Shown: positions 1 to 64,000 of the stretch, piece after piece
How positions within the stretch are numbered: the first letter of the stretch is position 1
Layout: every line of letters starts with the position of its first letter
Origin: a virus
Lineage: Duplodnaviria > Heunggongvirae > Uroviricota > Caudoviricetes
DNA length: 64,000 nucleotides
Virus record (IMG/VR): IMGVR_UViG_2881684137_000004
Coordinates: 153,571 to 217,570 of that record
Direction: 5' to 3' (one strand)
Translations under genes and position numbers: made by a program
The notes under the pieces: generated by a model
The model's database searches: none
Seen by the model: the letters and a program-made list of their open reading frames with translations, nothing else
What the model was told of the DNA's origin: nothing

Positions 1-21
1 TGAATTGCAACTCTATAGATG

Positions 22-843
22 TTATTGAAGACTTATTGCAGTGTGATCAAAAACAATGTAAACAGTATGCGTCTCCTCTACGCTTATTGGTAGATCAATC
101 TTGGAATCTTCAAATACAATAGCATCGTAACCAGCTTTCATTATCATGCTTTTCCATTCGGACATATAGTTTGCGTTGAGTAACAAGCTAGTCATTTGCT
201 TTTCAGAAGGTGTTTCAGTTCCAATGTACTTGAATGCCAATGGCTTGCATAGAAAAAAATCATCAAAGTTGTCAGTATGAGCGTAAAGCGGATTATGTAA
301 GGTTACTTTTACAGTGTAAACATTTGGGCCATACAGTGATCGTGCTTTATCTGGAGAAGAAGTAAACCAAGTGCCCAACTTGTTATAGTTAGTTACCTCC
401 TGAGCTTCAAATGTTAAGCTTCCATTATGTGATGCATGGAAGACAGTGTGAACATTGCCGTTCGAGTTTTCAACTTCTGCTATAGTAACTTCTTCTGTTA
501 CCGTTGAAGTGGACATGACTTCTTCTGTCTTCTTCACAGCTTTACGGTACTTGCCAATACTTAGCTTCTCTTCAATCTGGTCACGTAACCAAGACACTTC
601 TTCTTTGACCTCTTTAATGGTCATGCTGAGTGCTTTGTTAACCGAAACTACAGTATCGCTATATGTTTTTTCATCTTCGGATGGACATCCACTCCATATT
701 ACTCCGTTGATATCTTTGATCATTGCATATGCTGCATCCCATTCAGCTTCAGTCTTGCATACCAAACGTAGTTGTGCACCTTTGTATTCATCTTTACCAG
801 TCATTGGGTTCCAGTTACGTTCTTCTTCGTATACAAGTTTCAT
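22..843 (-). CDS. Two-domain protein with C-terminal ADP-ribosyltransferase-like (ART-PolyVal-type) domain
   Basis: C-terminal motifs VFHAS, LGTWFTS..A..LYG.NVYTVKVTLHNP, KAGYDAIVF, VYIVFD follow the YHG..G.YFT..A..Y..nP..GYDGi..yvvF pattern; GGAGGA RBS upstream. Confidence 0.6.
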   Translation of the reverse strand: MKLVYEEERNWNPMTGKDEYKGAQLRLVCKTEAEWDAAYAMIKDINGVIWSGCPSEDEKTYSDTVVSVNKALSMTIKEVKEEVSWLRDQIEEKLSIGKYRKAVKKTEEVMSTSTVTEEVTIAEVENSNGNVHTVFHASHNGSLTFEAQEVTNYNKLGTWFTSSPDKARSLYGPNVYTVKVTLHNPLYAHTDNFDDFFLCKPLAFKYIGTETPSEKQMTSLLLNANYMSEWKSMIMKAGYDAIVFEDSKIDLPISVEETHTVYIVFDHTAISLQ

Positions 844-886
844 TGTGAATCCTCCGATTAATTTATATTATGTATTTGTTATCTTT

Positions 887-915
887 ATTATAAGCGATTA
901 CTTTATATATGTAAA
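887..915 (-). promoter_or_regulatory. SigA-type promoter for 22..843
   Basis: Minus strand TTTACA (915-910), 17 nt, TATAAT (892-887). Confidence 0.6.
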
Positions 916-945
916 GTGTTTTATGTATATTTTATTTATTTATTT

Positions 946-1990
946 TTTTGGAATTTATTTTTGGAAATTTTCAATTTTGGAATTTGGGTGATTGATCGTG
1001 AGGTATAGTGATGATGGTAGCAAGGTGAGAGATGAGGCTTATAAGGCTGCGTAGGGATGAATAGAGGATAAGGATAGGATGGGATGGAGGAGAGATTAGG
1101 GATGAGTTGTGGAGTTGTGAGGGTGGATTGAGTTATGGATTGGGGAATATTGGTAATTTTATATTTTGAATAATAGTTATCATTTGATAAGTATTTGAAG
1201 AAACGCTGCCTGTTACAATAACGATGTTGGCGAATGTCTTATCTCTCCCGCTCCTGTATATTAAATTAATTGGAATAATCATACAAAAACTTTTTTGCTG
1301 CCTTCAACAGCATGTGCTAATCATGTATCTGATTTGCCTGGACTGTCATTCATATTCTCCTGTATCATTACCATATATTGCTAAAGTGTCATCTAATCAC
1401 TATTAGACTACAGTTTTAAAGGGTTATTGACCTCTATCCAGACCATAAGCAGGGGGCTACTTAACAACTTTTATATCCATTTATTACCAAATATCAGCAT
1501 GAGCACATCAACTCCCACACTCAGCTTAATTTATCAATCGATACAGCATATTTCTCCACTCTCCCACTATTCTCATCCTCATCTTCCCACTAGTCGTTAT
1601 CGTAATTGTTATCGTAAACTATGCATATTCATTACCTTTTCTCACCTAATATTTATCATCATTTCACCTTTTTCTCCACTTTACCTCTCATTCCCCCAAT
1701 ACTATCAACACATTTACGATATCAACTATCGATATCACATTTCCCTTCCTCAATTACACTCATCAATTTCCCAATATTCTCAACAGTTAAATACTCATTT
1801 CCATACTCATTTTCATCTTTATATTTACTCACTATCTCACTCACGATAACATTTACCACCTACCCGATCTCATCTATAATCCTACAATTTTTAACTTTAT
1901 CACCTACTCTTTATCGTAAAGTTATTGAAATTCAACAGTTATTCACCTATACTATCCTCAATTGTCTAATTTACTATTTATTACTACGAA
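946..1990. other. ~1 kb non-coding region with G-rich left arm and C-rich right arm
   Basis: 990-1200 is G/purine-rich and 1500-1990 is C/pyrimidine-rich; ORFs here are compositionally aberrant and lack RBS. Confidence 0.6.
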
Positions 1991-2005
1991 TTGGAGTCTT
2001 AATAA

Positions 2006-2497
2006 ATGAATTGTCCTCTTTGCAATAGCCCACTTAAAAGGAATAAGGTTGCTTGTTCAATGAAATGTTACGGCTTGTTAAAAAGTAATATTAAACAATG
2101 TGTGATATGTGATAAACCATTCTTTGAACCCCCAAGTAGTTCAACAATTACATGTGGAGAAGACTGTTCTGCTGAAAATAGACGGAGATTATTCAAAAAA
2201 GGAGTTAACGATGAAGCTTTAAAAGCAGCTCATGAAAAGTTGTTAACTAATCCACTAACCGGACGCTTCTCAACACACATGCATGCAAAGGAGTGGGTTA
2301 TTCAATCTCCAACAGGAGAAGTCTACAAATGTCGCAATTTAAAAAATTGGCTGAGAGAAAATGAACAGTTATTAGACGGTACATACAAGCAGGCTTGGGA
2401 CGGAATATCTAAGATAAAATATTCTGCTCAGGGCAAGAGAAAAAATAATGTTTATCAGTGGAAAGGTTGGAGGTTGTTGGCCTGGAGTGACAATTAA
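2006..2497 (+). CDS. Zinc-finger protein with NUMOD1-like C-terminal DNA-binding region
   Basis: CxxC..CSxxC repeats; C-terminal ..KEWVIQSPTGEVY..QWKGW; GGAG RBS; no HNH or GIY-YIG catalytic motif seen. Confidence 0.55.
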   Translation: MNCPLCNSPLKRNKVACSMKCYGLLKSNIKQCVICDKPFFEPPSSSTITCGEDCSAENRRRLFKKGVNDEALKAAHEKLLTNPLTGRFSTHMHAKEWVIQSPTGEVYKCRNLKNWLRENEQLLDGTYKQAWDGISKIKYSAQGKRKNNVYQWKGWRLLAWSDN

Positions 2498-2516
2498 ATT
2501 AATAACATTACAAATT

Positions 2517-2551
2517 AAAAAAACTCTCTAAATTAATTGAGAGTTTTTTTT
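2517..2551. terminator. Bidirectional intrinsic terminator between convergent genes
   Basis: AAAAAAACTCTC-loop-GAGAGTTTTTTT. Confidence 0.8.
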
Positions 2552-2554
2552 ATA

Positions 2555-2785
2555 TTAATTTGGCTGTTGTTTTTCCTTGTTTGATTCATTAAGCAGTTTA
2601 ACTATCTCCGACAATCCAATGAGCAACATCCCAGATGTGATTGATCCAAACCACCACAATAGCATGTTGGAAAAAATAAAGCCATCATCAGATTGCCCTG
2701 AAATTAATCCATAAATTAATCCAACTACTAAGATGCATCCACCCAAATACTTTAGAGATAAAAAAATAGTATGGTCGTACTTCAT
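2555..2785 (-). CDS. Small two-TM membrane protein
   Basis: AGGAGGTG RBS; two hydrophobic segments. Confidence 0.7.
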   Translation of the reverse strand: MKYDHTIFLSLKYLGGCILVVGLIYGLISGQSDDGFIFSNMLLWWFGSITSGMLLIGLSEIVKLLNESNKEKQQPN

Positions 2786-2854
2786 TAATGTACACCTCCT
2801 ACCATTTATTGTTAATGAATTATTATTAAAACTCTTCTATCTATCTTACTCTTC

Positions 2855-3043
2855 TCACTTTACTAGGCTGGTGAAACTAGGCTGGAGACTCATAAAAGTG
2901 TTATGTAATCCCTCTAATACAAAAGTAACAGCACTCGCAAATAAGTCACCGCCTTTATTTGCAAACTGATCTGGATTGCTTATAAATACCAATAAAACCA
3001 CTAGGGTCGATAAAGCAGCTATCAACTTTAATTTATTGTTCAA
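2855..3043 (-). CDS. Small membrane/secreted hypothetical protein (TTG start)
   Basis: AAGGATGTG RBS before TTG; N-terminal hydrophobic stretch; TTGAAT-17-TAATAT promoter-like sequence at 3107-3079. Confidence 0.55.
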   Translation of the reverse strand: MNNKLKLIAALSTLVVLLVFISNPDQFANKGGDLFASAVTFVLEGLHNTFMSLQPSFTSLVK

Positions 3044-3617
3044 TAACTCACATCCTTTTGACCTATTTTTATAGTTATATATTACCATGTCAGTATCAAA
3101 AATTCAATTAAGTGTAGAACATTACAAATTAAGAAATTCATAACTTACTAAAACAACCATTCAGGATCTGATGTTGGTACCATGCATGTAATCAATTCTA
3201 AGCATTGAATTACTGTTTAGTTATCATAAATTCACTTGTAACGGTAATCTGATGATCAATTACACCCTGAGGATTAAAATGTCTTAGATTGGCATTTAAA
3301 CAGGTTATACGATGTATTGTCCTTAAGGGGTTAATAGTCTGTGAGGAAACAAGTGGTTTTCTTGTTTTTGAACAGGGTCAAACGGGAAAATGCTTTTTTT
3401 CCCGTGCGGCAGGCACTTTATATTATCTCTCCAATACTCAAGGGGGATTCTGTCACTCAGCGCAAAAGCAGCGCTTCATTCCCTTAGGAATCCAATCCCC
3501 CTTCTTGTCTACGGCTACGCCTACGCCAATTCATCCCCCTTGCCTTTATATAATGATGCTAACGCTTATATGTAAATGTAGAAATAAAAGGGACAATATC
3601 GTTCTGGTATATAGGTT

Positions 3618-3690
3618 AAAAAAGTTGTCCAATCTGTTACATTATATATATTATATATTTATATAATGAAAAGGAATGGACAACTTTTTT
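3618..3690. repeat. Perfect 14-bp inverted repeat flanking a 45-bp AT-rich core
   Basis: AAAAAAGTTGTCCA (3618-3631) / TGGACAACTTTTTT (3677-3690). Confidence 0.85.
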
Positions 3691-3695
3691 GTGTA

Positions 3696-4862
3696 TTAAT
3701 TTCCCTTATATTTTTTGATTTTTTCAATAGTTACTTTACTGTCATCATTAAAATCGAATGTAGTAGAAACAATTTTTCTAGTGTCTGTAATATAAGTTTC
3801 TTTAGTGCGATTATTTATATTAAACATTGATGCACCACTCTCTTTTTTACATAGAGCACTCTTGTGTCTTTTTTCAGCCAGCTGAACAATATAATCTTGA
3901 CTTTCAATATTAAGCAAGCTCATTTTCATATGCTTTTCTTTTGGCTCAAGTAAGAATTCACAATTTATTTCCTCAATTGCACGTTCAATGCTATTTATTT
4001 TATCGGGCGACAGTCTGTTAATCGCTTTTTCAATGTGTTTAGAATTATATCCAAATCTATACGATTGATAATAATACACAATATTCATTTTTTCCCTTAA
4101 TAGTGTATTTACTTTATTATTAAATTCTATCCTTTTGTCTTCTGGAACAAATGCTATGTCCATATTTAATCCCATATTTTCCTTTACTGTGTGTTTTACT
4201 GCTACAATATAATCCGCTTCTTGTTTTGTTGCTAATCTATAAGTACAGGAAACTAAATTCTCACTCGTGACTGAATATTGTGAATCTCCCCATTCGTCAA
4301 CATTCTCCTCAATAGTTGCGATTACTTCATTATTATCATTGGTCTTGACTGAAGTTTCAGCATGACACAAAATAACCTCTTTACTCCAATTTATTATGTA
4401 CTTATTTTTTAAATTGTTAAAGGCTTTCTCAACCTGATATTTTAATGTTCTATCAGTTGACGCAAAAAAGTCATTCATACTCAGGACATTAACATTTAAG
4501 TACTGACTGGACTTATTCTGATTTTTCTTGATGAAATTATATATGTCATTTATTATTTTCATTCTCTTCAACAATTTTGTTTTAGATATTAATAATTCTT
4601 GTTGATCATGAGTAGCAAGCATGTCTAAAAGCAATATTTCAATTATCTGTACATGTGATATAGTTTCAGTCTTAGGGAGCGGTTCTTGATACACTTCTTT
4701 AATAATAAAAGAAAATTTTTCTCTTTCATATGTGAAGTATCTCTCCCATTCGTTTAATTGTGCTATTTTCGCATTCCCAGTTTTCACTTTCTCATTTAGT
4801 AATTCACACATTTCTTTGTAGCTTTTGACTTTCTGATCTTTAGATAATCTACTTGTATCCAT
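3696..4862 (-). CDS. Conserved SPbeta-like phage hypothetical protein (resembles YonV from memory); possible DNA-binding or replication protein
   Basis: 388 aa; N-terminal YKEMCELLNEKVKTGNAKIAQL..YFTY..IKEVY motif. Confidence 0.6.
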   Translation of the reverse strand: MDTSRLSKDQKVKSYKEMCELLNEKVKTGNAKIAQLNEWERYFTYEREKFSFIIKEVYQEPLPKTETISHVQIIEILLLDMLATHDQQELLISKTKLLKRMKIINDIYNFIKKNQNKSSQYLNVNVLSMNDFFASTDRTLKYQVEKAFNNLKNKYIINWSKEVILCHAETSVKTNDNNEVIATIEENVDEWGDSQYSVTSENLVSCTYRLATKQEADYIVAVKHTVKENMGLNMDIAFVPEDKRIEFNNKVNTLLREKMNIVYYYQSYRFGYNSKHIEKAINRLSPDKINSIERAIEEINCEFLLEPKEKHMKMSLLNIESQDYIVQLAEKRHKSALCKKESGASMFNINNRTKETYITDTRKIVSTTFDFNDDSKVTIEKIKKYKGN

Positions 4863-4967
4863 TCGATATCACTACTCTCTGTATTCTATTTTCTGATTGG
4901 CTAATTCCGCGTATAGTTTAAATATTAATTGTATTGTTTATTTAGTTGTTCATTTTATTTATTTTGC

Positions 4968-5005
4968 AATTCGGATCGTGACAATTACCCGACACGATCC
5001 GAATT
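4968..5005. repeat. 13-bp perfect inverted repeat downstream of recD2 (hairpin or terminator)
   Basis: AATTCGGATCGTG / CACGATCCGAATT. Confidence 0.7.
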
Positions 5006-5016
5006 ATTTAGATTCA

Positions 5017-7341
5017 TTAAGCAACCAAGTATTTATTAAGCATTGTTCGTCTTCTCAGATTCGCTTTTTTGGAAAGTGATCTGTTTAATTCATCTGCTTC
5101 ACACACAATCACAGCATCATATCTTGCTCTAGTCAAAGCCGTGTAAATCAAATTTGCGTTACAGAAATGTGTATCATTGGGGTCTGTTATAATAATGACT
5201 ACTGGAGCAGATGAGCCTTGTGATTTGTGCATTGTTAAGCACCAGGAATGTAATAGTTGAATTTTGTCTACTAAAGGCAATCTAATTTGATCATGATCGA
5301 ATTGAATAATTATGCCATTTTTATTCCCGTCCAATACACCCTTACCAGTGTCAGTTATTATATCAATTACGAATCCTGTATCTCCATTTACAATATCAGT
5401 TTCATCACCATTTACATCCTCAATCCTGTATGTATTTCTTGTATTTATAATATAATCGTTTTTTCTTAATACATTATCTTCACCGAATTCAATTTCTATT
5501 TCACTGAATGGATTTACAATTTTCTGTATTTCTTTATTGATTTTTATTGTGCCAAGGTCGCCTTTTTTCTTCATAGTGAGTAGCATTATATCTTCAGGCT
5601 TGTAGCCCTCATCAAGGTATTTCTGATAATAAAATTTATATCCATCAATCATATATTTTTCTGAAACACTATGTATTCTTAGATTTGATCCATATTCTTT
5701 AACTCCAATAAAGTCATCATCAATAAATTGTTGTCCATTTCGAATTTTTGTTGCTATATCTAAAATGCCACCTTCTGACTGTCTGAAAACAATATCAAGT
5801 ACTGTAATAGGCACTTGATTACTCTCCTGCATATCATGAAGTAAATTCCCACACCCAACAGAAGGAATCTGGAATCCATCACCTACAAACAACAGCCTTG
5901 TGTTCGGATTCTTAATTTTCTTAAATAAAGATGCGCACAGATGCACATCAACCATACTCCACTCATCAATTACAATAAAATCTTCATGTATAGCTATCAA
6001 CTCGTTATCATCTTTCTTTTGTCCATATCCAATTGCCCTATGGATTGTCATTCCCTTTTGGTCAACAAGATATTCGGTCAGGATCTTTGCAGCCTTCCCT
6101 GTAGGTGTTAACCATTTCACTGTCAAACCAAGTTGGGTAAGAAGCTCTTTCAATAGTTTCTGCATAGCTGATTTACCTGAACCAGCAAAACCAACTAACA
6201 TTCCAATATCAAAATTCTTCACCATTTCAAAAAGAGATTTTTGTTGCTCAGATAGCCCATCTGGAAAATCATCTTTGTACTTTCTTTCCATTCTCTCCAC
6301 AAAGTCATCTACATCAAAATTCAATTTAGTGCAATGTTCAAGTTTAAACTTAATATAGTTAGCAATTCCTTTTTCAGCTTCATGCGTGTATAAAAGCATA
6401 ACCTTATCACCATCGACATGTAGCTGCGGATACATCTCAAATGGATCTTGTTTGATTACATCTTCAATACAGAATTCTTCAATTTGTAGCAACTCAACCG
6501 ATAACTGAACTAACTTATTGAATTTTGTATAAGTATGTCCTTCATTTTGTTGTTCTCCCAATGCATGTTTTACACCTGTAATGATTCTGAATGATGTTCG
6601 CATAGCATCTTCATATAGTAATTCAGCTTTTTCCCTGGTGATTCTGCCACTTTTGAGATCAACAGTAATATCGTAACGAGCCATATTCAAAGCTATCGCA
6701 TCTGCTGTCTTAAACCCAATGCCACCGACCCTAATTAACACATAAGGATTTTCTTTAATTTTTTGAATTGCTAGTTGTGCACTACCAAATTCACTCATGA
6801 TCTTTTGAATAGTATTATAGTTGATACCGTACTTACCTAAATGAGTTATCATTTCCTTATACTCAAGATTCTCTAAAACTTTTGTACGGACACGTTCATA
6901 TACCACTTCCCCAAAACCATGAACTTTTTTCCAATCAAAATTATTATTTTTTATAAGGTCAATAATATCTTCATTTGGATAAACCTTAAAAATCTCCTCG
7001 ACCTGTTTGTTTGTTAATAATGCTTTAAAGTAATCTCTTTGTTTTTCAGGGGTTTCAGGAATATCTTGATAAATATTTTTAATCCAATAACTTGCTCCAA
7101 AAGTTGGATCAATCTTATCAAGTTGTAACTCAGCTTTATATTCAGTACCGGTTTGTAGTTTTTGAGTTATCTTTCCTTTGATACTTACTTTTCCTCGCTT
7201 ATTAACTTCAATTCCCTTGCCATCGATTAAAGTACAATCATAGATATAAAATCCATCTGGACTATTATAAGTTTTAGGATGAACTTGCCAGTCTGGTTTT
7301 ATTAACACTTCAATTACATCATTTTCGTTCAATCGGTTCAC
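5017..7341 (-). CDS. recD2: RecD2-like SF1B ATP-dependent DNA helicase (start may be TTG at 7332)
   Basis: HhH NPY.L..GIGFKTAD; Walker A GFAGSGKS; TPTGKAA; TIHR; DEWSMVD; VGDGFQIPSVG; TMHKSQGS; YTALTRA. Confidence 0.92.
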   Translation of the reverse strand: MNRLNENDVIEVLIKPDWQVHPKTYNSPDGFYIYDCTLIDGKGIEVNKRGKVSIKGKITQKLQTGTEYKAELQLDKIDPTFGASYWIKNIYQDIPETPEKQRDYFKALLTNKQVEEIFKVYPNEDIIDLIKNNNFDWKKVHGFGEVVYERVRTKVLENLEYKEMITHLGKYGINYNTIQKIMSEFGSAQLAIQKIKENPYVLIRVGGIGFKTADAIALNMARYDITVDLKSGRITREKAELLYEDAMRTSFRIITGVKHALGEQQNEGHTYTKFNKLVQLSVELLQIEEFCIEDVIKQDPFEMYPQLHVDGDKVMLLYTHEAEKGIANYIKFKLEHCTKLNFDVDDFVERMERKYKDDFPDGLSEQQKSLFEMVKNFDIGMLVGFAGSGKSAMQKLLKELLTQLGLTVKWLTPTGKAAKILTEYLVDQKGMTIHRAIGYGQKKDDNELIAIHEDFIVIDEWSMVDVHLCASLFKKIKNPNTRLLFVGDGFQIPSVGCGNLLHDMQESNQVPITVLDIVFRQSEGGILDIATKIRNGQQFIDDDFIGVKEYGSNLRIHSVSEKYMIDGYKFYYQKYLDEGYKPEDIMLLTMKKKGDLGTIKINKEIQKIVNPFSEIEIEFGEDNVLRKNDYIINTRNTYRIEDVNGDETDIVNGDTGFVIDIITDTGKGVLDGNKNGIIIQFDHDQIRLPLVDKIQLLHSWCLTMHKSQGSSAPVVIIITDPNDTHFCNANLIYTALTRARYDAVIVCEADELNRSLSKKANLRRRTMLNKYLVA

Positions 7342-7374
7342 TCCAGTTTCTAAATTATTGGTGTATTTATAATT

Positions 7375-8352
7375 TTAAATATTGATTAATATTTCCTGGT
7401 AAGCACTTGGCGCTTTTTCTTTCAGCAGTTTTATTAGTTCTTCTTTTGATAATTGCTCGATATTTTTTTCACTCACATCTCTCATCATGCGTATGCCAGC
7501 TCTACTATTATGATCAACTGTCATGTGAGTATAATGATCTATAAATGTTTGTGCTGATCGATGTCCTGTTTGCTCCATGGCAGCAACTATATTTCCAGAA
7601 GTTTTGAGTTCATAGTGTATGGCTGTCTGTCTAAAGGAGTGAGTTGTGTATCTGATATTCTTTGGAAGATTCATCAACTTTGCGAATTTTTGAATGGCTC
7701 TTCGAACTTTTGCAGGATTCAAATTTCTGAACACTTTTCCGTTTGATTTCTTAATGCTTAATATTTTATTAAACAGAATACTATCTATTGGTACCTGATA
7801 TATTTCTTCTCCTTTATCCATCATTTTGATCAAATATTCATCCTCAGATGTATAAATATCATTATAATCAATGTTCAAAACAGATGAAATGCGTCTGCTT
7901 GTTTGAGCCAGTACGAGTATGCAAATTTCTAATTCATCTGCATGATGTAGCTCCTCCTTCGCTAAAATTGCCATCTGTTTCATTTGTTCCAGTGTAATAA
8001 GACCATAACTATTAGGGTTAGCTTTAATTCTTTCTGTTGTAAATATTTCATAATTCACATTGTATTTGTTAGTTTTCAAATACTTAAAAAAACTTCTAAG
8101 AGTGCTAATATTTCTACGAACTGTATTTGGCTTAAATTTTTCAAGCAAATAATTCTTATACATTCTCACATCCTTATCCAGTATCTCAATTTCGCCGTTC
8201 TTTAGGGTTGTAATGTCATGCAATCCTATGTAATCTGTAAATTCTTTAATGTCTCGTTGATACTCCTTTCTAGTATTTTCAGGGTAAGTTTTCAAGAAAA
8301 TTGCAAGATCATTTGTATTGTTGAGTCTCTGGACTGCTGCTTGATTGCTCAT
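7375..8352 (-). CDS. Tyrosine recombinase-fold protein (SPbeta YopP/YopR-like; integrase or repressor)
   Basis: SAM-like N-terminus; R (RRISS), K (DKG), HSFR, GH, Y (DHY); GGGAGGT RBS places start at ATG 8352. Confidence 0.8.
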   Translation of the reverse strand: MSNQAAVQRLNNTNDLAIFLKTYPENTRKEYQRDIKEFTDYIGLHDITTLKNGEIEILDKDVRMYKNYLLEKFKPNTVRRNISTLRSFFKYLKTNKYNVNYEIFTTERIKANPNSYGLITLEQMKQMAILAKEELHHADELEICILVLAQTSRRISSVLNIDYNDIYTSEDEYLIKMMDKGEEIYQVPIDSILFNKILSIKKSNGKVFRNLNPAKVRRAIQKFAKLMNLPKNIRYTTHSFRQTAIHYELKTSGNIVAAMEQTGHRSAQTFIDHYTHMTVDHNSRAGIRMMRDVSEKNIEQLSKEELIKLLKEKAPSAYQEILINI

Positions 8353-8389
8353 TGAGCTACCTCCCAAATAGTAATGTAAATCTATATTT

Positions 8390-8418
8390 ATTATAAGCAA
8401 CATATATGAAACAGTCAA
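8390..8418 (-). promoter_or_regulatory. SigA-type promoter for the recombinase-fold gene and recD2 operon
   Basis: Minus strand TTGACT (8418-8413), 17 nt, TATAAT (8395-8390). Confidence 0.7.
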
Positions 8419-8446
8419 CAAATTTAATGTAAATTATACAAATTGT

Positions 8447-8475
8447 TTGACAATAATTTAACTCTATTGTAATAT
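8447..8475 (+). promoter_or_regulatory. SigA-type promoter for the small acidic ORF and RNA polymerase
   Basis: TTGACA (8447-8452), 17 nt, TAATAT (8470-8475). Confidence 0.7.
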
Positions 8476-8571
8476 TGGTCACAGAAAGGAAAATACAAAT
8501 ACTAGAAGAAAATCAAATCTACTTTGAAAGGGATGTGATTATAATAATTATATTAAAGGAGAATAGAGATT

Positions 8572-8712
8572 ATGGGGAATCATTCACGGTTAACATGGCA
8601 AGATTTATATTATGATGGGGATATCGATCCCTGGGATGAATTGTTTGATGAGGATTGTCAAGAGATTATAGAATTAGATGGCGAGTACACAGAAAATTTA
8701 ATGATAGATTAG
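8572..8712 (+). CDS. 46-aa highly acidic protein (not in ORF track)
   Basis: AAGGAG RBS; MGNHSRLTWQDLYYDGDIDPWDELFDEDCQEIIELDGEYTENLMID; stop abuts the RNAP RBS. Confidence 0.65.
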   Translation: MGNHSRLTWQDLYYDGDIDPWDELFDEDCQEIIELDGEYTENLMID

Positions 8713-8713
8713 G

Positions 8714-11317
8714 GTGGTGAATTCAATAGGTTTGGATAAGCAATATCATCTTTATAGTGTGGACACAAGCGCCTTTTACAATAATGAAGAAAATAAAATA
8801 CATACTCGAATAAAGAAAAGATTCCTAATTAGAAAAAACCTTAAAGCTTTATTTTCTAAGAAAAATCATACTGAAGATTATAAAAACAAAGTAGGCAGTT
8901 TAATAAAAAGTATAAATAAGAATTTAGAATTCAACAAAAAGAAATTAACCATCGAGTTTGAAAAACACAAGGGAGTAAGAAACCTTATTCCTGAGCATTT
9001 AAAAGCGAGGAATATTGTTTCTTCTTTTGATTCTGTATTAAGTAGAACTTTATCGATTAAACAAAATGATGTTACTAAAGATATTTTGATTGTCCAGACT
9101 TATTATTTTCAAATTTTAAAAGATATTATAGAGAATGGATTTATGTATAACAACGAGAAATACATATGCTTCACTGCTAGTGCAGGACAAATTAGAACTA
9201 AGAAAACGGTTTTTATAAAAGAAAGTGTTTTCGAGGAACATAAGAAATCTCTTATGTGTGGCTTGACTCTTGAAATAATTAACGATTTGGGTGGAGTAAA
9301 CATTAACAAATTTTTAGCTTATTTGGCTCTCTGTAATAGCGCTACAGATCATTGGACGAGCTTTAATATCGAAAAATCTATCGTTGTAGATGATATGGAG
9401 ACAAATGTTAATGCATTGTTTGATCATATCGATGATGAGACTTATCAAATAAGTAGAGAAAAAAGAGAAGTGCTAATCAATCATACTGATGGCTGTGGAA
9501 TGATGTTGCCTTCAGTAAATGACAAATCTTTTATGGTTAGGTTGCCATGGATCAAAGGATTACTCGTTCCATTCCCATTTGATAAATTTATTAACGATGA
9601 AAAAAGAAAAAGGGAAAAAAATGACAAAAAGTTTTGGTTAATTAAAGATATATATGGGCAAGAGCACGATGTAATTAAAGAAGGAATAGAGGTTATCTTC
9701 ACAAAGAGTCAATTCAAAATGTGGAAATACTATTCCAATTGGGAAGATTATATTAATAAATTTCAAGCAAATAATTGTCAAGCTGGGATGTGCAATGAAG
9801 AAGAGGCTTCTATACCTGAGACTAAGATTAACTATCAAATGTTGCAAACACTAACCAGTTTTAGTAATCAGCAGTTAAACACCCTTTGTCAGCCAACCAA
9901 CGATGAAATTACTAAAATCGCTACTGATCGAAAAACAATGCTTAAAGTATTGGGTGTAAACGATTCAAGGACGAATCTAAATTATTATCAATCTGCACTA
10001 AAGATATATCCCGAACTTCTTGCCGACAGTTATAGCAAAGAAATATTAAAACAACTCAAAAAGAAGAAAGTTATAGAAGGAAGAGCTGGAAAATTAAATA
10101 TTAAGGGTAAATATACTTTTATCTGTCCAGATCTATACGCTTTCTGTCAGTTTTTATTCTTAGGAATGGAGAAGCCCACCGGACTACTAAAAGAAGGTGA
10201 GGTGTATTGTTCTTTATATAAAGAAAAGAGTAAATTAGACTGTTTGAGAAGTCCTCATCTTTATAAAGAACATGCTGTCAGATACAATGTAACTGATAGC
10301 AGAATAAGCAAATGGTTTAAAACTAAAGGTTTATATACAAGCTGCCATGATCCTATTAGTAAGATACTAATGTTTGACGTTGATGGAGATAAGTGCCTAG
10401 TTTGTGCAGATGAGAATATTATATCTGTAGCGGAATTAGAAATGAAGGATATCGTACCATTAAACTACAACATGAGAAAAGCAGATCCGAATCAAATTAA
10501 TAATGGTGCTATCTATAAGGGTTTGAAAGATGCATATACCGGAGGAAACATTGGCATCATTAGTAACAATATTACTAAGGTGTGGAACAGCAAAGACATC
10601 AATCTAGATGTAATAAAGATTCTCTGTATGGAGAATAACTTTACAATCGATTATGCTAAAACTCTCTATAAGCCTGTAAGACCGCCAGAAATAGATACAA
10701 AAATAAAAAAATACACTGGAAATAAGAATCCTTACTTTTTCAAATATGCAAAAGAAAAAGATGATAAAGATATCGAAGAAATTAACACTAATACTGTAAA
10801 CAGAATAACCAAGTTAATAAAAAATCCAAGGTTGAATTTCAATGATGAAGGATTGGGCTTGTTTAACTATCGTTTTCTTTTGAGTGACCCAAGTAACAAA
10901 GAAATACATATTGATGAAACAATAGTAAATGAATACAAGAGGCTTGATCAAAAAAAGAAATTCATTCAAATGAAGCCAGATGAGTATGACACAACATTGG
11001 ATGGTGCGTACATCTTTGATGTCATTCGTAATTCTATTCTGGAGATTAACAGAGATATCCATTATGTAGTGGATGTATTAGTAGAGTATCTTTACAACTT
11101 TAAAAAAAGTAATTTTAAAACAACGTTATGGTCAGCATTTGGTGATATTCTATTAAATAATTTATCAAGAAATATTGAGCAGCGGTTTGAAGATGGATAC
11201 ATACAATGCGACTCTTGCGGTTTAAGAATAATAAAACAATCTAATCGACAAAAGATGTGTAAATCTTGTTATAGTGTATCGAATCGAATTAATGCTAAAA
11301 ACAAAAAAAATAAATAA
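8714..11317 (+). CDS. yonO: YonO-family single-subunit DNA-dependent RNA polymerase
   Basis: YSVDTSAFY, TASAGQIRTKK, HTDGCGM, MVRLPWIKG, LRSPHL, catalytic FDVDGD, IDYAKT, C-terminal CxxC..CxxC; exact start uncertain (GTG 8714, ATA 8726 or TTG 8732). Confidence 0.92.
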   Translation: MVNSIGLDKQYHLYSVDTSAFYNNEENKIHTRIKKRFLIRKNLKALFSKKNHTEDYKNKVGSLIKSINKNLEFNKKKLTIEFEKHKGVRNLIPEHLKARNIVSSFDSVLSRTLSIKQNDVTKDILIVQTYYFQILKDIIENGFMYNNEKYICFTASAGQIRTKKTVFIKESVFEEHKKSLMCGLTLEIINDLGGVNINKFLAYLALCNSATDHWTSFNIEKSIVVDDMETNVNALFDHIDDETYQISREKREVLINHTDGCGMMLPSVNDKSFMVRLPWIKGLLVPFPFDKFINDEKRKREKNDKKFWLIKDIYGQEHDVIKEGIEVIFTKSQFKMWKYYSNWEDYINKFQANNCQAGMCNEEEASIPETKINYQMLQTLTSFSNQQLNTLCQPTNDEITKIATDRKTMLKVLGVNDSRTNLNYYQSALKIYPELLADSYSKEILKQLKKKKVIEGRAGKLNIKGKYTFICPDLYAFCQFLFLGMEKPTGLLKEGEVYCSLYKEKSKLDCLRSPHLYKEHAVRYNVTDSRISKWFKTKGLYTSCHDPISKILMFDVDGDKCLVCADENIISVAELEMKDIVPLNYNMRKADPNQINNGAIYKGLKDAYTGGNIGIISNNITKVWNSKDINLDVIKILCMENNFTIDYAKTLYKPVRPPEIDTKIKKYTGNKNPYFFKYAKEKDDKDIEEINTNTVNRITKLIKNPRLNFNDEGLGLFNYRFLLSDPSNKEIHIDETIVNEYKRLDQKKKFIQMKPDEYDTTLDGAYIFDVIRNSILEINRDIHYVVDVLVEYLYNFKKSNFKTTLWSAFGDILLNNLSRNIEQRFEDGYIQCDSCGLRIIKQSNRQKMCKSCYSVSNRINAKNKKNK

Positions 11318-11341
11318 TTTAGTTTTTTTTAGAAAATGATC

Positions 11342-11437
11342 AAAAAAGTCAATAAATATATAGAGTTTTTGCACCTCAAAAACTAAACTTTTCGATTCGC
11401 TCATGTTAAAAAACTCAATGTTATCAACGGTTTTTTG
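11342..11437. repeat. Two 30-bp imperfect-palindromic direct repeats upstream of the late cluster
   Basis: AAAAAAGTCAATAAATATATAGAGTTTTTG (11342-11371) and AAAAAACTCAATGTTATCAACGGTTTTTTG (11408-11437). Confidence 0.5.
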
Positions 11438-11524
11438 ATAATTAGTGCAAAAAACGTAATCGCCTTTAAGGGAAGATAATTGTATCTTACCTAAAAATAA
11501 TAACCTAAAAGGGAGAAATGAAAT

Positions 11525-11803
11525 ATGAACAAAGCAGACTTGATTAAAGCAGCAGCAGTAAAGACAGGTGTAACAAAAAAAGATACTGAAAAAACAGTGG
11601 ATGCAGTACTTGATACAATCGTTGAAGCACTAACATCTGGAGAAAACGTAAAGCTTGTAGGCTTTGGTAATTTTGAAGTACGTGAAACAGCAGCTCGTAA
11701 AGGAAGAAACCCGCAAAGCGGTGAAGAAATTGAAATTCCTGAAAGTCGCAAGACTGCATTTAAAGCAGCTAAAGCATTGAAAGATGCAGTAAAAGGTAGC
11801 TAA
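11525..11803 (+). CDS. hup: HU family DNA-binding protein (YonN-like)
   Basis: [45 protein letters not shown]. Confidence 0.97.
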
Positions 11804-11833
11804 ATAATATTTTATAGTTAAAATACATATATG

Positions 11834-11870
11834 AACAGGTATAGTCCTAACGAGACTATGCCTGTTTCTC
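11834..11870 (+). terminator. Stem-loop after HU gene
   Basis: AACAGGTATAGTC / GACTATGCCTGTT followed by TCTCTT. Confidence 0.6.
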
Positions 11871-11912
11871 TTGAAAATTCGAATACAATTTAACAGTGGG
11901 AGAGATTTATTA

Positions 11913-12122
11913 ATGGCTAAGAGGACACATCAAGTAAGTTTTAAAGGTGAATTTGATTTCGAACGAATGGTCATCGCTGAATATGACAAGAAGACAGAAA
12001 ACACTTCGTTCTATTCGATTAAAGATGCACTGAAGGAATTTGACGGCAAAATTCTAACACTTTCGGCAAAGGAAGAAGACGGTGTTTCATCTGTAGAGGA
12101 AGATGATCTCGAAGAGGATTAG
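11913..12122 (+). CDS. yonK: YonK-like protein
   Basis: MAKRTHQVSFKGEFD..LKEFDGK..KEED; GGGAG RBS; syntenic position. Confidence 0.75.
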   Translation: MAKRTHQVSFKGEFDFERMVIAEYDKKTENTSFYSIKDALKEFDGKILTLSAKEEDGVSSVEEDDLEED

Positions 12123-12126
12123 AACT

Positions 12127-13557
12127 ATGAATAAGAATGAATTATTTGAGATTGGTATAAAAAAACGTAGCGGCCAACTAAGTAAAACATGGAATGAAAT
12201 AGCGGATATTTATACAGACGGTCTATTTACTGGAGAAGGTCTTCGATCTTGGATTAAAAGAGAAATTCCAAAACGAAAAGACGGAAATTCTTCATCGACA
12301 TCTGACATCGATTCTAAGGTTCAAAATGATGATACATCACAATTAAATTATAAAGAGTCAACTGAAATACATAGGGATGGCAGTCAGAGTAGTAACAAGT
12401 TAATTCATCTTGCAACTCATCAGGAAAAAGACCCTCTATACCTCCTACAAGCACACGGTTACGATCCTGAGCAATGGGAGTTAATTACGTCTCGCTCATC
12501 AATTTGGTCTGGATACAGTAAACAAGACGGACAATTTGAGCAGTATGCTTCTAAGATATCAGTAAAACCTAGAAAAGATGATCAAATTGAAGAGTCTGAA
12601 GAATTACGAGTTGCCAAACTGGAACTACAAAAGCAAAAATATCAACTCCAGGAACAACGCAGAGAGTACAACGCTCTAATCAAAACACAGGCTAAGTTTG
12701 AGCATTTAAAAGATGAAGTTGCGATTGCAATCAGCGACTTATCTAAAACAAAACCTCTCACATTTAAACCCTGGAACAATATAGCTTCCAATGTAAAGGC
12801 AAACGTCCTCTGGTCAGATTGGCATGTTGGACAAGAGTTTGAAAACAGTCTTAACTCCTATAGTATCGATATTTTCAAAAGTCGCTTGAGTAGTTTAGTT
12901 TCTCAAACCATTTATTATTGCGAGATTCACAGAGTTGACAATCTGACAATCGGTTGTCTAGGTGATCTGCTTGCAGGCTCCATTCACATTGCAAATCGAG
13001 TACAGTCTAGTGAAGATGTGATTAAACAGATCCAGATTGTGTGCGAAGCAATATCTGAAGCAATTGCTAAGCTTTCTTCGAATTTCAGGACGGTCAATTT
13101 TATTAACATTATTGGCAATCATGCTCGCTTACAAAGCAATAAAACTGAATCATTATTGAATGAAAATTTAGAAAAGTTGATTCCCTGGTACCTCGAAAGT
13201 CGTTTGAGTGATTTTGACAATGTGAAAATCCAATCTGACACAGATGGCTATTTTGTTGATTATGATAATGATGGTGAGCATGTTTATGTACATGGTGATT
13301 TAGATCATGTGGCAAGTGCTGCAAAGTCCCTTCCTCAAGTGCTAGGATTTGTTCCTAAATACATATTCTCAGGTCATATTCATCATTATTCACTTAAAGA
13401 GCATGGTACAACAACAGTGATTTCCAATGGAAGTCTGATTGGCCCGGATGACTATGCCGTTGGAAAGCGATTCAGTGCAGAGTCAATGCAGCTCATGCAT
13501 GTTTTTAACGAAGATAAAAAAATTGAGTACAGCATCCCTATTTATTTAAAAGATTAG
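12127..13557 (+). CDS. yonJ: YonJ-like calcineurin-like metallophosphoesterase with coiled coil
   Basis: SDWHVG, LGDL, GNHAR, VHGD, GHIHH, NGSLIG.DDYA. Confidence 0.85.
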   Translation: MNKNELFEIGIKKRSGQLSKTWNEIADIYTDGLFTGEGLRSWIKREIPKRKDGNSSSTSDIDSKVQNDDTSQLNYKESTEIHRDGSQSSNKLIHLATHQEKDPLYLLQAHGYDPEQWELITSRSSIWSGYSKQDGQFEQYASKISVKPRKDDQIEESEELRVAKLELQKQKYQLQEQRREYNALIKTQAKFEHLKDEVAIAISDLSKTKPLTFKPWNNIASNVKANVLWSDWHVGQEFENSLNSYSIDIFKSRLSSLVSQTIYYCEIHRVDNLTIGCLGDLLAGSIHIANRVQSSEDVIKQIQIVCEAISEAIAKLSSNFRTVNFINIIGNHARLQSNKTESLLNENLEKLIPWYLESRLSDFDNVKIQSDTDGYFVDYDNDGEHVYVHGDLDHVASAAKSLPQVLGFVPKYIFSGHIHHYSLKEHGTTTVISNGSLIGPDDYAVGKRFSAESMQLMHVFNEDKKIEYSIPIYLKD

Positions 13558-13591
13558 AGAAGAAAAAATTTTCGCATTTGCAGGTGAAACA

Positions 13592-14317
13592 ATGATTGAA
13601 GAAATGTTATATGGGATTATCTATAAAATTACTAATAAAATCAATAATAAATGTTATATCGGACTTACAAGAAAAACCCTAGGTGAACGTATTACGCAAC
13701 ATTTATATACTTGTAGAGCAAAGAAAAGAAAGAAACACAAAATACATTATGCTATCAATAAATATGGTGTTGATAATTTTTTATTTGAAGAGATTGATCA
13801 GGCATTTAGTCTAGATGAATTAAATAAAAAAGAAATTTTACATATTAAAACTCATGATTCTATTGCAAATGGATACAATATTCTCGAAGGTGGAGGAATA
13901 GATGGACATTTAATCTGGCTAGGCAGAACACACTCTGAAGAAACAAAAAGAAAAATCTCGAAAGCTCATATGGGGAAAACTTTTTCTAAAGAAACAAGGT
14001 TAAAGATATCCAAAACGAGAAAAGATAGAAAACTCGGTCAATTACCAGGTAAAGATCATCATAGTAGTGTAGAAATTGTACAGTTAGATAAGGATACATT
14101 AGAATTAATTGATATATATGATGCAGCGGCTCAAGCAGAAATTAAATATAGTAAAAACAAAACTCGTTCTGGAGCTATACATAATGTAGTTAGCAAAAAT
14201 AAAAGCTCTCGTACAGCCTATGGATTTAAATGGTTAAAGAAGATCGACTATGATCAAATAAAGAATCATATTAATGAAAATTTATATCTTGAATTAGTAA
14301 CCAAAATTCGTTCTTAA
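13592..14317 (+). CDS. Free-standing GIY-YIG homing endonuclease with NUMOD3/NUMOD1 repeats
   Basis: GIIYKITN..KCYIG..R; GYNI..GG; HSEETKRKISKAH and SKETRLKISK; AYGFKW. Confidence 0.9.
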   Translation: MIEEMLYGIIYKITNKINNKCYIGLTRKTLGERITQHLYTCRAKKRKKHKIHYAINKYGVDNFLFEEIDQAFSLDELNKKEILHIKTHDSIANGYNILEGGGIDGHLIWLGRTHSEETKRKISKAHMGKTFSKETRLKISKTRKDRKLGQLPGKDHHSSVEIVQLDKDTLELIDIYDAAAQAEIKYSKNKTRSGAIHNVVSKNKSSRTAYGFKWLKKIDYDQIKNHINENLYLELVTKIRS

Positions 14318-14339
14318 TTATTTTATCGTATGTAGGTGC

Positions 14340-14670
14340 AGTTAAGAAAGGACAAAGTTTTATATGGGACAGAGAATATGGCCTTACCGATATTCTCCAT
14401 TCAACAATTGTAAAATAACGTTTTCCCCGTTAAGGGGCGCATTACAAACAAGGGTGAGACTGACACCTATTCAGTCATTTTTAGTCTTTCGCCATAAGAC
14501 GCGAACGATACAATTGGTGTTTCGCCACCATAAGACGCGAGCTTTAAAATATATCGCGGAAGGGCAACTCGCGCGTACCCGCTTGGGGGCACCCACACCG
14601 ATTGGGTGAAAAATAATTCCTTTCCTATCCCACAGGGAGATGATCTCTGTCGCTGCCTTTATCCTTAACT
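14340..14670 (+). ncRNA. Candidate structured RNA or RNA cluster with tandem pseudoknot-like modules
   Basis: Possible closing helix AGTTAAG.AAAGG / CCTTT..CTTAACT; several hairpins; three stem-plus-loop-pairing modules; GC-richer than flanks. Confidence 0.5.
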
Positions 14671-14720
14671 TTAAGTCAAGTAAGACCTTTCAGCTAAACC
14701 GTAATCCGTTGTAATAGTTT

Positions 14721-14795
14721 AGGTGTCCATGTTCCAAGGTTTGGCGATACGATCTCCAAAATCGCATGTGACAGGTTCAATTCCTGTGCCACCTG
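14721..14795 (+). tRNA. tRNA-Trp(CCA), atypical
   Basis: Acceptor AGGTGTC/GCCACCT, anticodon loop CTCCAAA (CCA 14756-14758), T-arm ACAGG-TTCAATT-CCTGT, discriminator G, no encoded CCA. Confidence 0.8.
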
Positions 14796-14821
14796 TTTTT
14801 TATAGTTAGCGAGGTGACCAA

Positions 14822-15124
14822 ATGACTGAAAAAGAGAATTGGGATAGCGAATCAGACGACAATGAGTTTGGTGACACCTTTTTATCTGAGGAAGCTTCAG
14901 GCAATATAAATATGATTATCATCCCTGATTATAGTCACGATAAAGATGAGTTCATACATACGTGTTTGAGGGTGCTATCTAGATGTAAGACCAATGATGA
15001 TGCCCTGGAGTTACTTAATAAATTTTATAATCAAATTCACATGATTGCGACTATCCAAGCTGAGTCTGAAGCAATCCAAGACAGAGCTGAAAATCTGCGT
15101 TTTCTAGTCGAAGAAATACTATGA
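14822..15124 (+). CDS. Acidic hypothetical protein
   Basis: GAGGTG RBS; 100 aa ORF. Confidence 0.7.
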   Translation: MTEKENWDSESDDNEFGDTFLSEEASGNINMIIIPDYSHDKDEFIHTCLRVLSRCKTNDDALELLNKFYNQIHMIATIQAESEAIQDRAENLRFLVEEIL

Positions 15125-15325
15125 AAATCTAATTTTATCTATATTAAAATGCTTGAAACTTTCGGATTGAGGACATTGATCTTCAATCTCTTTGTTTTGT
15201 GCATTTGCACAAAATAACAAACAAGTTTAAATCTCTAAATTAATTTTAGTGATTACAGGTGAACCTCTCCCTTCGCCTGTTCTTGCTTTTGTTATTAAAT
15301 AAATTATTTGGGAGATGAAGTACAA

Positions 15326-16216
15326 ATGAAGAAGAAAGAAGACATAATTAAAAAAAGATGTATTACATGCAATACTGAAAAAGTAGCAAATACTGCATTT
15401 TACATGTCCAACAACGATTTTCATAAGATTGATAAGAGATTCCCAGTTTGTAAAGGATGCGTAAAAAAAACAATCGACTTTACAAATCTAAACACTCTAT
15501 ACGATATATTGCAACAGATGAACAGACCGTTTCTGATAGAAGTGTGGGAAGCAGCAATATCAGAAGCAGAAAGAAACGACAGGGAACTGTTCGGATTATA
15601 CCTCAAGTCAGTTTTGCTCAACCACAAGAGTTTAAATTGGAATGATAGTGTTTTCGATAAAAATATAAGCGATATTCAGAAATCAGATGATTTTAATAAG
15701 AACACAGACATTAGCTTTACCGTGACAAGAGAAATGATTATTAGATGGGGCTCAAACTATGAACCAGAAGATTACATGAACCTGGAGGACTTTTACACCA
15801 GGATGCAATTATCTAATAAAATTGAAACTCCGCAAGAAGAAGCTTATTTAAAAAAATTGGCAGTAATCTCATTAAAAATGGATAAAGAATTGGTTGCAGG
15901 CAAGTATTCACAAGTAAAACAGCTTGGAGATCTCTTTTCAAAATATATGGCTGACAGTAAATTTAGAGCGTCTGATAAAACAGATGCGGACAAATCTGGT
16001 GGCATTAGAAATTTTGGCACTATATATGCTGAAGTTGAAAAGGACAGTCATATTCCCCCTTGGGAAGAATTTAGACTTGTTAAAAACATTTCACAAGATT
16101 TGATTGATAAAACTATTATGCATATTGAAAACTTCACTCTAAGACTTAATAAAATTGAACGTATGACTACGCCTCCTGATGATACTCCGAAGCTTCAAGA
16201 GGAATTAGAACAATGA
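15326..16216 (+). CDS. YonG-like Zn-finger protein, candidate terminase small subunit
   Basis: CITC..FY.S..PVCKGC; ATGA overlap with terminase large subunit. Confidence 0.6.
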   Translation: MKKKEDIIKKRCITCNTEKVANTAFYMSNNDFHKIDKRFPVCKGCVKKTIDFTNLNTLYDILQQMNRPFLIEVWEAAISEAERNDRELFGLYLKSVLLNHKSLNWNDSVFDKNISDIQKSDDFNKNTDISFTVTREMIIRWGSNYEPEDYMNLEDFYTRMQLSNKIETPQEEAYLKKLAVISLKMDKELVAGKYSQVKQLGDLFSKYMADSKFRASDKTDADKSGGIRNFGTIYAEVEKDSHIPPWEEFRLVKNISQDLIDKTIMHIENFTLRLNKIERMTTPPDDTPKLQEELEQ

Positions 16217-17961
16217 CTTCACATAAAAATTATAGTCAAAAAATAAGAAGTGAACTAGATGCTCCTGCTTTTTCTTCCCCTGAATCTGTTGAGCGATTGA
16301 AGATTAACGATCAAATGATTAAAAGTTTTGATCAAGCAAAAGAAAAATGGAGGATGTATTGTAGCTATTTTCGTCATTATCCAGATCACTTTTTAGATTT
16401 CATTTCTGATCCTTCTTCTAAAATCAAACCATATTTTTATCAACGAGTTTACTTGCGCATAATGCTCAGATATAGAAAAGTTTATTTAACCGCAACACGC
16501 GGCACATCAAAAAGCTATCTTCAAAATCTTGCATACGTACTAAAATGTATTTTTTACCCGAAAACAAGACTGTTTATTTGTGCTCCAGGTAAAGAGCAGG
16601 CGACAAAAATCGTGGCAGAGAAACTAGATGAGATTTTTGACCATTATCCTTTATTGAAAAATGAAGTTAAGGATATAAGTCTTCAAAAGGACTATATTCG
16701 CATTATTTTTCATAATGGATCAAGATATGATGTTGTACAAATGACTGATGCTGCTCGTGGTGGTCGTCGCTATGGTGGAGCAATCGAAGAAATAGCGGAT
16801 AAAAAATTTAATGGGGACATTCTAAATTCAGTTGTTATTCCTTTAATGGCGAATAACAGATCATCAATGAATGGCAAAGTCGATCCACATGAGATTCATA
16901 AAAGCGAAATTTATATAACAACCGCAGGTACTCAACAACAATTTGCATTTGAAAAGCTACTTGAAGTTTATAAGGAAATGTTAGAAGGCAAGTCGGCATT
17001 CTGTATAGGAAATTCATACGAACTTCCTTGTGATTACGATCAACTTGATATTGACTTTGTTGAAGCTCTCCGCGATTCACCAACGTATTCAATTATGGAT
17101 TTCATGCGCGAGTACGAATCAATTTGGACAGGTTCTAGTTCTGATAGTCTTGTCTCAGATGACAAACTAAATAAAACGAGAGTTGTTGGTATTGCTGAAT
17201 GGGAGCATTGCGGAGATGAAAATGTAATATATGTCCTCTCTTACGATGTAAGTAGAAACGAAGGAGATGAAAATGCCTTATCTTGCTTAGTGGTTTTTAA
17301 ACTCACACCAAAGAGCAATGGAAACTATACGAAGGAAGTTGTTAACATCTTTTCTATGGAGGGGCAACATAGCACTTTACAAGCTAAATTTCTAAAAGAA
17401 AAAGTAAAAGAGTTCAAATCTAGGATTTTAGTGATTGATGCAAATGGACTTGGTGTCTCAGTAGTTGACCAACTAGTATTAGACCTGAGTGATGGTAACC
17501 CCCCTTATGCAGTAGTAAATGATGATCGATATGACAAATACAACACCGCGGAAAGTATCCCGATGGTTTTTGCTTTAAAATCACAAAATAAAGAAACACG
17601 AGAAAGTGATATGATAAATCATTTAATGCAAGTGTTTTCTAAAATGGACATAGGGCTACTTAAATCAGCTCATGAGGGAATTAAAGATTATGAGAAAAAA
17701 CATAAGAAAGTTAAAAATTCAGAAGAACGCTCTACTTTGGAAATTCCTTATGTTCTAACAGATATCTTATGTGAAGAGATAATGAATTTGAGATATAAAC
17801 AAAATGGAAACGATACGAAGGTTGAACGAATATCTACACGAATAAAAAAAGATAAGTATTCTGCTCTATTGTATGGTCTCTATTGGATATATTTAGAAGA
17901 ACAGAAGAATAAAGTTATACCTCAAGATAATTCAAACTTCTTAGATTATCTTTATGTTTAA
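16213..17961 (+). CDS. Terminase large subunit (YonF-like)
   Basis: YFYQR, ATRGTSKS, APGKEQA, RGGRR..IEE, ITTAG; nuclease YDVSR, IDANGLG, KDKYSA. Confidence 0.92.
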   Translation: MTSHKNYSQKIRSELDAPAFSSPESVERLKINDQMIKSFDQAKEKWRMYCSYFRHYPDHFLDFISDPSSKIKPYFYQRVYLRIMLRYRKVYLTATRGTSKSYLQNLAYVLKCIFYPKTRLFICAPGKEQATKIVAEKLDEIFDHYPLLKNEVKDISLQKDYIRIIFHNGSRYDVVQMTDAARGGRRYGGAIEEIADKKFNGDILNSVVIPLMANNRSSMNGKVDPHEIHKSEIYITTAGTQQQFAFEKLLEVYKEMLEGKSAFCIGNSYELPCDYDQLDIDFVEALRDSPTYSIMDFMREYESIWTGSSSDSLVSDDKLNKTRVVGIAEWEHCGDENVIYVLSYDVSRNEGDENALSCLVVFKLTPKSNGNYTKEVVNIFSMEGQHSTLQAKFLKEKVKEFKSRILVIDANGLGVSVVDQLVLDLSDGNPPYAVVNDDRYDKYNTAESIPMVFALKSQNKETRESDMINHLMQVFSKMDIGLLKSAHEGIKDYEKKHKKVKNSEERSTLEIPYVLTDILCEEIMNLRYKQNGNDTKVERISTRIKKDKYSALLYGLYWIYLEEQKNKVIPQDNSNFLDYLYV

Positions 17962-17979
17962 AGGAAAGTAGGTGAAAAT

Positions 17980-19521
17980 TTGTCGAGAAAAAACAAAAGA
18001 AAAGACAATCGCACTGCTCAAAATCAAATAGTTAATGATGTGAATAATACAGATGAAGATTTTAACTATTTTCTAAATTATTCAAAGGCCCTTTCAAGAG
18101 CCGTAAGAAATAGTCATTTCTTTGATCCATACTTGCAAAACCAAAATCTAAAGAGTATTAATATGAATCCAACAAAATACTCCAGAGAAGAGATTGATAA
18201 GCTAGTAGCCAATCCAGAAAGAAATGAAAAAGAATTAAGGGAGCTATCAGAGTATATTCAAAACTCGATTATGCAGTTCAAGCGAATAGTCTATTTCTAT
18301 GGTACTATCTTGACTTTTGATTTCTACCCTGAGCCAACTAATGCTGATGAAGAGGATATGAGGTCACCTGCTTTCAAAAAAAGCTATAAGAAAATGAACG
18401 ATTGGCTTGATAAATTTAACCCAAGAAAACAATTTTCAGACATTATGAGAGTGATAATGAGAACAGATGTCTCATTTCATTATCTTCGAGAAAGTAAAAA
18501 TCACATATCACTTCAGGAGATGCCTTACGATTACTGTAAGATAGTTGCAAAAACTGATCTAGGTTATCAGTACGCATTTAATATGGCATATTTCTTTCAA
18601 GACCAAAAAAGCCTAGATGGATTCGATCCAATATTTAAGACATATTTCGAAAGTTACCAACAAACTAGTGAACATAAGAATGGAAACTCATACTGGATAA
18701 TCCTAGACCCTCTGAAAGCTCCTGTCTTCAAGTTTGATGAGAATGTCGCAGGTATCGTCTCCCCTTTGCTTGGACTATTGGGAGACAGTATAGATATTGA
18801 AACTTATAAGGGCATTTACAAAACTAAATCAAAACTAGATATTTTGAAGATAATCTTAAATAAAATACCTATGCACAATGATTCAAAAGGCGTACAGGCA
18901 AAAAATAACTTTTCTATTGATGCAGGAACAGCTGCTGAAGCATCTGCAAGAATGCAATTTAAAATAGAAGAAGCAAAAGTCTTGACTTCTCCATTCGAGA
19001 CAAAAATACATGAGTTTGAACAGAAAAACAATAATGAGGCTCAGAGAAGCGCTGGTAATGATACCTTTTTTGATAGTGCAGGAATAAATCCTACTATCTT
19101 CGGAAAAGAAACTTCAACATCGCCAGGGATTAAAGCTTCCATTCGTACTAGTGAAGCTTTTGTCAGACACATGTATTTTGTTTTTGAGAGATATATTAAC
19201 GCATTACTGCGTCAAGTAACAGGCAGATATCGCTGGAAAATACATTTTGAAGGTACTGAATTTGATCGGGAAGAACGTTTTGAAAGAGCATTGAAAGGTG
19301 CTCAGTACGGATTGCCTATTTCATATGCTGTAGTCGCAAGAGGGTCAACGGTCGATGAGTTTGTGAATTTAACTAATTTTGAGAATGCTTTTGAATTAAA
19401 ATCTAAACTCATTCCACTTGTATCTTCACATACACTTAATGGCAATGAAACTGGTAAGCCTGTTTCTAGTAATGTAAGTGAATCAGGAGAAAAAACAAGA
19501 GACTATGAAAGTAATGAGTAA
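17980..19521 (+). CDS. Portal protein (YonE-like)
   Basis: Position after terminase; 513 aa; LQEMPYDYCKI..YAFNMAYF; C-terminal PLVSSHT. Confidence 0.8.
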   Translation: MSRKNKRKDNRTAQNQIVNDVNNTDEDFNYFLNYSKALSRAVRNSHFFDPYLQNQNLKSINMNPTKYSREEIDKLVANPERNEKELRELSEYIQNSIMQFKRIVYFYGTILTFDFYPEPTNADEEDMRSPAFKKSYKKMNDWLDKFNPRKQFSDIMRVIMRTDVSFHYLRESKNHISLQEMPYDYCKIVAKTDLGYQYAFNMAYFFQDQKSLDGFDPIFKTYFESYQQTSEHKNGNSYWIILDPLKAPVFKFDENVAGIVSPLLGLLGDSIDIETYKGIYKTKSKLDILKIILNKIPMHNDSKGVQAKNNFSIDAGTAAEASARMQFKIEEAKVLTSPFETKIHEFEQKNNNEAQRSAGNDTFFDSAGINPTIFGKETSTSPGIKASIRTSEAFVRHMYFVFERYINALLRQVTGRYRWKIHFEGTEFDREERFERALKGAQYGLPISYAVVARGSTVDEFVNLTNFENAFELKSKLIPLVSSHTLNGNETGKPVSSNVSESGEKTRDYESNE

Positions 19522-19546
19522 CCTGTAAAGGGGGTGAAAACAAGAA

Positions 19547-21088
19547 TTGAAGGTTAATACAAGCATACCTATTACTTTTGAAAAAACTGGTGACAGTGAA
19601 GATTCTAGATTTTCTTATGTGAAAGTTTTTATTGCTCACGAAGGATTGAACTTGAACAATAGTCACTTTTCCAAGGCTGTTCTTGATTCAATGTCAGACA
19701 GTTTGAGTGGTGTTCCTATTGTGGGTTATTTAGCAGACAACAATGGAAATAAAGATTTTAGCGGACACGAATCAAAGTTAACCATTACTGAGGACGGAAT
19801 AGAATACACTTATCTTGGTCAGGCGTATGGCTTTATTCCGAACGATCACAACGCAAGATTTGAACTAAAAGCATGTGATGATGGCACTGAAAAGAACTAT
19901 TTAGTTGCTGATGGAATCCTTTGGAACAAATTTGAAGATTGTAAAAAGATATTTGATAAGGATGGTATGCGATCTCAATCGATGGAGTTGTTACCTGAAT
20001 CTGTTGAAGGAAGTTTTAGTGCCGATAAGACATTTCATTTTACAAATGCCACTGTTGAAGCACTTTGTATTCTAGGTAAAGATGTTAAACCAGGTATGAT
20101 GAATGCAACAATCGAAAAATACACATTTTCTTCACTTAAAGAACAGATTACTAATCTTATGAGAGAATTTAATGTGAGCACTATTGTGAAAGTTGATGAA
20201 GATAACGACACAACAACTACCACAATTGAAGACAATAAAAAAAATAAGGAGGATGAGGTCTTAGTAATGAAAACAAAAGCCGAGATTGCAACAAAATTTA
20301 GCCTGACTGTAAATCAGTTATCTGATGAACTCGAAAGAAAACTTCAAATCAAAAAATACTCAACCACAAATTGGTATGGAGAACAATATGAAGCTCCAAA
20401 GTATTACATGAGGGATTTTGATGATCAGTATGTTTATGCAATTGATCGTGAAAATGGATATGTAAACGTTAAAATTCCTTATTCTATGGATGGAGACAAT
20501 GCTACATACTCTTTTGATGAAACAAAGAAAATCAAATATGTCCCCACTGATTGGGATGAAGGTACCGAAGATGTTTCAGAGAATTTCACATTGAAAGTCG
20601 TAGAAGAGGGCAAACTTCAGTTTTCACAAATCAAAGAAGAGAAAGAGCAGCTTGCTTCTAAGCTGCAAGAAAAAGTGGATTCCCTTTTATCACTCAATGA
20701 ACAATTTTCTCAAATCAAACAAGAATTGACTGATAAAGAAGCATTAATTAGCAGCAAAGATAGTGAGATCACTGCTTTAAAAGAGTTCAAAGAGTCTGTC
20801 GAAGTCAAGCAGCGTGATGAGAAAATTGAACAAATTTTTGAGAAGTTCTCCAAACACTTGACATCTGATGAGGTAGATAACTTCAAAGGGAAAATTGACA
20901 CATATAAATCAATCGAAGAGTTTGAAGTAGACGTCAAAGTGTTTGTGGCTGATAAAGTAACACTATTCATCAACAAAGAAACATCTACAAACTATAGTAC
21001 TTTTAATATTAATACTAAAACAAACACAGAAAATGAATCTGTTCCAAAAAATATTTGGGATAAGCTTGAAGAGAATACTAAAAATTAA
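19547..21088 (+). CDS. Prohead protease/scaffold fusion (YonD-like)
   Basis: HEGLNLNNSHF, DFSGHE, SQSMEL, ALCILG..PGM protease-like N-half; coiled-coil C-half. Confidence 0.75.
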   Translation: MKVNTSIPITFEKTGDSEDSRFSYVKVFIAHEGLNLNNSHFSKAVLDSMSDSLSGVPIVGYLADNNGNKDFSGHESKLTITEDGIEYTYLGQAYGFIPNDHNARFELKACDDGTEKNYLVADGILWNKFEDCKKIFDKDGMRSQSMELLPESVEGSFSADKTFHFTNATVEALCILGKDVKPGMMNATIEKYTFSSLKEQITNLMREFNVSTIVKVDEDNDTTTTTIEDNKKNKEDEVLVMKTKAEIATKFSLTVNQLSDELERKLQIKKYSTTNWYGEQYEAPKYYMRDFDDQYVYAIDRENGYVNVKIPYSMDGDNATYSFDETKKIKYVPTDWDEGTEDVSENFTLKVVEEGKLQFSQIKEEKEQLASKLQEKVDSLLSLNEQFSQIKQELTDKEALISSKDSEITALKEFKESVEVKQRDEKIEQIFEKFSKHLTSDEVDNFKGKIDTYKSIEEFEVDVKVFVADKVTLFINKETSTNYSTFNINTKTNTENESVPKNIWDKLEENTKN

Positions 21089-21107
21089 TAAAAGGAGAGA
21101 TTAATAA

Positions 21108-21617
21108 ATGAAATATACAGTTGTTAAAATTGGAAGAATGGCGTCAACAAATGTCGATGCTTATCTTGAAACAGTTCAGTCTGCAACCCCTATTGAAAAT
21201 GGATCACATATTGTTCTGGGAGACCTAATTCCAGGAGGAGATCTTAACACCTATAAAGCTCTTGCTCCAACGGACGTGAATGTTGATGATGTTTTGATTG
21301 TCGAAAGTCCTGTGTTAGTCGAAGTTGAAGGAATGAGAATTGACATTCGTGACCCTCGCAAATTTATCAATGCTAAGGACAGACCACTTCGTGCTCGTCG
21401 CCTGAAACAGGGGGATTCTGTAACAATTTCAATTGATGGGTTTACTGATGTGCCCACTGTTGGTCAGTATGTCGTACCAGTTAACGGCTCCTATAAACTT
21501 GCTCCATCGACAACCATCGGCACAAGTAAACTAGTATACAAGGTCGAATTAAAAACTTCGATTCCAATTGCAGTTGAATATCTAGAAGCATACAAACTCA
21601 AAGTCATTAAATCATAA
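21108..21617 (+). CDS. Capsid-associated (decoration/cement) protein, YonC-like
   Basis: Between scaffold and capsid; IENG..LGDL..RARRLK.GD; strong RBS. Confidence 0.6.
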   Translation: MKYTVVKIGRMASTNVDAYLETVQSATPIENGSHIVLGDLIPGGDLNTYKALAPTDVNVDDVLIVESPVLVEVEGMRIDIRDPRKFINAKDRPLRARRLKQGDSVTISIDGFTDVPTVGQYVVPVNGSYKLAPSTTIGTSKLVYKVELKTSIPIAVEYLEAYKLKVIKS

Positions 21618-21647
21618 AAATAATTTATATAATGGAGGAAATAAAAT

Positions 21648-22757
21648 ATGTCAAAGTTTGATATTGTACAAACATCTACTCTGCTGAATTTCAGCAAAAA
21701 AGAAGTAGATGTAATTAAAGCAGGTGTTGATCTTTACAAGCACTATCTTTTTACCACAAAAGGAAAATTAGAGTATGCTGAATATGCTAAAGATCGCTCA
21801 TACGAAGAAAAAGAACAGCTTTTTAATAAGAATCTTATCCAAGAAGCTGTAAAACGTTCTGGTCTAACTTTTGAAAGCTATGATATTAATAAGATTATTC
21901 AAAAGCCAGTTATCCAAAACGAAATTTTTGCCCTGATTTCTGAAACACTTGCAGTCATTATCCCTAATACTGTAATTGATTCATTTGGACCTCTTGCAGA
22001 AGTACGGAATGGGAACTGGGGCGATAATTTTAAATTCTCTATTCCAAACCCAAGTCTATTTAAGGTTAACAGAATGTCAAATGGTCAGCGGCGCGGAGAG
22101 CCACAGCGGCTCTATGAAGGTGAAGACTTTCTGACGCCTGCTCCACGTGAAGTTACTATTCAAGAAGACTTGTATCGAATCCTTGCAGGGAAAGTTAATT
22201 GGGGGGATTGGATTACTCGTATTGCGTTGTCTGTGCAAACGGAAATCAGTACCGAAGTATATCGTCAACTTTATGATGCGTACAACAATCTCATTCCGAA
22301 CTTTAAAGAAGGCGCATTTAACAAAGATGCATTTGTCCAACTTTCTCAACGTGTCAGAGCTGCCAATCGTGGAGCTAAAGCTTCTGTCTTCGGAACACAG
22401 TTAGCACTGAGTAAAATTGTTCCTGATGGTGATTTTTCGAAATATGGATACGTTGGTCTTGGTGAAGAATATAATCGTAACGGCTATCTGAGAGACTTTA
22501 TGGGTGTTAGTGCATTCATGGTTGAGCAACGAATCGTACCTAATGATCCAGAATTCAATTTCTCTATTGAAGATGACAGGCTGTTCTTCTTGAGTTTAGC
22601 TACTGACAGACCTGTGAAAATTGGGTTTGAAGGGGTTCCACAAGTTTTCCAAAGCAATGCTTCTGATCATGCTGATCTCACGCAAGTCTATACTTATGTA
22701 CATTACTGGGATACAAAAGTTATTACTTCTAGTAAATTCGGAATTATGCAGATTTAA
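21648..22757 (+). CDS. Major capsid protein (YonB-like)
   Basis: 369 aa; IFALISETL, AEVRN..GD..F, RILAG.V.W, FGTQLALSKI; strong RBS; followed by stable hairpin. Confidence 0.8.
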   Translation: MSKFDIVQTSTLLNFSKKEVDVIKAGVDLYKHYLFTTKGKLEYAEYAKDRSYEEKEQLFNKNLIQEAVKRSGLTFESYDINKIIQKPVIQNEIFALISETLAVIIPNTVIDSFGPLAEVRNGNWGDNFKFSIPNPSLFKVNRMSNGQRRGEPQRLYEGEDFLTPAPREVTIQEDLYRILAGKVNWGDWITRIALSVQTEISTEVYRQLYDAYNNLIPNFKEGAFNKDAFVQLSQRVRAANRGAKASVFGTQLALSKIVPDGDFSKYGYVGLGEEYNRNGYLRDFMGVSAFMVEQRIVPNDPEFNFSIEDDRLFFLSLATDRPVKIGFEGVPQVFQSNASDHADLTQVYTYVHYWDTKVITSSKFGIMQI

Positions 22758-22766
22758 TAAAAATAG

Positions 22767-22790
22767 GGATGAGATTGAGAAATCTCATCC
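22767..22790 (+). terminator. Hairpin after capsid gene (GAGA tetraloop)
   Basis: GGATGAGATT-GAGA-AATCTCATCC. Confidence 0.65.
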
Positions 22791-22815
22791 TGTTAATTAA
22801 GGGAGAGTAATATCA

Positions 22816-23490
22816 ATGACAAAAATTGAGAAACAAGCAAAATCAAAAGTTAGTGAAAATAACATAGATGAAGGTTCAGTTCTTCAGGAAAACGAATCTC
22901 TTAAAAAAGAAATCGAAACAATGAAGCAGATGCTTAATAATTTTCTTGAAACTCAAAAAAAATCAGAAACTAAAGCTATTGAAACTGTAGTAGAAGAAAT
23001 AAAAGAAGACGAGTTGCCAATTATTCCTCCTAATAAATTAATTCATGTAACTAGTTTGTTTAAAGGTGGTATGACTTTAAAGGGAGCAAACAACAACCCG
23101 AAGAGATTTGACACTTTTGGTGTGACGTTGCCAATATCATTTGAAGATATTTCATACATTGTTGGGAATCATAGAAAATTGGCAGAAGAAGGCTGTTTTT
23201 ATATTAATGATCGAAGTGTAATTAAAGCCCTTTATCTTGAGGACAGTTACGAGAAAATTTTAAATAAGAACCGAATCGAAGGAATCATGTTACTTACTGA
23301 GACTCAGATCAAACAGATTATGGAGATTTTGCCGAATGGGCAAAAAGAAACCATTGAACAATTCATTGTTGATGGTATCGTCAATAATGATATGACTTAT
23401 ATGAATAAAAATAAGATTTCAATAATTAGTGAAGCATGCGGTAAAGATATTTGGCGTATCGCTCAAAATAGAATGAGTGATGATCTCTAG
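22816..23490 (+). CDS. YonA-like head-associated hypothetical protein
   Basis: Synteny; coiled N-terminus; GGGAG RBS. Confidence 0.6.
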   Translation: MTKIEKQAKSKVSENNIDEGSVLQENESLKKEIETMKQMLNNFLETQKKSETKAIETVVEEIKEDELPIIPPNKLIHVTSLFKGGMTLKGANNNPKRFDTFGVTLPISFEDISYIVGNHRKLAEEGCFYINDRSVIKALYLEDSYEKILNKNRIEGIMLLTETQIKQIMEILPNGQKETIEQFIVDGIVNNDMTYMNKNKISIISEACGKDIWRIAQNRMSDDL

Positions 23491-23504
23491 TAAGGGTGAT
23501 ATTT

Positions 23505-23927
23505 ATGACACCGTATCAAAATGTATATGAAAGATTTGCTTTAAAAGTAGAGGATTATTTATTGGATGAACTCTTTTGTTCTTCAGTAACAGATTATGAA
23601 AAGTATTTGCTAGGATGGCTAAAGAGTGCCATACCTAAATTCTCAAAATGTAAAAACGATTTGAAAGATCGTGATGATAATGAACAAATTTTTAATCAGA
23701 AACTTACAGAAAAAGAAGAAGAAGTATTGGCTTTCTTGATGCAAATTGAATGGTCTGAAAAAGAAGTGAAAAATATTCAGGAAATGAGATTGTATCTTAG
23801 TAACAGTGATTTTAAAAGATATGCAGAATCCAATAATCTAAAAGTTAAGATCGATCTACAGAATCAGCTAATAGAGAGAGCAGATCGTTTCATAGTTGAA
23901 TATACCTATGATGGCTTTACTTTTTGA
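23505..23927 (+). CDS. Head-tail connector-like protein (YomZ-like)
   Basis: MTPY..VY.RF..K..DY..SAIPKF..C..DL..RDD..F..L..EEEVLA..M..EW. Confidence 0.65.
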   Translation: MTPYQNVYERFALKVEDYLLDELFCSSVTDYEKYLLGWLKSAIPKFSKCKNDLKDRDDNEQIFNQKLTEKEEEVLAFLMQIEWSEKEVKNIQEMRLYLSNSDFKRYAESNNLKVKIDLQNQLIERADRFIVEYTYDGFTF

Positions 23928-23942
23928 GAGGGAGGTTGAGGA

Positions 23943-25169
23943 TTGAACTATTATGACTCTTACAGAGCTAAGTTATCTGTCTCAAAAAGAAAACCAAGAG
24001 AGCATTCCATTAATCATATGCAGAAAGTAATAAATAGTGGGTATGAAAACTCCATTTCATATGAGGAAGCATACTTTAATAATTCTGACTCATCAACAGG
24101 AATTCAAGTTGTAAGCGACACTAAGAATCCTAGTAAAAAAATCGTTCTTATGAGACCAGGTGAAAAAATAAGTGCTGGAGATTTAATCAAAAGAGAGAAC
24201 GACAGGGTTTGGTTATGTGTAAGTGAAGATGACAAAATAGCCTATAGTAAAGGGTTTATAGAAGAATGCGAAATCAGTTTAAAATGGTTAGACGAAAATG
24301 GGGAGTTACAAACACAACCATCCGTTTTCTACTTTAACACTCGTTCAAATTTCGGTGAGAAACTTGATAGAGTAATGGCATTACCAGATGGAAGAAGACA
24401 AACAATCTTACAGAAGAATGAACACACCTTGAAATTAAAACGTGGTAAGAGGTTTATTATCGGAGGGGAAGCATTTACTGTTATTGATTTTGACCATGTG
24501 AGTGATAAAGGCTTGGTTAACCTCAGTCTCCAGTCTCATCTAATTAACCCAACAGCAGATAACTTGGAATTAGAAGTGGCCGACTTTTATAATCATGTTT
24601 CGAATTATAAATTGAGTATTCTAAACGGTAACTTTGCATCAGTTAACGCCGATCAGAAATTGATTATTAATGCACAACTCTCTAATAGAGGTGTAGTAAT
24701 TGATAAACCGACAATTGAATTCAATGTTAGTAATGAAGATATTGCTACTATTAATGATGATGGGGTTTTAACACCATTAGACCATGGTATTGTCATCGTC
24801 ACAGCACACTTCCAAAACCTTACAGCTCAAATTCAAGTGAATATTTCACAACTAATTGTTTACAATTATTCGGGTCATATTAATGGTTCTGACAATATCA
24901 TTGTAGAGACCACAAAAGAGTATTCAGCAGTGTTTAAAAGAAATGGTGAAACAGTTCAAGATGAGAGTGATTTTTATCTTACAGACTTAGAAGGTAATAT
25001 CACGACTTTAGCTACGATAACCGACCAGGATAGTATACGAAATATATGTAGAATAAAAGCTGGTAAAAAGAAAAATCAATTTTCTACTGAAAAGTTTATT
25101 TTGCATGTTAGGAATAAAAGTGGCCTTTCAGCTAGTCAAAAAGTAATAACATTAAAACCATTATATTAA
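23943..25169 (+). CDS. Head closure-like protein with C-terminal Ig-like (Big_2) domain
   Basis: N-terminal ..GD.I..WLC..KG.IEEC..LKW; C-terminal VSNEDIATINDDGVLT..G.V.VTA. Confidence 0.6.
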   Translation: MNYYDSYRAKLSVSKRKPREHSINHMQKVINSGYENSISYEEAYFNNSDSSTGIQVVSDTKNPSKKIVLMRPGEKISAGDLIKRENDRVWLCVSEDDKIAYSKGFIEECEISLKWLDENGELQTQPSVFYFNTRSNFGEKLDRVMALPDGRRQTILQKNEHTLKLKRGKRFIIGGEAFTVIDFDHVSDKGLVNLSLQSHLINPTADNLELEVADFYNHVSNYKLSILNGNFASVNADQKLIINAQLSNRGVVIDKPTIEFNVSNEDIATINDDGVLTPLDHGIVIVTAHFQNLTAQIQVNISQLIVYNYSGHINGSDNIIVETTKEYSAVFKRNGETVQDESDFYLTDLEGNITTLATITDQDSIRNICRIKAGKKKNQFSTEKFILHVRNKSGLSASQKVITLKPLY

Positions 25170-25180
25170 GGAGGGCTTTT

Positions 25181-25693
25181 GTGCCACAAAAAATAATTCG
25201 GTTCGGGGAACTAAAAATTGAAAAGTTTGTTGAAGGTATTAATAACTACTGGCTAATTTATGGTGCTCTTCCCAATAGCAGGCAACACTCAAGTGGCATT
25301 GATGGTGATATTTCCATTAGCGCTACTCCAACTAAAGAAATAATTGATGCTGATTTGGATGTAGCTATTGATCCTGGGGTTAAGTACGTTTATTCCGTTG
25401 CAACAGACAATAAAATTAAAATAGCATTTGATAAAAATACTCATGCTGATAAAGGTAGCGCTGCTGAAGCGTTGAGGTGTATTAGTATCACTTATGAACT
25501 TGGTGAACTAGTAGCAAATGGAAACCTATATATTATGATTATTCGAAATAGTTTGGGCGAGGAAGTACATCGAACAACCCCAGTCACACTTGACCAAATC
25601 AAAAATATTGCGACCACATTTGATGACACCCGAGAAACTAGTGTGGGTGGTATACTCACTTATGGCTTTGAACGGTATTATACTGTTAAATAG
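25181..25693 (+). CDS. Hypothetical protein in neck region
   Basis: AAGGAGG RBS, GTG start, 170 aa. Confidence 0.65.
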   Translation: MPQKIIRFGELKIEKFVEGINNYWLIYGALPNSRQHSSGIDGDISISATPTKEIIDADLDVAIDPGVKYVYSVATDNKIKIAFDKNTHADKGSAAEALRCISITYELGELVANGNLYIMIIRNSLGEEVHRTTPVTLDQIKNIATTFDDTRETSVGGILTYGFERYYTVK

Positions 25694-25713
25694 TCTAGAA
25701 ATGAGGTGCGATC

Positions 25714-26187
25714 ATTTCTGCTCTTAATAATCTAGGTCAAGATAAGTTTACAATTATTAAAAGACTTCTCCAAGATCAAAATATTGTAAAAGCTGTTTAT
25801 AGTCAATCAGCCAACTTTTTAGATGAGCCTGATATAGAAGATATAGACGAATTAATTTATCATAATATTTTCCCCTATCGCTTCATCCCAGAGAAAGAAG
25901 ATACAGCCAAAACATATATTCAATTCTCATTTCAAAACTACTATCAAGTTAAAAACACATTTAAAACAGGTTTAATCTACTTCTATGTTTTTACACAGCG
26001 TAATCTTTTTAGAACAGATTATGGGGTTTTACGTACAGATTTTATTATTTCTCAGATTGACAAATTTATGAGTAATAAGAATGGAATTGGCATGTGTAAA
26101 ACGACATTTCATTCAATGGATGATTTATTCATTAATAATGAGTACAGCGGAACAACAATTTCCTATAAACTTTACGACTGGAAGTGA
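25714..26187 (+). CDS. Tail completion/terminator-like protein, ATT start (missing from ORF track)
   Basis: 157-codon open frame (M)SALNNLGQDKFTIIKRLLQDQNIVKAVY..NIFPYRFIP..LRTDFII..GIG..DWK; GAGGTG RBS 5 nt upstream; in-frame TGA at 25702. Confidence 0.75.
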   Translation: MSALNNLGQDKFTIIKRLLQDQNIVKAVYSQSANFLDEPDIEDIDELIYHNIFPYRFIPEKEDTAKTYIQFSFQNYYQVKNTFKTGLIYFYVFTQRNLFRTDYGVLRTDFIISQIDKFMSNKNGIGMCKTTFHSMDDLFINNEYSGTTISYKLYDWK

Positions 26188-26193
26188 TATGCC

Positions 26194-26910
26194 ATAGACA
26201 GACTAAAAGCGTATATACACGGAAAGTGCCAACTTGCTAATGGGGTTGTATTATATTCTCCGACAATAGATAGTATTTCAGAAATTGGTGAAGTGGAATA
26301 TCATATAAATCTAATCTTGACCACATTCGACAAAGAAAAGATATTAGTTAATCTGTTTGGATTTGATGACCTTAAAATGAAGGCTTTTGACTCCATATCT
26401 GACTATGACGTTTTAGTTTCAAGTATCGATATTACTAATTACATTTGTCAGGGATTATCATTCTTTTCAAAGAAGGACGTTATTTTTGATGAGAACGAAC
26501 TTGTTTTTCTTATTGAGGATATCCAATTTATATCTAAAGACAACTACAAGGAAGTATCAACACTTATACAAAAACTTAATGGGATTGAAGAGACTAGCAC
26601 TGATAATATTAAATTTCGTAATGCTAAAGCAAAGGAAATTTATGAACAGCTAAATAAGGCTAAACAAAAACAAAATAAATCAAATAAAGACTCCTTAGAT
26701 ATTAAAGACATTCTGTCTATACTCTGCCATGCAGATGGAAATGGCATCAATATCTTTAATGTTGGTAAGTTAACCATTTATCAGATGTATGAGCATTTTG
26801 AAAGACTAAACATAAAAGAATCACACAGAAGAATACTTCCTGTTTGGGCAAACGGTCATTTAAAGGAAAATGACAAGCTTCCTGAATGGATTGTCAAAAC
26901 AAAATTATAA
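26194..26910 (+). CDS. Tail assembly/structural protein (YomV-like); likely ATA start upstream of called GTG 26293
   Basis: Frame open from 26188: (M)DRLKAYIHGK..YSPTIDSISEIGEVEY; C-terminal INIFNV.KLTIYQ.Y..F.RL..W. Confidence 0.7.
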   Translation: MDRLKAYIHGKCQLANGVVLYSPTIDSISEIGEVEYHINLILTTFDKEKILVNLFGFDDLKMKAFDSISDYDVLVSSIDITNYICQGLSFFSKKDVIFDENELVFLIEDIQFISKDNYKEVSTLIQKLNGIEETSTDNIKFRNAKAKEIYEQLNKAKQKQNKSNKDSLDIKDILSILCHADGNGINIFNVGKLTIYQMYEHFERLNIKESHRRILPVWANGHLKENDKLPEWIVKTKL

Positions 26911-26927
26911 TTAACGGAGGAATATAA

Positions 26928-27686
26928 ATGGCATTGGATTTAGGGCGTTATGGCTCAAGAGAAATTCTAAAACTGCAAGTATTTGATGCAGTAACCAGCA
27001 CACCACTAATGTATTTCGATTACGCTAACACAGCTTCGCAAGAATGGTCGTCATCGAGGGTTTATGCTACTGGTGCAGGTGTTCGACGGGTTGCATGGGA
27101 TGGCGACAAAGAGGAAACTCTGACTGTTGAAACGCAAATTTTTACTATGCAACACTTGGCAATGATCGCAGGTGAAGAAATTAAAAGCGGCGCAGCCAAA
27201 ATCTACAAATCTGAGGTGTTGCAAGTTCAGAGTGGTGGAAAGATCGAACTCAGCAAACCAGCAGTTGGTGGTGTATCATCAATCAGTGTATTTGAATTTA
27301 AAAACGGAATTATCACTGATCCTCAAGAGGTTGAAACCGTTACTGGTACTGATGTGACATTGGCAGCTTCAGCAACGGTAACAACAGGAGACGAAGTGGA
27401 AGTGTACTACCAATTCCAGTCCACAAGCTCCCACTCGCTGCAATTCACTGCCAAAGGCTTCCCGAAATATGTGAAGCTTGTCGGTGACACGCTGTATCAG
27501 GATGAGGTTGGTAATGAGGCAGTAGCTGCACAAATCGTGTACTACAAAGCAAAACTACAGCCAAACTTTAGTATTGCGATGAGTTCCACTGGTGACCCAA
27601 CGTCAATCTCGCTCGTTTTCGACTTGTTTCCTCAAAAAGTGGATGGAGTAGACGTTACAACTGAGATTGTATTGTACGAGGAGTAA
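26928..27686 (+). CDS. Major tail tube protein (YomU-like position)
   Basis: YGSRE..DYANT..VYA.G.G..V.WDG.KE.TLT.ETQIF..LA..AG; C-terminal F.I..SSTGDP.S..FD. Confidence 0.75.
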   Translation: MALDLGRYGSREILKLQVFDAVTSTPLMYFDYANTASQEWSSSRVYATGAGVRRVAWDGDKEETLTVETQIFTMQHLAMIAGEEIKSGAAKIYKSEVLQVQSGGKIELSKPAVGGVSSISVFEFKNGIITDPQEVETVTGTDVTLAASATVTTGDEVEVYYQFQSTSSHSLQFTAKGFPKYVKLVGDTLYQDEVGNEAVAAQIVYYKAKLQPNFSIAMSSTGDPTSISLVFDLFPQKVDGVDVTTEIVLYEE

Positions 27687-27704
27687 TAAATAAAAGCGTT
27701 TTTG

Positions 27705-27746
27705 ATAAGGTAGACAGGGTGAGTTATTATCGCTCTGTCTCCTTAT
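27705..27746 (+). terminator. Hairpin between tail tube and glycosyltransferase cassette
   Basis: ATAAGG-T-AGACAGGGTGA / TCGCTCTGTCT-CCTTAT. Confidence 0.6.
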
Positions 27747-27768
27747 TTAATAAAAAGGAATAATAAAT

Positions 27769-28503
27769 ATGAAAACATTACCTACTGTTACAATTGCAGC
27801 ACCAATAAGAAATAGAGCATACATTCTAAATCAATATCTTCATCATTTACAACAAATCGACTACCCGAAAGAGAGGATCAATATTCATTTTGTTGTAAAT
27901 GATTCAGTTGATGAATCATTACAAATACTTTTAAAATTTAAAAAGAACTATGGAAAAGAATATAACAAAGTAGTAATCGAAACATATAACAGGAGAGTAC
28001 CAGAAGATCGAAGAATATCACACATCAGAAATAATTACATTTTTGAGCATTTGAGTGTTATGAGGAATTACATATTATCAAAAGTAAAAACGGATTACCT
28101 TTTCTCGTGTGATTCAGACATTTTGGTTCCTGAAAACATCATACGTAAGCTGCTAGCCCATGATAAAGATATTGTTTCAGGTTTGATTTTTAATGGTTAC
28201 GTTGACCATGTTGTCCATCCATATGAATCCACAAATCTTATGAAATATGACTTTCATGGTAAATTAAATCATGTTAGCAATTATAAAATCATGACAGCAA
28301 AAGATAAAAACATCTCAGAACTCTTAGAAGTTGATGTAACAGGAGCAGTAATATTACTTACTAGTGATGTGTGTAAACAAGCTAAATACGGATGGCACTT
28401 TCAAGGTGAAGATATTTATTTCTGCAATCAAGCTAAAGAAAAAGGTTATAAGATCTACTGTGATATTGGAGCGTTTTGTTCTCATATCATGACTAGCAAA
28501 TAA
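27769..28503 (+). CDS. Glycosyltransferase, GT-A fold (GT2-like)
   Basis: VTIAAPIRNR, NDSVD, DxD motif CDSD, DVTGA, GEDIYFC. Confidence 0.88.
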   Translation: MKTLPTVTIAAPIRNRAYILNQYLHHLQQIDYPKERINIHFVVNDSVDESLQILLKFKKNYGKEYNKVVIETYNRRVPEDRRISHIRNNYIFEHLSVMRNYILSKVKTDYLFSCDSDILVPENIIRKLLAHDKDIVSGLIFNGYVDHVVHPYESTNLMKYDFHGKLNHVSNYKIMTAKDKNISELLEVDVTGAVILLTSDVCKQAKYGWHFQGEDIYFCNQAKEKGYKIYCDIGAFCSHIMTSK

Positions 28504-28515
28504 GGGAGAGAATTA

Positions 28516-29520
28516 ATGAAACAGAAAACCATTGTTTACGCTAATACAATTGATTGGGATCATCCACTACAGCAGCGTCCACATCACATAATGAAACTCT
28601 TTTCAGAGAATGGTTACAAAGTGTATTATGTGAATCAAAACAAGCGAACAGATAAGGTCAGAGATCGCATAAATGACAACCTAGAAGTGTATTATGATTT
28701 CGACGTGTTTTGTAGACGCGTACCTGAAGTCGATATTTATTTTTCCAGTTGGAGTTTTCGGTATGTGGATTTAGATAAATTAAAAGCAAAAGTAGTGGTT
28801 TATGATTCATTAGATAATTTTGAACAGAATGAGCCTGAAGAAATTAACATGATCAAAAGAGCAGACATTTTGTTCACGACAGCAAACACACTTTATGACG
28901 TTCGCAAGGAACAGCATGACAATATTGAAATCGTGCGTAACGGCTGTTTTGCTGAGTTTGTAAACAAAGAGTATGCAATACCTGCTGACCTAAAACCGTT
29001 CAAAGACAGTGGAAAACCAATCATACTTTTTTCAGGTGCTATGGCTTATTGGTGTGATCTTGAGCTGGTTGAAAAAGTAGCTAAGAAATATCAAGTTATC
29101 GTAGTAGGGATGCCATGGGCAATTGAAAAAATGCCTGAAGGTGTGCATTACCTTGGTAAGAAAAATTATAATGAGTTGCAGGCATATTATCATCATTGTG
29201 ATGTAAATTTATTACCATTCAAGCGTTGCCAAGTAGCCGACTTTTCTAATCCGATCAAAATGTATGAGGCTATGGTACACGGCAAGCCTACAGTTGCAAT
29301 GGACATTCCAGAGGTGTCTCACTATCCAGATGTTGTTTTATCCAGTGGTACTCATGATGAGTTTTTAAATAATGTAGAATATGCACTTCAATTATCTAAA
29401 TCACAAACCTTTGGTGAATTAGCTAAGTCAACTGCAAGACAGAATACTTGGTTACATAGATTCCAGCAGATGGACACTGTAATCAACAAGTACATTTTTG
29501 AAAATGGAATTCCACTATGA
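28516..29520 (+). CDS. Glycosyltransferase, GT-B fold (TuaH-like)
   Basis: QQRPHH, VYDSLD, VRNG, D.NLLPF, NPIKMYEAM..GKP.V. Confidence 0.88.
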   Translation: MKQKTIVYANTIDWDHPLQQRPHHIMKLFSENGYKVYYVNQNKRTDKVRDRINDNLEVYYDFDVFCRRVPEVDIYFSSWSFRYVDLDKLKAKVVVYDSLDNFEQNEPEEINMIKRADILFTTANTLYDVRKEQHDNIEIVRNGCFAEFVNKEYAIPADLKPFKDSGKPIILFSGAMAYWCDLELVEKVAKKYQVIVVGMPWAIEKMPEGVHYLGKKNYNELQAYYHHCDVNLLPFKRCQVADFSNPIKMYEAMVHGKPTVAMDIPEVSHYPDVVLSSGTHDEFLNNVEYALQLSKSQTFGELAKSTARQNTWLHRFQQMDTVINKYIFENGIPL

Positions 29521-30491
29521 AGCCCTTAAACATCTTGTTTACAAATACATGTCCTCTCATTAAATATGGAATGAAATCAGGCTTTGACAATCTTGGACAT
29601 CGTACATACATTATGGATGACCATTATCGTTTATGGGATAAAGATAAAGAGATTCAAAATGAGTTGTTTAAACAGGCTATTGAAGAGTACTCCATTGATA
29701 TCGTATTCACTGAACCATACGCAAATATGAGTGAAGGTATTTTTAAATGTACTCGTGAAAAAGGGATTTTTCATGTGTTTTGGTCAATCGAAGATACACC
29801 TCATGATCATTGGATAGGTGATTATTGGTCAGATTTTGCAGATTATATATTCACCACAACAGCAGAATGTTTGCCTAATTATTGGAGTAAAGGAAAAAAA
29901 GCAGATCTATTGCTGTTTGCTTGTAACCCAGACTACCATATGAAAACTGCTTCGATAGATAGTTACAGATTTGATTTAATAGTAGTTGGAAACAATTATG
30001 AGCGAAGAGAAAGTAAGGTTAAATCTTTTCTACAACCATTAATTAATAACAATATTAATATGAAGGTGTATGGGAATGAATGGTGGATAGATGAAACAAG
30101 GAGTTTCAATTTATTGAAAAGGCCGCATATTTATGGAGGATACTTAGCATATGAAGACATGCCTGCTGCCTACTCATCGAGTAAGATTGCATTTGGTTTA
30201 AACTTAGATGGTGATTCGTACACCCAGACATCGATGAGGATGTATGAAATTCTAGGGTGTGGTGGGGCACTGATGCTTTCTTATCACACTAAAGCCCAAG
30301 AGTTGTTATTTCATGATTTAGTTTACCTGCCAAAAACTCCAGATGAGGCACTACTAATGACAAAAGAAATACTGTCTATGACTGTTAAGCAGAGAGCAGC
30401 AAAGGCGAATAAGGCTCAAAAATTTGTTTATAAGTACCATAATTACACTAACAGGGCATCACAAGTAATTGATGCTTACAATGGTCGATAA
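29517..30491 (+). CDS. Glycosyltransferase, CgeB-like GT-B
   Basis: WSIEDTP, FACNP.YH, VGNNY.RR, SMRMYEILGCGG, H.Y..RA; ATGA overlap with previous gene. Confidence 0.85.
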   Translation: MKPLNILFTNTCPLIKYGMKSGFDNLGHRTYIMDDHYRLWDKDKEIQNELFKQAIEEYSIDIVFTEPYANMSEGIFKCTREKGIFHVFWSIEDTPHDHWIGDYWSDFADYIFTTTAECLPNYWSKGKKADLLLFACNPDYHMKTASIDSYRFDLIVVGNNYERRESKVKSFLQPLINNNINMKVYGNEWWIDETRSFNLLKRPHIYGGYLAYEDMPAAYSSSKIAFGLNLDGDSYTQTSMRMYEILGCGGALMLSYHTKAQELLFHDLVYLPKTPDEALLMTKEILSMTVKQRAAKANKAQKFVYKYHNYTNRASQVIDAYNGR

Positions 30492-30529
30492 TAATTTGAA
30501 ACAAACAAGTACAAGGGAGAGATTTGTAA

Positions 30530-31039
30530 ATGGCAAATTTAAAATTAAATCAACTGAAAAATAAAGTAGATAAAAAATACAATGGTAAGAAAAGAATTGA
30601 TCTTGGTGATAATTTTAAAATTGATATTGATACTGTGTTCAAACCTTCTAAAAAGAACGAAGTTTTACATGAGTATGCCTCACTATTTCAAGAGATGTTA
30701 AAGAAAAAAACAGTCTATTCAGACAGCAATCTCCTGACTGTTATCACGGCATTAATAATTAAAAAATTCACCTCATTGGAGACAGATGCTAAATCATATG
30801 AAGAGGTAATCGAAATGATGGAAATTCTACTAGACGGTGGCTACCTAAATAAAATAGTAGAAGCGTTAATGGGAGATGAAATGACAGCTTTAATAGAAGA
30901 GTTCGGCAAAGTTAATGAGGAAATTACAAATCATATTTATAAAGCAGCAGAAGAATTGGAAGAAGAAGCTAATACACTCAAGATCGATGCAGAATCTGTA
31001 GTAAATACTGAGGTTATCGACGATGAGCAAATCGTTTAA
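30530..31039 (+). CDS. Putative tail assembly chaperone (YomO-like position)
   Basis: Acidic helical protein; F.PSK..and IIKKFTSL motif; position. Confidence 0.5.
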   Translation: MANLKLNQLKNKVDKKYNGKKRIDLGDNFKIDIDTVFKPSKKNEVLHEYASLFQEMLKKKTVYSDSNLLTVITALIIKKFTSLETDAKSYEEVIEMMEILLDGGYLNKIVEALMGDEMTALIEEFGKVNEEITNHIYKAAEELEEEANTLKIDAESVVNTEVIDDEQIV

Positions 31040-31457
31040 GGATTTCGCAACTCTATTCAAACATATAAAAAAAGATTCCTCCAGGACTTTGAAAAAAGAA
31101 GTTGCTCCAACGATAACAAATGAAATGTCTCAGACCATTAAAGAAGTTACATATAAACAATACACTCCAACTTTATACGAAAGAACTGGAGAGCTTGCCA
31201 ATGTAAAAAATATGCAAGTTGAAATTATTGATAACAATACAATCGTTATCACAAATGAACGAAGTGATGGCGGCAGAGATGTAGCTAGGGTTGTAGCAGA
31301 AGGCTTAGGATACACATGGGAAAATTCAAAAATATATAAAATGCAACCATTTGAAAGAAACTTTTATGAAGACACAGTAGAAAGATTAAATGGGAATGGA
31401 AAGCATGTTGAAGCAATGAGAAAAGGATTGATCAGCATGGGATATACAGTTAAATGA
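31023..31457 (+). CDS. HK97 gp10-like / YomN-like tail-associated protein
   Basis: Y.P..YERTG.L..R.F.E.T..L. Confidence 0.55.
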   Translation: MSKSFKDFATLFKHIKKDSSRTLKKEVAPTITNEMSQTIKEVTYKQYTPTLYERTGELANVKNMQVEIIDNNTIVITNERSDGGRDVARVVAEGLGYTWENSKIYKMQPFERNFYEDTVERLNGNGKHVEAMRKGLISMGYTVK

Positions 31458-31482
31458 ACGATGAAATTTAGAAGGTGAAAAT

Positions 31483-32469
31483 GTGAGTGAAAAATTAGAA
31501 AAAATACCAGATGTAACTCAAGAGGAGTTTGATAAATTTGATGATTTTAATAAAGAGATACTTGAGGAGTTTTTACAGCAACAACATTTAAGTGAACAAA
31601 CGCTGTCACAGTACAATTCTGCATTAAAGATTTTCTTTAGGTTTGTTTATGAAAAGTGCAGAAATCTTCCTTTGTATGATCTTAAACCTCGACATGCCCT
31701 ACTTTATCAAAACTTTTTAATGGCAAGAGGGCTATCTTCAAGTGCTGTAAAGTTAAAGAGATCAGCAGTTTCTTCTCTCTGTGGTTATATTGAAGTGTAT
31801 AGATCAGATGAATACCCATTATTCAGAAATATATATAACAAGAAAATTCCAAATCCACCAAAGACACAAACACATGAGAAAAAGCCACTAACTGTTGAAG
31901 AACTACAATATTTAATTGATGAATTAGAGAAGCGTCAGGAATGGCAAATGATTGCATATATTCAGTTCAGTTATGATTCAGGTTGCAGGCGAGGTGAAGT
32001 TCGTCAATTATTAAAGGAAGTAGTTGATTATGCTTATGTAAAGGATCAGAAAACAGGAGACGAAAAAAACTACTATTTAACTCACAATATTCGATGTAAA
32101 GGAAGAGGGCGAATAGGCAAGGTAAGAAAATTAATTTTCTCAGATGTTTCCAAAGATGCTATTCGTAAATGGTTGAAGGTAAGAAGCGAAGATGACAATC
32201 CGTTTGTATTTGTAGTTAAAACAAGAGATGGCAAGGTAACTCAGGTCTCATTAGGTATATTTAATGATTGGTGCACTAATACTTTTAGCAAAATAATGGG
32301 AAGACGCGTACATCCCCACCAGCTTCGTGCTTCTCGTGCTACGAATTTAGTGGCATATGAAGGAAAAGATATTGAAAAAGTTAAAAATCTATTAGGCCAT
32401 CAGAGTTCAGAAACCACCAAAATATATGTTGTAAAAGAAGGCGAAGATGATGTTGACGATCTTTTCTAA
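31483..32469 (+). CDS. Tyrosine recombinase in late tail module (YomM-like)
   Basis: SGCRRGE, CKGRG, HPHQLRASRAT, LLGHQSSETT.IY: full R-K-H-R-H-Y set. Confidence 0.92.
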   Translation: MSEKLEKIPDVTQEEFDKFDDFNKEILEEFLQQQHLSEQTLSQYNSALKIFFRFVYEKCRNLPLYDLKPRHALLYQNFLMARGLSSSAVKLKRSAVSSLCGYIEVYRSDEYPLFRNIYNKKIPNPPKTQTHEKKPLTVEELQYLIDELEKRQEWQMIAYIQFSYDSGCRRGEVRQLLKEVVDYAYVKDQKTGDEKNYYLTHNIRCKGRGRIGKVRKLIFSDVSKDAIRKWLKVRSEDDNPFVFVVKTRDGKVTQVSLGIFNDWCTNTFSKIMGRRVHPHQLRASRATNLVAYEGKDIEKVKNLLGHQSSETTKIYVVKEGEDDVDDLF

Positions 32470-32478
32470 TCAGGAGGA

Positions 32479-32907
32479 ATGTATTTGAAACTATATAATT
32501 ACGAATTGAATCCTTTTGTTGAATTTCTTTTTAATCTAAAGCTCATTGATAAAAAGAGCAGGATGCGTTCACGCTTCATAAACTTACTTTTAGAAAAAGT
32601 TAAACAATTGGAACTAGACTATAAAATTCTCCTTGAGCAATACGGAGAAAAGAATGAAAAAGGTGAATTATTAAAAGTAGATACCGAGGATGGAAAAACT
32701 GGATATAAAATTAATGATATTCAATCGTTTCAGTCTGCAAATCAAGAACTGATGAGCGAAGAAATCATTCTTGAAGTCACAGAAGAACGAAAAGATATGT
32801 TTCTAACTGTAATTGATTCTATTCTAAATTGTGGTATTGAATTTGAGGGAACTGAAGCAGTTCAATATGACCGCTGGTGTGAAATAATCGAGCAAATCCA
32901 TAATTAA
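32479..32907 (+). CDS. Hypothetical phage protein (DUF1617-like)
   Basis: ..L.L..KSRMR.RF..LL..L..YG.K.E.G; AGGAGG upstream. Confidence 0.6.
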   Translation: MYLKLYNYELNPFVEFLFNLKLIDKKSRMRSRFINLLLEKVKQLELDYKILLEQYGEKNEKGELLKVDTEDGKTGYKINDIQSFQSANQELMSEEIILEVTEERKDMFLTVIDSILNCGIEFEGTEAVQYDRWCEIIEQIHN

Positions 32908-33085
32908 TACTTGCAAACATAACAAGACTTATGCGCCATTTATTCTTGCTAGTAATCCACTAAGACATGAATGGCGTTGCTCTTTATGTGGGGAATCCGG
33001 CATAGATGTTGCTTATAATATCCATGGTTTAAATTATTATCAACTACTAAGGTATTTTTCAAAATAACAAAATCATTCTTGAAAC

Positions 33086-33167
33086 AGTCCATGTCTCCAA
33101 TTAGATATGGGCTTTTTTGCTAATGAATCTCTGAGAGCAGACTCATACTACTGCTCTTTTATTTTTT
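33086..33167 (+). terminator. Two tandem terminator-like hairpins immediately upstream of the TMP RBS
   Basis: AGTCCATGTCT/AGATATGGGCT+TTTTT and GAGAGCAG/CTGCTCTT+TTATTTTTT. Confidence 0.6.
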
Positions 33168-33184
33168 CAGAAAGGAGTAGAGAC

Positions 33185-34918
33185 ATGTCAAACGATTTAA
33201 GAATCTTAGTAAATGTTGGTGTAAATGAAGGTAAATCAATTGGTGAAATAAATTCTGCAATTAGCAAAATATCTAAGAGTGACGCATTACGAAGCATAAA
33301 GCTAAAGTTGGATATAGATTCTAAAGTTATTCAAACTTTAAATGAATTTAGTAAGAACTTGAGTAAAATATCTCAAATCTCCAATACCCAGAATGCGGCT
33401 TTGAATGGTGTAACATCTCAAGTTAAAAATCAATCGGATGCTTTTGATAAAGCAGCAACATCTGCAAGGAACTATATAAAAGAACAAGAAAGATTATCCA
33501 GAATTACTGGTAAACAGACTACAGTTTACGGTAATCCAAATAATAGCAATAAAACTACTGTTAGTGGTCGGAGTGGTGGAATCCAGGATATTGTTGACTC
33601 CTATAATCCTAAAAAGGATTTGGCTGATCAGACTAAGCTTGCTAATCAGATTGCTGATGGACGGATCAAAGCTCAAGAGAAATTCGAAAAAATGGAAGCA
33701 GATTCCCAGAAGAAGCGAATTGAAGCAGCTCATCGATTAGCAAATGTAGAGAACAAGAGAATAGATGATCGGAAAAATTTAGAACGAGAATACGATCAGT
33801 TTTGGCAGAAATCTTTACATAGTCGAACTCAAGAAGAATTAAAAGTAGCCAACAAACTTGCTAGTGATCGCAAAGCACTCGAACAAAGTGTTGATGAAAG
33901 ATGGCAAAAGAATTTAAAAGAACGAGAGCAAAAACAGCAGAATCTTGAACAAGGCAGAATAAAGAATGAGAACCAAGCATGGCATCAGGCTCATTTAGAA
34001 AAAGAGAAGCGAGAACAATTCTTACACGGACAACGAGTTCAGGATACATACAGAGCTTACAGTTTGGCTCAAGCTGAAGATAAAAAATACAATCAGAAAA
34101 GATTGCAAGATGAAATCAGTTTTCAGCAACAAAAAGCACGTTTAGAAACAAAATTAGCCGATACAAATAGAAGATTTGGTGCAGACAACAAAATAAAAAC
34201 ACAGGTTAATGAATTAAATTCTGCATTGGCCAATACAGCTTACACTAAGAATTATCGAAATGCATTAGCAGATATAGACATTCAACTTAAACGAGTTGTG
34301 TCCACCGCTAATACGTCAGGATCGCACATTGATAAATTCTCTCAGCAGATGGGTATTGCTGCTTCAAGGACAATTCAATGGGGTTTGACAATGGGTGTGT
34401 TATATGGCTCATTAAACAAGCTAAAACAGGCTGTTGGTGTCATTCTAGAAGTAGATAAGCAAATTACCACATTGAAAAGGGTAATGAACGAAGATACAAA
34501 CTTCGAGAAGATGATGCAGGGTAGTATAAAGATCGCAAATGAATTGGGTAGATCGATAATCCAAGTTAATGATGCAATGACTGGATTTGCAAGACAAGGT
34601 TACTCAGAAGATCAAGTATTGGCATTGAGTAAAACTGCAACGTTAATGACAAACATCTCTGAGTTGTCAGGCGATGAAGCAATGAGTTCGCTCACAGCTG
34701 CCATGACAGTATTCAATATTGAAGCAAGTAATAGTATGCGAATTATAAATTCTTTAAATGAAGTAGACAACAACTTCGCCATTGGCACTAAAGACCTTGC
34801 TATTGCTATGCAAAAATCAGGATCAGTTGCGAAGACATTCGGCGTAAGTCTTGAAGAATTAGTCGGACACACAGCAGCCATTGGTATTCAAACTAGAGAA
34901 AGTGGAAGCATTATCGGT
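33185..34918 (+). CDS. Tape measure protein, exon 1 (578 codons)
   Basis: AAGGAG RBS before ATG 33185; TP901-type core ..LNEVDNNFAI..GVSLEELVGHTAAI..TRESGSIIG ends at intron. Confidence 0.88.
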
Positions 34919-36283
34919 AAACAACTTGCCGCCTAATGTAGTAATGCATTAGTGAACATTTTACTATATCGGGGGAAGCGTTGGGGAACGTAATCCCGAG
35001 GGAAGATTATTGTGAGGAAATAGAAAAAGTGGTGATATGGATTTTAATAAAAGATCAAAAAGTTGTTGTTGTATGGAACACTCGAAACAAAGCTGTCTTT
35101 CAAGGGTTTGGTTATATCTTTACAAGTTTTGGCGACAGTATTACAGTTGAGCTATTGGAATTGACTAAACATTCACGTACAAAAGTCAATGTTGAATGTG
35201 ACTATTGTAAAAAAGTTTATAAACTACCCTATGCGCAGGCACAACGTGCTGAGAGACATTTATGCTCAAAGCAGTGCAGACATCTAATCGATAAGATAGA
35301 AAGCAGATGTTACATATGCAATATAAAGACACTAAAAAATAGAACACAAATGAATAAAAGGCAATCTGAATTTACATTTTGTAGTTTGAAATGCGTAGGT
35401 TCATATAATTCTAAAGTTAGAACAACTCACATATCTAAAGATTGCTTGATATGCAACAAACCTTTTAAAGTAAAACCCAGTACCTCTGAGACTCAAGTAG
35501 TGTGTTCTATAAAATGTCAAGCTTCTTGGCAGTCAATGTATCTCAGAGGAGAAAGCGCTAATAACTTCAAAGGTGGAAATGTAGATCTAACTTGTAGTAC
35601 TTGTACTGAACAGTATTCGGTAGCTCGACATAGAATCAATTCTTCTAAGTTCTGTTCTCAGTCTTGCAAACAAGATTATTGGAAGAATTACATTCTTCAT
35701 AATGAAGCTTTCAAAAAAGCACACTATGAAGGAAACTTGAGGTGGAGAGCGAATATTAGACAAACACTTCCCGAAAAAATGGTAAGAGAATGGTTAGTGA
35801 ACAATAATATTGATTTTATGCAGGAACAAGGATTTTTTCATAAGTACTATGCAGACTTTTGGTTAAAAAATACAAATATTATTATTGAAGTTTTCGGAGA
35901 TTATTGGCATGCAAACCCTCTAAAATATAATTCCGATAATTTAAATGAGCACCAAAAAGCACAGATCATAAAAGATGAGCAGCGGCTTAACGACTTTAAG
36001 AAACATGGTTTTAATGTTTTAATACTATGGGAAGATGATATTTATAATCATCTCGATAAGCTAATGAAAGACAAATTACTCACAATATATCCCCTTAACG
36101 ACTACACGTAGAATACCCTAATGGGGTAATGATATAGTCTGAACTTACGCTATAACCTTGTATTCTTTAAGGCGTAGAGAATCGGTCGAGTGTAAAGACA
36201 CTCTAGGGAGTACCGATTCCGCTATTTCAAAGGAAGTAGAAATAGTCAGTAGCTTACTTAAAGTAAGTGAAAGTAACAGATTG
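34919..36283 (+). mobile_element. Group I self-splicing intron (1365 nt) with homing endonuclease in P6
   Basis: P1 CGGT^AAACAACTTGCCG with U.G at splice site; P4 ATCGGG/CCCGAG; P6a TATTGTGAG/CTCACAATA; R AACGACTAC (36097-36105); S GATATAGTC (36131-36139); terminal G36283; splicing restores RESGSIIG-NSLKTIYSRL in frame. Confidence 0.92.
35041..36111 (+). CDS. Intron-encoded homing endonuclease: Zn-finger repeats plus Vsr/DUF559 (EDxHD-type) nuclease
   Basis: Repeated CxxC..CSxxC; PEK..YADF..IEVFGDYWH..KD..R..GF.VL.LWE; start probably ATT 35041 or GTG 35029-35032. Confidence 0.85.
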   Translation: MLIKDQKVVVVWNTRNKAVFQGFGYIFTSFGDSITVELLELTKHSRTKVNVECDYCKKVYKLPYAQAQRAERHLCSKQCRHLIDKIESRCYICNIKTLKNRTQMNKRQSEFTFCSLKCVGSYNSKVRTTHISKDCLICNKPFKVKPSTSETQVVCSIKCQASWQSMYLRGESANNFKGGNVDLTCSTCTEQYSVARHRINSSKFCSQSCKQDYWKNYILHNEAFKKAHYEGNLRWRANIRQTLPEKMVREWLVNNNIDFMQEQGFFHKYYADFWLKNTNIIIEVFGDYWHANPLKYNSDNLNEHQKAQIIKDEQRLNDFKKHGFNVLILWEDDIYNHLDKLMKDKLLTIYPLNDYT

Positions 36284-39200
36284 AATAGCTTAAAAACCAT
36301 TTACTCTAGACTTACAACAATGGATTCGGCAATAGGTGCACTTGACAGCGTTGGTGTTTCAGTCAAAGAATCAAACGGACAAATGAAGTCAGCAACAACA
36401 ATCATCGATGAATTGGCTGGAAAATGGGATGGACTTAGTGCTGCAAAGCAGCAAAATATTGCTGTTGACATAGCTGGCCGTTATCAACTTTCACGCTTCC
36501 TTGCTCTAATGGGTGGATATGATCTGGCAATTTCAGCTACAGAAGCAGCTTTAAACTCACAAGGCTCTGCAATGCGAGAAAATGCCAAGTACATGGAATC
36601 ACTCGAAGCACGAATCGAACGAATGAAAACACAATGGCAAGAGCTTGCTCTAACAATGGGCGATGCGGTACTAACCAATACACTGATTAACCTAATTAGT
36701 GTTGCAACAGAATTGGGCAATAGCTTAGTCACTGTAATTGATAAGTTCGGGTTATTCCCTCCGCTTTTAGGTACTGTAGCAATGGCTTATGTACTTTTTT
36801 CTGCCAAAGCCAGAGCATCAATATTAAGTGTAATTGGTATAATCACCGCTAAGACTAGTGTATTGCACAGTGTAACAGTTGCTACGACAATATGGGGTAC
36901 TTCCATGGGGATGTCAGGCGTTGCTGTTCGAGCATTAACTGTGGCTACAGTTGGTTTAACGATGGCTGTTAGAGGGCTAATGATTGTAACAGGTGTTGGA
37001 TTGGCTGTTGCAGCGTTAGGTTTTATAGTTGAAAAACTTGTCAATAAATTCGGAAATGCAAACAAAGTAATTGATGAAACTAGCATGTCTATTGATAAGT
37101 TGAACGAGTCGGCCTCAAATTTAAATGGTCTAAAAAAGCTTGCATCTGAATATGAGAAGTTCAAAGATATAACCGATTTAACGCTTGAGGATAAAACTAA
37201 ACTAGCAACAATTGAAAACGAACTAGCTAGTTCATATGGAATTACGACAACATCATTGCTTGAAAATAAAGATGCCTATGAAGTAAATAATGCTCTTATT
37301 GAAGAATCAATCAAATTAAAAGAAAAAGAATTGGCATTAAAATATGAGAATGAGATACTTTCATATAAATCAGATAAAAGCAATATCGATCAGCAAATCA
37401 TTGATAGTAAGAACAGATTAAAAGCGTTTGAGGATGAGAAGAAAGCACTGCTAGAGTTGGAAAAGCAAGGTGAAAACTTAAAAAGGCAAGATTTAAATCT
37501 CACCGGAGATGAGATGCTTAAATACCAGAAGAAAGACCGAAAAATGGGTCTTCTTGTAGATGTCTCTTGGAATCCGTTAGAAATTCTAGCTGCTAAAATT
37601 AAAGAAGCCAACAGTAAAATAGATACTGAACTAGTTAAGCTTGATGAAAACCTCAGCAAAAAATCATCTAGTATTTCTGCCAAGCTGAAAACATCAGCTA
37701 CCATGCTTAAAAACAATGGTGTGGAAATTAAAGATGCATCTTCTATTTTGATAGATGGTTTTTCAGCAATTGCTGCAATTAATGATATTGACTTTGATAA
37801 CTCAACTGTTCTTGAAAAGATTGTTAAAGAACTAAATTCACTTGATATAACTTCGATAGAAGATGTAGAAGCTGCTTTTAATAAATTTGGTAATGCAGCT
37901 GGGAATAACACAGACGCTTTGGAGATCTTGAAGAATGCTTATCTTCGTTATCAGGTAGCGATTAAAAGCGGCTCTTATGATAGTGGCGAAGATCCTGCCG
38001 ACCAGTTTGAACAAGATGCTAAAGCAGCTAAAGATGCAGCTAAAGAGTACGACAATCTGGTTAGTGACTTAAAAAAATTAAATCAAACGCTTTATGATAC
38101 AAGAGATGGAAAGTCATTAACAGCCGAAGCCACACAAGAATTAATAGCCAATTTCCCTGAACTGTTAGATGGTATTTATAAAACTACAGCAGGATGGGGA
38201 ATTGAAGAAATTGCCTTGAATGATTTAAGAGAGGCAATTATCGAGAAGGCGACTCAAGGGTCAATTAGTGAAAAAAATGCAACGGCTGCGGCTCTAAATG
38301 AAATTACCAAGAGAACAAAGATGTACGGTGTTGAAATCGAAGCCATTAATGACGTCCAATCGGCTCGTGATGCCCTGGTAAAATTTGATGAGAAGATAAG
38401 TTTTTATGAAAGCCAAGAGCCTAATACATATGGGCAAAAATTAATGTGGGAAGCATTAGCGAACCAAGTCAGGACTCAAAAAGAGGCTCTTGAGGGATTG
38501 GTCAATGATGGAGCACTAGAAGATACTACTTATAAGGCATTTCAATCACACCTGGATAAACTTAATGACATTTTTAATGACAAAACTTTCGGTGTAACAG
38601 AGAGCACAAAAAATAGTACAAAAGCCAAAGAGAAAGATAACAAAGAAACCAAAGAAACAATTCGCCTGTTAACAGAGTGGCAGAAAAAGTTATTAGATGT
38701 TGATAATTCGCTTCACAAAGTGTACAGCGATCGCACACGTTTTGCGAAATGGTCTAAGGAGTATCAAGATTCTTTAAAAGAGGAAATTAGACTTCTTAAC
38801 GAAAAAAAAGATATTTATAAAGAAGCTACTAAAGATCCTACCAAGCTCATGGAGATTGAGCAGACCATTACAAAGACGACATCAACAAAAACTGGTACGC
38901 CTTCTACGAACACAAACACGAATACAAACAATACAGCAAGTACACCAGCTTTAACAGCGTTATTTGATAAAGCAAAAGAATTATATGGAAGTTTTAAGTA
39001 CGAACAAAATGGTGGGAAATTCGTTGGAACTTTTGAAGAGTTTCTGAAAAAGGCTGAATCAGATTGCTCACAACTTGTTCAAGAGTTTTTCAAAGAATTT
39101 CTTAATATCGATGTTCCGCGAGTTGCCGCTGACCAGTTCAAGCAAGGAATGAAAGTCGCCAAAGAAGAACTTGCTCCTGGTGATCTCGTTTTCTTTAACA

Positions 39201-41794
39201 CAACTGGAAAAACCGCATCACATGTTGGGATCTATAAAGGTAAAGATAAGTTTGTCCACATGGGTTCAACAAGTAAACTTAGTGAGCAGAGTTTGAAAGA
39301 TAGTTACTGGGCTTCTAAATATGATGGTGCAAGACGTATTGATGGTGTGAATAGCGCGGCTCCTTATAAAGCGACTTCATCTTCAACAGCTACGACATCG
39401 AGTTCTAAAACTGAGACAGCTCAACCCACACAGGATCAGCTTGAAGCAGGTGCACGAGAAGCAGAACAGAATTATAGAGATATGATGGATCTGATTTATC
39501 AAAGACAGATCAACCTTATTGATAGCCTTGTTGAAACATCAAATCGTGAACTTAAAAAAATTGATACCAGCATCTCTAAAGATAGCTATAAGAAAACACT
39601 TGTTAAAGATACTTCCGAAGAATGGCGAAAACTGAATTTAAACGAATATGACTATTACACTCAAAAGCAAAAAGAACTAAGCAATCAGAATAACACCATT
39701 CGAAAACACATTGCCGAATTTGGAATCACATCTGGTGAATTTGATGATTTATTAGAGCAGAATAGTCAAGAGTGGCTGAAATATCAAGAGAAAAAGAATC
39801 AAAATTTGATCAGTAGCCTTGAAAGTATACGCAATGAGATATCAAATAAATATTCTTCTCAAAGAGCCACAACAGATCGAAGAATCTCCTTAATAGGCGA
39901 TGTCAATACAGAAGAAGATGCAAAAGCAATTGCAAAATATGGTGCGGCTACAGTTAAATCGCTTAAGAATGAACACAAGGATATTTATGCTCAAATTGTT
40001 AAACAGCGTAAAATCTTAAATGATCCTAAATCTTCAGGTTCAGAAAAAAATGCCGCTCGTTTTATTTTAGATGAATTAGAACTCGATGCCAATAACAAGA
40101 ACGTTGAAATGATCAACGCTGCAAGGAATTACGGCAAACAACAAGCAGAAGCATTTGTATTTGGATTTAATGATACGATTGAAGAACTAAACTTTCAAAT
40201 GTCTCTTTTAGGTGATTCTGAGGAAGATAAAAAAAGAGCAAAAGAACTAACCGAAGAGCTTCTTCAAGTGGCTATGGATTCATACAAAGCATTGCAACTC
40301 CAATTAATAGAGCTACAGAGGAAACTCGGGACAGAATTATCTAATGATGAACGTGCAGAAAAACAAGCCAAGTATGACGCAATGAAAGAAGATGCTAAAA
40401 AGTTTCAACTTCAAATCACCAAAATAAATAATGATGCATTCAATGATCGGGAACGCGAAGCTGACAATATTATTTCGAATTACAAAAGGATGCTTGAGCA
40501 AGAAAAGAAACTTCGTCAAGATTTTTTGAAAGAAGCTAAAAAGGACGAAGATGAACGCCACAAAGCGAAAATAAAAAACTTAGATGAAGAGTTAAATAAA
40601 TTCCAGGAGCAAATAAATGCCCAATTAAAATCATTAGATTCGGATATTTCAAAAGAAGATTATGAAGAAGGGCGAAATAAGCTCTTAAAAGAACGAGAAG
40701 AAATTCAGAAAAAAATTGATATTTTATCGCTTGATGATTCTTTCGAGGCAAAGGCAAAGAAAAAAGATTTGCAAACGCAATTGGATCAAAAAGATGAAGA
40801 TATCATCAAGTATCAACGTGATCGCGAACGAGTTCTTAGAAAAGAAGGGTTGCAAAAGCAGCTAGAAGATCGAACTAAAAGCATTGAGAATGAGAAAAAG
40901 CTTGAAAACGATTTTTACGAATCTAATATTAAGAATATTGATAAAGAATTGGAAATGTTAGATAAGTACTATGAACAGCGACTTACTGATGAGAAATTCT
41001 TTTATGACATGAAGAAAAATCTAATGTCAGAAGATACGCAAGTTGTTATCAATGAATTGAAAAAAATTGAAATGGAATACGCAAAATTCTTCGCAGAGAT
41101 CGAGCGAAACTCAAAGATATATGGTGATAAAATTGCAAGCAATCTCACTTATTCATTCGGTAAAGATCTTGACAATGCAAAGAATTTTAAGAACGGTGAG
41201 ATTGGTAATGGTTCTGGTGGAAATGCGGAAAATTCACCAAAACCAAGCGTTGCTGACACGATTGCTGCCTGGAACAAGTATCTTGAGAATAAAAAACAAG
41301 CAGAAGAACTTGCTAAGACAATTAAAAACACAACTTCTAAAGAATTGATCGACTTATCTCGGTCAAAGATCGCTGAGCTTAATACAGCAAATAACGAATA
41401 CAGAAGTAAACACAAGTTCAAAGATGGAGGCTATAATGAGCTGGTTAATTTACCTTATAATCAAATCTTCAGTGCGGAATCGGGTGGAATGACGCCTGCT
41501 TGGGGAAAAGAAGGCAAGCTCTTAATGGCACATGAAAAAGAGTTGATTTTAAATAAAACGGATACGAGTAAATTGCGTGATGCAATCCAAATTACACGAG
41601 ATATTTTCAATGGCTTGAAAAATTTTGATTTTTCGAATATTTTAGCTCGTCCTAGATCTGGAGATAGCTCTACTGGAACGGTTATTAATAAACTTGAAAT
41701 AAACGTGTCTGGTAATTTTGCTCAACGCAATGGTAATGATGTAGGTGTAAACATTATTGATGAAATGAAAAGAATGGGAGTAAAGTTCAGTTAA
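36284..41794 (+). CDS. Tape measure protein, exon 2, with internal NlpC/P60 peptidoglycan hydrolase domain
   Basis: NSLKTIYSRL..AGRYQLSRF.ALM; TM segments; coiled coils; DCSQLV..PGDLVFF..HVGIY..FVH near 39060-39270; spliced product about 2414 aa. Confidence 0.9.
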   Translation, partial: NSLKTIYSRLTTMDSAIGALDSVGVSVKESNGQMKSATTIIDELAGKWDGLSAAKQQNIAVDIAGRYQLSRFLALMGGYDLAISATEAALNSQGSAMRENAKYMESLEARIERMKTQWQELALTMGDAVLTNTLINLISVATELGNSLVTVIDKFGLFPPLLGTVAMAYVLFSAKARASILSVIGIITAKTSVLHSVTVATTIWGTSMGMSGVAVRALTVATVGLTMAVRGLMIVTGVGLAVAALGFIVEKLVNKFGNANKVIDETSMSIDKLNESASNLNGLKKLASEYEKFKDITDLTLEDKTKLATIENELASSYGITTTSLLENKDAYEVNNALIEESIKLKEKELALKYENEILSYKSDKSNIDQQIIDSKNRLKAFEDEKKALLELEKQGENLKRQDLNLTGDEMLKYQKKDRKMGLLVDVSWNPLEILAAKIKEANSKIDTELVKLDENLSKKSSSISAKLKTSATMLKNNGVEIKDASSILIDGFSAIAAINDIDFDNSTVLEKIVKELNSLDITSIEDVEAAFNKFGNAAGNNTDALEILKNAYLRYQVAIKSGSYDSGEDPADQFEQDAKAAKDAAKEYDNLVSDLKKLNQTLYDTRDGKSLTAEATQELIANFPELLDGIYKTTAGWGIEEIALNDLREAIIEKATQGSISEKNATAAALNEITKRTKMYGVEIEAINDVQSARDALVKFDEKISFYESQEPNTYGQKLMWEALANQVRTQKEALEGLVNDGALEDTTYKAFQSHLDKLNDIFNDKTFGVTESTKNSTKAKEKDNKETKETIRLLTEWQKKLLDVDNSLHKVYSDRTRFAKWSKEYQDSLKEEIRLLNEKKDIYKEATKDPTKLMEIEQTITKTTSTKTGTPSTNTNTNTNNTASTPALTALFDKAKELYGSFKYEQNGGKFVGTFEEFLKKAESDCSQLVQEFFKEFLNIDVPRVAADQFKQGMKVAKEELAPGDLVFFNTTGKTASHVGIYKGKDKFVHMGSTSKLSEQSLKDSYWASKYDGARRIDGVNSAAPYKATSSSTATTSSSKTETAQPTQDQLEAGAREAEQNYRDMMDLIYQRQINLIDSLVETSNRELKKIDTSISKDSYKKTLVKDTSEEWRKLNLNEYDYYTQKQKELSNQNNTIRKHIAEFGITSGEFDDLLEQNSQEWLKYQEKKNQNLISSLESIRNEISNKYSSQRATTDRRISLIGDVNTEEDAKAIAKYGAATVKSLKNEHKDIYAQIVKQRKILNDPKSSGSEKNAARFILDELELDANNKNVEMINAARNYGKQQAEAFVFGFNDTIEELNFQMSLLGDSEEDKKRAKELTEELLQVAMDSYKALQLQLIELQRKLGTELSNDERAEKQAKYDAMKEDAKKFQLQITKINNDAFNDREREADNIISNYKRMLEQEKKLRQDFLKEAKKDEDERHKAKIKNLDEELNKFQEQINAQLKSLDSDISKEDYEEGRNKLLKEREEIQKKIDILSLDDSFEAKAKKKDLQTQLDQKDEDIIKYQRDRERVLRKEGLQKQLEDRTKSIENEKKLENDFYESNIKNIDKELEMLDKYYEQRLTDEKFFYDMKKNLMSEDTQVVINELKKIEMEYAKFFAEIERNSKIYGDKIASNLTYSFGKDLDNAKNFKNGEIGNGSGGNAENSPKPSVADTIAAWNKYLENKKQAEELAKTIKNTTSKELIDLSRSKIAELNTANNEYRSKHKFKDGGYNELVNLPYNQIFSAESGGMTPAWGKEGKLLMAHEKELILNKTDTSKLRDAIQITRDIFNGLKNFDFSNILARPRSGDSSTGTVINKLEINVSGNFAQRNGNDVGVNIIDEMKRMGVKFS

Positions 41795-41828
41795 CAACTG
41801 TTCTTTACTCTCTTTTTGAGGTGAGAGA

Positions 41829-42422
41829 ATGGCGATTCATGAATCATTATACTTTGAGTATGATGGCATCAAAAGTATTGATTTTGGCATCATAAATGTC
41901 ACAGTTACTGATTCGAGTATGAAAGAAGAGAAATTAAGTAATCGAGAAATTAAGGAGGTATCTGTCAGAGGAAGAAACCGACCTTACTTTCAAGATATCA
42001 TTAGAAACCCTATATCTATTCAAGTTTCATTTGCTTTTGAGGAAACATGGGACAATGAAAAAATTCGAAAAGTGTGCAGGTGGCTAACTGAACAAGATTA
42101 CTATAAGCCACTTATCTTTTCCAGTGACAATGAACGAATATTCTATGCTCTGGTTGTCAATGAACCTGTATTAATTCACAACTGTTTAAAGCAAGGGTAT
42201 TTAAATTTAGAGTTTCGCTGCTCAGATTCCTATACTTATTCTCCTGTTTACACTCGTACAACAAGTTGGGATGAGAGTAGTTCTATGGTAAAAGTCGATA
42301 CCTTTTCATCTGGACAGTATCATCAGACTGAGATCGATTCTGAAGGAAATTTAACTGTTACTGCAATTCCAAAAATATGGCGTGATTTCCCACCTAATGT
42401 GAGATGGGCAGATTTAATGTAA
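41829..42422 (+). CDS. Distal tail protein (Dit, YomH-like), N-terminal half
   Basis: YFEYDG.KS.DFGI..GR..PYF..RWL..YKPL.FS..GY..L.F.C.D.Y.YS. Confidence 0.75.
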   Translation: MAIHESLYFEYDGIKSIDFGIINVTVTDSSMKEEKLSNREIKEVSVRGRNRPYFQDIIRNPISIQVSFAFEETWDNEKIRKVCRWLTEQDYYKPLIFSSDNERIFYALVVNEPVLIHNCLKQGYLNLEFRCSDSYTYSPVYTRTTSWDESSSMVKVDTFSSGQYHQTEIDSEGNLTVTAIPKIWRDFPPNVRWADLM

Positions 42423-42435
42423 ATGAGGTGAAATA

Positions 42436-43071
42436 ATGAGTTCGCAAACAGAAAATCTAAAACTAATAAAACCAGAAGTAAATGATGAGATGGCTCAGAC
42501 GATATCAGATCTTGCAACTAATTTTGAATTGATCGATCAATATTCTGATGTTAGTTTAGATGATTACCCGAAAACGGGAACTTGGGATAAGAATAAAAAA
42601 GTATGGAATAAAAATATCAAAATTGGTGAATACGTTGGGTGGGTCAATTTAAGGGAAGGTGTCGCTGCTCAGGAGTGGGAAGTTTTGCACCACTACACAA
42701 TTGGTGAATTAATTCATGCCCCAGGGAATAATGGACATTATTATAAATGTATCCAAACAGGATACAGTGGGGTAAAGACACCTCTTTTCCCTGTGGCATC
42801 GACAGCAACAGTAAATGACACAAGGGGAGCCAGTACATGGTTACCTACAAAGTTTTATGATTTATTTGACATCGTGCTACCCTCTATCGACAATGGGAGA
42901 TTTTATGTTTGTTCAGTTGCTGGTGTTTCAGATACATCTGAACCGAACTGGGCAACACCTAGTCTGTCCACAACGAGAGACAGTTCCATTACTTGGACTG
43001 CATATCGAATTACTCGCTGGGAAGAACAAGGGGTATCTACACTATTTCGTCCTTTTGGAAAAATAGAATGA
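42436..43071 (+). CDS. Baseplate accessory protein with two carbohydrate-binding-like repeats
   Basis: T.NL.L.KP N-terminus; two W....Y..G....NG..Y.C..G.S....P.W units. Confidence 0.6.
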   Translation: MSSQTENLKLIKPEVNDEMAQTISDLATNFELIDQYSDVSLDDYPKTGTWDKNKKVWNKNIKIGEYVGWVNLREGVAAQEWEVLHHYTIGELIHAPGNNGHYYKCIQTGYSGVKTPLFPVASTATVNDTRGASTWLPTKFYDLFDIVLPSIDNGRFYVCSVAGVSDTSEPNWATPSLSTTRDSSITWTAYRITRWEEQGVSTLFRPFGKIE

Positions 43072-43082
43072 GGGGATAAACT

Positions 43083-43721
43083 ATGCCAACATGGAAATTG
43101 TTATCGGGTATATCAGGGTATTATGTTTCAGAGCCTGTGGAGGTTTCTCTTGATAGTGACGGCGCCCTCACTCGAATATCGTGGGATTGCGAAGAGCCTC
43201 TGGAAACATCTATACAAGTACAAACGAGCCTTTCGAGGAATGGGGGTTACGATTGGACTGACTGGAAGACTTGTGTCAATAACAATTCGCTTCCAGACAC
43301 TTATGAAGAACAATCCATTAACTTCTTATTAAGATTTAGAGTGTTTATTAACCGAAATGATTATCTTACGCGACCCGTATTAAAGAGTATTGAGGTCTTA
43401 TTTGATCCAATTTTAATCATCGACAATCGTGGTGATACAAAACTTCAACCTGAGATATGGATTACAAAGGAAGGTCATGGGGATTTTAAAATGATCAATA
43501 CGTCATTTGGCAACGAAGAGTTCTCTTTTGTTGGTCTGTCTAACAATGAAACAGTCTACGTGAACAACGAACGTGAATTCATTGAGACCGATCTTGCATT
43601 AACATATCGGTATAACAGCTTTAATGACAAATATCTCAATCTCCCTCCAGGGAAAAATATATTTCGAATAAACGGGAATGCCAAAATAAGACTTCGTTAT
43701 CAATACAAAACCGTTCAATAA
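43083..43721 (+). CDS. Distal tail protein (Dit, YomH-like), C-terminal half
   Basis: N.GD..PEI.I.K.G.GD..N..F.F..L..E.V.VN..E.IE..RY..FND.Y..L..GKN..I.G. Confidence 0.72.
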   Translation: MPTWKLLSGISGYYVSEPVEVSLDSDGALTRISWDCEEPLETSIQVQTSLSRNGGYDWTDWKTCVNNNSLPDTYEEQSINFLLRFRVFINRNDYLTRPVLKSIEVLFDPILIIDNRGDTKLQPEIWITKEGHGDFKMINTSFGNEEFSFVGLSNNETVYVNNEREFIETDLALTYRYNSFNDKYLNLPPGKNIFRINGNAKIRLRYQYKTVQ

Positions 43722-43743
43722 TCTTTTCAAAGGAGGTGTTAAT

Positions 43744-46700
43744 CTGTTAGGTGAAATTGATCCATTTAAAAAAATGAGTAAGCCACAAGTATTTTTATCG
43801 CGTCCGAATCGAACGATTGTTAGCAAAATAAAAGAAAAATACACGCCTAGAAAAAATGTTAAATTGGACGCAGTAAATGAGTTAACTTTTAAAATCCCAA
43901 TTGAAATTGACATCAATCACATTTTAGAAAAAAACCATAATTTAGAGTTAGTAAGAGAGAAATACCTGATTCTGTTGAAAGAAGGATTACATTCTGAGTG
44001 GTATGTCATCATCCAAATCAATGATATTGTTACTGATTCTGAAAGCTACAAAGAAATAAAAGCAATGTCTCTCGCCTATGAGTTGAAATCAAAAACAATT
44101 AAAGGCTACTTGGCTGAATCTAAAGGGGCAAACTATGTTCTCAATGAAATTCTAGCAGGGACTACGTGGAGTGTGGGTTCTCTCGATGCCGACTTTGAGT
44201 TATCCAAACGGACTTTTGAGTTTAACGATGGCACTCTCTTAAATGCCTTATATCAAGTGGCTCAAACTTATAATGCCATTGTTACGTGGGATACGGTTAA
44301 CAAAGAAGTCAATCTAATTAAGCCAGAACTCCATGGGACAGATCGGGGATTAAGAATATCTCCAGCACAATATTTAAAAACGCTTGAAAAAGAATCTGAT
44401 TCAGATGAACTAATAACTCGACTCAATCCTTATGGTAAAGATGGTTTAACCATTCACGAAGTCACTGAGACAGGACAGGGGTATTTAGAGGATTTTAGTT
44501 ATTACTTGTATCCATTTAATAGAGATGAAAATAAGAATGTAATTGAACAAAGCAACTATATGACAGATAGTCTATGTCACGCTATTTTAGACTATAAAGA
44601 TAAAATTGCTGCTGTGGGTGTTCAGTTTAAAGAATTAAGAGATCGCAGACTCTCAATCAATACGCTTATTAGGAAAAAAGAGTCTGATTTAATTGATTTG
44701 TTACGTGATGAAAAAGTTATAAATGACATTATGAGAAGTCAGCAGTTTCATGAACCACCACTGATGCAATTTGAGAAATATAATTTCTCAGGCTCGGCAC
44801 GAAGTCATGAATTCAAACTGCTTAATTTTTTTCCATATGCTGCTTTTATAAAAACTTCGTCAGCCAATTTAATGGTCAAATTAAATGGAGTAATATGTCC
44901 TATCCCAACAAGTAATAAATGGATTATGCTTGGGAAAGTGAAAAATACAATCCAAATGACCATTGAAGTGACCAGTGCAAGTCCAGGGACAGAAATCTAT
45001 ATTCAGACGGCTTGTATTAGCGAAGACGAATACACATCACCGAATAATGGTGAATCGCTAGTTGACATTTACAATTTAGATCATAAAAAAATGCAGATCA
45101 GCGCACTACAAAGTGAATTAAGCATTGAAAACAACAACAGAAATACGATTCTTAATGAAATTAAAGCAATTCAATTATCACTTTCTGACTCAAGTAATTT
45201 TTCAGAAGAACAGTTAAATGAACTCGCACCTTTTATTAACAATGGGGATTATAAGGATGAGAAGTTTATTGAAGCTGAAGACTTATTAAAAGCATCCTAT
45301 GAGAAATTTGATGAGTATAAGACACCACAGATATCATTAAAAATCGACATCGTAAATTTCTTGGACATCTTAGAAGAACAGGAGAATTGGAACAAGTTAT
45401 ATCTTGGCGATTATATTCAAGTGAAATATGATAAATTAGATATTTTCCTGTCTGCTAAAATTATTGAAATTGAGTATGACTATGACGAATCAAATATTAC
45501 ACTAACGATAGCGAACGTGAAAGAACTCAACGACAATTCAAAAAAGCTGAAAGATTACTTACAAAAGGGTAGCAATGCAGCCACAATTGTAGATTCAAAT
45601 AAGAAAAAATGGACTGAAGCTGTTGTTGATAGCTCAGAAATGAGCAGGCTCTTTGATCATTTTTGGGATAAGTACACCAATAAGATCAACATGGCCATTA
45701 ATCAAACCGTTATTATTGATGATAAAGGGATAACGGTTATTGATCCAGCTGATCCCAATCGTTTCTTACGTATGACAAATGGTGTTATCGGTTTAACTCG
45801 TAGTGGTGGATTGAAGTATGAGACTGCCATATCCGCAGATGGAATTATTGCGGAAATGGTATTGGGGAAACTTATCCTTGGACAACGAGTTACAATTGGT
45901 GATGAAAATGGCATATGGATGACTGAGGGGCCACAAACAACCATCACTGACCGCTGTGGAAGAGAAGCAATGAAACTTGGACTACTTGAAACCGATCCTG
46001 ATTTATACGGGTTGAGGATTAACCGTTATGATTCGAGTGATGCTTGTTCAGATACCATAGTAAATAAAATTCGTCTCACTTCAGAAGATGGGTTTGTTAT
46101 CGAAAAGAAAAAAGAAATTGGATATGAAAATGTTGCATGGCTAGATAATAATGGTTTGTTAAATGTGAAAAAAATGCAGATTGATTATATGGACGGTCTG
46201 TTATCAAACGGAATAGAAATCGATAGCATTAACGGAATCGTTATTACTCGTTCAGATAAAATTGTTCGTGCGAAATTTAATGCGATTGATGGTCTAGTTT
46301 TTGAGCGTTTTGAAAACAATCAATGGCGTAAGAAATTCTATTTTGAACCCAATGGTCGCTTCTACGCAGAAGATTTATACACAAAGAGATTGACTGTTGT
46401 AAACGATATGGATGATGTGCTTATTGATGCAAGAACGGATTACTTAAACATTGGTCGTTTCGAAACAATCATTGCTGATGGTAAGTTGACAGCTATTGAG
46501 AAGCTGACGCTCAAGCAGGAGTGGGAAACTATCCAAACAGAGTATCAAAAACTGATTCAGCAAGCGAATTTATACAAAACTTCAGTGCGAGACAATCATC
46601 AAACGACATTGGTTAATATTCCACCATTGACCAATGCTTACAATCAATTATATTCCTATGTCGTGCCACTATTGGCAGATATGAGCGCAACAACTGCGAT

Positions 46701-47850
46701 TGACAGAGATGAATTCAAAACTAAATTTCAGTCTTATTATGACCAAGTACAGCGCGTGATTAATGAAATCACAGATGCATTAAAGTGGAGTAGCTTGCAA
46801 CTTGGTCAAGATTATAATAAGGTAGTCATCGATGCGAAAGAAGGTATTGTCGTAACAAGAGGAGACAATGTTGTTAAAACAGTACTAAATGCGACAAAAG
46901 GCATCTCAATAGAAAGAAACAGTGTTCCAAAGTTTTATGTGGATACCAATGGTATTTTACATGCTGAAGATTTAATAGCGAAACGATTACGTATCACCAC
47001 TGATCCGTTTGGTGGTGGAACAGATGATGATATCTTAATTGATGCAGAGCAGAGATTGATTGATTTTAGTAAATTCAACTTGATCGTTGGAAAGCTAGGT
47101 GCGGATAATATTTCATCCGACATTATCACAGCATCACAAGGATTTATCAGCTCACTTACAGCAAATAAATTAATGACTATAGGTAAGTCCGCTGAAAACA
47201 CCTGGTCAAACTATATTCATATTGAAGACAATAGAGCCATGTGGACAACAGGTAAGGCTATCACTGGTTCTGGAGTGCATGAGACAAATTCAATGGGTGA
47301 ACCATATTATTGGAAGGACGCTAATAGAAGTGGATTAACGACTGAAGTTACTGCTTTTCCAGTAATGAAATATGAGTATGATGCTAAGGTGAAATTACTA
47401 ATGGATTTTAAAGGAATTGGCGATGCAGCTTACCCGCGGCAAATATTTGGATTAGGTGATGGTATCATTAAAGATCCATCCATTGACGATGGTTTGGGGA
47501 ACTTTAAAAGTGGTAGAGGATTTATTGAGAAACCAGCAGGGAGCTTTGACTTTGTTTATTATAATCAAAGTTTTGGACGTGAACGAAGCATGAGGTTTTT
47601 GGATGATGGAATTGATGTTTTTTGTGAAAATGCTAGAATTTCTATCGATTCAAAAGATTTTTATTCAAATGTCAGTGGAGAGTTACGATTAGCTCATGAT
47701 AGCGGTTCTAACATTGAAATTTCATCAACAGGAACAATTACTATCGAACATAAGAATGGAGCCAAGATTTCATTTCCTGCGAGTGGAAATATCAATATTG
47801 AAACCACTGGAGAAATTAATTTCAAAGGAAGTAAATATAATTTCCAATAA
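43744..47850 (+). CDS. Tail spike/Tal-like baseplate hub protein (YomG-like) with C-terminal gp5-like beta repeats; likely CTG start
   Basis: AAAGGAGGTG 5 nt before CTG 43744 (MLGEIDP..); TRL.PYGKDGL, LGD.I, TAISADGIIAE..G..I.G; C-terminal repeating short beta strands. Confidence 0.8.
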   Translation: MLGEIDPFKKMSKPQVFLSRPNRTIVSKIKEKYTPRKNVKLDAVNELTFKIPIEIDINHILEKNHNLELVREKYLILLKEGLHSEWYVIIQINDIVTDSESYKEIKAMSLAYELKSKTIKGYLAESKGANYVLNEILAGTTWSVGSLDADFELSKRTFEFNDGTLLNALYQVAQTYNAIVTWDTVNKEVNLIKPELHGTDRGLRISPAQYLKTLEKESDSDELITRLNPYGKDGLTIHEVTETGQGYLEDFSYYLYPFNRDENKNVIEQSNYMTDSLCHAILDYKDKIAAVGVQFKELRDRRLSINTLIRKKESDLIDLLRDEKVINDIMRSQQFHEPPLMQFEKYNFSGSARSHEFKLLNFFPYAAFIKTSSANLMVKLNGVICPIPTSNKWIMLGKVKNTIQMTIEVTSASPGTEIYIQTACISEDEYTSPNNGESLVDIYNLDHKKMQISALQSELSIENNNRNTILNEIKAIQLSLSDSSNFSEEQLNELAPFINNGDYKDEKFIEAEDLLKASYEKFDEYKTPQISLKIDIVNFLDILEEQENWNKLYLGDYIQVKYDKLDIFLSAKIIEIEYDYDESNITLTIANVKELNDNSKKLKDYLQKGSNAATIVDSNKKKWTEAVVDSSEMSRLFDHFWDKYTNKINMAINQTVIIDDKGITVIDPADPNRFLRMTNGVIGLTRSGGLKYETAISADGIIAEMVLGKLILGQRVTIGDENGIWMTEGPQTTITDRCGREAMKLGLLETDPDLYGLRINRYDSSDACSDTIVNKIRLTSEDGFVIEKKKEIGYENVAWLDNNGLLNVKKMQIDYMDGLLSNGIEIDSINGIVITRSDKIVRAKFNAIDGLVFERFENNQWRKKFYFEPNGRFYAEDLYTKRLTVVNDMDDVLIDARTDYLNIGRFETIIADGKLTAIEKLTLKQEWETIQTEYQKLIQQANLYKTSVRDNHQTTLVNIPPLTNAYNQLYSYVVPLLADMSATTAIDRDEFKTKFQSYYDQVQRVINEITDALKWSSLQLGQDYNKVVIDAKEGIVVTRGDNVVKTVLNATKGISIERNSVPKFYVDTNGILHAEDLIAKRLRITTDPFGGGTDDDILIDAEQRLIDFSKFNLIVGKLGADNISSDIITASQGFISSLTANKLMTIGKSAENTWSNYIHIEDNRAMWTTGKAITGSGVHETNSMGEPYYWKDANRSGLTTEVTAFPVMKYEYDAKVKLLMDFKGIGDAAYPRQIFGLGDGIIKDPSIDDGLGNFKSGRGFIEKPAGSFDFVYYNQSFGRERSMRFLDDGIDVFCENARISIDSKDFYSNVSGELRLAHDSGSNIEISSTGTITIEHKNGAKISFPASGNINIETTGEINFKGSKYNFQ

Positions 47851-47915
47851 GGTTACTTTTTAGTTGTTCCTATCCGATATAGTAATTGTATAGATTATTA
47901 TAAGGAGGATAAAAA

Positions 47916-48626
47916 ATGAAACGAAAATTACCAATGTTTGTCGCAGGTACATTATTCGGACTGGCTATTTCAGTAGGATCTATTGCTGTTGCTGCTAATG
48001 CTGAGCTGGTAGCTAAAGTGTTTAACAGGAAAATTGTTGTAGATGGGAAAGAATTAAAATTAGAGGATAAACCTTTGATTATTAACAACAAGACCTATTT
48101 ACCAGTTCGAAATATTGCAGAGGGATTAGGATACAATGTAACTCTCAATGAAAAGCAAATTGAATTAAAAACCAAAACAGTTGTTAACAACACAACCACG
48201 AATAACGATCAGAGTAAAGTATCGAATGACAAAGGAGAGTATGTAAAAGATTTGAATAATATTATCAAACACGAAGATAAGCTCGATGTCAATCGAATCA
48301 AATCAGCTATTGCGGCTAATGAATTCAGCATTAACGTTCAGGACAAAGAAACAGGTTACTCTCTTATGCACTATGTTGTTCTGGAAAATGATTTCACTTT
48401 ATATTCATACTTAAAAGCCAACAAAGCTAATTTTGAGCTTCAGGATAACGAGGGGAGAACACCTCTGCATATCTCCGTTATCGAAAAGAACAACTTGTAC
48501 TTTGGCGAATTAACTAATGAATTTAGAGTGAAAACAAAAACAAAAGACAATTACGGTAAAACTGCATCAGATTATGCAGAACAGAATTCAACATTCTTTA
48601 GAGCATTGAAAAACTATAAAGAATAA
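47916..48626 (+). CDS. Secreted copper-amine-oxidase-N (stalk) domain plus ankyrin-repeat protein (moron)
   Basis: Signal peptide; PLIINNKTYLPVRNIAEGLG; G.S.MH, GRTPLH, GKTA.DYA; own terminator 48644-48674. Confidence 0.8.
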   Translation: MKRKLPMFVAGTLFGLAISVGSIAVAANAELVAKVFNRKIVVDGKELKLEDKPLIINNKTYLPVRNIAEGLGYNVTLNEKQIELKTKTVVNNTTTNNDQSKVSNDKGEYVKDLNNIIKHEDKLDVNRIKSAIAANEFSINVQDKETGYSLMHYVVLENDFTLYSYLKANKANFELQDNEGRTPLHISVIEKNNLYFGELTNEFRVKTKTKDNYGKTASDYAEQNSTFFRALKNYKE

Positions 48627-48714
48627 TTAAACCTAAACACTCAAAGACCTTATCTAATTTAGATGAGGTTTTTCTATGTTCAAGAGGAATAATACTACAG
48701 GGAAGGTGGAAAAA

Positions 48715-48954
48715 ATGGCGAGTGCAGTTAAACCTATACAACATATGAGAGTTGAGTTTGAAGACGATCAGAAGGAAAAAGAGTTTCTCCAGTATGCTTT
48801 CGGTGAACAAAGAGCTGATAAAAGAACGCAAGAAATTACCAATATGATTAAATATTATAAGAGAGCAAAAGAAAAACAAAATATCCCTGTTAAATTTTCT
48901 TCGATGAGCAAACAAGATAAAGAAGAAAGCATAGATGCAATGAAGAATGAATGA
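48715..48954 (+). CDS. Small hypothetical protein
   Basis: GGAAGGTGG RBS before ATG 48715; followed by terminator 48996-49026. Confidence 0.6.
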   Translation: MASAVKPIQHMRVEFEDDQKEKEFLQYAFGEQRADKRTQEITNMIKYYKRAKEKQNIPVKFSSMSKQDKEESIDAMKNE

Positions 48955-48995
48955 ATTTAAAGGAAATAAGTTTTCTGAATATGAATTATTCGATT

Positions 48996-49026
48996 AGATG
49001 CCATTTAAGAAGTGGCATCTTTTTTT
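48996..49026 (+). terminator. Intrinsic terminator
   Basis: AGATGCCATTT/AAGTGGCATCT followed by TTTTTT. Confidence 0.75.
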
Positions 49027-49046
49027 AATGGAAGGAGGTGTTCTTT

Positions 49047-49535
49047 TTGCCTGGAGTTGCAATTAATAATTCAAAAATAAAAGAAGTCATCAAACCCAAT
49101 CATGTAACTTACACCATAAAGACTTGGCAGAATACTGGGCAGTGTCTTCAGTATGACCCGTTTACTGGACAATGCATAAATTGGCGTTATGACTTTCTGT
49201 TTTACTCTTATGGCCAAACTGGTGCGAAAATAACAGGCTACGTTTCAACGCCTTCATCGAAAGCAACTGTTCAGGGGGTAAATGTAGCAAAAGTAGATGA
49301 TACCACAATCGAAACTTGGGTAGCTCATCCACCTGTTCCAACATCCAACTCTCAGACTCAATATACAGATATCACTCCTGGTAGATCAGGGAGTGGACAA
49401 GGAAGAATAACGTCTGGAAGCTCAAAAAGTACGCTGAACGGAAAGAAAGTCGCATTGATTGGATCTGAGGTGACTACTCATCTTGGAGTAAAGACTACCA
49501 TCGAAGATGGGAATACAAAGATAAATATGAACTGA
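49047..49535 (+). CDS. PAAR-like spike-tip protein
   Basis: Repeats SSKATVQGVNVAKVDD, ITSGSSKSTLNGKKVALIG..H, IEDGNTKINMN resemble PAAR units; AAGGAGGTG RBS, TTG start. Confidence 0.6.
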   Translation: MPGVAINNSKIKEVIKPNHVTYTIKTWQNTGQCLQYDPFTGQCINWRYDFLFYSYGQTGAKITGYVSTPSSKATVQGVNVAKVDDTTIETWVAHPPVPTSNSQTQYTDITPGRSGSGQGRITSGSSKSTLNGKKVALIGSEVTTHLGVKTTIEDGNTKINMN

Positions 49536-49591
49536 TTTTAAGAATGAAATATAGATTTTATAGCACATATATTGAGAGAAGGTGAGTAACA

Positions 49592-50767
49592 ATTCCAAGT
49601 CTACAAACTTATTTAGATTATAATGATCCCGTAATTTCGATATGGCGAACGAATAAACCAGGGGACGAATACAAGCAAAGAACTGACGATCTACCTGTAA
49701 TCAATAACCTAATAACATTGCTTGAAATCCCTTCTGAATTTCACAAAGTACAAATTATAGGCTTCACAGAAATCGATCTGAACCAATTGAACAAAAAGAA
49801 ATTCTTAGCGATTAATGAATTTATCGTTAATTATTCAAATGGAGCTATTACTTTTCATGAACTACAGGATGGTAAATCTCTGGTTTGTTCCTATTATGGA
49901 AAAGGAATGATTATGTATCCTGCTTCTCGCATATATGCAATGGCTAGTCGCAATCCAGATGTAGTTGTGACGTTACAGGACTTAATCAATGAAACACAAG
50001 AAAAGATTGCTCAACTTAGTTTAAAAATAGCAGAAGTCAATAATGTAATTCAAGAGGCAATAGAAGCTACAAGTCGTACTAACATAGCGGCAGACAATGC
50101 TCGAATTGCAACAGAAAATGCAGACAATGCAACGAAGATAGCTTTAGACGCTGCTTCCAGTACCATTATGATTTATAAGAATCCAGTTGATACCTATGAA
50201 GAAATCATGACTACCTATCCCGATCCTGAAAATGGCTGGAGAGTCATGGTAGCTACTACTGGTGATATATTCAGATTCAATTCAAATAATCATCAATGGG
50301 AGTTAGTCGATAATTGGACAAGAGGCTTGATACCTATGGCATCTCTTATTGCAGATGGACTTTTTTCAAAAGAAGATTATACAAAACTTCTTAATATGGA
50401 TGAACAAGTTTATGATCGTAGGGTTATTCAAATCATAGTCAAATCCTCACCAATCACAGGTAAACACAATGTAATCGCAAGGTTTCCCTTCAATGGAAAG
50501 ATAGCTGGCATCAAAGGTGTCTGTGCAATACCTGGTGATGAAGTTACGGAGATAGCAGTAGAAAAGACTAATGATATGACCAACTGGTTTAAAGTTACTG
50601 AAGACAATTTAGTTTTTGAGCCTCATTCGTACTTTGATAATGACACCATATCATTCGTGGATAATGAAGTCAGTGAAGGTGATTTATTTAGGCTAGAAGT
50701 TATTCGTACAGCACCTGAGATTCAGGATATCACAGTTGAAATAATAATTGATACAACTAAAAAATAA
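49592..50767 (+). CDS. YomF-like baseplate/fiber protein, ATT start
   Basis: Frame open from ATT 49592 (M)PSLQTYLDYNDPVI..LLEIP..V.Y.NG..F..Y.GKG..PASRIY; AAGGTGAG RBS; in-frame TGA at 49583. Confidence 0.7.
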   Translation: MPSLQTYLDYNDPVISIWRTNKPGDEYKQRTDDLPVINNLITLLEIPSEFHKVQIIGFTEIDLNQLNKKKFLAINEFIVNYSNGAITFHELQDGKSLVCSYYGKGMIMYPASRIYAMASRNPDVVVTLQDLINETQEKIAQLSLKIAEVNNVIQEAIEATSRTNIAADNARIATENADNATKIALDAASSTIMIYKNPVDTYEEIMTTYPDPENGWRVMVATTGDIFRFNSNNHQWELVDNWTRGLIPMASLIADGLFSKEDYTKLLNMDEQVYDRRVIQIIVKSSPITGKHNVIARFPFNGKIAGIKGVCAIPGDEVTEIAVEKTNDMTNWFKVTEDNLVFEPHSYFDNDTISFVDNEVSEGDLFRLEVIRTAPEIQDITVEIIIDTTKK

Positions 50768-50786
50768 ATAAACGGAGGTTTGATAT

Positions 50787-51500
50787 ATGTCAACACCATT
50801 GGTTTCTTGGTTAAACAGTACTCACTCAGCAGAAGTAATAACTCCTTTTAATTTTGGGGTAATTGATGCTGGAGATAGAGGTAATCCTTATACATTCAAC
50901 ATTTGGAATAATAAAGGTGGAGCAACAGATGTATCAAGAATGGAAGATTGCTCCATCACAACAAAGGACATGGATGGTGGTTTAGGCAATACCGCTGGTA
51001 AAGAAGTTCCAGTAGTTAGCGGCAATTGGTTTCATGCCCAAATTGATTCATTAGGGGAGACAGACTTAACAGAACCATCATCTAAGATCGGCGCTGATTT
51101 TACAAAGCCTGTTGGCACAAATGGTACAACCAAGCATCGAAAAAGCCTAACCGCTGAAACTTGGGCTGTTTCCACTCCCTATACGATAGGAAAGGTAATT
51201 AAACCAATTACCCCAAATGGCTGGATTTATGAATGCGTTCAAGCAGGAACATCAGGTTCAACAGCACCCGTTTGGAAGACTGACATTCAGGAAACGGTGT
51301 CGGATGGAGCTGTATTGTGGCAACCAATTAAAATAGATCACAAACCTGGTGCGAAAGAAATTATGGGTGTTCAAAATGACGGAACACCAGGTAATAGCGC
51401 AGGTAATTTCATCACACTTACGTTGCAATGTGAGGTTCCTCTTAATGCTAATGCAGGTAGACAAAACTTTAAAGTTCGGCTATCTTATCGTCACACTTAA
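50787..51500 (+). CDS. Tail/baseplate structural protein with inserted carbohydrate-binding-like repeat
   Basis: FGVIDAG..F.IWNN.GG; W..STPY.IG..NGW.YEC.AG.SG..P.W. Confidence 0.6.
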   Translation: MSTPLVSWLNSTHSAEVITPFNFGVIDAGDRGNPYTFNIWNNKGGATDVSRMEDCSITTKDMDGGLGNTAGKEVPVVSGNWFHAQIDSLGETDLTEPSSKIGADFTKPVGTNGTTKHRKSLTAETWAVSTPYTIGKVIKPITPNGWIYECVQAGTSGSTAPVWKTDIQETVSDGAVLWQPIKIDHKPGAKEIMGVQNDGTPGNSAGNFITLTLQCEVPLNANAGRQNFKVRLSYRHT

Positions 51501-51582
51501 AATAAAATAAATTATACATTAATGACACTGTTTAGGGCGAGAGAACTTATCTCTTGCCCTATTTTCTTTGAGGAGGAATGAA

Positions 51583-52191
51583 ATGATTCTAGGTAATAAA
51601 GAGTTTACGTCTTCTCCCGTTAAGCAAAATTTTATATGGGTTGCTGAATTCGCAGATGGTACCTATAAGACTGAATACAATCTAATTACACATCAGCCAA
51701 ACAAATTTCAAGATATTGATAAAAATATGTTAGTAGCTTTCGGACTAATTGGTTCAGGCAGTCAAATTTACTTTGATGTTGGAAATGGAATTTTCACAGT
51801 AAATAAACATCGGCTAATGTTGTCTTATCAAGTTGGTGATATAGAATATGCAATTACAGGACGAACAGTTGTATATAATGATGTAATCACTTATAAGGAA
51901 TCTGTAACAGATTTTGAAGTTCTCACAAAAGGAGCAGACTCATTACAAAGTCGCATTATGCAATTTAATGTTGGTTACAAAAAACAAATGGAATTTGACG
52001 ATGTGAATATAGGTTTTCAGTGTGTTGCTGGTATTCCACTGAATTCATCCATGATACTTCAATTTAAAATATCAGCTGATAAAGATATGCAAGGAAAACT
52101 GATTATTAGACGCAATGGACAAATTGTCGATAAAATTGATGCTCCACTACTTGGAGGTCATGCTTTACATGGTAATTGGACAGTGAAGTAA
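51583..52191 (+). CDS. Hypothetical tail-module protein
   Basis: GAGGAGG RBS; SPV.Q.FIW.AE..DG. Confidence 0.65.
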   Translation: MILGNKEFTSSPVKQNFIWVAEFADGTYKTEYNLITHQPNKFQDIDKNMLVAFGLIGSGSQIYFDVGNGIFTVNKHRLMLSYQVGDIEYAITGRTVVYNDVITYKESVTDFEVLTKGADSLQSRIMQFNVGYKKQMEFDDVNIGFQCVAGIPLNSSMILQFKISADKDMQGKLIIRRNGQIVDKIDAPLLGGHALHGNWTVK

Positions 52192-52212
52192 CCAGAAATG
52201 AGGTGAAGTGTT

Positions 52213-52794
52213 ATGGCTACAAATGTGCAAGAAATAGGAATTGAAATTGATTTATCGAGTGGTACTTTTATCAATACTGTATATAAAGACAATATGCTGC
52301 AACTTGTTAGTGATGGACAAGACGCCGATGGTAATTCGATCTATGCTGAAACAGGTGAATGGGAATCTGAAATCATACTCATCAAAGATAAAATTAAAGC
52401 ATTTAAAAACGTTGTTAAGACAGCGCACAAATCCGGTAACGCTTATACTGTTATATACACACAATCATCCGAGGACTCCTTCGAGTGGACAAATTACGTT
52501 GAAGTTGGTGAGGGTTACGAGATATTTAGTCCTGCTCAAAAATATGCCAGGATTAAAGTTGTATTCTATGCTGAGAAAGTAAATGCAAACTTCTTTGTTG
52601 ATGATTTTAAAAACTCGAATAAATTTAACAATGAGTTTACGAACTATGATGATGGTAAATTGGAATTGAAGAAGGATTACACTTATAAGATGCTTAAAAC
52701 AGTTGAATACGATGAAGGCTGTGTTTATGTGAAACGAGTCCAAGTCAATGACTTTAAGAAAATAGATAAAATACGAGTACAAGGAGTGATTTAA
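52213..52794 (+). CDS. Tail fiber/baseplate adaptor with shared C-terminal docking motif
   Basis: G.WES..S.D..W..Y beta-sandwich; C-terminal EG.VY..V..FKKI.KI.V. Confidence 0.55.
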   Translation: MATNVQEIGIEIDLSSGTFINTVYKDNMLQLVSDGQDADGNSIYAETGEWESEIILIKDKIKAFKNVVKTAHKSGNAYTVIYTQSSEDSFEWTNYVEVGEGYEIFSPAQKYARIKVVFYAEKVNANFFVDDFKNSNKFNNEFTNYDDGKLELKKDYTYKMLKTVEYDEGCVYVKRVQVNDFKKIDKIRVQGVI

Positions 52795-53882
52795 TGACCG
52801 AAATCAAACCAATGAGCTATCAGACCATTGATCGTAGCATCTTCGATACACTATCGCCTTGGAAAGATATGCGAAGATGTTTGTTGCGTGATGATGGTAA
52901 GGTTAATTATTACTTGGATGCAAATGATTCAACAAAAAAAGAAGATGGTACTGCTGCTGTCTTAACAGGTGCAGATGGTCAAGTAATGGTTGAGATACCA
53001 AAGTTCTGGTGGAAATGGGAAGTTGGTACAGTGAATGGTAAGCGCACATTTAGATGGTTCATTTCTGATGTTGCAGAAGATGGATTTGAAGTTCATCCAG
53101 CCTTTTATCGGGATAGAGATGGTGATGGCGTAGCAGAAGAAGTAGATAAGCGATATTTTTCGGCTTATTTGGGGAATTATAATATCAATTCGACTATATC
53201 ATACATGAGTAGTGTTAGAAATACACGTCCGATTGCATCTAGAGCAATAACCGAATTTAGAACAAAGGCACAGGCACGTGGCAATGGGTGGGGATTGATT
53301 GATTATCATTTACTGCATGCTGTGCAACTATTATTTTTGCTTGAGTTTGGAGATTTTAATGCACGGGCCAAGATTGGAAGAGGATATGTAGACGGAAATA
53401 CAATATCAGCGATTACTGGATCTACAAGTCAGTATGGTAATCAATCTTTTGGGGAAACGACAGGAAAGCAGCAAATGAGCTACCGAGGCATAGAGGATTT
53501 TTATGGAAATTGTTCATATTTTATTGATGGAATCTGTGTGAAAAGCAATGTAATCGCTGTTGGTAATGTATCATTTAATAATAATGCTGAAGGATACTCT
53601 ATCCTAAATGACTCATTAAACAACGGGGGTGGATTTATTGATGATTTTAATAATAACTTAGATTTTGGCTTCATTCCGAGTAAATTTGTCAATGTCACTT
53701 CAATTGGAAAAATAAACGATCGATATATTAGAAATTCTTCATCAGTATTTATGGGGATGGCTTTAGGCCGAGATTGGTTTGGAAACACTTGGGAATCCGG
53801 AGATTACATTGGTATGTTTTCATTATGCGCGTACCAGTTTTCTGTAACATCTCCTAATCTAACTAGTAGAATTACATATTAA
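52794..53882 (+). CDS. C-type-lectin-fold (Mtd/FGE-like) receptor-binding protein
   Basis: DGQVMVEIPKF, HPAF, LEFG..N..IG.G, SYRGIEDFYGN..IDG, terminal G.DW..G.F..SR.Y. Confidence 0.7.
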   Translation: MTEIKPMSYQTIDRSIFDTLSPWKDMRRCLLRDDGKVNYYLDANDSTKKEDGTAAVLTGADGQVMVEIPKFWWKWEVGTVNGKRTFRWFISDVAEDGFEVHPAFYRDRDGDGVAEEVDKRYFSAYLGNYNINSTISYMSSVRNTRPIASRAITEFRTKAQARGNGWGLIDYHLLHAVQLLFLLEFGDFNARAKIGRGYVDGNTISAITGSTSQYGNQSFGETTGKQQMSYRGIEDFYGNCSYFIDGICVKSNVIAVGNVSFNNNAEGYSILNDSLNNGGGFIDDFNNNLDFGFIPSKFVNVTSIGKINDRYIRNSSSVFMGMALGRDWFGNTWESGDYIGMFSLCAYQFSVTSPNLTSRITY

Positions 53883-53909
53883 ATTCAACAAAGACGAGGT
53901 GAATTAATA

Positions 53910-54719
53910 ATGCCAATAGTCGGATTCGAATGGAATCAGGAAGAAAATATTACAAATCATTTAAAAGTACCGCTTAATAAATCGTTTATTTTATTTGATG
54001 GTGAATATAAGAAGTGGAACATGAGAAAGGAAAGAGTAATATCAGCTGTTGGGCTTATTCCTACGCTTACATCAAATACATCAGCATCTCCAAATATAAT
54101 TGTTAGTGCATCAACTGAGAATAATTCATCCAAAGGCGCATGGTGTTCATTCGACGGAGCAGCAAATGGTTGGAATAGTGCACAAGTAGTTCCGGTTTCA
54201 GGTTGGCTTAATGTGAAATTTAATGTATCAAAAAAAATTGGCAGATATTCCATTATTTCAGATTCCAACATAAGATACCATCCAAGAAGTTGGACGTTTG
54301 AGGGGAGTAATAATGGAACAGATTGGATAATTCTAGACACTCAAACAAATATCACTTGGAACAACTTTGAAAAAAAAATATTTGAGATAAATAATTCTGA
54401 CTTTTATATAAATTACAGAATTAACATTAAAGAAATTAATGGTGCTGCAATTATTATTATTGGTAATATGCAACTTTTTGAAGTTTTGTCAGAGGAATCT
54501 CCATACCCATCACATTGGCAAACAGTTTCCACAACCATGCCCTCTGAAGACACATTTATGAGTGAAGGAATGAAAAATTTGTCATCATTAGATAGAAAGC
54601 AAACTATGTTATATGTTGATATGGCTGACGATGAAGTATTGGGTGAGGGAAAAGTGTTTAGAGGTAAGGTGAATTTGAGGAAATATAAAGAAATTAATTC
54701 TATTAGGGTGAAAGACTGA
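53910..54719 (+). CDS. Discoidin/F5/8-type-C domain adhesin
   Basis: P.LTSNT..SAS..AW..FDG..W..PRSWTFEGSNNG..W..LD..YRINI. Confidence 0.75.
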   Translation: MPIVGFEWNQEENITNHLKVPLNKSFILFDGEYKKWNMRKERVISAVGLIPTLTSNTSASPNIIVSASTENNSSKGAWCSFDGAANGWNSAQVVPVSGWLNVKFNVSKKIGRYSIISDSNIRYHPRSWTFEGSNNGTDWIILDTQTNITWNNFEKKIFEINNSDFYINYRINIKEINGAAIIIIGNMQLFEVLSEESPYPSHWQTVSTTMPSEDTFMSEGMKNLSSLDRKQTMLYVDMADDEVLGEGKVFRGKVNLRKYKEINSIRVKD

Positions 54720-54742
54720 AAGACGGAGGTATAAGATAATAT

Positions 54743-56014
54743 ATGGAAATATTAAATGTTACGCTCAATCCAAATGATATGGGGGCACGATGGGATTTAA
54801 GCAACCAAAACTTAACTTCTAATTATACCACTAACTCATCTTATGACACAGCAATCAGAGCTACTCATGGAAGGAGTACAGGTAAATGGTATTGGGAAGT
54901 AGCTCTAGATATGGTGGGCAACATTTCAAACAACTGCATTGGAGTATCCAACAAATCCTTCTCAGTAAATACTTTTTCTCAATCTAGCAGCAACTGGAGA
55001 GGTTTTTATTGTAATAACGGCAGGAAATTTCCTGATAATATTGTTTATGGTACATCTGCAAGAAATAAAGACATTATTGGTGTAGGTCTTGATCTTGATA
55101 ACTTTACCCTTGAATTTTTTAAAAGTGGTGTTAGCATGGGCTTTTCTCACACTGATCTTCAAAATATGGGAATGTTGTATCCGACTTTATCAGCAAAATT
55201 TGTTTTGAATCCGAGCAGCAACAATAGCTGCACAATAAATTTCGGAGCTAGTCCATTTGCATATCCAATACCACATGGTTTCTATTCCTATGATGGAAGT
55301 CAAAACACTTGGTCTAATAAATTCTTACTTTCATCCACAACAGGAGAGAGAACAATTGGAATTGAGAAGGGAGTACTAAATTCAACAACCGCCATTCCGA
55401 ATATGACTTCTAACATATTGCCCAGCGGTATTGCCTTTTCAAATAGTGAGAATAGCGGGAATGTGGCATGGAGAGCATTCGATGACATCGATACAAGCGC
55501 TTCATATTGGCAGTCTGTTAATAATAATTATCCTATTTATATTGGATATGAATTTGAAAAACAAATCCGTATAGGAGAATATGCATTAATTGTTCACAAC
55601 ACTACCTATTCACCAAGGGTTTGGTTTTTTGAGGGGTCTAATGATGGGGCAGTGTGGAACGTATTAGACACTCAATCAACTGCTTTGGCTGCTAATACAT
55701 TAACGACTTTTAAAATTAATAATATTGGAAATTACAAAAAGTATAGATTAAACATTGCCTCGACAAATGGTGCTTCGACTACAATGTTATCAGGCTTTAA
55801 GATGTATGAAGTTTCTGCTGACATTGTAATCAGGTTAGCTGCAAATACCGAGAAGAATTTTAATAAATACGGAGTAGATTCCCCTGTGAGATTTGATAGA
55901 TATACAAAAATTAAAAACGTTGTTTCCGATAATGTGTCTGCCAATGATGGAAAAATATTTGAACACACTATTGATCTCAACAAACGAAAAGTGAATAAAA
56001 TTGTATTGGGGTAA
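54743..56014 (+). CDS. SPRY plus discoidin domain adhesin
   Basis: GKWYWEV..D.IGV.LDLD..LEF.K.G; NFGA.PF.Y.IP; W.FEGSNDG..W. Confidence 0.78.
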   Translation: MEILNVTLNPNDMGARWDLSNQNLTSNYTTNSSYDTAIRATHGRSTGKWYWEVALDMVGNISNNCIGVSNKSFSVNTFSQSSSNWRGFYCNNGRKFPDNIVYGTSARNKDIIGVGLDLDNFTLEFFKSGVSMGFSHTDLQNMGMLYPTLSAKFVLNPSSNNSCTINFGASPFAYPIPHGFYSYDGSQNTWSNKFLLSSTTGERTIGIEKGVLNSTTAIPNMTSNILPSGIAFSNSENSGNVAWRAFDDIDTSASYWQSVNNNYPIYIGYEFEKQIRIGEYALIVHNTTYSPRVWFFEGSNDGAVWNVLDTQSTALAANTLTTFKINNIGNYKKYRLNIASTNGASTTMLSGFKMYEVSADIVIRLAANTEKNFNKYGVDSPVRFDRYTKIKNVVSDNVSANDGKIFEHTIDLNKRKVNKIVLG

Positions 56015-56069
56015 TGTTTAATTGAGTAAATGAAGGTTTTTAAAATGAGAGGAGAGAGGATAAGAATAT

Positions 56070-57317
56070 ATGTCAATTATCGATGTCAGATTAAATCCAA
56101 ATGATATGGGTTCTGGGAATGTATTGAGTAATGGGAATTTGACAGTTACTAATACAAGTTCTACAGCAATCAGAGCTACACCTGGCAGAGTGTCTGGTAA
56201 ATGGTATTGGGAGGCTAAATTAATAAGTTTAAGTGGGCAGGTGCTAATAGGCATAGCAAACAAGCAGATGCCACTTTCGTCTGCAAATTTGGGTGATGTA
56301 AATCAGAGAACATATTATGGTTCTGATGGAACTCGCCGTCCAGAAAACACGCCTTATGGAACCAGGTGGACTACAGGTGATGTTCTGGGTATTGCTCTCA
56401 ATTTAGACAATGACACATTAGAATTTTACAAGAATGGGGTTAGCATGGGCGTGAGCCATACTAACATCAAAGAACTTGGAGAAGTTTATCCTGTACTAAG
56501 AGGCGTTAATTCAGCAACAAATACGGTAACATTTAATTTTGGTGCTTCTCCATTTGAGTATACTATCCCTAATAAATATTATTCTTATGATGGCAGGCAA
56601 GATGGTTGGTATTATAAATTCTTGATTTCATCCGAAGATAAGAATATACATTCTATAAAACCCGAAATCAAATTCGAAGAAACCGCAATCCCAAACATGA
56701 CATCAGACACATCTCCTTCGGGAAGAGTTTTAGCTAGTTCAATTAATTCTGTTTCTACTGATGCTTGGCAAGCTTTTTCAGCAACTGGTCAGTGGATGTC
56801 TTCAGTTGCTGGTTACCCGCATTATTTAGGTTATGAGTTTACAGAAAAAAAACGCATATATGGTTACTCTATGAAATTTAACTCTACCTCCCGACCAGTT
56901 GATTGGACATTTGAAGGTTCAACTGATGGTACAAACTATACTGTTTTAGATACAAGAAAAAACCAAACTACTAATAATAGCACTGATTTTTTTTATATAA
57001 ATGATGATGTAGAAAATTTCAGAATCTATAGAATAAATATAACATCTGGTACACATTCTAGTCAGGTATCAATTCAATTATTGAAGATGTTTGAATATAT
57101 TCCTAGTGAACTCGTAAAACTGGAATCCGCATCAGAAAACAATTTTATTAGCTATGGATTAAATAAAGACCAAACCATAAACATGTCTCAGAAAATGTTT
57201 AACAGAAACTATATAGTTGAAAATGGTGATAGTTTAAGTTCAGGTAAAGTATTCAAGCAAGCTATAGACACAGTAAAAACACCAATCAGGAATGTCACAA
57301 TAGAAACCAATAGATAG
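56070..57317 (+). CDS. SPRY plus discoidin domain adhesin (paralog of 54743..56014)
   Basis: Same architecture; shared LNPNDMG, AIRAT.G..GKWYWE, NFGASPF, AIPNMTS. Confidence 0.78.
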   Translation: MSIIDVRLNPNDMGSGNVLSNGNLTVTNTSSTAIRATPGRVSGKWYWEAKLISLSGQVLIGIANKQMPLSSANLGDVNQRTYYGSDGTRRPENTPYGTRWTTGDVLGIALNLDNDTLEFYKNGVSMGVSHTNIKELGEVYPVLRGVNSATNTVTFNFGASPFEYTIPNKYYSYDGRQDGWYYKFLISSEDKNIHSIKPEIKFEETAIPNMTSDTSPSGRVLASSINSVSTDAWQAFSATGQWMSSVAGYPHYLGYEFTEKKRIYGYSMKFNSTSRPVDWTFEGSTDGTNYTVLDTRKNQTTNNSTDFFYINDDVENFRIYRINITSGTHSSQVSIQLLKMFEYIPSELVKLESASENNFISYGLNKDQTINMSQKMFNRNYIVENGDSLSSGKVFKQAIDTVKTPIRNVTIETNR

Positions 57318-57330
57318 GAGTTGATGAATA

Positions 57331-59934
57331 TTGAACAGAGTTGAACTTGTAAAAATGCCTGATTTATCTAATATACCAACAGCGGCAGGTCAGAAAATTG
57401 TGGTTTCACCAGATGGTGAATATGTAATTTTAGTTCACACTAATGCTCCTTATCTGACGATTTATAGATTTAATAATGGAACTCTTACTCGATTATCTAA
57501 TCCAGCGACAATGCCCAGGGGGCAGACACGGAATGTTTCGTTTTCTAAAGACAATAATTTTATGGTTGTTGCCCATAATGAATCTCCATTTATATCGATC
57601 TACACAGTTTCAGATGGAACTTTTACAAAATTGCCCAATCCTACTAATTTACCCGAAAACGGAGGAAGAACCGTAGTATTTTCACCTGATGAACTTCACA
57701 TGATAGTTGGATGCTACTCTACAGGAACTCCATCCCTTTATTTATATAATATTTCTGGTAATACTTTCACTAGGCAAACTGATCAGTTCGGTTTTTTTGG
57801 AAGTGTTGATGCTATGGATTTATCGCATGACGGTATGTATTTAGCGGTTTATGCATGGTTAAACAATGCTGGGAGTATTCATTATTTTAAGAGGGTTGGA
57901 GATAGCTATATAAAACAATCACAAATTTCAGTTTCAAATATTATCAGTATAAAATTTTCAGTTGATAGCTCATTTCTTCTGACTACACACGCGTCTCAGA
58001 CGCCTTTCATAAATATTTATGATGTTTCAGGGGACACTCTTATTAAAAGAAGCGACACCGAGGAATTAATGTCTGATCCATGTTATTCAATATCCTTTTC
58101 TGTAAGTGGGCAGCACATTGCGATTACACATCGTGATTCTCCGAATGTTTCATTGTTTTCATATAGTAAAGGTAAATTAATAAAGTCAGGAAGTCCAGAT
58201 TCCCCACCTATTTTTGCAAGAGGGGTGGATTTTTCTTTAGATGAAAAATACGTTCTTACTACTACTTCTGATAGTCCTTTTATTGCAATTTATGAAATCA
58301 TAGTCTTTAGAAATAGATTACTTGTAAAATGTGAGGGCAACTATTTATCCTACAAAGATGAGCAATGGCAAATAGTCTCACAAAGCGAACCTAACGAGGC
58401 ACTGTATCTGTCAGGTGGAATGGATGATATCTCTCATATTCCCGACTCGGCATGGGCAGAATTAACGGGTGAAGTAGAATTTTGCTACTATGTGGGTGAG
58501 GATGATGTATCAGAAGTCTCATTCAATATCGAAACTGAACCGTTCACGCTTGAGCAAGAATGGGAAGGAAAAGAAATCAAAGTACTCGAATATACAGATG
58601 ATCCAACGTATAATGAATCCACAGTAACACTGGAAACTGAACCTTTCTCACTTTATGATGAATTAGGCGATGAAGTCGATGTACTTTATTACACCGATGA
58701 TCCAAATGTAACTTCTCCAGAGTTAGAAATTGACGCGAATTACACTCCATTGGATGAAATCGATGGAGACTTTGATGTTGTTACTTATCGTGTTGACGAT
58801 GACAAACCGGACGAAATTGATCTTAATATGGATGCTTTACCGATTGGGCAGCTTGTTGTTAGTCTTGAAGATTTCAGATTGCGTGGTGAGCTGAAAAGTA
58901 TCATTTCCGAAGCTAAAGCAGGAGGAATTATTCGATTCTTTTTCTCTTTCGATGAAGGATCGACATGGGAGATTTTCAGACATAATAAATGGAAAGTGTT
59001 ATCACCATCTGATAAAAATATGTTGAAGCGTTATGGAATGAGGTTAAATGAATTTAACAGTTTGCCAATTGATAAGCTGCAAGATAAGATTTCTACATTT
59101 TCGCAAGACAATAATAAATTTAGGGTTGCGTATTATATTGAAGAGAGAAGCCAACATGAGGAAACGAGCGTTGATTTTGTTAAAGCAATAGCTGAAGCAC
59201 CTTTAAATGATGTGAAATACGAAGACATGGCTTTTTACTTGCTGAATACAGTCGCAACAATTAATGTTTCTTTTAGTGGTAATAAACTATCAGGTAGTGT
59301 TGAGGATGAAGACAAAGGAAAAGTTAGATATCGTGTTTTATTAAACAATCAACCATATGTGCCTGCCGATGGAAGCTTCACCCAATATACACCTTCCCCA
59401 ATTGACATCAACATTGTTATTGACGACAGAAGATTACTCTTTGGACGAGAAAACACATTAACTGTTGAGTTTGAAGATACTTGGGGTGCAACTGATAGTT
59501 GGCAAACAACCTTCATTGGTACCTATAGTGGATTGATGTTTATGGATGAAAGCAATCAATATTATTCCGATACTTTTGGTGGAATTCTAAAACACTTGGA
59601 TTTTGGACAAATTATTGCAGGACAAACAACACTGGATCAAATGGTCTATGTGAAAAATTTGCTTGGTTACGATGTTGAGAATTTTACGCTGGAAGCCATT
59701 CAACCGAAAGTAAAAGATGACGAATCAGGGGAGTTTAAAGATGCTGATGGAATTAAAGTGGAATTATCGAAAACTCAATCACCATTCTTAGCTTCTTCTA
59801 TTCTGCATTATGATCAAATTTTTATTGCAGATGATCGAGTAGAGTTTTATGTTCGTATAACTACTCTGAAAACAGCTAAACCAATCCCCAACGGGAAGTT
59901 TGAGGTGAGAATTAAAGCAGATAAAGTAAGCTAG
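57331..59934 (+). CDS. Beta-propeller (WD40-like) plus acidic scaffold tail appendage protein
   Basis: Repeating FS.DG.Y..H..P.I.IY units; acidic ETEPF.L repeats; C-terminal LDFG.IIAGQTT. Confidence 0.7.
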   Translation: MNRVELVKMPDLSNIPTAAGQKIVVSPDGEYVILVHTNAPYLTIYRFNNGTLTRLSNPATMPRGQTRNVSFSKDNNFMVVAHNESPFISIYTVSDGTFTKLPNPTNLPENGGRTVVFSPDELHMIVGCYSTGTPSLYLYNISGNTFTRQTDQFGFFGSVDAMDLSHDGMYLAVYAWLNNAGSIHYFKRVGDSYIKQSQISVSNIISIKFSVDSSFLLTTHASQTPFINIYDVSGDTLIKRSDTEELMSDPCYSISFSVSGQHIAITHRDSPNVSLFSYSKGKLIKSGSPDSPPIFARGVDFSLDEKYVLTTTSDSPFIAIYEIIVFRNRLLVKCEGNYLSYKDEQWQIVSQSEPNEALYLSGGMDDISHIPDSAWAELTGEVEFCYYVGEDDVSEVSFNIETEPFTLEQEWEGKEIKVLEYTDDPTYNESTVTLETEPFSLYDELGDEVDVLYYTDDPNVTSPELEIDANYTPLDEIDGDFDVVTYRVDDDKPDEIDLNMDALPIGQLVVSLEDFRLRGELKSIISEAKAGGIIRFFFSFDEGSTWEIFRHNKWKVLSPSDKNMLKRYGMRLNEFNSLPIDKLQDKISTFSQDNNKFRVAYYIEERSQHEETSVDFVKAIAEAPLNDVKYEDMAFYLLNTVATINVSFSGNKLSGSVEDEDKGKVRYRVLLNNQPYVPADGSFTQYTPSPIDINIVIDDRRLLFGRENTLTVEFEDTWGATDSWQTTFIGTYSGLMFMDESNQYYSDTFGGILKHLDFGQIIAGQTTLDQMVYVKNLLGYDVENFTLEAIQPKVKDDESGEFKDADGIKVELSKTQSPFLASSILHYDQIFIADDRVEFYVRITTLKTAKPIPNGKFEVRIKADKVS

Positions 59935-59967
59935 TTATCTCAATGCAATGAGATAGGAGAGTGAGAA

Positions 59968-61893
59968 ATGAATGAGCCAACCGAACTGGTTAGCCTAATT
60001 GACATTAGAAGCCCTTCTAATAAAATGGAGGGCTTATTTGTTTTATATCAAGCAGTAGAAAGTTCAATTGACGCAAGTGTAACCGTCAGTAAAGTCGAAA
60101 AAAAAGAATTAGAAAGCTTTATTGACGTCCGATCTGGTGCTTCAAACAATATTAATGCATCAATTAAAGTCATGTATAGAGTAGATGACGAACTGAATGG
60201 TGTAATCGATGTAGTACCTTCATCTTACTTGCATAGTTTTGTAGAAGTAAGACCGAACAATCGGATGGAAGGAATATTTGAGCTATTTGAAGCAACAAGA
60301 AACATTGTACCTTTAAATCCAGTACAAGATTCTGTTGTAAGAAGCAGGCCAGATTTATCGACCATCAACTATGGCGACATGTCAATGATGATGATCGGTA
60401 AAAGTACAGATGAATCGTTTGAGTCATTTATTAGCTTTGATCATTTAAAAAACGTAATGAACGATGTCGATACGTTTGAACGAGCACGTTTAAAACTGTA
60501 TTACAATGGGCTTATTCAGGAAAATACAAATATAGAACTGTATCTCTCAAATGAAAAATGGCATGAATATGGAATTACTTATGCTAATAGACCATCACAT
60601 GGCGAGAAGATAAGTGCGAATTATGAGATAAACACAAAAGAGAAATACATTGAATTTGATTTGTTAGATGTTGTGAAAAACTGGTATTCTGACAAAATTG
60701 AAAACTACGGACTGATTATCAGCTCAAATAATGATTTTACAACCACATTTTTTACAAGAGAGAGTCAACCATCAAGACGGCCAGTTCTAGAAATTGTTTA
60801 TATTCCCAATACAATTCAGAGTCCAGGAAGATCGGATTTAAATGGCTCTTTGTTTGTCTGGTCACTTGGTGTGAAGGAATTAAGTTCTTATTTTACCGTT
60901 CACAGTGACTATGGGGAATCAACCCTTCATGCTACATTGTATGTACATCGATATGAAGTTCCAATAGAGGATGAATGGACTGGACAATTAGTTACGTCTA
61001 AGCCTGATTTACACAGTGAAATCCGTATCGTTCGAAGTGACAAGTCAGACTGTAGTGGTTATATATCCATTGCAAACAAAATACCAAGTTCACTTGATTC
61101 GTCACTTATTGTTAGCAAACCTGAGATTAATGGATTTGTTACAATCAATCAACATACGTCTATTGAAGGATTTTTAAATGTAAGACAAATGGACAGTAAG
61201 CTTATAGAAAGTTCTATCACAATCTCAAGACCTGAAATCCATGGATTTATTGAAGTGCCATCCTATGAATATTTAAGTTCATTTTTGACGGTTTTTGGAG
61301 ATAAGGATTCCATTATTCCATCTCAGATATCGGTGTCCAAACCGTTTCTAAGCTCACAAATAGCAGTTAGGGCTTTAGCAAAAAAAGAAATGAATGGCAG
61401 TCTAGTTGTTGTCCAAAACGGACGTAAGGAATTGATCAGTGATCTGTCGGTCTCAAGACCTGAAATTCATGGGTTTCTAGAAGTGAGAGCATTAGGAGAC
61501 GATTCTCTAGATGGATTCATTGAAATCCCAGTTTATAATGACATGCACTCCACTTTTGGAGTAAGCAGACCAGAAGCACACGGTTACATCGATGTACGCG
61601 TTGTTGGTTGGCTTGATGGATTTCTCTATGTCAAACAAATTGATCAGAGTGATGGATTTATTACAGTTAATCAAATCAGCGAATTAACAGGAACGCTTAT
61701 GGTCATGAAATTTAATGATCTAGAATCAAAATTGGCCGTTTCAAAACCTGAATTGGTAGGCTTCTTATATCCAAGAGTTCAAGCAGACAAGGACTTAAAT
61801 TCAATTTTTAATGTTCGACAAAGAGATGTGAGTGATTTATCAGGATACCTGCATGTTGCTGGCGGTGAGTATTCATATTATTTTATTTTATAA
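59968..61893 (+). CDS. DNRLRE/CBM96-like domain protein with repeated S(K/R)PE.HG beta units
   Basis: D..VRS..NYG..A.LKLY..W.E.GITYANRP..FD..V..W..NYG..F.TRES..P.L; multiple VS(K/R)PE(I/L).G repeats. Confidence 0.7.
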   Translation: MNEPTELVSLIDIRSPSNKMEGLFVLYQAVESSIDASVTVSKVEKKELESFIDVRSGASNNINASIKVMYRVDDELNGVIDVVPSSYLHSFVEVRPNNRMEGIFELFEATRNIVPLNPVQDSVVRSRPDLSTINYGDMSMMMIGKSTDESFESFISFDHLKNVMNDVDTFERARLKLYYNGLIQENTNIELYLSNEKWHEYGITYANRPSHGEKISANYEINTKEKYIEFDLLDVVKNWYSDKIENYGLIISSNNDFTTTFFTRESQPSRRPVLEIVYIPNTIQSPGRSDLNGSLFVWSLGVKELSSYFTVHSDYGESTLHATLYVHRYEVPIEDEWTGQLVTSKPDLHSEIRIVRSDKSDCSGYISIANKIPSSLDSSLIVSKPEINGFVTINQHTSIEGFLNVRQMDSKLIESSITISRPEIHGFIEVPSYEYLSSFLTVFGDKDSIIPSQISVSKPFLSSQIAVRALAKKEMNGSLVVVQNGRKELISDLSVSRPEIHGFLEVRALGDDSLDGFIEIPVYNDMHSTFGVSRPEAHGYIDVRVVGWLDGFLYVKQIDQSDGFITVNQISELTGTLMVMKFNDLESKLAVSKPELVGFLYPRVQADKDLNSIFNVRQRDVSDLSGYLHVAGGEYSYYFIL

Positions 61894-61907
61894 AGAGGAG
61901 TTCAAAC

Positions 61908-62333
61908 ATGGAAAGATTGGATTTAATCATCAAATCAGTTGTCGGTGTTATAGCTGGTTTCTTTTCTATACTCACTGGTATATTTGGTATCCCATTCGTT
62001 GCTTTGTTAATTCTAATGGCAATTGATTTTATAACAGCACTAATGGCAGCTAAGTATACTGGTGAAGGATTAAATAGTAAAAAAGGTTATAAAGGGCTAT
62101 TTAAAAAAACATATACAATTTTACTTATTGGTGCAGTAGCAATGACTGAGATATCTCTCCTACAAAGCAATGGGATTGTGGCTGATGGTATTGCAGGCGC
62201 ATTTGTTGTAATTGAATTAGTTAGTGTTGTCGAAAATGGTGGGAAAATGGGAATTAAATTCCCCGATAAGTTTAAGGATTTTATTACACAACTGAAGAAC
62301 GGAAAAACTGAAAATAACAATGAGAAAAAGTAA
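61908..62333 (+). CDS. Phage holin (holin_4_1 family)
   Basis: LM.IDF.T..LNSK.G.KG..KK; E..S..EN..MG. Confidence 0.88.
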   Translation: MERLDLIIKSVVGVIAGFFSILTGIFGIPFVALLILMAIDFITALMAAKYTGEGLNSKKGYKGLFKKTYTILLIGAVAMTEISLLQSNGIVADGIAGAFVVIELVSVVENGGKMGIKFPDKFKDFITQLKNGKTENNNEKK

Positions 62334-62346
62334 GTAGTTACTACCA

Positions 62347-62380
62347 AAAGTCACCTCACAAGGGTGGCTTTACTTTTTAT
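62347..62380 (+). terminator. Hairpin between holin and endolysin
   Basis: AAAGTCACCT/GGGTGGCTTT followed by ACTTTTT. Confidence 0.55.
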
Positions 62381-62414
62381 ATTTAACAATACAAGAAAGG
62401 GGAAATGAATATAA

Positions 62415-63236
62415 ATGAAAACTACATTGAATTTTATCCTGTTTGACTCCCATTCAGAATTTGCTGCATGGTTAGCTTCTCAGAAAGTATCTAGAAAAAT
62501 AACAATGATTCAAAATCATCACACCTGGCTTCCGAACTACACTCAATTTAATGGCAGCAATCATTTTGAAAGACTCGAAGCCATGCGTAATTTTCACATG
62601 AAATCAAATGGATTTGCAGAAGTTGCTCAACAGCTTACCACCTTTCCTGATGGTAAAATAGCTTACTCTCAAGGTAGAGGTTTTAATATTGCACCAGCAG
62701 GTATAAAAGGTGCTAATGCCAATGGAATTTGCATTGAACATTTTGGCAATTTTGATATTGGCGGTGACAATTTAACGGAAGAACATAGAGATACAATTTT
62801 GTTTTTAAACAAAGCATTATGTAACAAATTTAATTTAGAGATTAGCACAGAACATGTTGTTTATCATGCTTGGTGGAATAGTGCAGGTCATTGTATTTAT
62901 GACTTAAAGACTGGAGCAAAGAAAAGCGGTATGAGTGTAAAGTCTTGCCCTGGCACAAATTTCTTTGGCGGCAATACTGTTGTGGATGCACAGAAAGGAT
63001 TCATTCCACTGATAAAATCTTATAGCACCAGCAATAACAATAAAAATAATAATAATGAGGAGAGTGATGAAATGAAACTGAGTGATAATGAGTGGAAGAT
63101 GGCTAAAACTGCTTTACAAAATTTGTACGATAAAAAAGTAATCAGTGATCTAAACTGGATCAAAAAAGCTGAAAAAAAAGAACTTACAATAAGTGAACTC
63201 AGCTGGTTGAACTTGATATTGTTAAGTCGGAAATAA
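62415..63236 (+). CDS. Endolysin, Amidase_2 family N-acetylmuramoyl-L-alanine amidase
   Basis: QNHHTW, N..GICIE..GNFD, VYH, KSCPG; Asn-rich linker and short C-terminal domain. Confidence 0.9.
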   Translation: MKTTLNFILFDSHSEFAAWLASQKVSRKITMIQNHHTWLPNYTQFNGSNHFERLEAMRNFHMKSNGFAEVAQQLTTFPDGKIAYSQGRGFNIAPAGIKGANANGICIEHFGNFDIGGDNLTEEHRDTILFLNKALCNKFNLEISTEHVVYHAWWNSAGHCIYDLKTGAKKSGMSVKSCPGTNFFGGNTVVDAQKGFIPLIKSYSTSNNNKNNNNEESDEMKLSDNEWKMAKTALQNLYDKKVISDLNWIKKAEKKELTISELSWLNLILLSRK

Positions 63237-63413
63237 AGCAAGAAAACAACACACCCTTCAGGCGCTTTAGAATCTATTCTAAGCGTCTATTATCTTTATG
63301 GTGTATTTGGTTATTCTTCATGCAATATCGCCTTAAAATTGAAATTAGACGTATTGGAACGTGACTCAAGAGAAGAGTTTGATGACGTGTGAATGTTGGA
63401 GGTGAAAGTAATC

Positions 63414-63605
63414 ATGAATGAAGAAATAAAAGAAACAAAAGTTGATCTTCTACACGTAGACACAGAATTTACTGATGAGATTAATGCTGTTGTATATAAA
63501 GGAAGAACATACATAGAATTAAGAGCATCTGCTGATGCCTATGGTGCCGAAGTGACTTATGACAGCGAAAATAAAAGGGCAAAATTAATACTTAATAAAA
63601 ATTAG
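63414..63605 (+). CDS. Small stalk (copper-amine-oxidase-N-like) domain protein
   Basis: GRTYIELR..YGAEV.YD; GGAGGTG RBS before ATG 63414. Confidence 0.6.
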   Translation: MNEEIKETKVDLLHVDTEFTDEINAVVYKGRTYIELRASADAYGAEVTYDSENKRAKLILNKN

Positions 63606-63616
63606 GAGTGATACAA

Positions 63617-64000
63617 TTGGATTTCATTTATGCTGTGTGTGTTGGTGTTTTATTTATTGTTGCAATGTACTTCATAGACAAATACTTAAATGCTAAAGAT
63701 ATAAACAAAGAAAAATTTAAAAAAGTTATTGAAATCGCACGATTGCTTGTAGGAGTATTTAAATTAAAACAAGATACTCGTGACCGATCACTGCTTATTT
63801 TGGATATTGCAGATTCAGCGGTAAATAAGGTTTTTCTGACTGTTGAAACCGATAATATTCAGGATAAAATCAGCATTTCATTGGAAGCCATTAATGAGAC
63901 ACTTTCACAATTGGGAATTGAGCCGACTGAGAATGAATTGAGATTGATTGAAATTATCGTCACAGAAAGCTTGAATTTCCTCGAAAAACGTCAAAAATAG
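63617..64000 (+). CDS. Second holin-like single-TM protein
   Basis: N-terminal TM; ..L..LGI..E..LIE..V C-terminus resembles LL-H-type holins; AGGAGTG RBS before TTG. Confidence 0.5.
   Translation: MDFIYAVCVGVLFIVAMYFIDKYLNAKDINKEKFKKVIEIARLLVGVFKLKQDTRDRSLLILDIADSAVNKVFLTVETDNIQDKISISLEAINETLSQLGIEPTENELRLIEIIVTESLNFLEKRQK

Follow-up and report, generated by a model that had tools for sequence, protein, structure and literature searches.

To our knowledge, mycobacteriophages are so far the only tailed phages whose own enzymes are known to glycosylate the virion covalently, and giant viruses are the other known case. Glycosylated virions were reported for the mycobacteriophages Che8, Corndog, and Myrna (Freeman et al. 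2023, Cell Host Microbe), in which the glycans reportedly shield the particles from antibodies. CgeB of Bacillus subtilis has been reported to act in the cytoplasm, where it glycosylates the hexameric spore-crust protein CgeA at Thr112 (PMC13577073). In phage SPbeta, the structural and lysis genes form a single operon that is read by the RNA polymerase YonO (PMC5467207). Our search of the literature on virion or capsid glycosylation in phages of Bacillota found nothing relevant, which does not prove absence. In the present study, we analysed a cassette of three glycosyltransferase genes in the tail operon of an SPbeta-like prophage. We found that the cassette occupies a conserved slot in many relatives; this gene order suggests, without proving, that these phages may sugar-coat their own particles.

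The source element is a temperate, SPbeta-like prophage of about 220 kb in a genome of the Paenibacillus family. As originally predicted, positions 27769-30491 (plus strand) of the window (the whole 64,000-nucleotide stretch that was analysed) contain three ORFs for soluble glycosyltransferases. GT1 (27769-28503, +, 244 aa) is a GT-A enzyme with Pfam matches to Anp1 (57.9 bits) and Glycos_transf_2 (34.4 bits), both above the cut-off. GT2 (28516-29520, +, 334 aa) is a weakly TuaH-like GT-B enzyme, and GT3 (29517-30491, +, 324 aa) is a GT-B enzyme of the CgeB family. The start of GT3 overlaps the stop of GT2 via ATGA. The cassette is flanked by the tail tube gene on the 5' side and by small genes in the chaperone position, then the tape measure gene, on the 3' side, and it has the orientation of the late cluster; both the overlap and this placement agree with the original prediction. 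None of the three proteins has a transmembrane segment or a signal-like N-terminus (Kyte-Doolittle means over 19 residues were at most 1.27), again as expected. The components of a Gtr-type system (GtrA flippase, GtrB, and an integral-membrane glycosyltransferase) were not found, as there was neither a hydrophobic segment in the enzymes nor a further GT2-family gene. Across the whole prophage of about 220 kb, we found no epimerase, nucleotidyl-transferase, or further gene of the GT2 or CgeB family, and no membrane partner, flippase, or priming transferase, so the claim that flippase, GtrA/B, and sugar-synthesis genes are missing stood in these searches. Rfam gave no match over the window at the gathering threshold.

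The assignment of one GT-A enzyme with a DxD motif and two GT-B enzymes, TuaH-like and CgeB-like, was borne out by Pfam families, motifs, and AF2 folds, with the TuaH likeness being weak. Residues D115-x-D117, G213-E214-D215, and H239 of GT1 do not vary across 13 orthologues (25-52% identity). The AF2 model of GT1 (pLDDT 93.4, pTM 0.91) gave 500 or more matches in the PDB at E<=0.001, and among the matches listed all were GT-A enzymes; GT1 has both the GT-A fold and the conserved DxD motif. The top PDB matches were the protein-modifying GT-A enzymes COLGALT1, LH3, Mnn9, and ppGalNAc-T2, and also mimivirus R699. For the COLGALT1/LH3 group, the Foldseek E-values were 1e-16 to 1e-13 with TMq of 0.7-0.77 and 15-18% identity. 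Judging from the predicted model, this likeness is at the level of the GT-A family only and does not in itself fix the acceptor. A fold search with GT1 against BFVD returned only generic viral GT-A matches.

GT2 scored 50.1 bits against the NCBIfam TuaH profile (cut-off 550) and is not assigned as a TuaH equivalog; it reached only the generic GT-B family Glyco_trans_1_4 (38.2 bits, cut-off 27). GT3 carries the CgeB-family domain Glyco_trans_1_2 (PF13524; 62.6 bits, cut-off 25), and the DUF3880-type N-terminal domain PF12996 is found on GT3 and on most of its homologues, several of which are named as CgeB family. R164 and R241 of GT3 are invariant in 27 homologues and E92 is nearly so. The spacing of these residues is similar to that of Glu83, Arg155, and Arg238 of B. 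subtilis CgeB (a protein outside the alignment), the predicted catalytic and diphosphate-binding residues of that enzyme. The AF2 model of GT3 (pLDDT 96) has a GT4-like fold (BshA, Gtf3/GtfC, PimA).

The late operon is presumably transcribed by a YonO-like single-subunit RNA polymerase (8714..11317, +), which matches an ORF of SPbeta, phi3T, and SPR-group phages at about 50% identity across 98-99% of its length. A terminator-like hairpin with an 11-bp stem (27712..27740, +) lies just 3' of the tail tube stop codon, and analogous GC-rich hairpins with T-runs are present in nearly all relatives that carry the glycosyltransferases and in most that do not. The gap between hairpin and GT1 is about 15-25 nt, with room for a ribosome binding site only; at the other end, the 38 nt between GT3 and the gene that follows contain no hairpin. 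Thus, the upstream promoter and downstream terminator by which a moron is recognised are both missing. The original prediction saw no obvious promoter for the cassette. A sigma-70-like match (TTGATA-17-TATTAT, 27702-27730) does exist upstream of GT1, but it overlaps the hairpin, is not conserved in relatives, and occurs at chance density (31 such matches found, 36.6 expected in shuffles); we rejected it as a real promoter. Because the hairpin leaves no space for a promoter, the glycosyltransferase genes should, from their layout, be expressed by read-through from the late operon.

The linkage of the triplet to the tail tube gene, which the original prediction had proposed to survey in relatives, was seen in all 19 Paenibacillus-type loci that were found by using GT3 alone. 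In each, GT1-GT2-GT3 lie directly between the tail tube gene and the chaperone genes, co-oriented and overlapping or a few nucleotides apart. Two distant viral contigs (L078 and L080) have the same slot, with glycosyltransferases 29-47% identical. The slot does not change with the tail tube, of which there are three types (24-58% identity), or with the head, of which there are several. At this fixed locus, the cassette is polymorphic: we found GT1+GT2+GT3, GT1+GT2 with a GT4-family enzyme, GT1 with one GT-B enzyme, or none. GT1 is always the first gene, and its GT-B partners are replaced or missing. The cassette is absent from five of 25 loci matched on the head side and from nine of 16 viral loci matched by the tail tube; it is accessory and dispensable. 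Distant versions include extra sugar-modifying genes, among them polysaccharide pyruvyl transferase and UDP-glucose dehydrogenase, and methyltransferases (e.g. in L086). In another locus (L079), a 256-aa ORF upstream of a glycosyltransferase pair matched a tail tube profile weakly (hhalign E 4e-4, probability 33%). The archaeal virus PhiF1 encodes a full-length GT1 homologue (34% identity) within its structural module. Elsewhere, unrelated cargo lies behind the tail tube gene in Clostridium phage c-st, and relatives can have homing endonucleases there; therefore, position alone is weak evidence. Among 50,697 phage records, megablast of positions 26000-33000 and tblastn of GT3 gave no match, and tblastn of GT2 gave one unannotated faecal contig. 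In the same records, we found no cassette in a cultured phage, and tblastn of GT1, GT2, and GT3 gave no actinobacteriophage match.

The genes around the cassette are those of a tail operon. The tail tube (major tail) protein (26928..27686, +; phrog_2729, 2.5e-68) matches, in tblastn, annotated tail tube or major tail proteins of large Bacillus siphophages. Two overlapping small genes (30530-31039 and 31023-31457, +; phrog_7383 and phrog_19892, both of unknown function) occupy the tail-chaperone position, and in relatives without the glycosyltransferases the first of them directly follows the tail tube gene. A tyrosine-recombinase-like gene (31483..32469, +; Pfam Phage_integrase) comes next; Geobacillus virus E3 and Brevibacillus phage Sundance have such a gene at the equivalent place. 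The tape measure gene (33107..41794, +) is interrupted by an ORF at 34981-36111, and its Pfam PhageMin_Tail domain is divided into two parts (33107-34936 and 36158-41794).

We searched these and other structural proteins for a possible acceptor. The original prediction had pointed to a Thr/Ser-rich insert in the tail tube protein. This segment is neither an insert nor specific to phages with the cassette, as it matches, position by position in the alignment, the tail tube proteins of relatives without glycosyltransferases; the cassette, moreover, accompanies three types of tail tube and several types of head, and we rejected the segment as a cassette-specific acceptor. In seven structural proteins of the head, neck, and tail tube, the Ser/Thr fraction did not differ between phages with and without the cassette, and no Ser/Thr-rich exposed region specific to cassette carriers was found. 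The only Ser/Thr-rich run in the prophage is in the tape measure protein. A collagen-like acceptor, suggested by the likeness to COLGALT1/LH3, was rejected because the prophage has no Gly-X-Y repeats. Sequence comparisons of the structural proteins thus identified no acceptor. The YomX-like 'head closure knob' protein (23943..25169, +; Atlas feature score 0.97 to YomX_C/Big_2 clusters), whose gene is kept upstream of the cassette in relatives, is a speculative acceptor candidate.

We consider late glycosylation of virion proteins the best reading of the cassette, and give it an even chance of being correct. It is indirectly supported by the fold neighbours of GT1, which are protein glycosyltransferases, by the reported action of CgeB, the prototype of the GT3 family, on a crust protein, and by the lack of room for a promoter of the cassette's own. 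The constant slot, the YonO homologue, the GT1 homologue among structural genes of PhiF1, the polymorphism at one locus, and the mycobacteriophage precedent also speak for it. Against it speak the missing acceptor signature, the dispensability of the cassette, the unrelated cargo in the slot of other phages, and the chromosomal clusters of the three enzyme families beside sporulation genes. During lytic growth, the YonO-type phage polymerase would read through the hairpin behind the tail tube gene, and GT1, GT2, and GT3 would be made in amounts as low as those from the chaperone and tape measure genes that follow. Before lysis, the enzymes would use host nucleotide sugars in the cytoplasm to build a short O-linked glycan on at least one exposed virion protein. 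The starter sugar would be placed on the protein by the constant GT-A enzyme GT1 or by the CgeB-type enzyme GT3 and extended by the GT-B partners. The original scheme of one initiating and two extending enzymes is compatible with GT1 as the constant first gene, and GT3 could equally initiate. Swap or loss of the GT-B genes could then produce virions of differing 'glycotypes' among related phages. We infer the time of expression, a protein as the acceptor, and the identity of that acceptor.

Remodelling of the spore or the cell surface must be weighed against virion glycosylation; taken jointly, we think such remodelling unlikely, at roughly one case in four. For the spore, the cassette would be cargo that alters the glycans of the coat or crust of the lysogen's spores, as its CgeB-type cellular relatives probably do, with changed spore hydrophilicity, adhesion, or phage adsorption as the result. 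GT3 is a CgeB-family enzyme, and SPbeta, which integrates in spsM, thereby has a link to spore polysaccharide synthesis. In another Bacillota family, homologues in the order GT3-GT2-GT1 cluster in the chromosome of nine of the 11 sampled genomes, adjoining spoIIR, a gene for a YhcN/YlaJ-like sporulation lipoprotein, veg, and ksgA, and in a further family GT1 and GT3 homologues adjoin nucleotide-sugar synthesis genes. Since the same three enzyme families adjoin sporulation genes in other Bacillota chromosomes, the spore crust is a more credible target than first assumed. We nevertheless hold it to be improbable. The cassette is part of the late structural operon and follows a hairpin that leaves too little space for a promoter of the sporulation-sigma type, and SPbeta late genes need the phage polymerase. 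No cgeA-like partner was recognised in family scans of the cassette neighbours. The host has its own CgeB-like cluster, in which the best GT3 homologue is only 22% identical; this value also led us to reject a recent capture of the genes from the host.

Modification of the cell envelope, in which the soluble enzymes would decorate a lipid-linked or polymer precursor at the cytoplasmic face (wall teichoic or teichuronic acid, secondary cell wall polymer, or S-layer glycan), seems about as improbable as the spore alternative. It would block superinfection or keep progeny from adsorbing to debris. The original prediction took solubility as an argument against surface conversion, which was too strong: the cytoplasmic wall-teichoic-acid glycosyltransferases TarP, TarM, and TagE are soluble too, and TarP is prophage-encoded. 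The weak TuaH likeness of GT2, the use of the slot as a cargo hotspot, and the polysaccharide pyruvyl transferase and UDP-glucose dehydrogenase genes of distant cassettes fit a wall target. The TuaH match, however, is far under the cut-off; expression in the lysogen is unlikely because promoter and terminator of the cassette's own are lacking; late expression before lysis leaves little time for wall remodelling; and the prophage supplies no membrane partner, flippase, or priming transferase. Glycosylation of modified phage bases before packaging, as an evasion of restriction, is very improbable. T-even phages glucosylate their DNA with GT-B enzymes, T4 alpha-glucosyltransferase ranks 39 among the fold matches of GT3, and the prophage has a thymidylate-synthase-family gene. 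This gene, the only one of its family in the prophage, scores as a genuine thymidylate synthase with TIGR03284 (253 bits, cut-off 108), keeps the dUMP-type Asn, and is some 170 kb away from the cassette. We found no hydroxymethylase, the cassette is in the tail operon outside the replication region, and the nearest folds to GT1 are protein glycosyltransferases. Action of the enzymes on other targets is a further alternative.

A bolder proposal, which we hold to be somewhat less likely than not, is that a clade of very large, temperate, SPbeta-like phages of Paenibacillus and other Bacillota co-opted a spore-surface set of glycosyltransferases (CgeB-type, GT-A, and TuaH-like) for late glycosylation of their own virions, and that GT-B swaps at the one fixed locus generate the glycotypes. 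If so, no earlier virion glycosylation system would be known from Bacillota phages, and this one would be built from enzyme families unrelated to those of mycobacteriophages. Sugar-coating of virions would then recur among phages instead of being peculiar to those of actinobacteria, with a bearing on phage stability, adsorption, persistence in soil and gut, and phage therapy. The cassette could also reveal the acceptor rules of the poorly known CgeB-type protein glycosyltransferases. If spores or walls are remodelled instead, the cassette would represent lysogenic conversion of a new kind, concealed among late genes. The fixed, polymorphic locus is directly testable, as several sequenced Paenibacillus strains carry it.

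Among known systems, GtrABC of enterobacterial phages and TarP of Staphylococcus prophages are likewise prophage-borne glycosyltransferases that use host sugar donors. In contrast, the present cassette has no GtrA/GtrB-type membrane partners or promoter of its own, lies in the late structural operon, and encodes three enzymes, not one. COLGALT1/LH3 and their giant-virus relatives (mimivirus R699 and PLOD-like glycosyltransferase domains) are the best structural matches of GT1. They share with it the GT-A fold and DxD-type motifs; COLGALT1/LH3 are Mn-dependent and act on proteins. The prophage has neither collagen-like repeats nor a lysyl hydroxylase, and the likeness is at the fold-family level.

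Another comparison is with the spore-crust system of B. subtilis (CgeB and CgeD acting on CgeA; PMC13577073). GT3 and CgeB share a Pfam family, GT3 has a GT-A enzyme as its partner just as CgeB has CgeD, the enzymes of both sets are cytoplasmic, and a self-assembling protein shell is the target of CgeB and the proposed target of the cassette. The cassette differs in its location in a phage tail operon instead of sporulation operons, without a recognised cgeA-like partner, and its expression is expected late in lytic growth rather than being specific to the mother cell. In contrast to the systems of mycobacteriophages, the host here belongs to Bacillota, the enzymes have no detectable sequence relatedness to those of the mycobacteriophages, glycosylation is a prediction, no Ser/Thr-rich acceptor extension was found, and the cassette has a constant place, after the tail tube gene and before the chaperone genes of a temperate, SPbeta-like phage of about 220 kb. 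Che8, Corndog, and Myrna likewise encode soluble glycosyltransferases in a set that varies with the lineage, sometimes together with methyltransferases, as in the distant cassette of L086, and the proposed targets are alike, namely, exposed capsid and tail proteins that receive sugars from host donors.

The three glycosyltransferase (GT) genes GT1 (27769-28503), GT2 (28516-29520), and GT3 (29517-30491) lie directly after the tail tube gene (26928-27686, phrog_2729) in a late + strand gene series that starts about 8.7 kb into the window. This series, entirely on the + strand, comprises the gene for a YonO-like RNA polymerase (8714-11317; full-length identity of about 50% to an ORF of the phages SPbeta, phi3T, and SPR), followed by terminase, portal, and head genes, and a YomX-like neck protein gene before the tail tube gene. 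After GT3 come two small overlapping genes in the chaperone position, a tyrosine-recombinase-like gene (31483-32469), the tape measure protein (TMP) gene (33107-41794), which is interrupted by an intervening ORF, and YomG/YomH-type distal tail genes. The window corresponds to G000:C22:337768-401767 in a 7.7 Mb genome, and its related loci are from Paenibacillus species. The window sits within a very large prophage of about 220 kb (C22 ~185,000-405,000), which is of jumbo size for a temperate siphophage and whose GC of 0.33-0.36, against a genome average of 0.483, sets it strongly apart from its host.

Several other features of the late cluster were observed. A 376-aa ORF that weakly matches Vsr endonuclease breaks up the TMP gene inside its PhageMin_Tail domain. 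At the place of the tyrosine-recombinase-like gene, Geobacillus virus E3 (gp28) and Brevibacillus phage Sundance (gp33) have an annotated integrase; such a gene inside the tail operon appears to be a conserved yet unexplained trait of the phage supergroup. Between a 170-aa gene and the gene that precedes the tail tube gene lie 600 nt (25694-26292) in which no ORF reaches 50 aa and Rfam gave no match. Relatives have a similar-sized gap at the equivalent place, and the stretch may contain an RNA element or an internal promoter.

Family and ORF analysis of the three genes agreed with the original prediction of one GT-A and two GT-B enzymes, including the ATGA overlap of GT2 with GT3 and the absence of a hydrophobic segment from all three. 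GT1 scored above the cut-off for both Pfam Anp1 and Glycos_transf_2, and GT3 is a member of the CgeB family (Glyco_trans_1_2). GT2, described as TuaH-like, is indeed a GT-B enzyme (Glyco_trans_1_4), but its TuaH score of 50 bits is far under the 550-bit equivalog cut-off. The GC content of the cassette equals that of the flanking DNA. D115-x-D117, G213-E-D215, and H239 are invariant in 13 GT1 orthologues. The best Foldseek matches of the GT1 AF2 model (pLDDT 93; E 1e-16 to 1e-11, with weak sequence support) were COLGALT1 (human collagen hydroxylysine galactosyltransferase), the LH3 GT domain, yeast Mnn9, polypeptide GalNAc-transferases, and mimivirus R699. These enzymes add sugars to proteins or protein-bound glycans, and the modelled likeness of GT1 to them is at the fold-family level only. 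The fold of the GT3 AF2 model (pLDDT 96) is a GT4-like GT-B, with BshA, Gtf3/GtfC (GTs of serine-rich-repeat proteins), and PimA as top matches. CgeB, the prototype of its family, has been reported from preliminary biochemistry to transfer sugar to Thr112 of CgeA, a hexameric spore-crust protein, and CgeD, a GT-A enzyme, has been proposed to extend the CgeA glycan (PMC13577073).

We examined the distribution of the cassette by searches with different seeds. The tail tube protein, searched in 200 genomes of the family, gave 20 related loci besides that of the window; in 19 of them the chaperone gene directly follows the tail tube gene without GTs, and in one, from another genus, the three GTs fill the slot between these genes. 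GT3 alone, a query blind to position, retrieved five Paenibacillus genome loci and 14 IMG/VR contigs, and all (5/5 and 14/14) had the order tail tube, GT1, GT2, GT3, chaperone region (identities about 44-52%, 32-38%, and 58-62% for GT1, GT2, and GT3, respectively). The linkage of the trio to the tail tube gene, proposed as a check, thus held in 19/19 loci, with three tail tube types 24-58% identical to that of the window. A search with the head-side marker p170 gave 25 loci: GT1+GT2+GT3 in 12, GT1+GT2 with a different GT4-family enzyme in five, GT1 with one GT-B enzyme in two, and no cassette in five, with one weak partial match (L111) outside these classes. A type-A tail-tube-seeded search of IMG/VR found the cassette in 7/16 loci. 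Taken together, the searches show that the cassette is accessory and polymorphic; where present in the searched loci, it always occupies the same slot, and GT1 is its constant first gene.

The gene order was kept in the distant viral contigs L078 and L080, behind a 27%-identical tail tube gene. The L078 cassette (6648-9324) has an extra sugar epimerase/dehydratase and a split transketolase, and that of the contig L086 (5893-14319) has a fused double GT2 (GT-B), a pyruvyl transferase, a UDP-glucose dehydrogenase, and two methyltransferases; these enlargements suggest more elaborate phage-made glycans in distant contigs. The L081 cassette has an extra radical SAM enzyme, a GT4-family enzyme, and a GT-D-like enzyme. 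The archaeal Methanobacterium virus PhiF1 encodes a full-length GT1 homologue (34% identity; record 14903-15610) within its structural module, with large head-region ORFs on one side and the capsid gene on the other, and thereby adds a second, independent instance of this GT-A family in a virion gene module. Two relatives have free-standing homing-endonuclease-like ORFs (L055:7085-8221 and L057:7842-8984; HNH_repeat, DUF7487) that separate the tail tube gene from GT1, or GT1 from GT2. The genome of the window has a second prophage tail module (G000:C61:62,000-82,500), one of the 19 loci without GTs, with an 87%-identical tail tube protein and an unrelated head module; one cell thus holds a natural pair with and without the cassette.

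In nearly all cassette-bearing loci, the tail tube stop codon is directly followed by a strong hairpin (-18 to -26 kcal/mol), in most cases with a T-run downstream, and the RBS and GT1 start lie within about 15-25 nt past it. This spacing leaves no room for a dedicated GT1 promoter, in agreement with the original observation that the cassette has no obvious one of its own. The hairpin of the window is overlapped by a sigma-70-like match, which is unconserved, occurs at chance density, and was rejected as a promoter. The same hairpin is mostly present ahead of the chaperone gene in relatives without GTs, and no terminator was detected after GT3 in the window. The structural and lysis genes of SPbeta form one operon transcribed by YonO (PMC5467207), which is without domains responding to hairpin pausing and termination (PMC5467207; PMC8270828). 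These signals point to late read-through expression, in which the GTs would be made past the post-tail-tube hairpin, with an output like that of the chaperone and TMP genes.

The cassette might instead remodel the spore surface or cell envelope, since the three GTs have cellular homologues and the slot holds unrelated cargo in Clostridium phage c-st. A GT1 profile search of 400 Bacillota genomes found strong stand-alone homologues in several families (9/11 sampled genomes in one), with GT2 and/or GT3 homologues adjoining in most fetched loci and no phage structural genes detected within 9 kb. The family with 9/11 positive genomes has a chromosomal GT3-GT2-GT1 trio (L148, G213:C10:65500-84500; others are L146, L147, L149, L151, and L154), which in L148 has spoIIR, a YhcN/YlaJ-like sporulation lipoprotein gene, veg, ksgA, and ispE as neighbours, is adjoined by two ORFs of 281 and 191 aa, and is a candidate spore-surface glycosylation cluster. 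In another family, GT1+GT3 lie next to nucleotide-sugar synthesis genes (CapD-like dehydratase, RmlD-like reductase, UDP-GlcNAc 2-epimerase), and a Clostridium drakei chromosomal cluster has two GT3-like genes, one GT2-like gene, and TPR-bearing GTs. Such clusters mark the trio as a long-standing functional module in spore-formers, which plausibly serves for surface glycosylation from the cytoplasm. The host's separate CgeB-like cluster shows just 22% identity to GT3. A host glycan cluster (G000:C9:136,000-150,300), in which two genes of the CgeB family and several of the GT2 family accompany an RmlA-like nucleotidyl transferase and an epimerase, is probably a spore or surface polysaccharide locus.

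Remodelling of the host surface is made less likely by the missing promoter space and by the absence, as first observed and here extended to the whole prophage, of membrane-partner and sugar-synthesis genes. Glycosylation of DNA is unlikely, because the prophage has just one gene of the thymidylate synthase family, about 170 kb from the cassette, and its score is that of a true thymidylate synthase.

As for the acceptor, the Thr/Ser-rich tail tube segment VETVTGTDVTLAASATVTTG, originally proposed as a possible acceptor and taken for an insert, aligns with equivalent segments of relatives without GTs; it is no insert and belongs to a conserved beta-rich middle region. The cassette co-occurs with three types of tail tube and no fewer than three of head, and the Ser/Thr content of seven structural proteins did not separate phages with and without it. 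The prophage has no collagen-like repeats, and its only Ser/Thr-rich run is in TMP. Relatives of the YomX-like neck protein often have Ig-like domains; this protein as acceptor is speculative.

Our comparisons confirm and considerably extend the initial observation of the cassette, which occurred in none of 50,697 deposited phage records and of which no prior description was found in the literature searched. Virion glycosylation is its best-supported reading, to which we give an even chance. If true, it would provide an evolutionary link between phage virion glycosylation and spore-surface glycosylation, and the cassette would differ from known phage virion glycosylation systems in its enzyme families, in its host phylum, and in being a fixed polymorphic locus.

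Follow-up and report, generated by a model that had tools for sequence, protein, structure and literature searches.

The segment at positions 34919 to 36283 on the + strand of the window, as we call the whole 64,000-nucleotide stretch of phage DNA that was analysed, is a group I intron within the gene for the tape measure protein (TMP) of an SPbeta-like prophage. The assignment of these 1365 nt is supported by a U.G pair at the 5' splice site, a terminal G, two partial matches to the Rfam group I family RF00028, six homologous introns and the covariation among them. The intron divides the conserved PF10145 core of the gene and carries the gene of a zinc-finger endonuclease with a Vsr-like nuclease domain in one of its loops. 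Taken together, we regard it with high confidence as a mobile element.

One tape measure gene in two exons

Three consecutive open reading frames (ORFs) occupy the + strand of the locus, at 33107-34936 (609 aa), 34981-36111 (376 aa) and 36158-41794 (1878 aa). The first runs up to ...TRESGSIIG, the final codons of which, ATC GGT, end at base 34918; unspliced, the frame continues with KQLAA and terminates at the stop codon TAA (34934-36). The sequence NSLKTIYSRL starts at residue 43 of the third ORF, at base 36284 (first codons AAT AGC), and TTG 36158, the listed start of this ORF, is intron-internal. Joining 34918 to 36284 keeps the frame and creates the continuous sequence ...RESGSIIG|NSLKTIYSRL... 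(G|N in the following). The joined TMP comprises 2440 aa when counted from ATG 33107, from which the frame of exon 1 is open, and 2414 aa from ATG 33185, which is preceded by the Shine-Dalgarno sequence AAAGGAG and is the likely start of the protein. With this start, exon 1 extends over 33185..34918 (+) and exon 2 over 36284..41794 (+), the latter as one unbroken frame of about 1836 codons.

The domain structure of the two ORFs leads to the same junction. Profile positions 4-137 of the Pfam family PF10145 (PhageMin_Tail) match residues 477-606 of the first ORF, and positions 136-201 match residues 43-107 of the third. As the two halves meet at 137|136, a single domain is interrupted precisely at the proposed junction. 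Exon 2 additionally encodes an NlpC/P60 domain, and exon 1 can be aligned to YomI of SPbeta and to the TMP of Psychrobacillus phage Perkons up to ...ESGSIIG. Intron-less TMPs, which share 30-45% identity in this comparison, are continuous across the site: SPbeta YomI reads TRESGNIVG|NSLKTIFARI, the Perkons protein TREGASTIG|QSIKSILARV and that of Geobacillus virus E3 TRESGNVVG|NSLKTIYSRI. An earlier note on this DNA, made from the sequence alone, had claimed that the ORFs at 33107 and 36158 are one gene, that splicing joins RESGSIIG to NSLKTIYSRL in a protein of about 2414 aa and that the unspliced mRNA gives a stub of 583 aa; among the findings that would refute it, it had named intron-less homologues that are not contiguous at G|N. 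The split PF10145 domain and the in-frame join aligned to intron-less homologues bear out the single gene, both lengths are reproduced from ATG 33185, and YomI and the Perkons and Geobacillus virus E3 proteins are all contiguous at G|N.

The codon at the junction distinguishes the two kinds of allele. The glycine is encoded by GGT in all seven intron-containing alleles, and by GGG or GGA in the intron-less ones; GGT supplies the U needed for the U.G pair at the splice site. Megablast matched the locus to none of 50,697 phage records, and a DNA search in nine other genomes of the genus was likewise negative, so that a near-identical intron-less allele is lacking for comparison.

The locus sits in a bacterial contig (C22) of a 7.7-Mb genome in 66 contigs. 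The relatives of its TMP belong to SPbeta-like phages, namely Geobacillus virus E3, which has the closest TMP homologue in the phage collection, Perkons, and SPbeta/phi3T with YomI, and the gene neighbourhood in the relatives includes YomO, YomN and an integrase. For annotation, the 'genes' at 33107 and 36158 should be merged into one TMP of about 2414 aa, with the ORF between them labelled as a homing endonuclease. The same correction is due for GP42/GP43 of Geobacillus virus E3 and for the prophage of Paenibacillus donghaensis, where the parts of the TMP are annotated or called as separate genes.

Ribozyme structure and conservation

The 5' splice site lies in the hairpin P1 (34915..34931, +), in which CGGU|AA (34915-34920) pairs with the internal guide UUGCCG (34926-31). 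The wobble pair at the site is formed by U34918 and G34928 and is the same in seven of seven introns. At the other end, the omega-G is G36283, likewise kept in 7/7 introns and directly preceded by the conserved sequence GAAAGUAACAG. Moving both splice sites by -1 leaves the protein unchanged, but breaks the rules for the U and for the omega-G, and this placement was rejected.

Between these ends the ribozyme is laid out in two halves on either side of the ORF, all elements being on the + strand. The 5' half (34933..35017), delineated by RNAalifold on the ORF-deleted introns, contains P2 (34933-40/34945-52), the 5' strand of P3 (34959-64, pairing with 36108-13), P4 (34969-74/34994-99), P5 (34979-82/34987-90) and the 5' strand of P6/P6a (35000-35017, pairing with 36079-94, of which P6a' takes 36079-87 and P6' 36088-94); compensatory changes were found in P2, P3, P4, P5 and P6a. 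The 3' half (36079..36283), defined by an RF00028 partial match and covariation, reaches from P6a'/P6' to the omega-G. It comprises P7 (36100-04/36135-39), which pairs GACUA with UAGUC and is invariant, P8 (36114-28), which displays compensatory changes, P9 (36146-51/36171-76), P9.1 with P9.1a (36179-87/36212-20, spanning 36179-36220), P9.2 (36221-28/36239-46) and P9.3 (36252-57/36263-68). Inspection and folding show the core to be complete, with a P3-P8 and a P4-P6 domain and with P7 pseudoknotted across P3. The gap between P7 and P3' measures 3 nt only. P7.1 and P7.2 are consequently absent, and hence the intron is not of the textbook IA1 or IA2 phage type; the 3-nt J7/3 speaks against either subgroup.

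Six further loci have this intron, with an ORF of the same type, at G|N as well; they were found by tracing the closest relatives of the endonuclease to contigs, genome collections and viral collections. These are Paenibacillus donghaensis CP021780 (L007, identical in sequence to L069), a metagenome contig (L008/L009), an SRA contig (L010), Virgibacillus halotolerans (L012), Sporosarcina globispora (L013) and an IMG/VR contig (L070). RNAalifold recovered every helix from P1 to P9.3 in the seven ORF-deleted introns. Over 100 base pairs in seven introns, P7 having been added to the pairs by hand, 96.5% of the sequence-by-pair cells are canonical, as against 36-44% in controls with the 3' partners slid by 1-3 columns. 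Two-sided compensatory changes affect 57 of the 100 pairs and only 3-13 pairs in the slid controls; the consensus structure was taken from the same alignment as the counts, which inflates this contrast, yet the effect is still very large. A version with four introns gave similar figures (95.9% canonical, compensatory changes in 46 of 109 pairs). P1 and P7 are invariant and therefore contribute no covariation signal.

Rfam scores have to be read against the long insertion in the ribozyme. The gathering threshold of RF00028 is 50 bits. Searching the whole window with Rfam returned no match at the gathering thresholds or at E<=0.05, and the whole genome contained no group I match at the gathering threshold. 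Restricting the search with RF00028 to a 1.8-kb sub-window revealed two partial matches on the + strand, in the correct order on either side of the ORF. One covers 34909-35126 (13.3 bits) and spans P1-P6, the other 36011-36161 (23.5 bits) and spans P7, P3', P8 and P7'. Measured against 50 bits, 23.5 and 13.3 bits leave the intron below the threshold, plausibly due to the 1.05-kb ORF insertion. Homologues with the same insertion display the same partial pattern at 28.4 and 24.9 bits. A related intron that lacks an ORF and also lies in the TMP core (L008, 5459-5696) scores 62.2 bits, above the threshold; it is 57-60% identical to the ribozyme of the window and shares its signature blocks.

A score below the threshold could in principle also mean decay, and the locus does reside in a bacterial contig. 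It might accordingly be a remnant in a cryptic prophage, with the ribozyme or the endonuclease dead and the TMP reduced to a pseudogene in two ORFs. We consider this improbable. All helices pair in the window's own copy, and 96-97% of the cells are canonical overall; the endonuclease ORF is undamaged, with every invariant residue of its family in place, and the frame of exon 2 is unbroken over its whole length. Given the equally low scores of the ORF-bearing homologues, the insertion is the simplest reason for the low Rfam value.

The nrdA gene of Aeromonas phage Aeh1, which is split by a homing endonuclease gene (HEG), provides the model for another explanation, according to which a free-standing HEG splits the gene so that the TMP is made as two subunits, each translated by itself, without any RNA splicing. 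Annotators do treat such loci as two genes, and GP42 and GP43 of Geobacillus virus E3 are labelled 'N-terminal' and 'C-terminal'. For the window, this arrangement is very unlikely. About 280 nt of non-ORF sequence around the HEG preserve an RNA structure through compensatory changes, and N36284 has neither a start codon nor a Shine-Dalgarno sequence, the sole in-frame start being TTG 36158 inside P9. Furthermore, it is the PF10145 domain that is interrupted midway, and the gap between the two Geobacillus virus E3 genes is itself an ORF-less match to RF00028.

Finally, an intein or a group II intron has nothing in its favour beyond the interruption of the gene, and both have a negligible probability: TAA 34934-36 closes the frame right after exon 1, which excludes an intein, Pfam detects no reverse-transcriptase domain and Rfam no group II RNA family, and the folded structure is that of a group I intron.

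The intron-encoded endonuclease

The HEG occupies 35029..36111 (+) in the loop of P6a and encodes 360 aa from GTG 35029, its frame being open from TTG 34981. We infer GTG 35029 as the start from the N-termini of homologues, from the low confidence of the structural model over residues 1-20 (pLDDT <50) and from the sequence GAGGA at 35014-18, 10 nt upstream. TTG 34981 was rejected as a start, since it sits in P5 and the first 20 residues of the frame are unmodelled and missing from the homologues.

The protein (P0002) consists of a small N-terminal domain, four Cys4 fingers resembling zf-FCS and TRASH domains, and a C-terminal Vsr-like nuclease domain. The fingers, each a CxxC...CxxxC unit, lie at about residues 73-99, 109-137, 155-179 and 205-229, and the nuclease domain covers residues about 260-365 with E265, D292, H310 and D332. 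Among 14 homologues P264, E265, D292, E303, G306, D307, W309 and H310 of the C-terminal domain are invariant, as are N312, P313, D332, W350, E351 and the finger cysteines. In Pfam, P0002 alone just missed DUF559 (18.3 bits; cut-off 20.6) and had no NUMOD match. In the set of 14 family members, DUF559 was matched by ten, MTES_1575 by eight, Vsr by seven and zf-FCS by four; relatives match zf-FCS PF06467 and TRASH, and NUMOD3 PF07460 is confined to distant relatives.

The best sequence match of P0002 in the PDB, the homing endonuclease I-Bth0305I (3r3p), is not significant (E 0.3), so that structure prediction was needed. The AlphaFold model has a pLDDT of 81.4, and with it Foldseek retrieved Vsr (1cw0, E 4.1e-4) and I-Bth0305I (3r3p, E 4.9e-4, target TM 0.80, 25% identity) as the best matches, followed by 1vsr and 3hrl. 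Phmmer aligns D292 and H310 with the positions of D196A and H213A in 3r3p, the two residues mutated in this crystal structure, and D332 with D222. As judged from the predicted fold, the nuclease domain is of the EDxHD type, and the DNA-binding half differs from the NUMOD2/HTH arrangement of the prototype.

The end of the coding sequence doubles as ribozyme core. Within a dual-use segment of 33 nt (36079..36111, +), the last 11 codons of the endonuclease (LTIYPLNDYT*) also form P6a', P6', J6/7, the 5' strand of P7 and the start of P3', with the TAG stop inside P3'. Homologues retain the peptide tail IYP(L/R)NDYT, which has low pLDDT in the model. In homologues, P3' has covaried to stop-less sequences, and their ORFs consequently extend into P8. 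A feature confined to the window's copy is that the GAG of its Shine-Dalgarno sequence doubles as the end of the P6a 5' strand; 20-60 nt of spacer lie there in the other introns. Since the 3' end of the ORF is at the same time part of the core helices, translation of the endonuclease and the folded core are mutually exclusive on one RNA. By analogy with I-TevI, this exclusion may be used for regulation, with translation competing against folding.

These results substantiate the remaining structural claims of the earlier note. The boundaries with their length of 1365 nt, the U.G pair in P1 and the terminal G all hold, the core helices were located, and the assignment as a group I intron now rests on the RF00028 partial matches, on folding and on covariation in seven introns. 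Its Vsr/EDxHD-type endonuclease was recovered by Foldseek, by the Pfam matches of family members, by the invariant residues and by the alignment to 3r3p. The ORF does lie in the P6a loop, in line with the P6 loop named there, and its 3' end at 36079-36111 overlaps not only P7 but also P6a', P6', J6/7 and part of P3'.

We propose the following course of events. The late-operon transcript would fold into the P1-P9.3 ribozyme, and exogenous guanosine would attack 3' of U34918, which is held in P1 by its wobble pair with the internal guide. G36283, the last base of the intron, would subsequently position the 3' splice site, and exon ligation would create a single mRNA of about 2414 codons encoding ...RESGSIIG-NSLKTIYSRL... 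On the DNA level, the four Cys4 fingers presumably recognize the intron-less TMP sequence and the Vsr-like domain presumably cleaves near the insertion site. Through recombinational repair, the intron could then spread to phages that lack it, either on co-infection or in encounters between prophage and phage. If the transcript behaves in this way, tail assembly would depend on splicing, and SPbeta-like phages would join the prophages in which the building of a tail is expected to require RNA self-splicing.

The tape measure core as a possible homing target

The G|N site is one of several insertion sites seen in the TMP core, the others being EVD|NN (Geobacillus virus E3, ORF-less), TFG|V and AG|YQLSRF. 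The metagenome locus L008 bears three introns in one TMP gene, with the same lineage at G|N and at two other sites, and L010 contains a second, related intron at another site that leaves a mini-exon of 51 nt. Relatives of the endonuclease follow the same trend. Among the 80 best of at least 464 relatives on viral contigs, 52 have a match to the TMP core beside or around them, and 21 of these on both sides. In the genome collections, 10 of 58 loci of endonuclease relatives had such a match. Relatives without such a match are mostly distant, stand-alone Vsr/DUF559 domains.

These counts tie a family of zinc-finger and Vsr-like endonucleases strongly to the most conserved stretch of the TMP. It is an evenly balanced proposition that the endonuclease represents an undescribed, TMP-specialized branch of Vsr-like enzymes in which zf-FCS/TRASH fingers replace NUMOD/HTH motifs, and that this branch, together with one intron lineage without P7.1/P7.2, has colonized at least three or four sites in a stretch of some 120 codons in the PF10145 core. 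Its hosts would be prophages of Bacillaceae, Paenibacillaceae and Planococcaceae as well as more distant TMPs in MAGs of Bacteroidota, Treponema and Lachnospiraceae. In that case, the TMP core would rank beside the nrd or DNA polymerase genes, as a major hot spot of homing among structural genes. Homing into this stretch could help account for the mosaic boundaries of tail modules, and the endonuclease family could yield new nucleases with long recognition sites.

The element itself belongs to a known kind and does not overturn current understanding. Group I introns in TMP genes (2008) and EDxHD endonucleases (2011) have both been published, and the location in a TMP gene is thus not new. The earlier note had remarked that phage group I introns mostly target DNA-metabolism genes, which understates this work: in prophages of the Bacillus cereus group, group I introns were shown to occupy three sites of the TMP gene, TMP-IVS1, IVS2 and IVS3 (Tourasse and Kolsto 2008, PMC2504315). 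The introns are of type IA1 or IA2, related ones have been retargeted to different sites via P1, and the only TMP HEG reported among them is an H-N-H gene in IVS3a (PMC2504315). The window's intron resembles TMP-IVS1-3 in its insertion into a conserved TMP region of a Firmicute prophage, in the occurrence of several sites per gene and in the presence of a HEG in some of the introns (PMC2504315). It differs from these IA1/IA2 introns and their H-N-H gene in its lack of P7.1/P7.2 and in its zinc-finger and Vsr-like HEG; furthermore, the host phage is SPbeta-like here and lambdaBa01-like there (PMC2504315). The published TMP-IVS3b locus of pBWB404 was not recovered in a plasmid search.

EDxHD homing endonucleases were described in 2009-2011 with I-Bth0305I as the prototype, which is encoded in the recA intron of Bacillus phage 0305phi8-36 (Taylor et al. 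2011, PMC3239194; PDB 3R3P). Both I-Bth0305I and the enzyme of the window are intron-encoded in a Bacillus-type phage and possess a C-terminal Vsr-like domain with E, D, H and D residues. They differ in the target gene (recA versus TMP), in the position of the ORF (P5 versus P6a) and in the N-terminal DNA-binding part, which consists of two NUMOD2/HTH motifs in I-Bth0305I and of four Cys4 zf-FCS/TRASH-like fingers here (PMC3239194). The 'x' position of the EDxHD motif is taken by N208 in the prototype and by F305 in the window. A literature search of incomplete coverage found no report that connects Vsr-like HEGs with introns in TMP genes. Both the zinc-finger architecture of the family and its strong association with the TMP may be undescribed.

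With regard to the position of its HEG, a close parallel is the td intron of phage T4, where the I-TevI gene lies in the P6 loop and where translation of the endonuclease and folding of the ribozyme are interlinked. The td intron, however, is of type IA2 with P7.1/P7.2, encodes a GIY-YIG enzyme and interrupts a gene of nucleotide metabolism. The intron of the window is, like td, a phage group I intron with its HEG in the P6 loop, but lacks P7.1/P7.2, encodes a Vsr-like instead of a GIY-YIG enzyme and resides in a TMP gene.

Geobacillus virus E3 also has a group I intron in its TMP core (L001, 8582-8885; 48.7 bits against RF00028). In contrast to the intron of the window, it is ORF-less, 304 nt long and equipped with a 40-nt insertion at the position of P7.1/P7.2; the window's intron has neither element there. 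Its insertion site, EVD|NNF, is located 50 codons upstream of G|N.

Clustered introns in the tape measure gene

An SPbeta-like tape measure protein (TMP) gene on a metagenomic contig, L008, carries three introns inside ~90 codons of the PF10145 core: intron 1 (3526-3818) at TFG|V, the endonuclease-bearing intron 2 (3894-5273) at G|N, the site used in the window, and intron 3 (5469-5815) at AG|YQLSRF, the last scoring 62.2 bits in Rfam. This third intron and the window's intron belong to one lineage. The SRA contig L010 holds two introns: besides the one at G|N, another from the lineage of the window's intron occupies positions 1-265 and ends in ...GTGAAAGTAACAGAATTG just upstream of it; a mini-exon of 51 nt (YTTAIGQVTRESGSIIG) separates the two.

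In Geobacillus virus E3 (NC_029073), the TMP is recorded as two genes, GP42 'N-terminal' and GP43 'C-terminal'. Between them lies an ORF-less group I intron of 304 nt (L001:8582-8885, corresponding to NC_029073 about 33502-33805), whose RF00028 score of 48.7 bits is slightly below the threshold. Its P1 contains a U.G pair and its last base is G; the insertion point, EVD|NNF, lies 50 codons upstream of the G|N site in the window.

Other loci in the window and its genome

The genome that contains the window encodes a second, divergent TMP on the minus strand of another contig (G000:C61:78214-78370), with ~31% identity to the core of YomI, the intron-less SPbeta TMP. It is uninterrupted at the position homologous to the window's G|N (...SQQSAPIAA|NALNSIYSRL), and its target sequence has diverged. 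Only one copy of the endonuclease is present in this genome. A candidate tRNA-Trp(CCA) at window positions 14721-14795 was not recovered: ARAGORN calls zero tRNAs across the entire 64-kb window, and Rfam gave no match at E<=0.05.

Relatives of the endonuclease

The small domain preceding the zinc fingers of the intron-encoded endonuclease (window 35029-35230, about residues 20-70) occurs alone in Bacillus phage vB_BsuM-Goe17, with 41% identity over residues 18-100, and likewise in one gut phage contig. Relatives of the endonuclease split more distant TMPs too (L015, L019, L074, L077, L084 and others), which lie in MAGs, Paludibacteraceae and Treponema among them, or on viral contigs. In these, the match to the YomI core stops at query positions about 258-263 and restarts at 295. 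Because the restart lies ~30 residues on, the alignments suggest a further insertion site or a longer insertion in these lineages.
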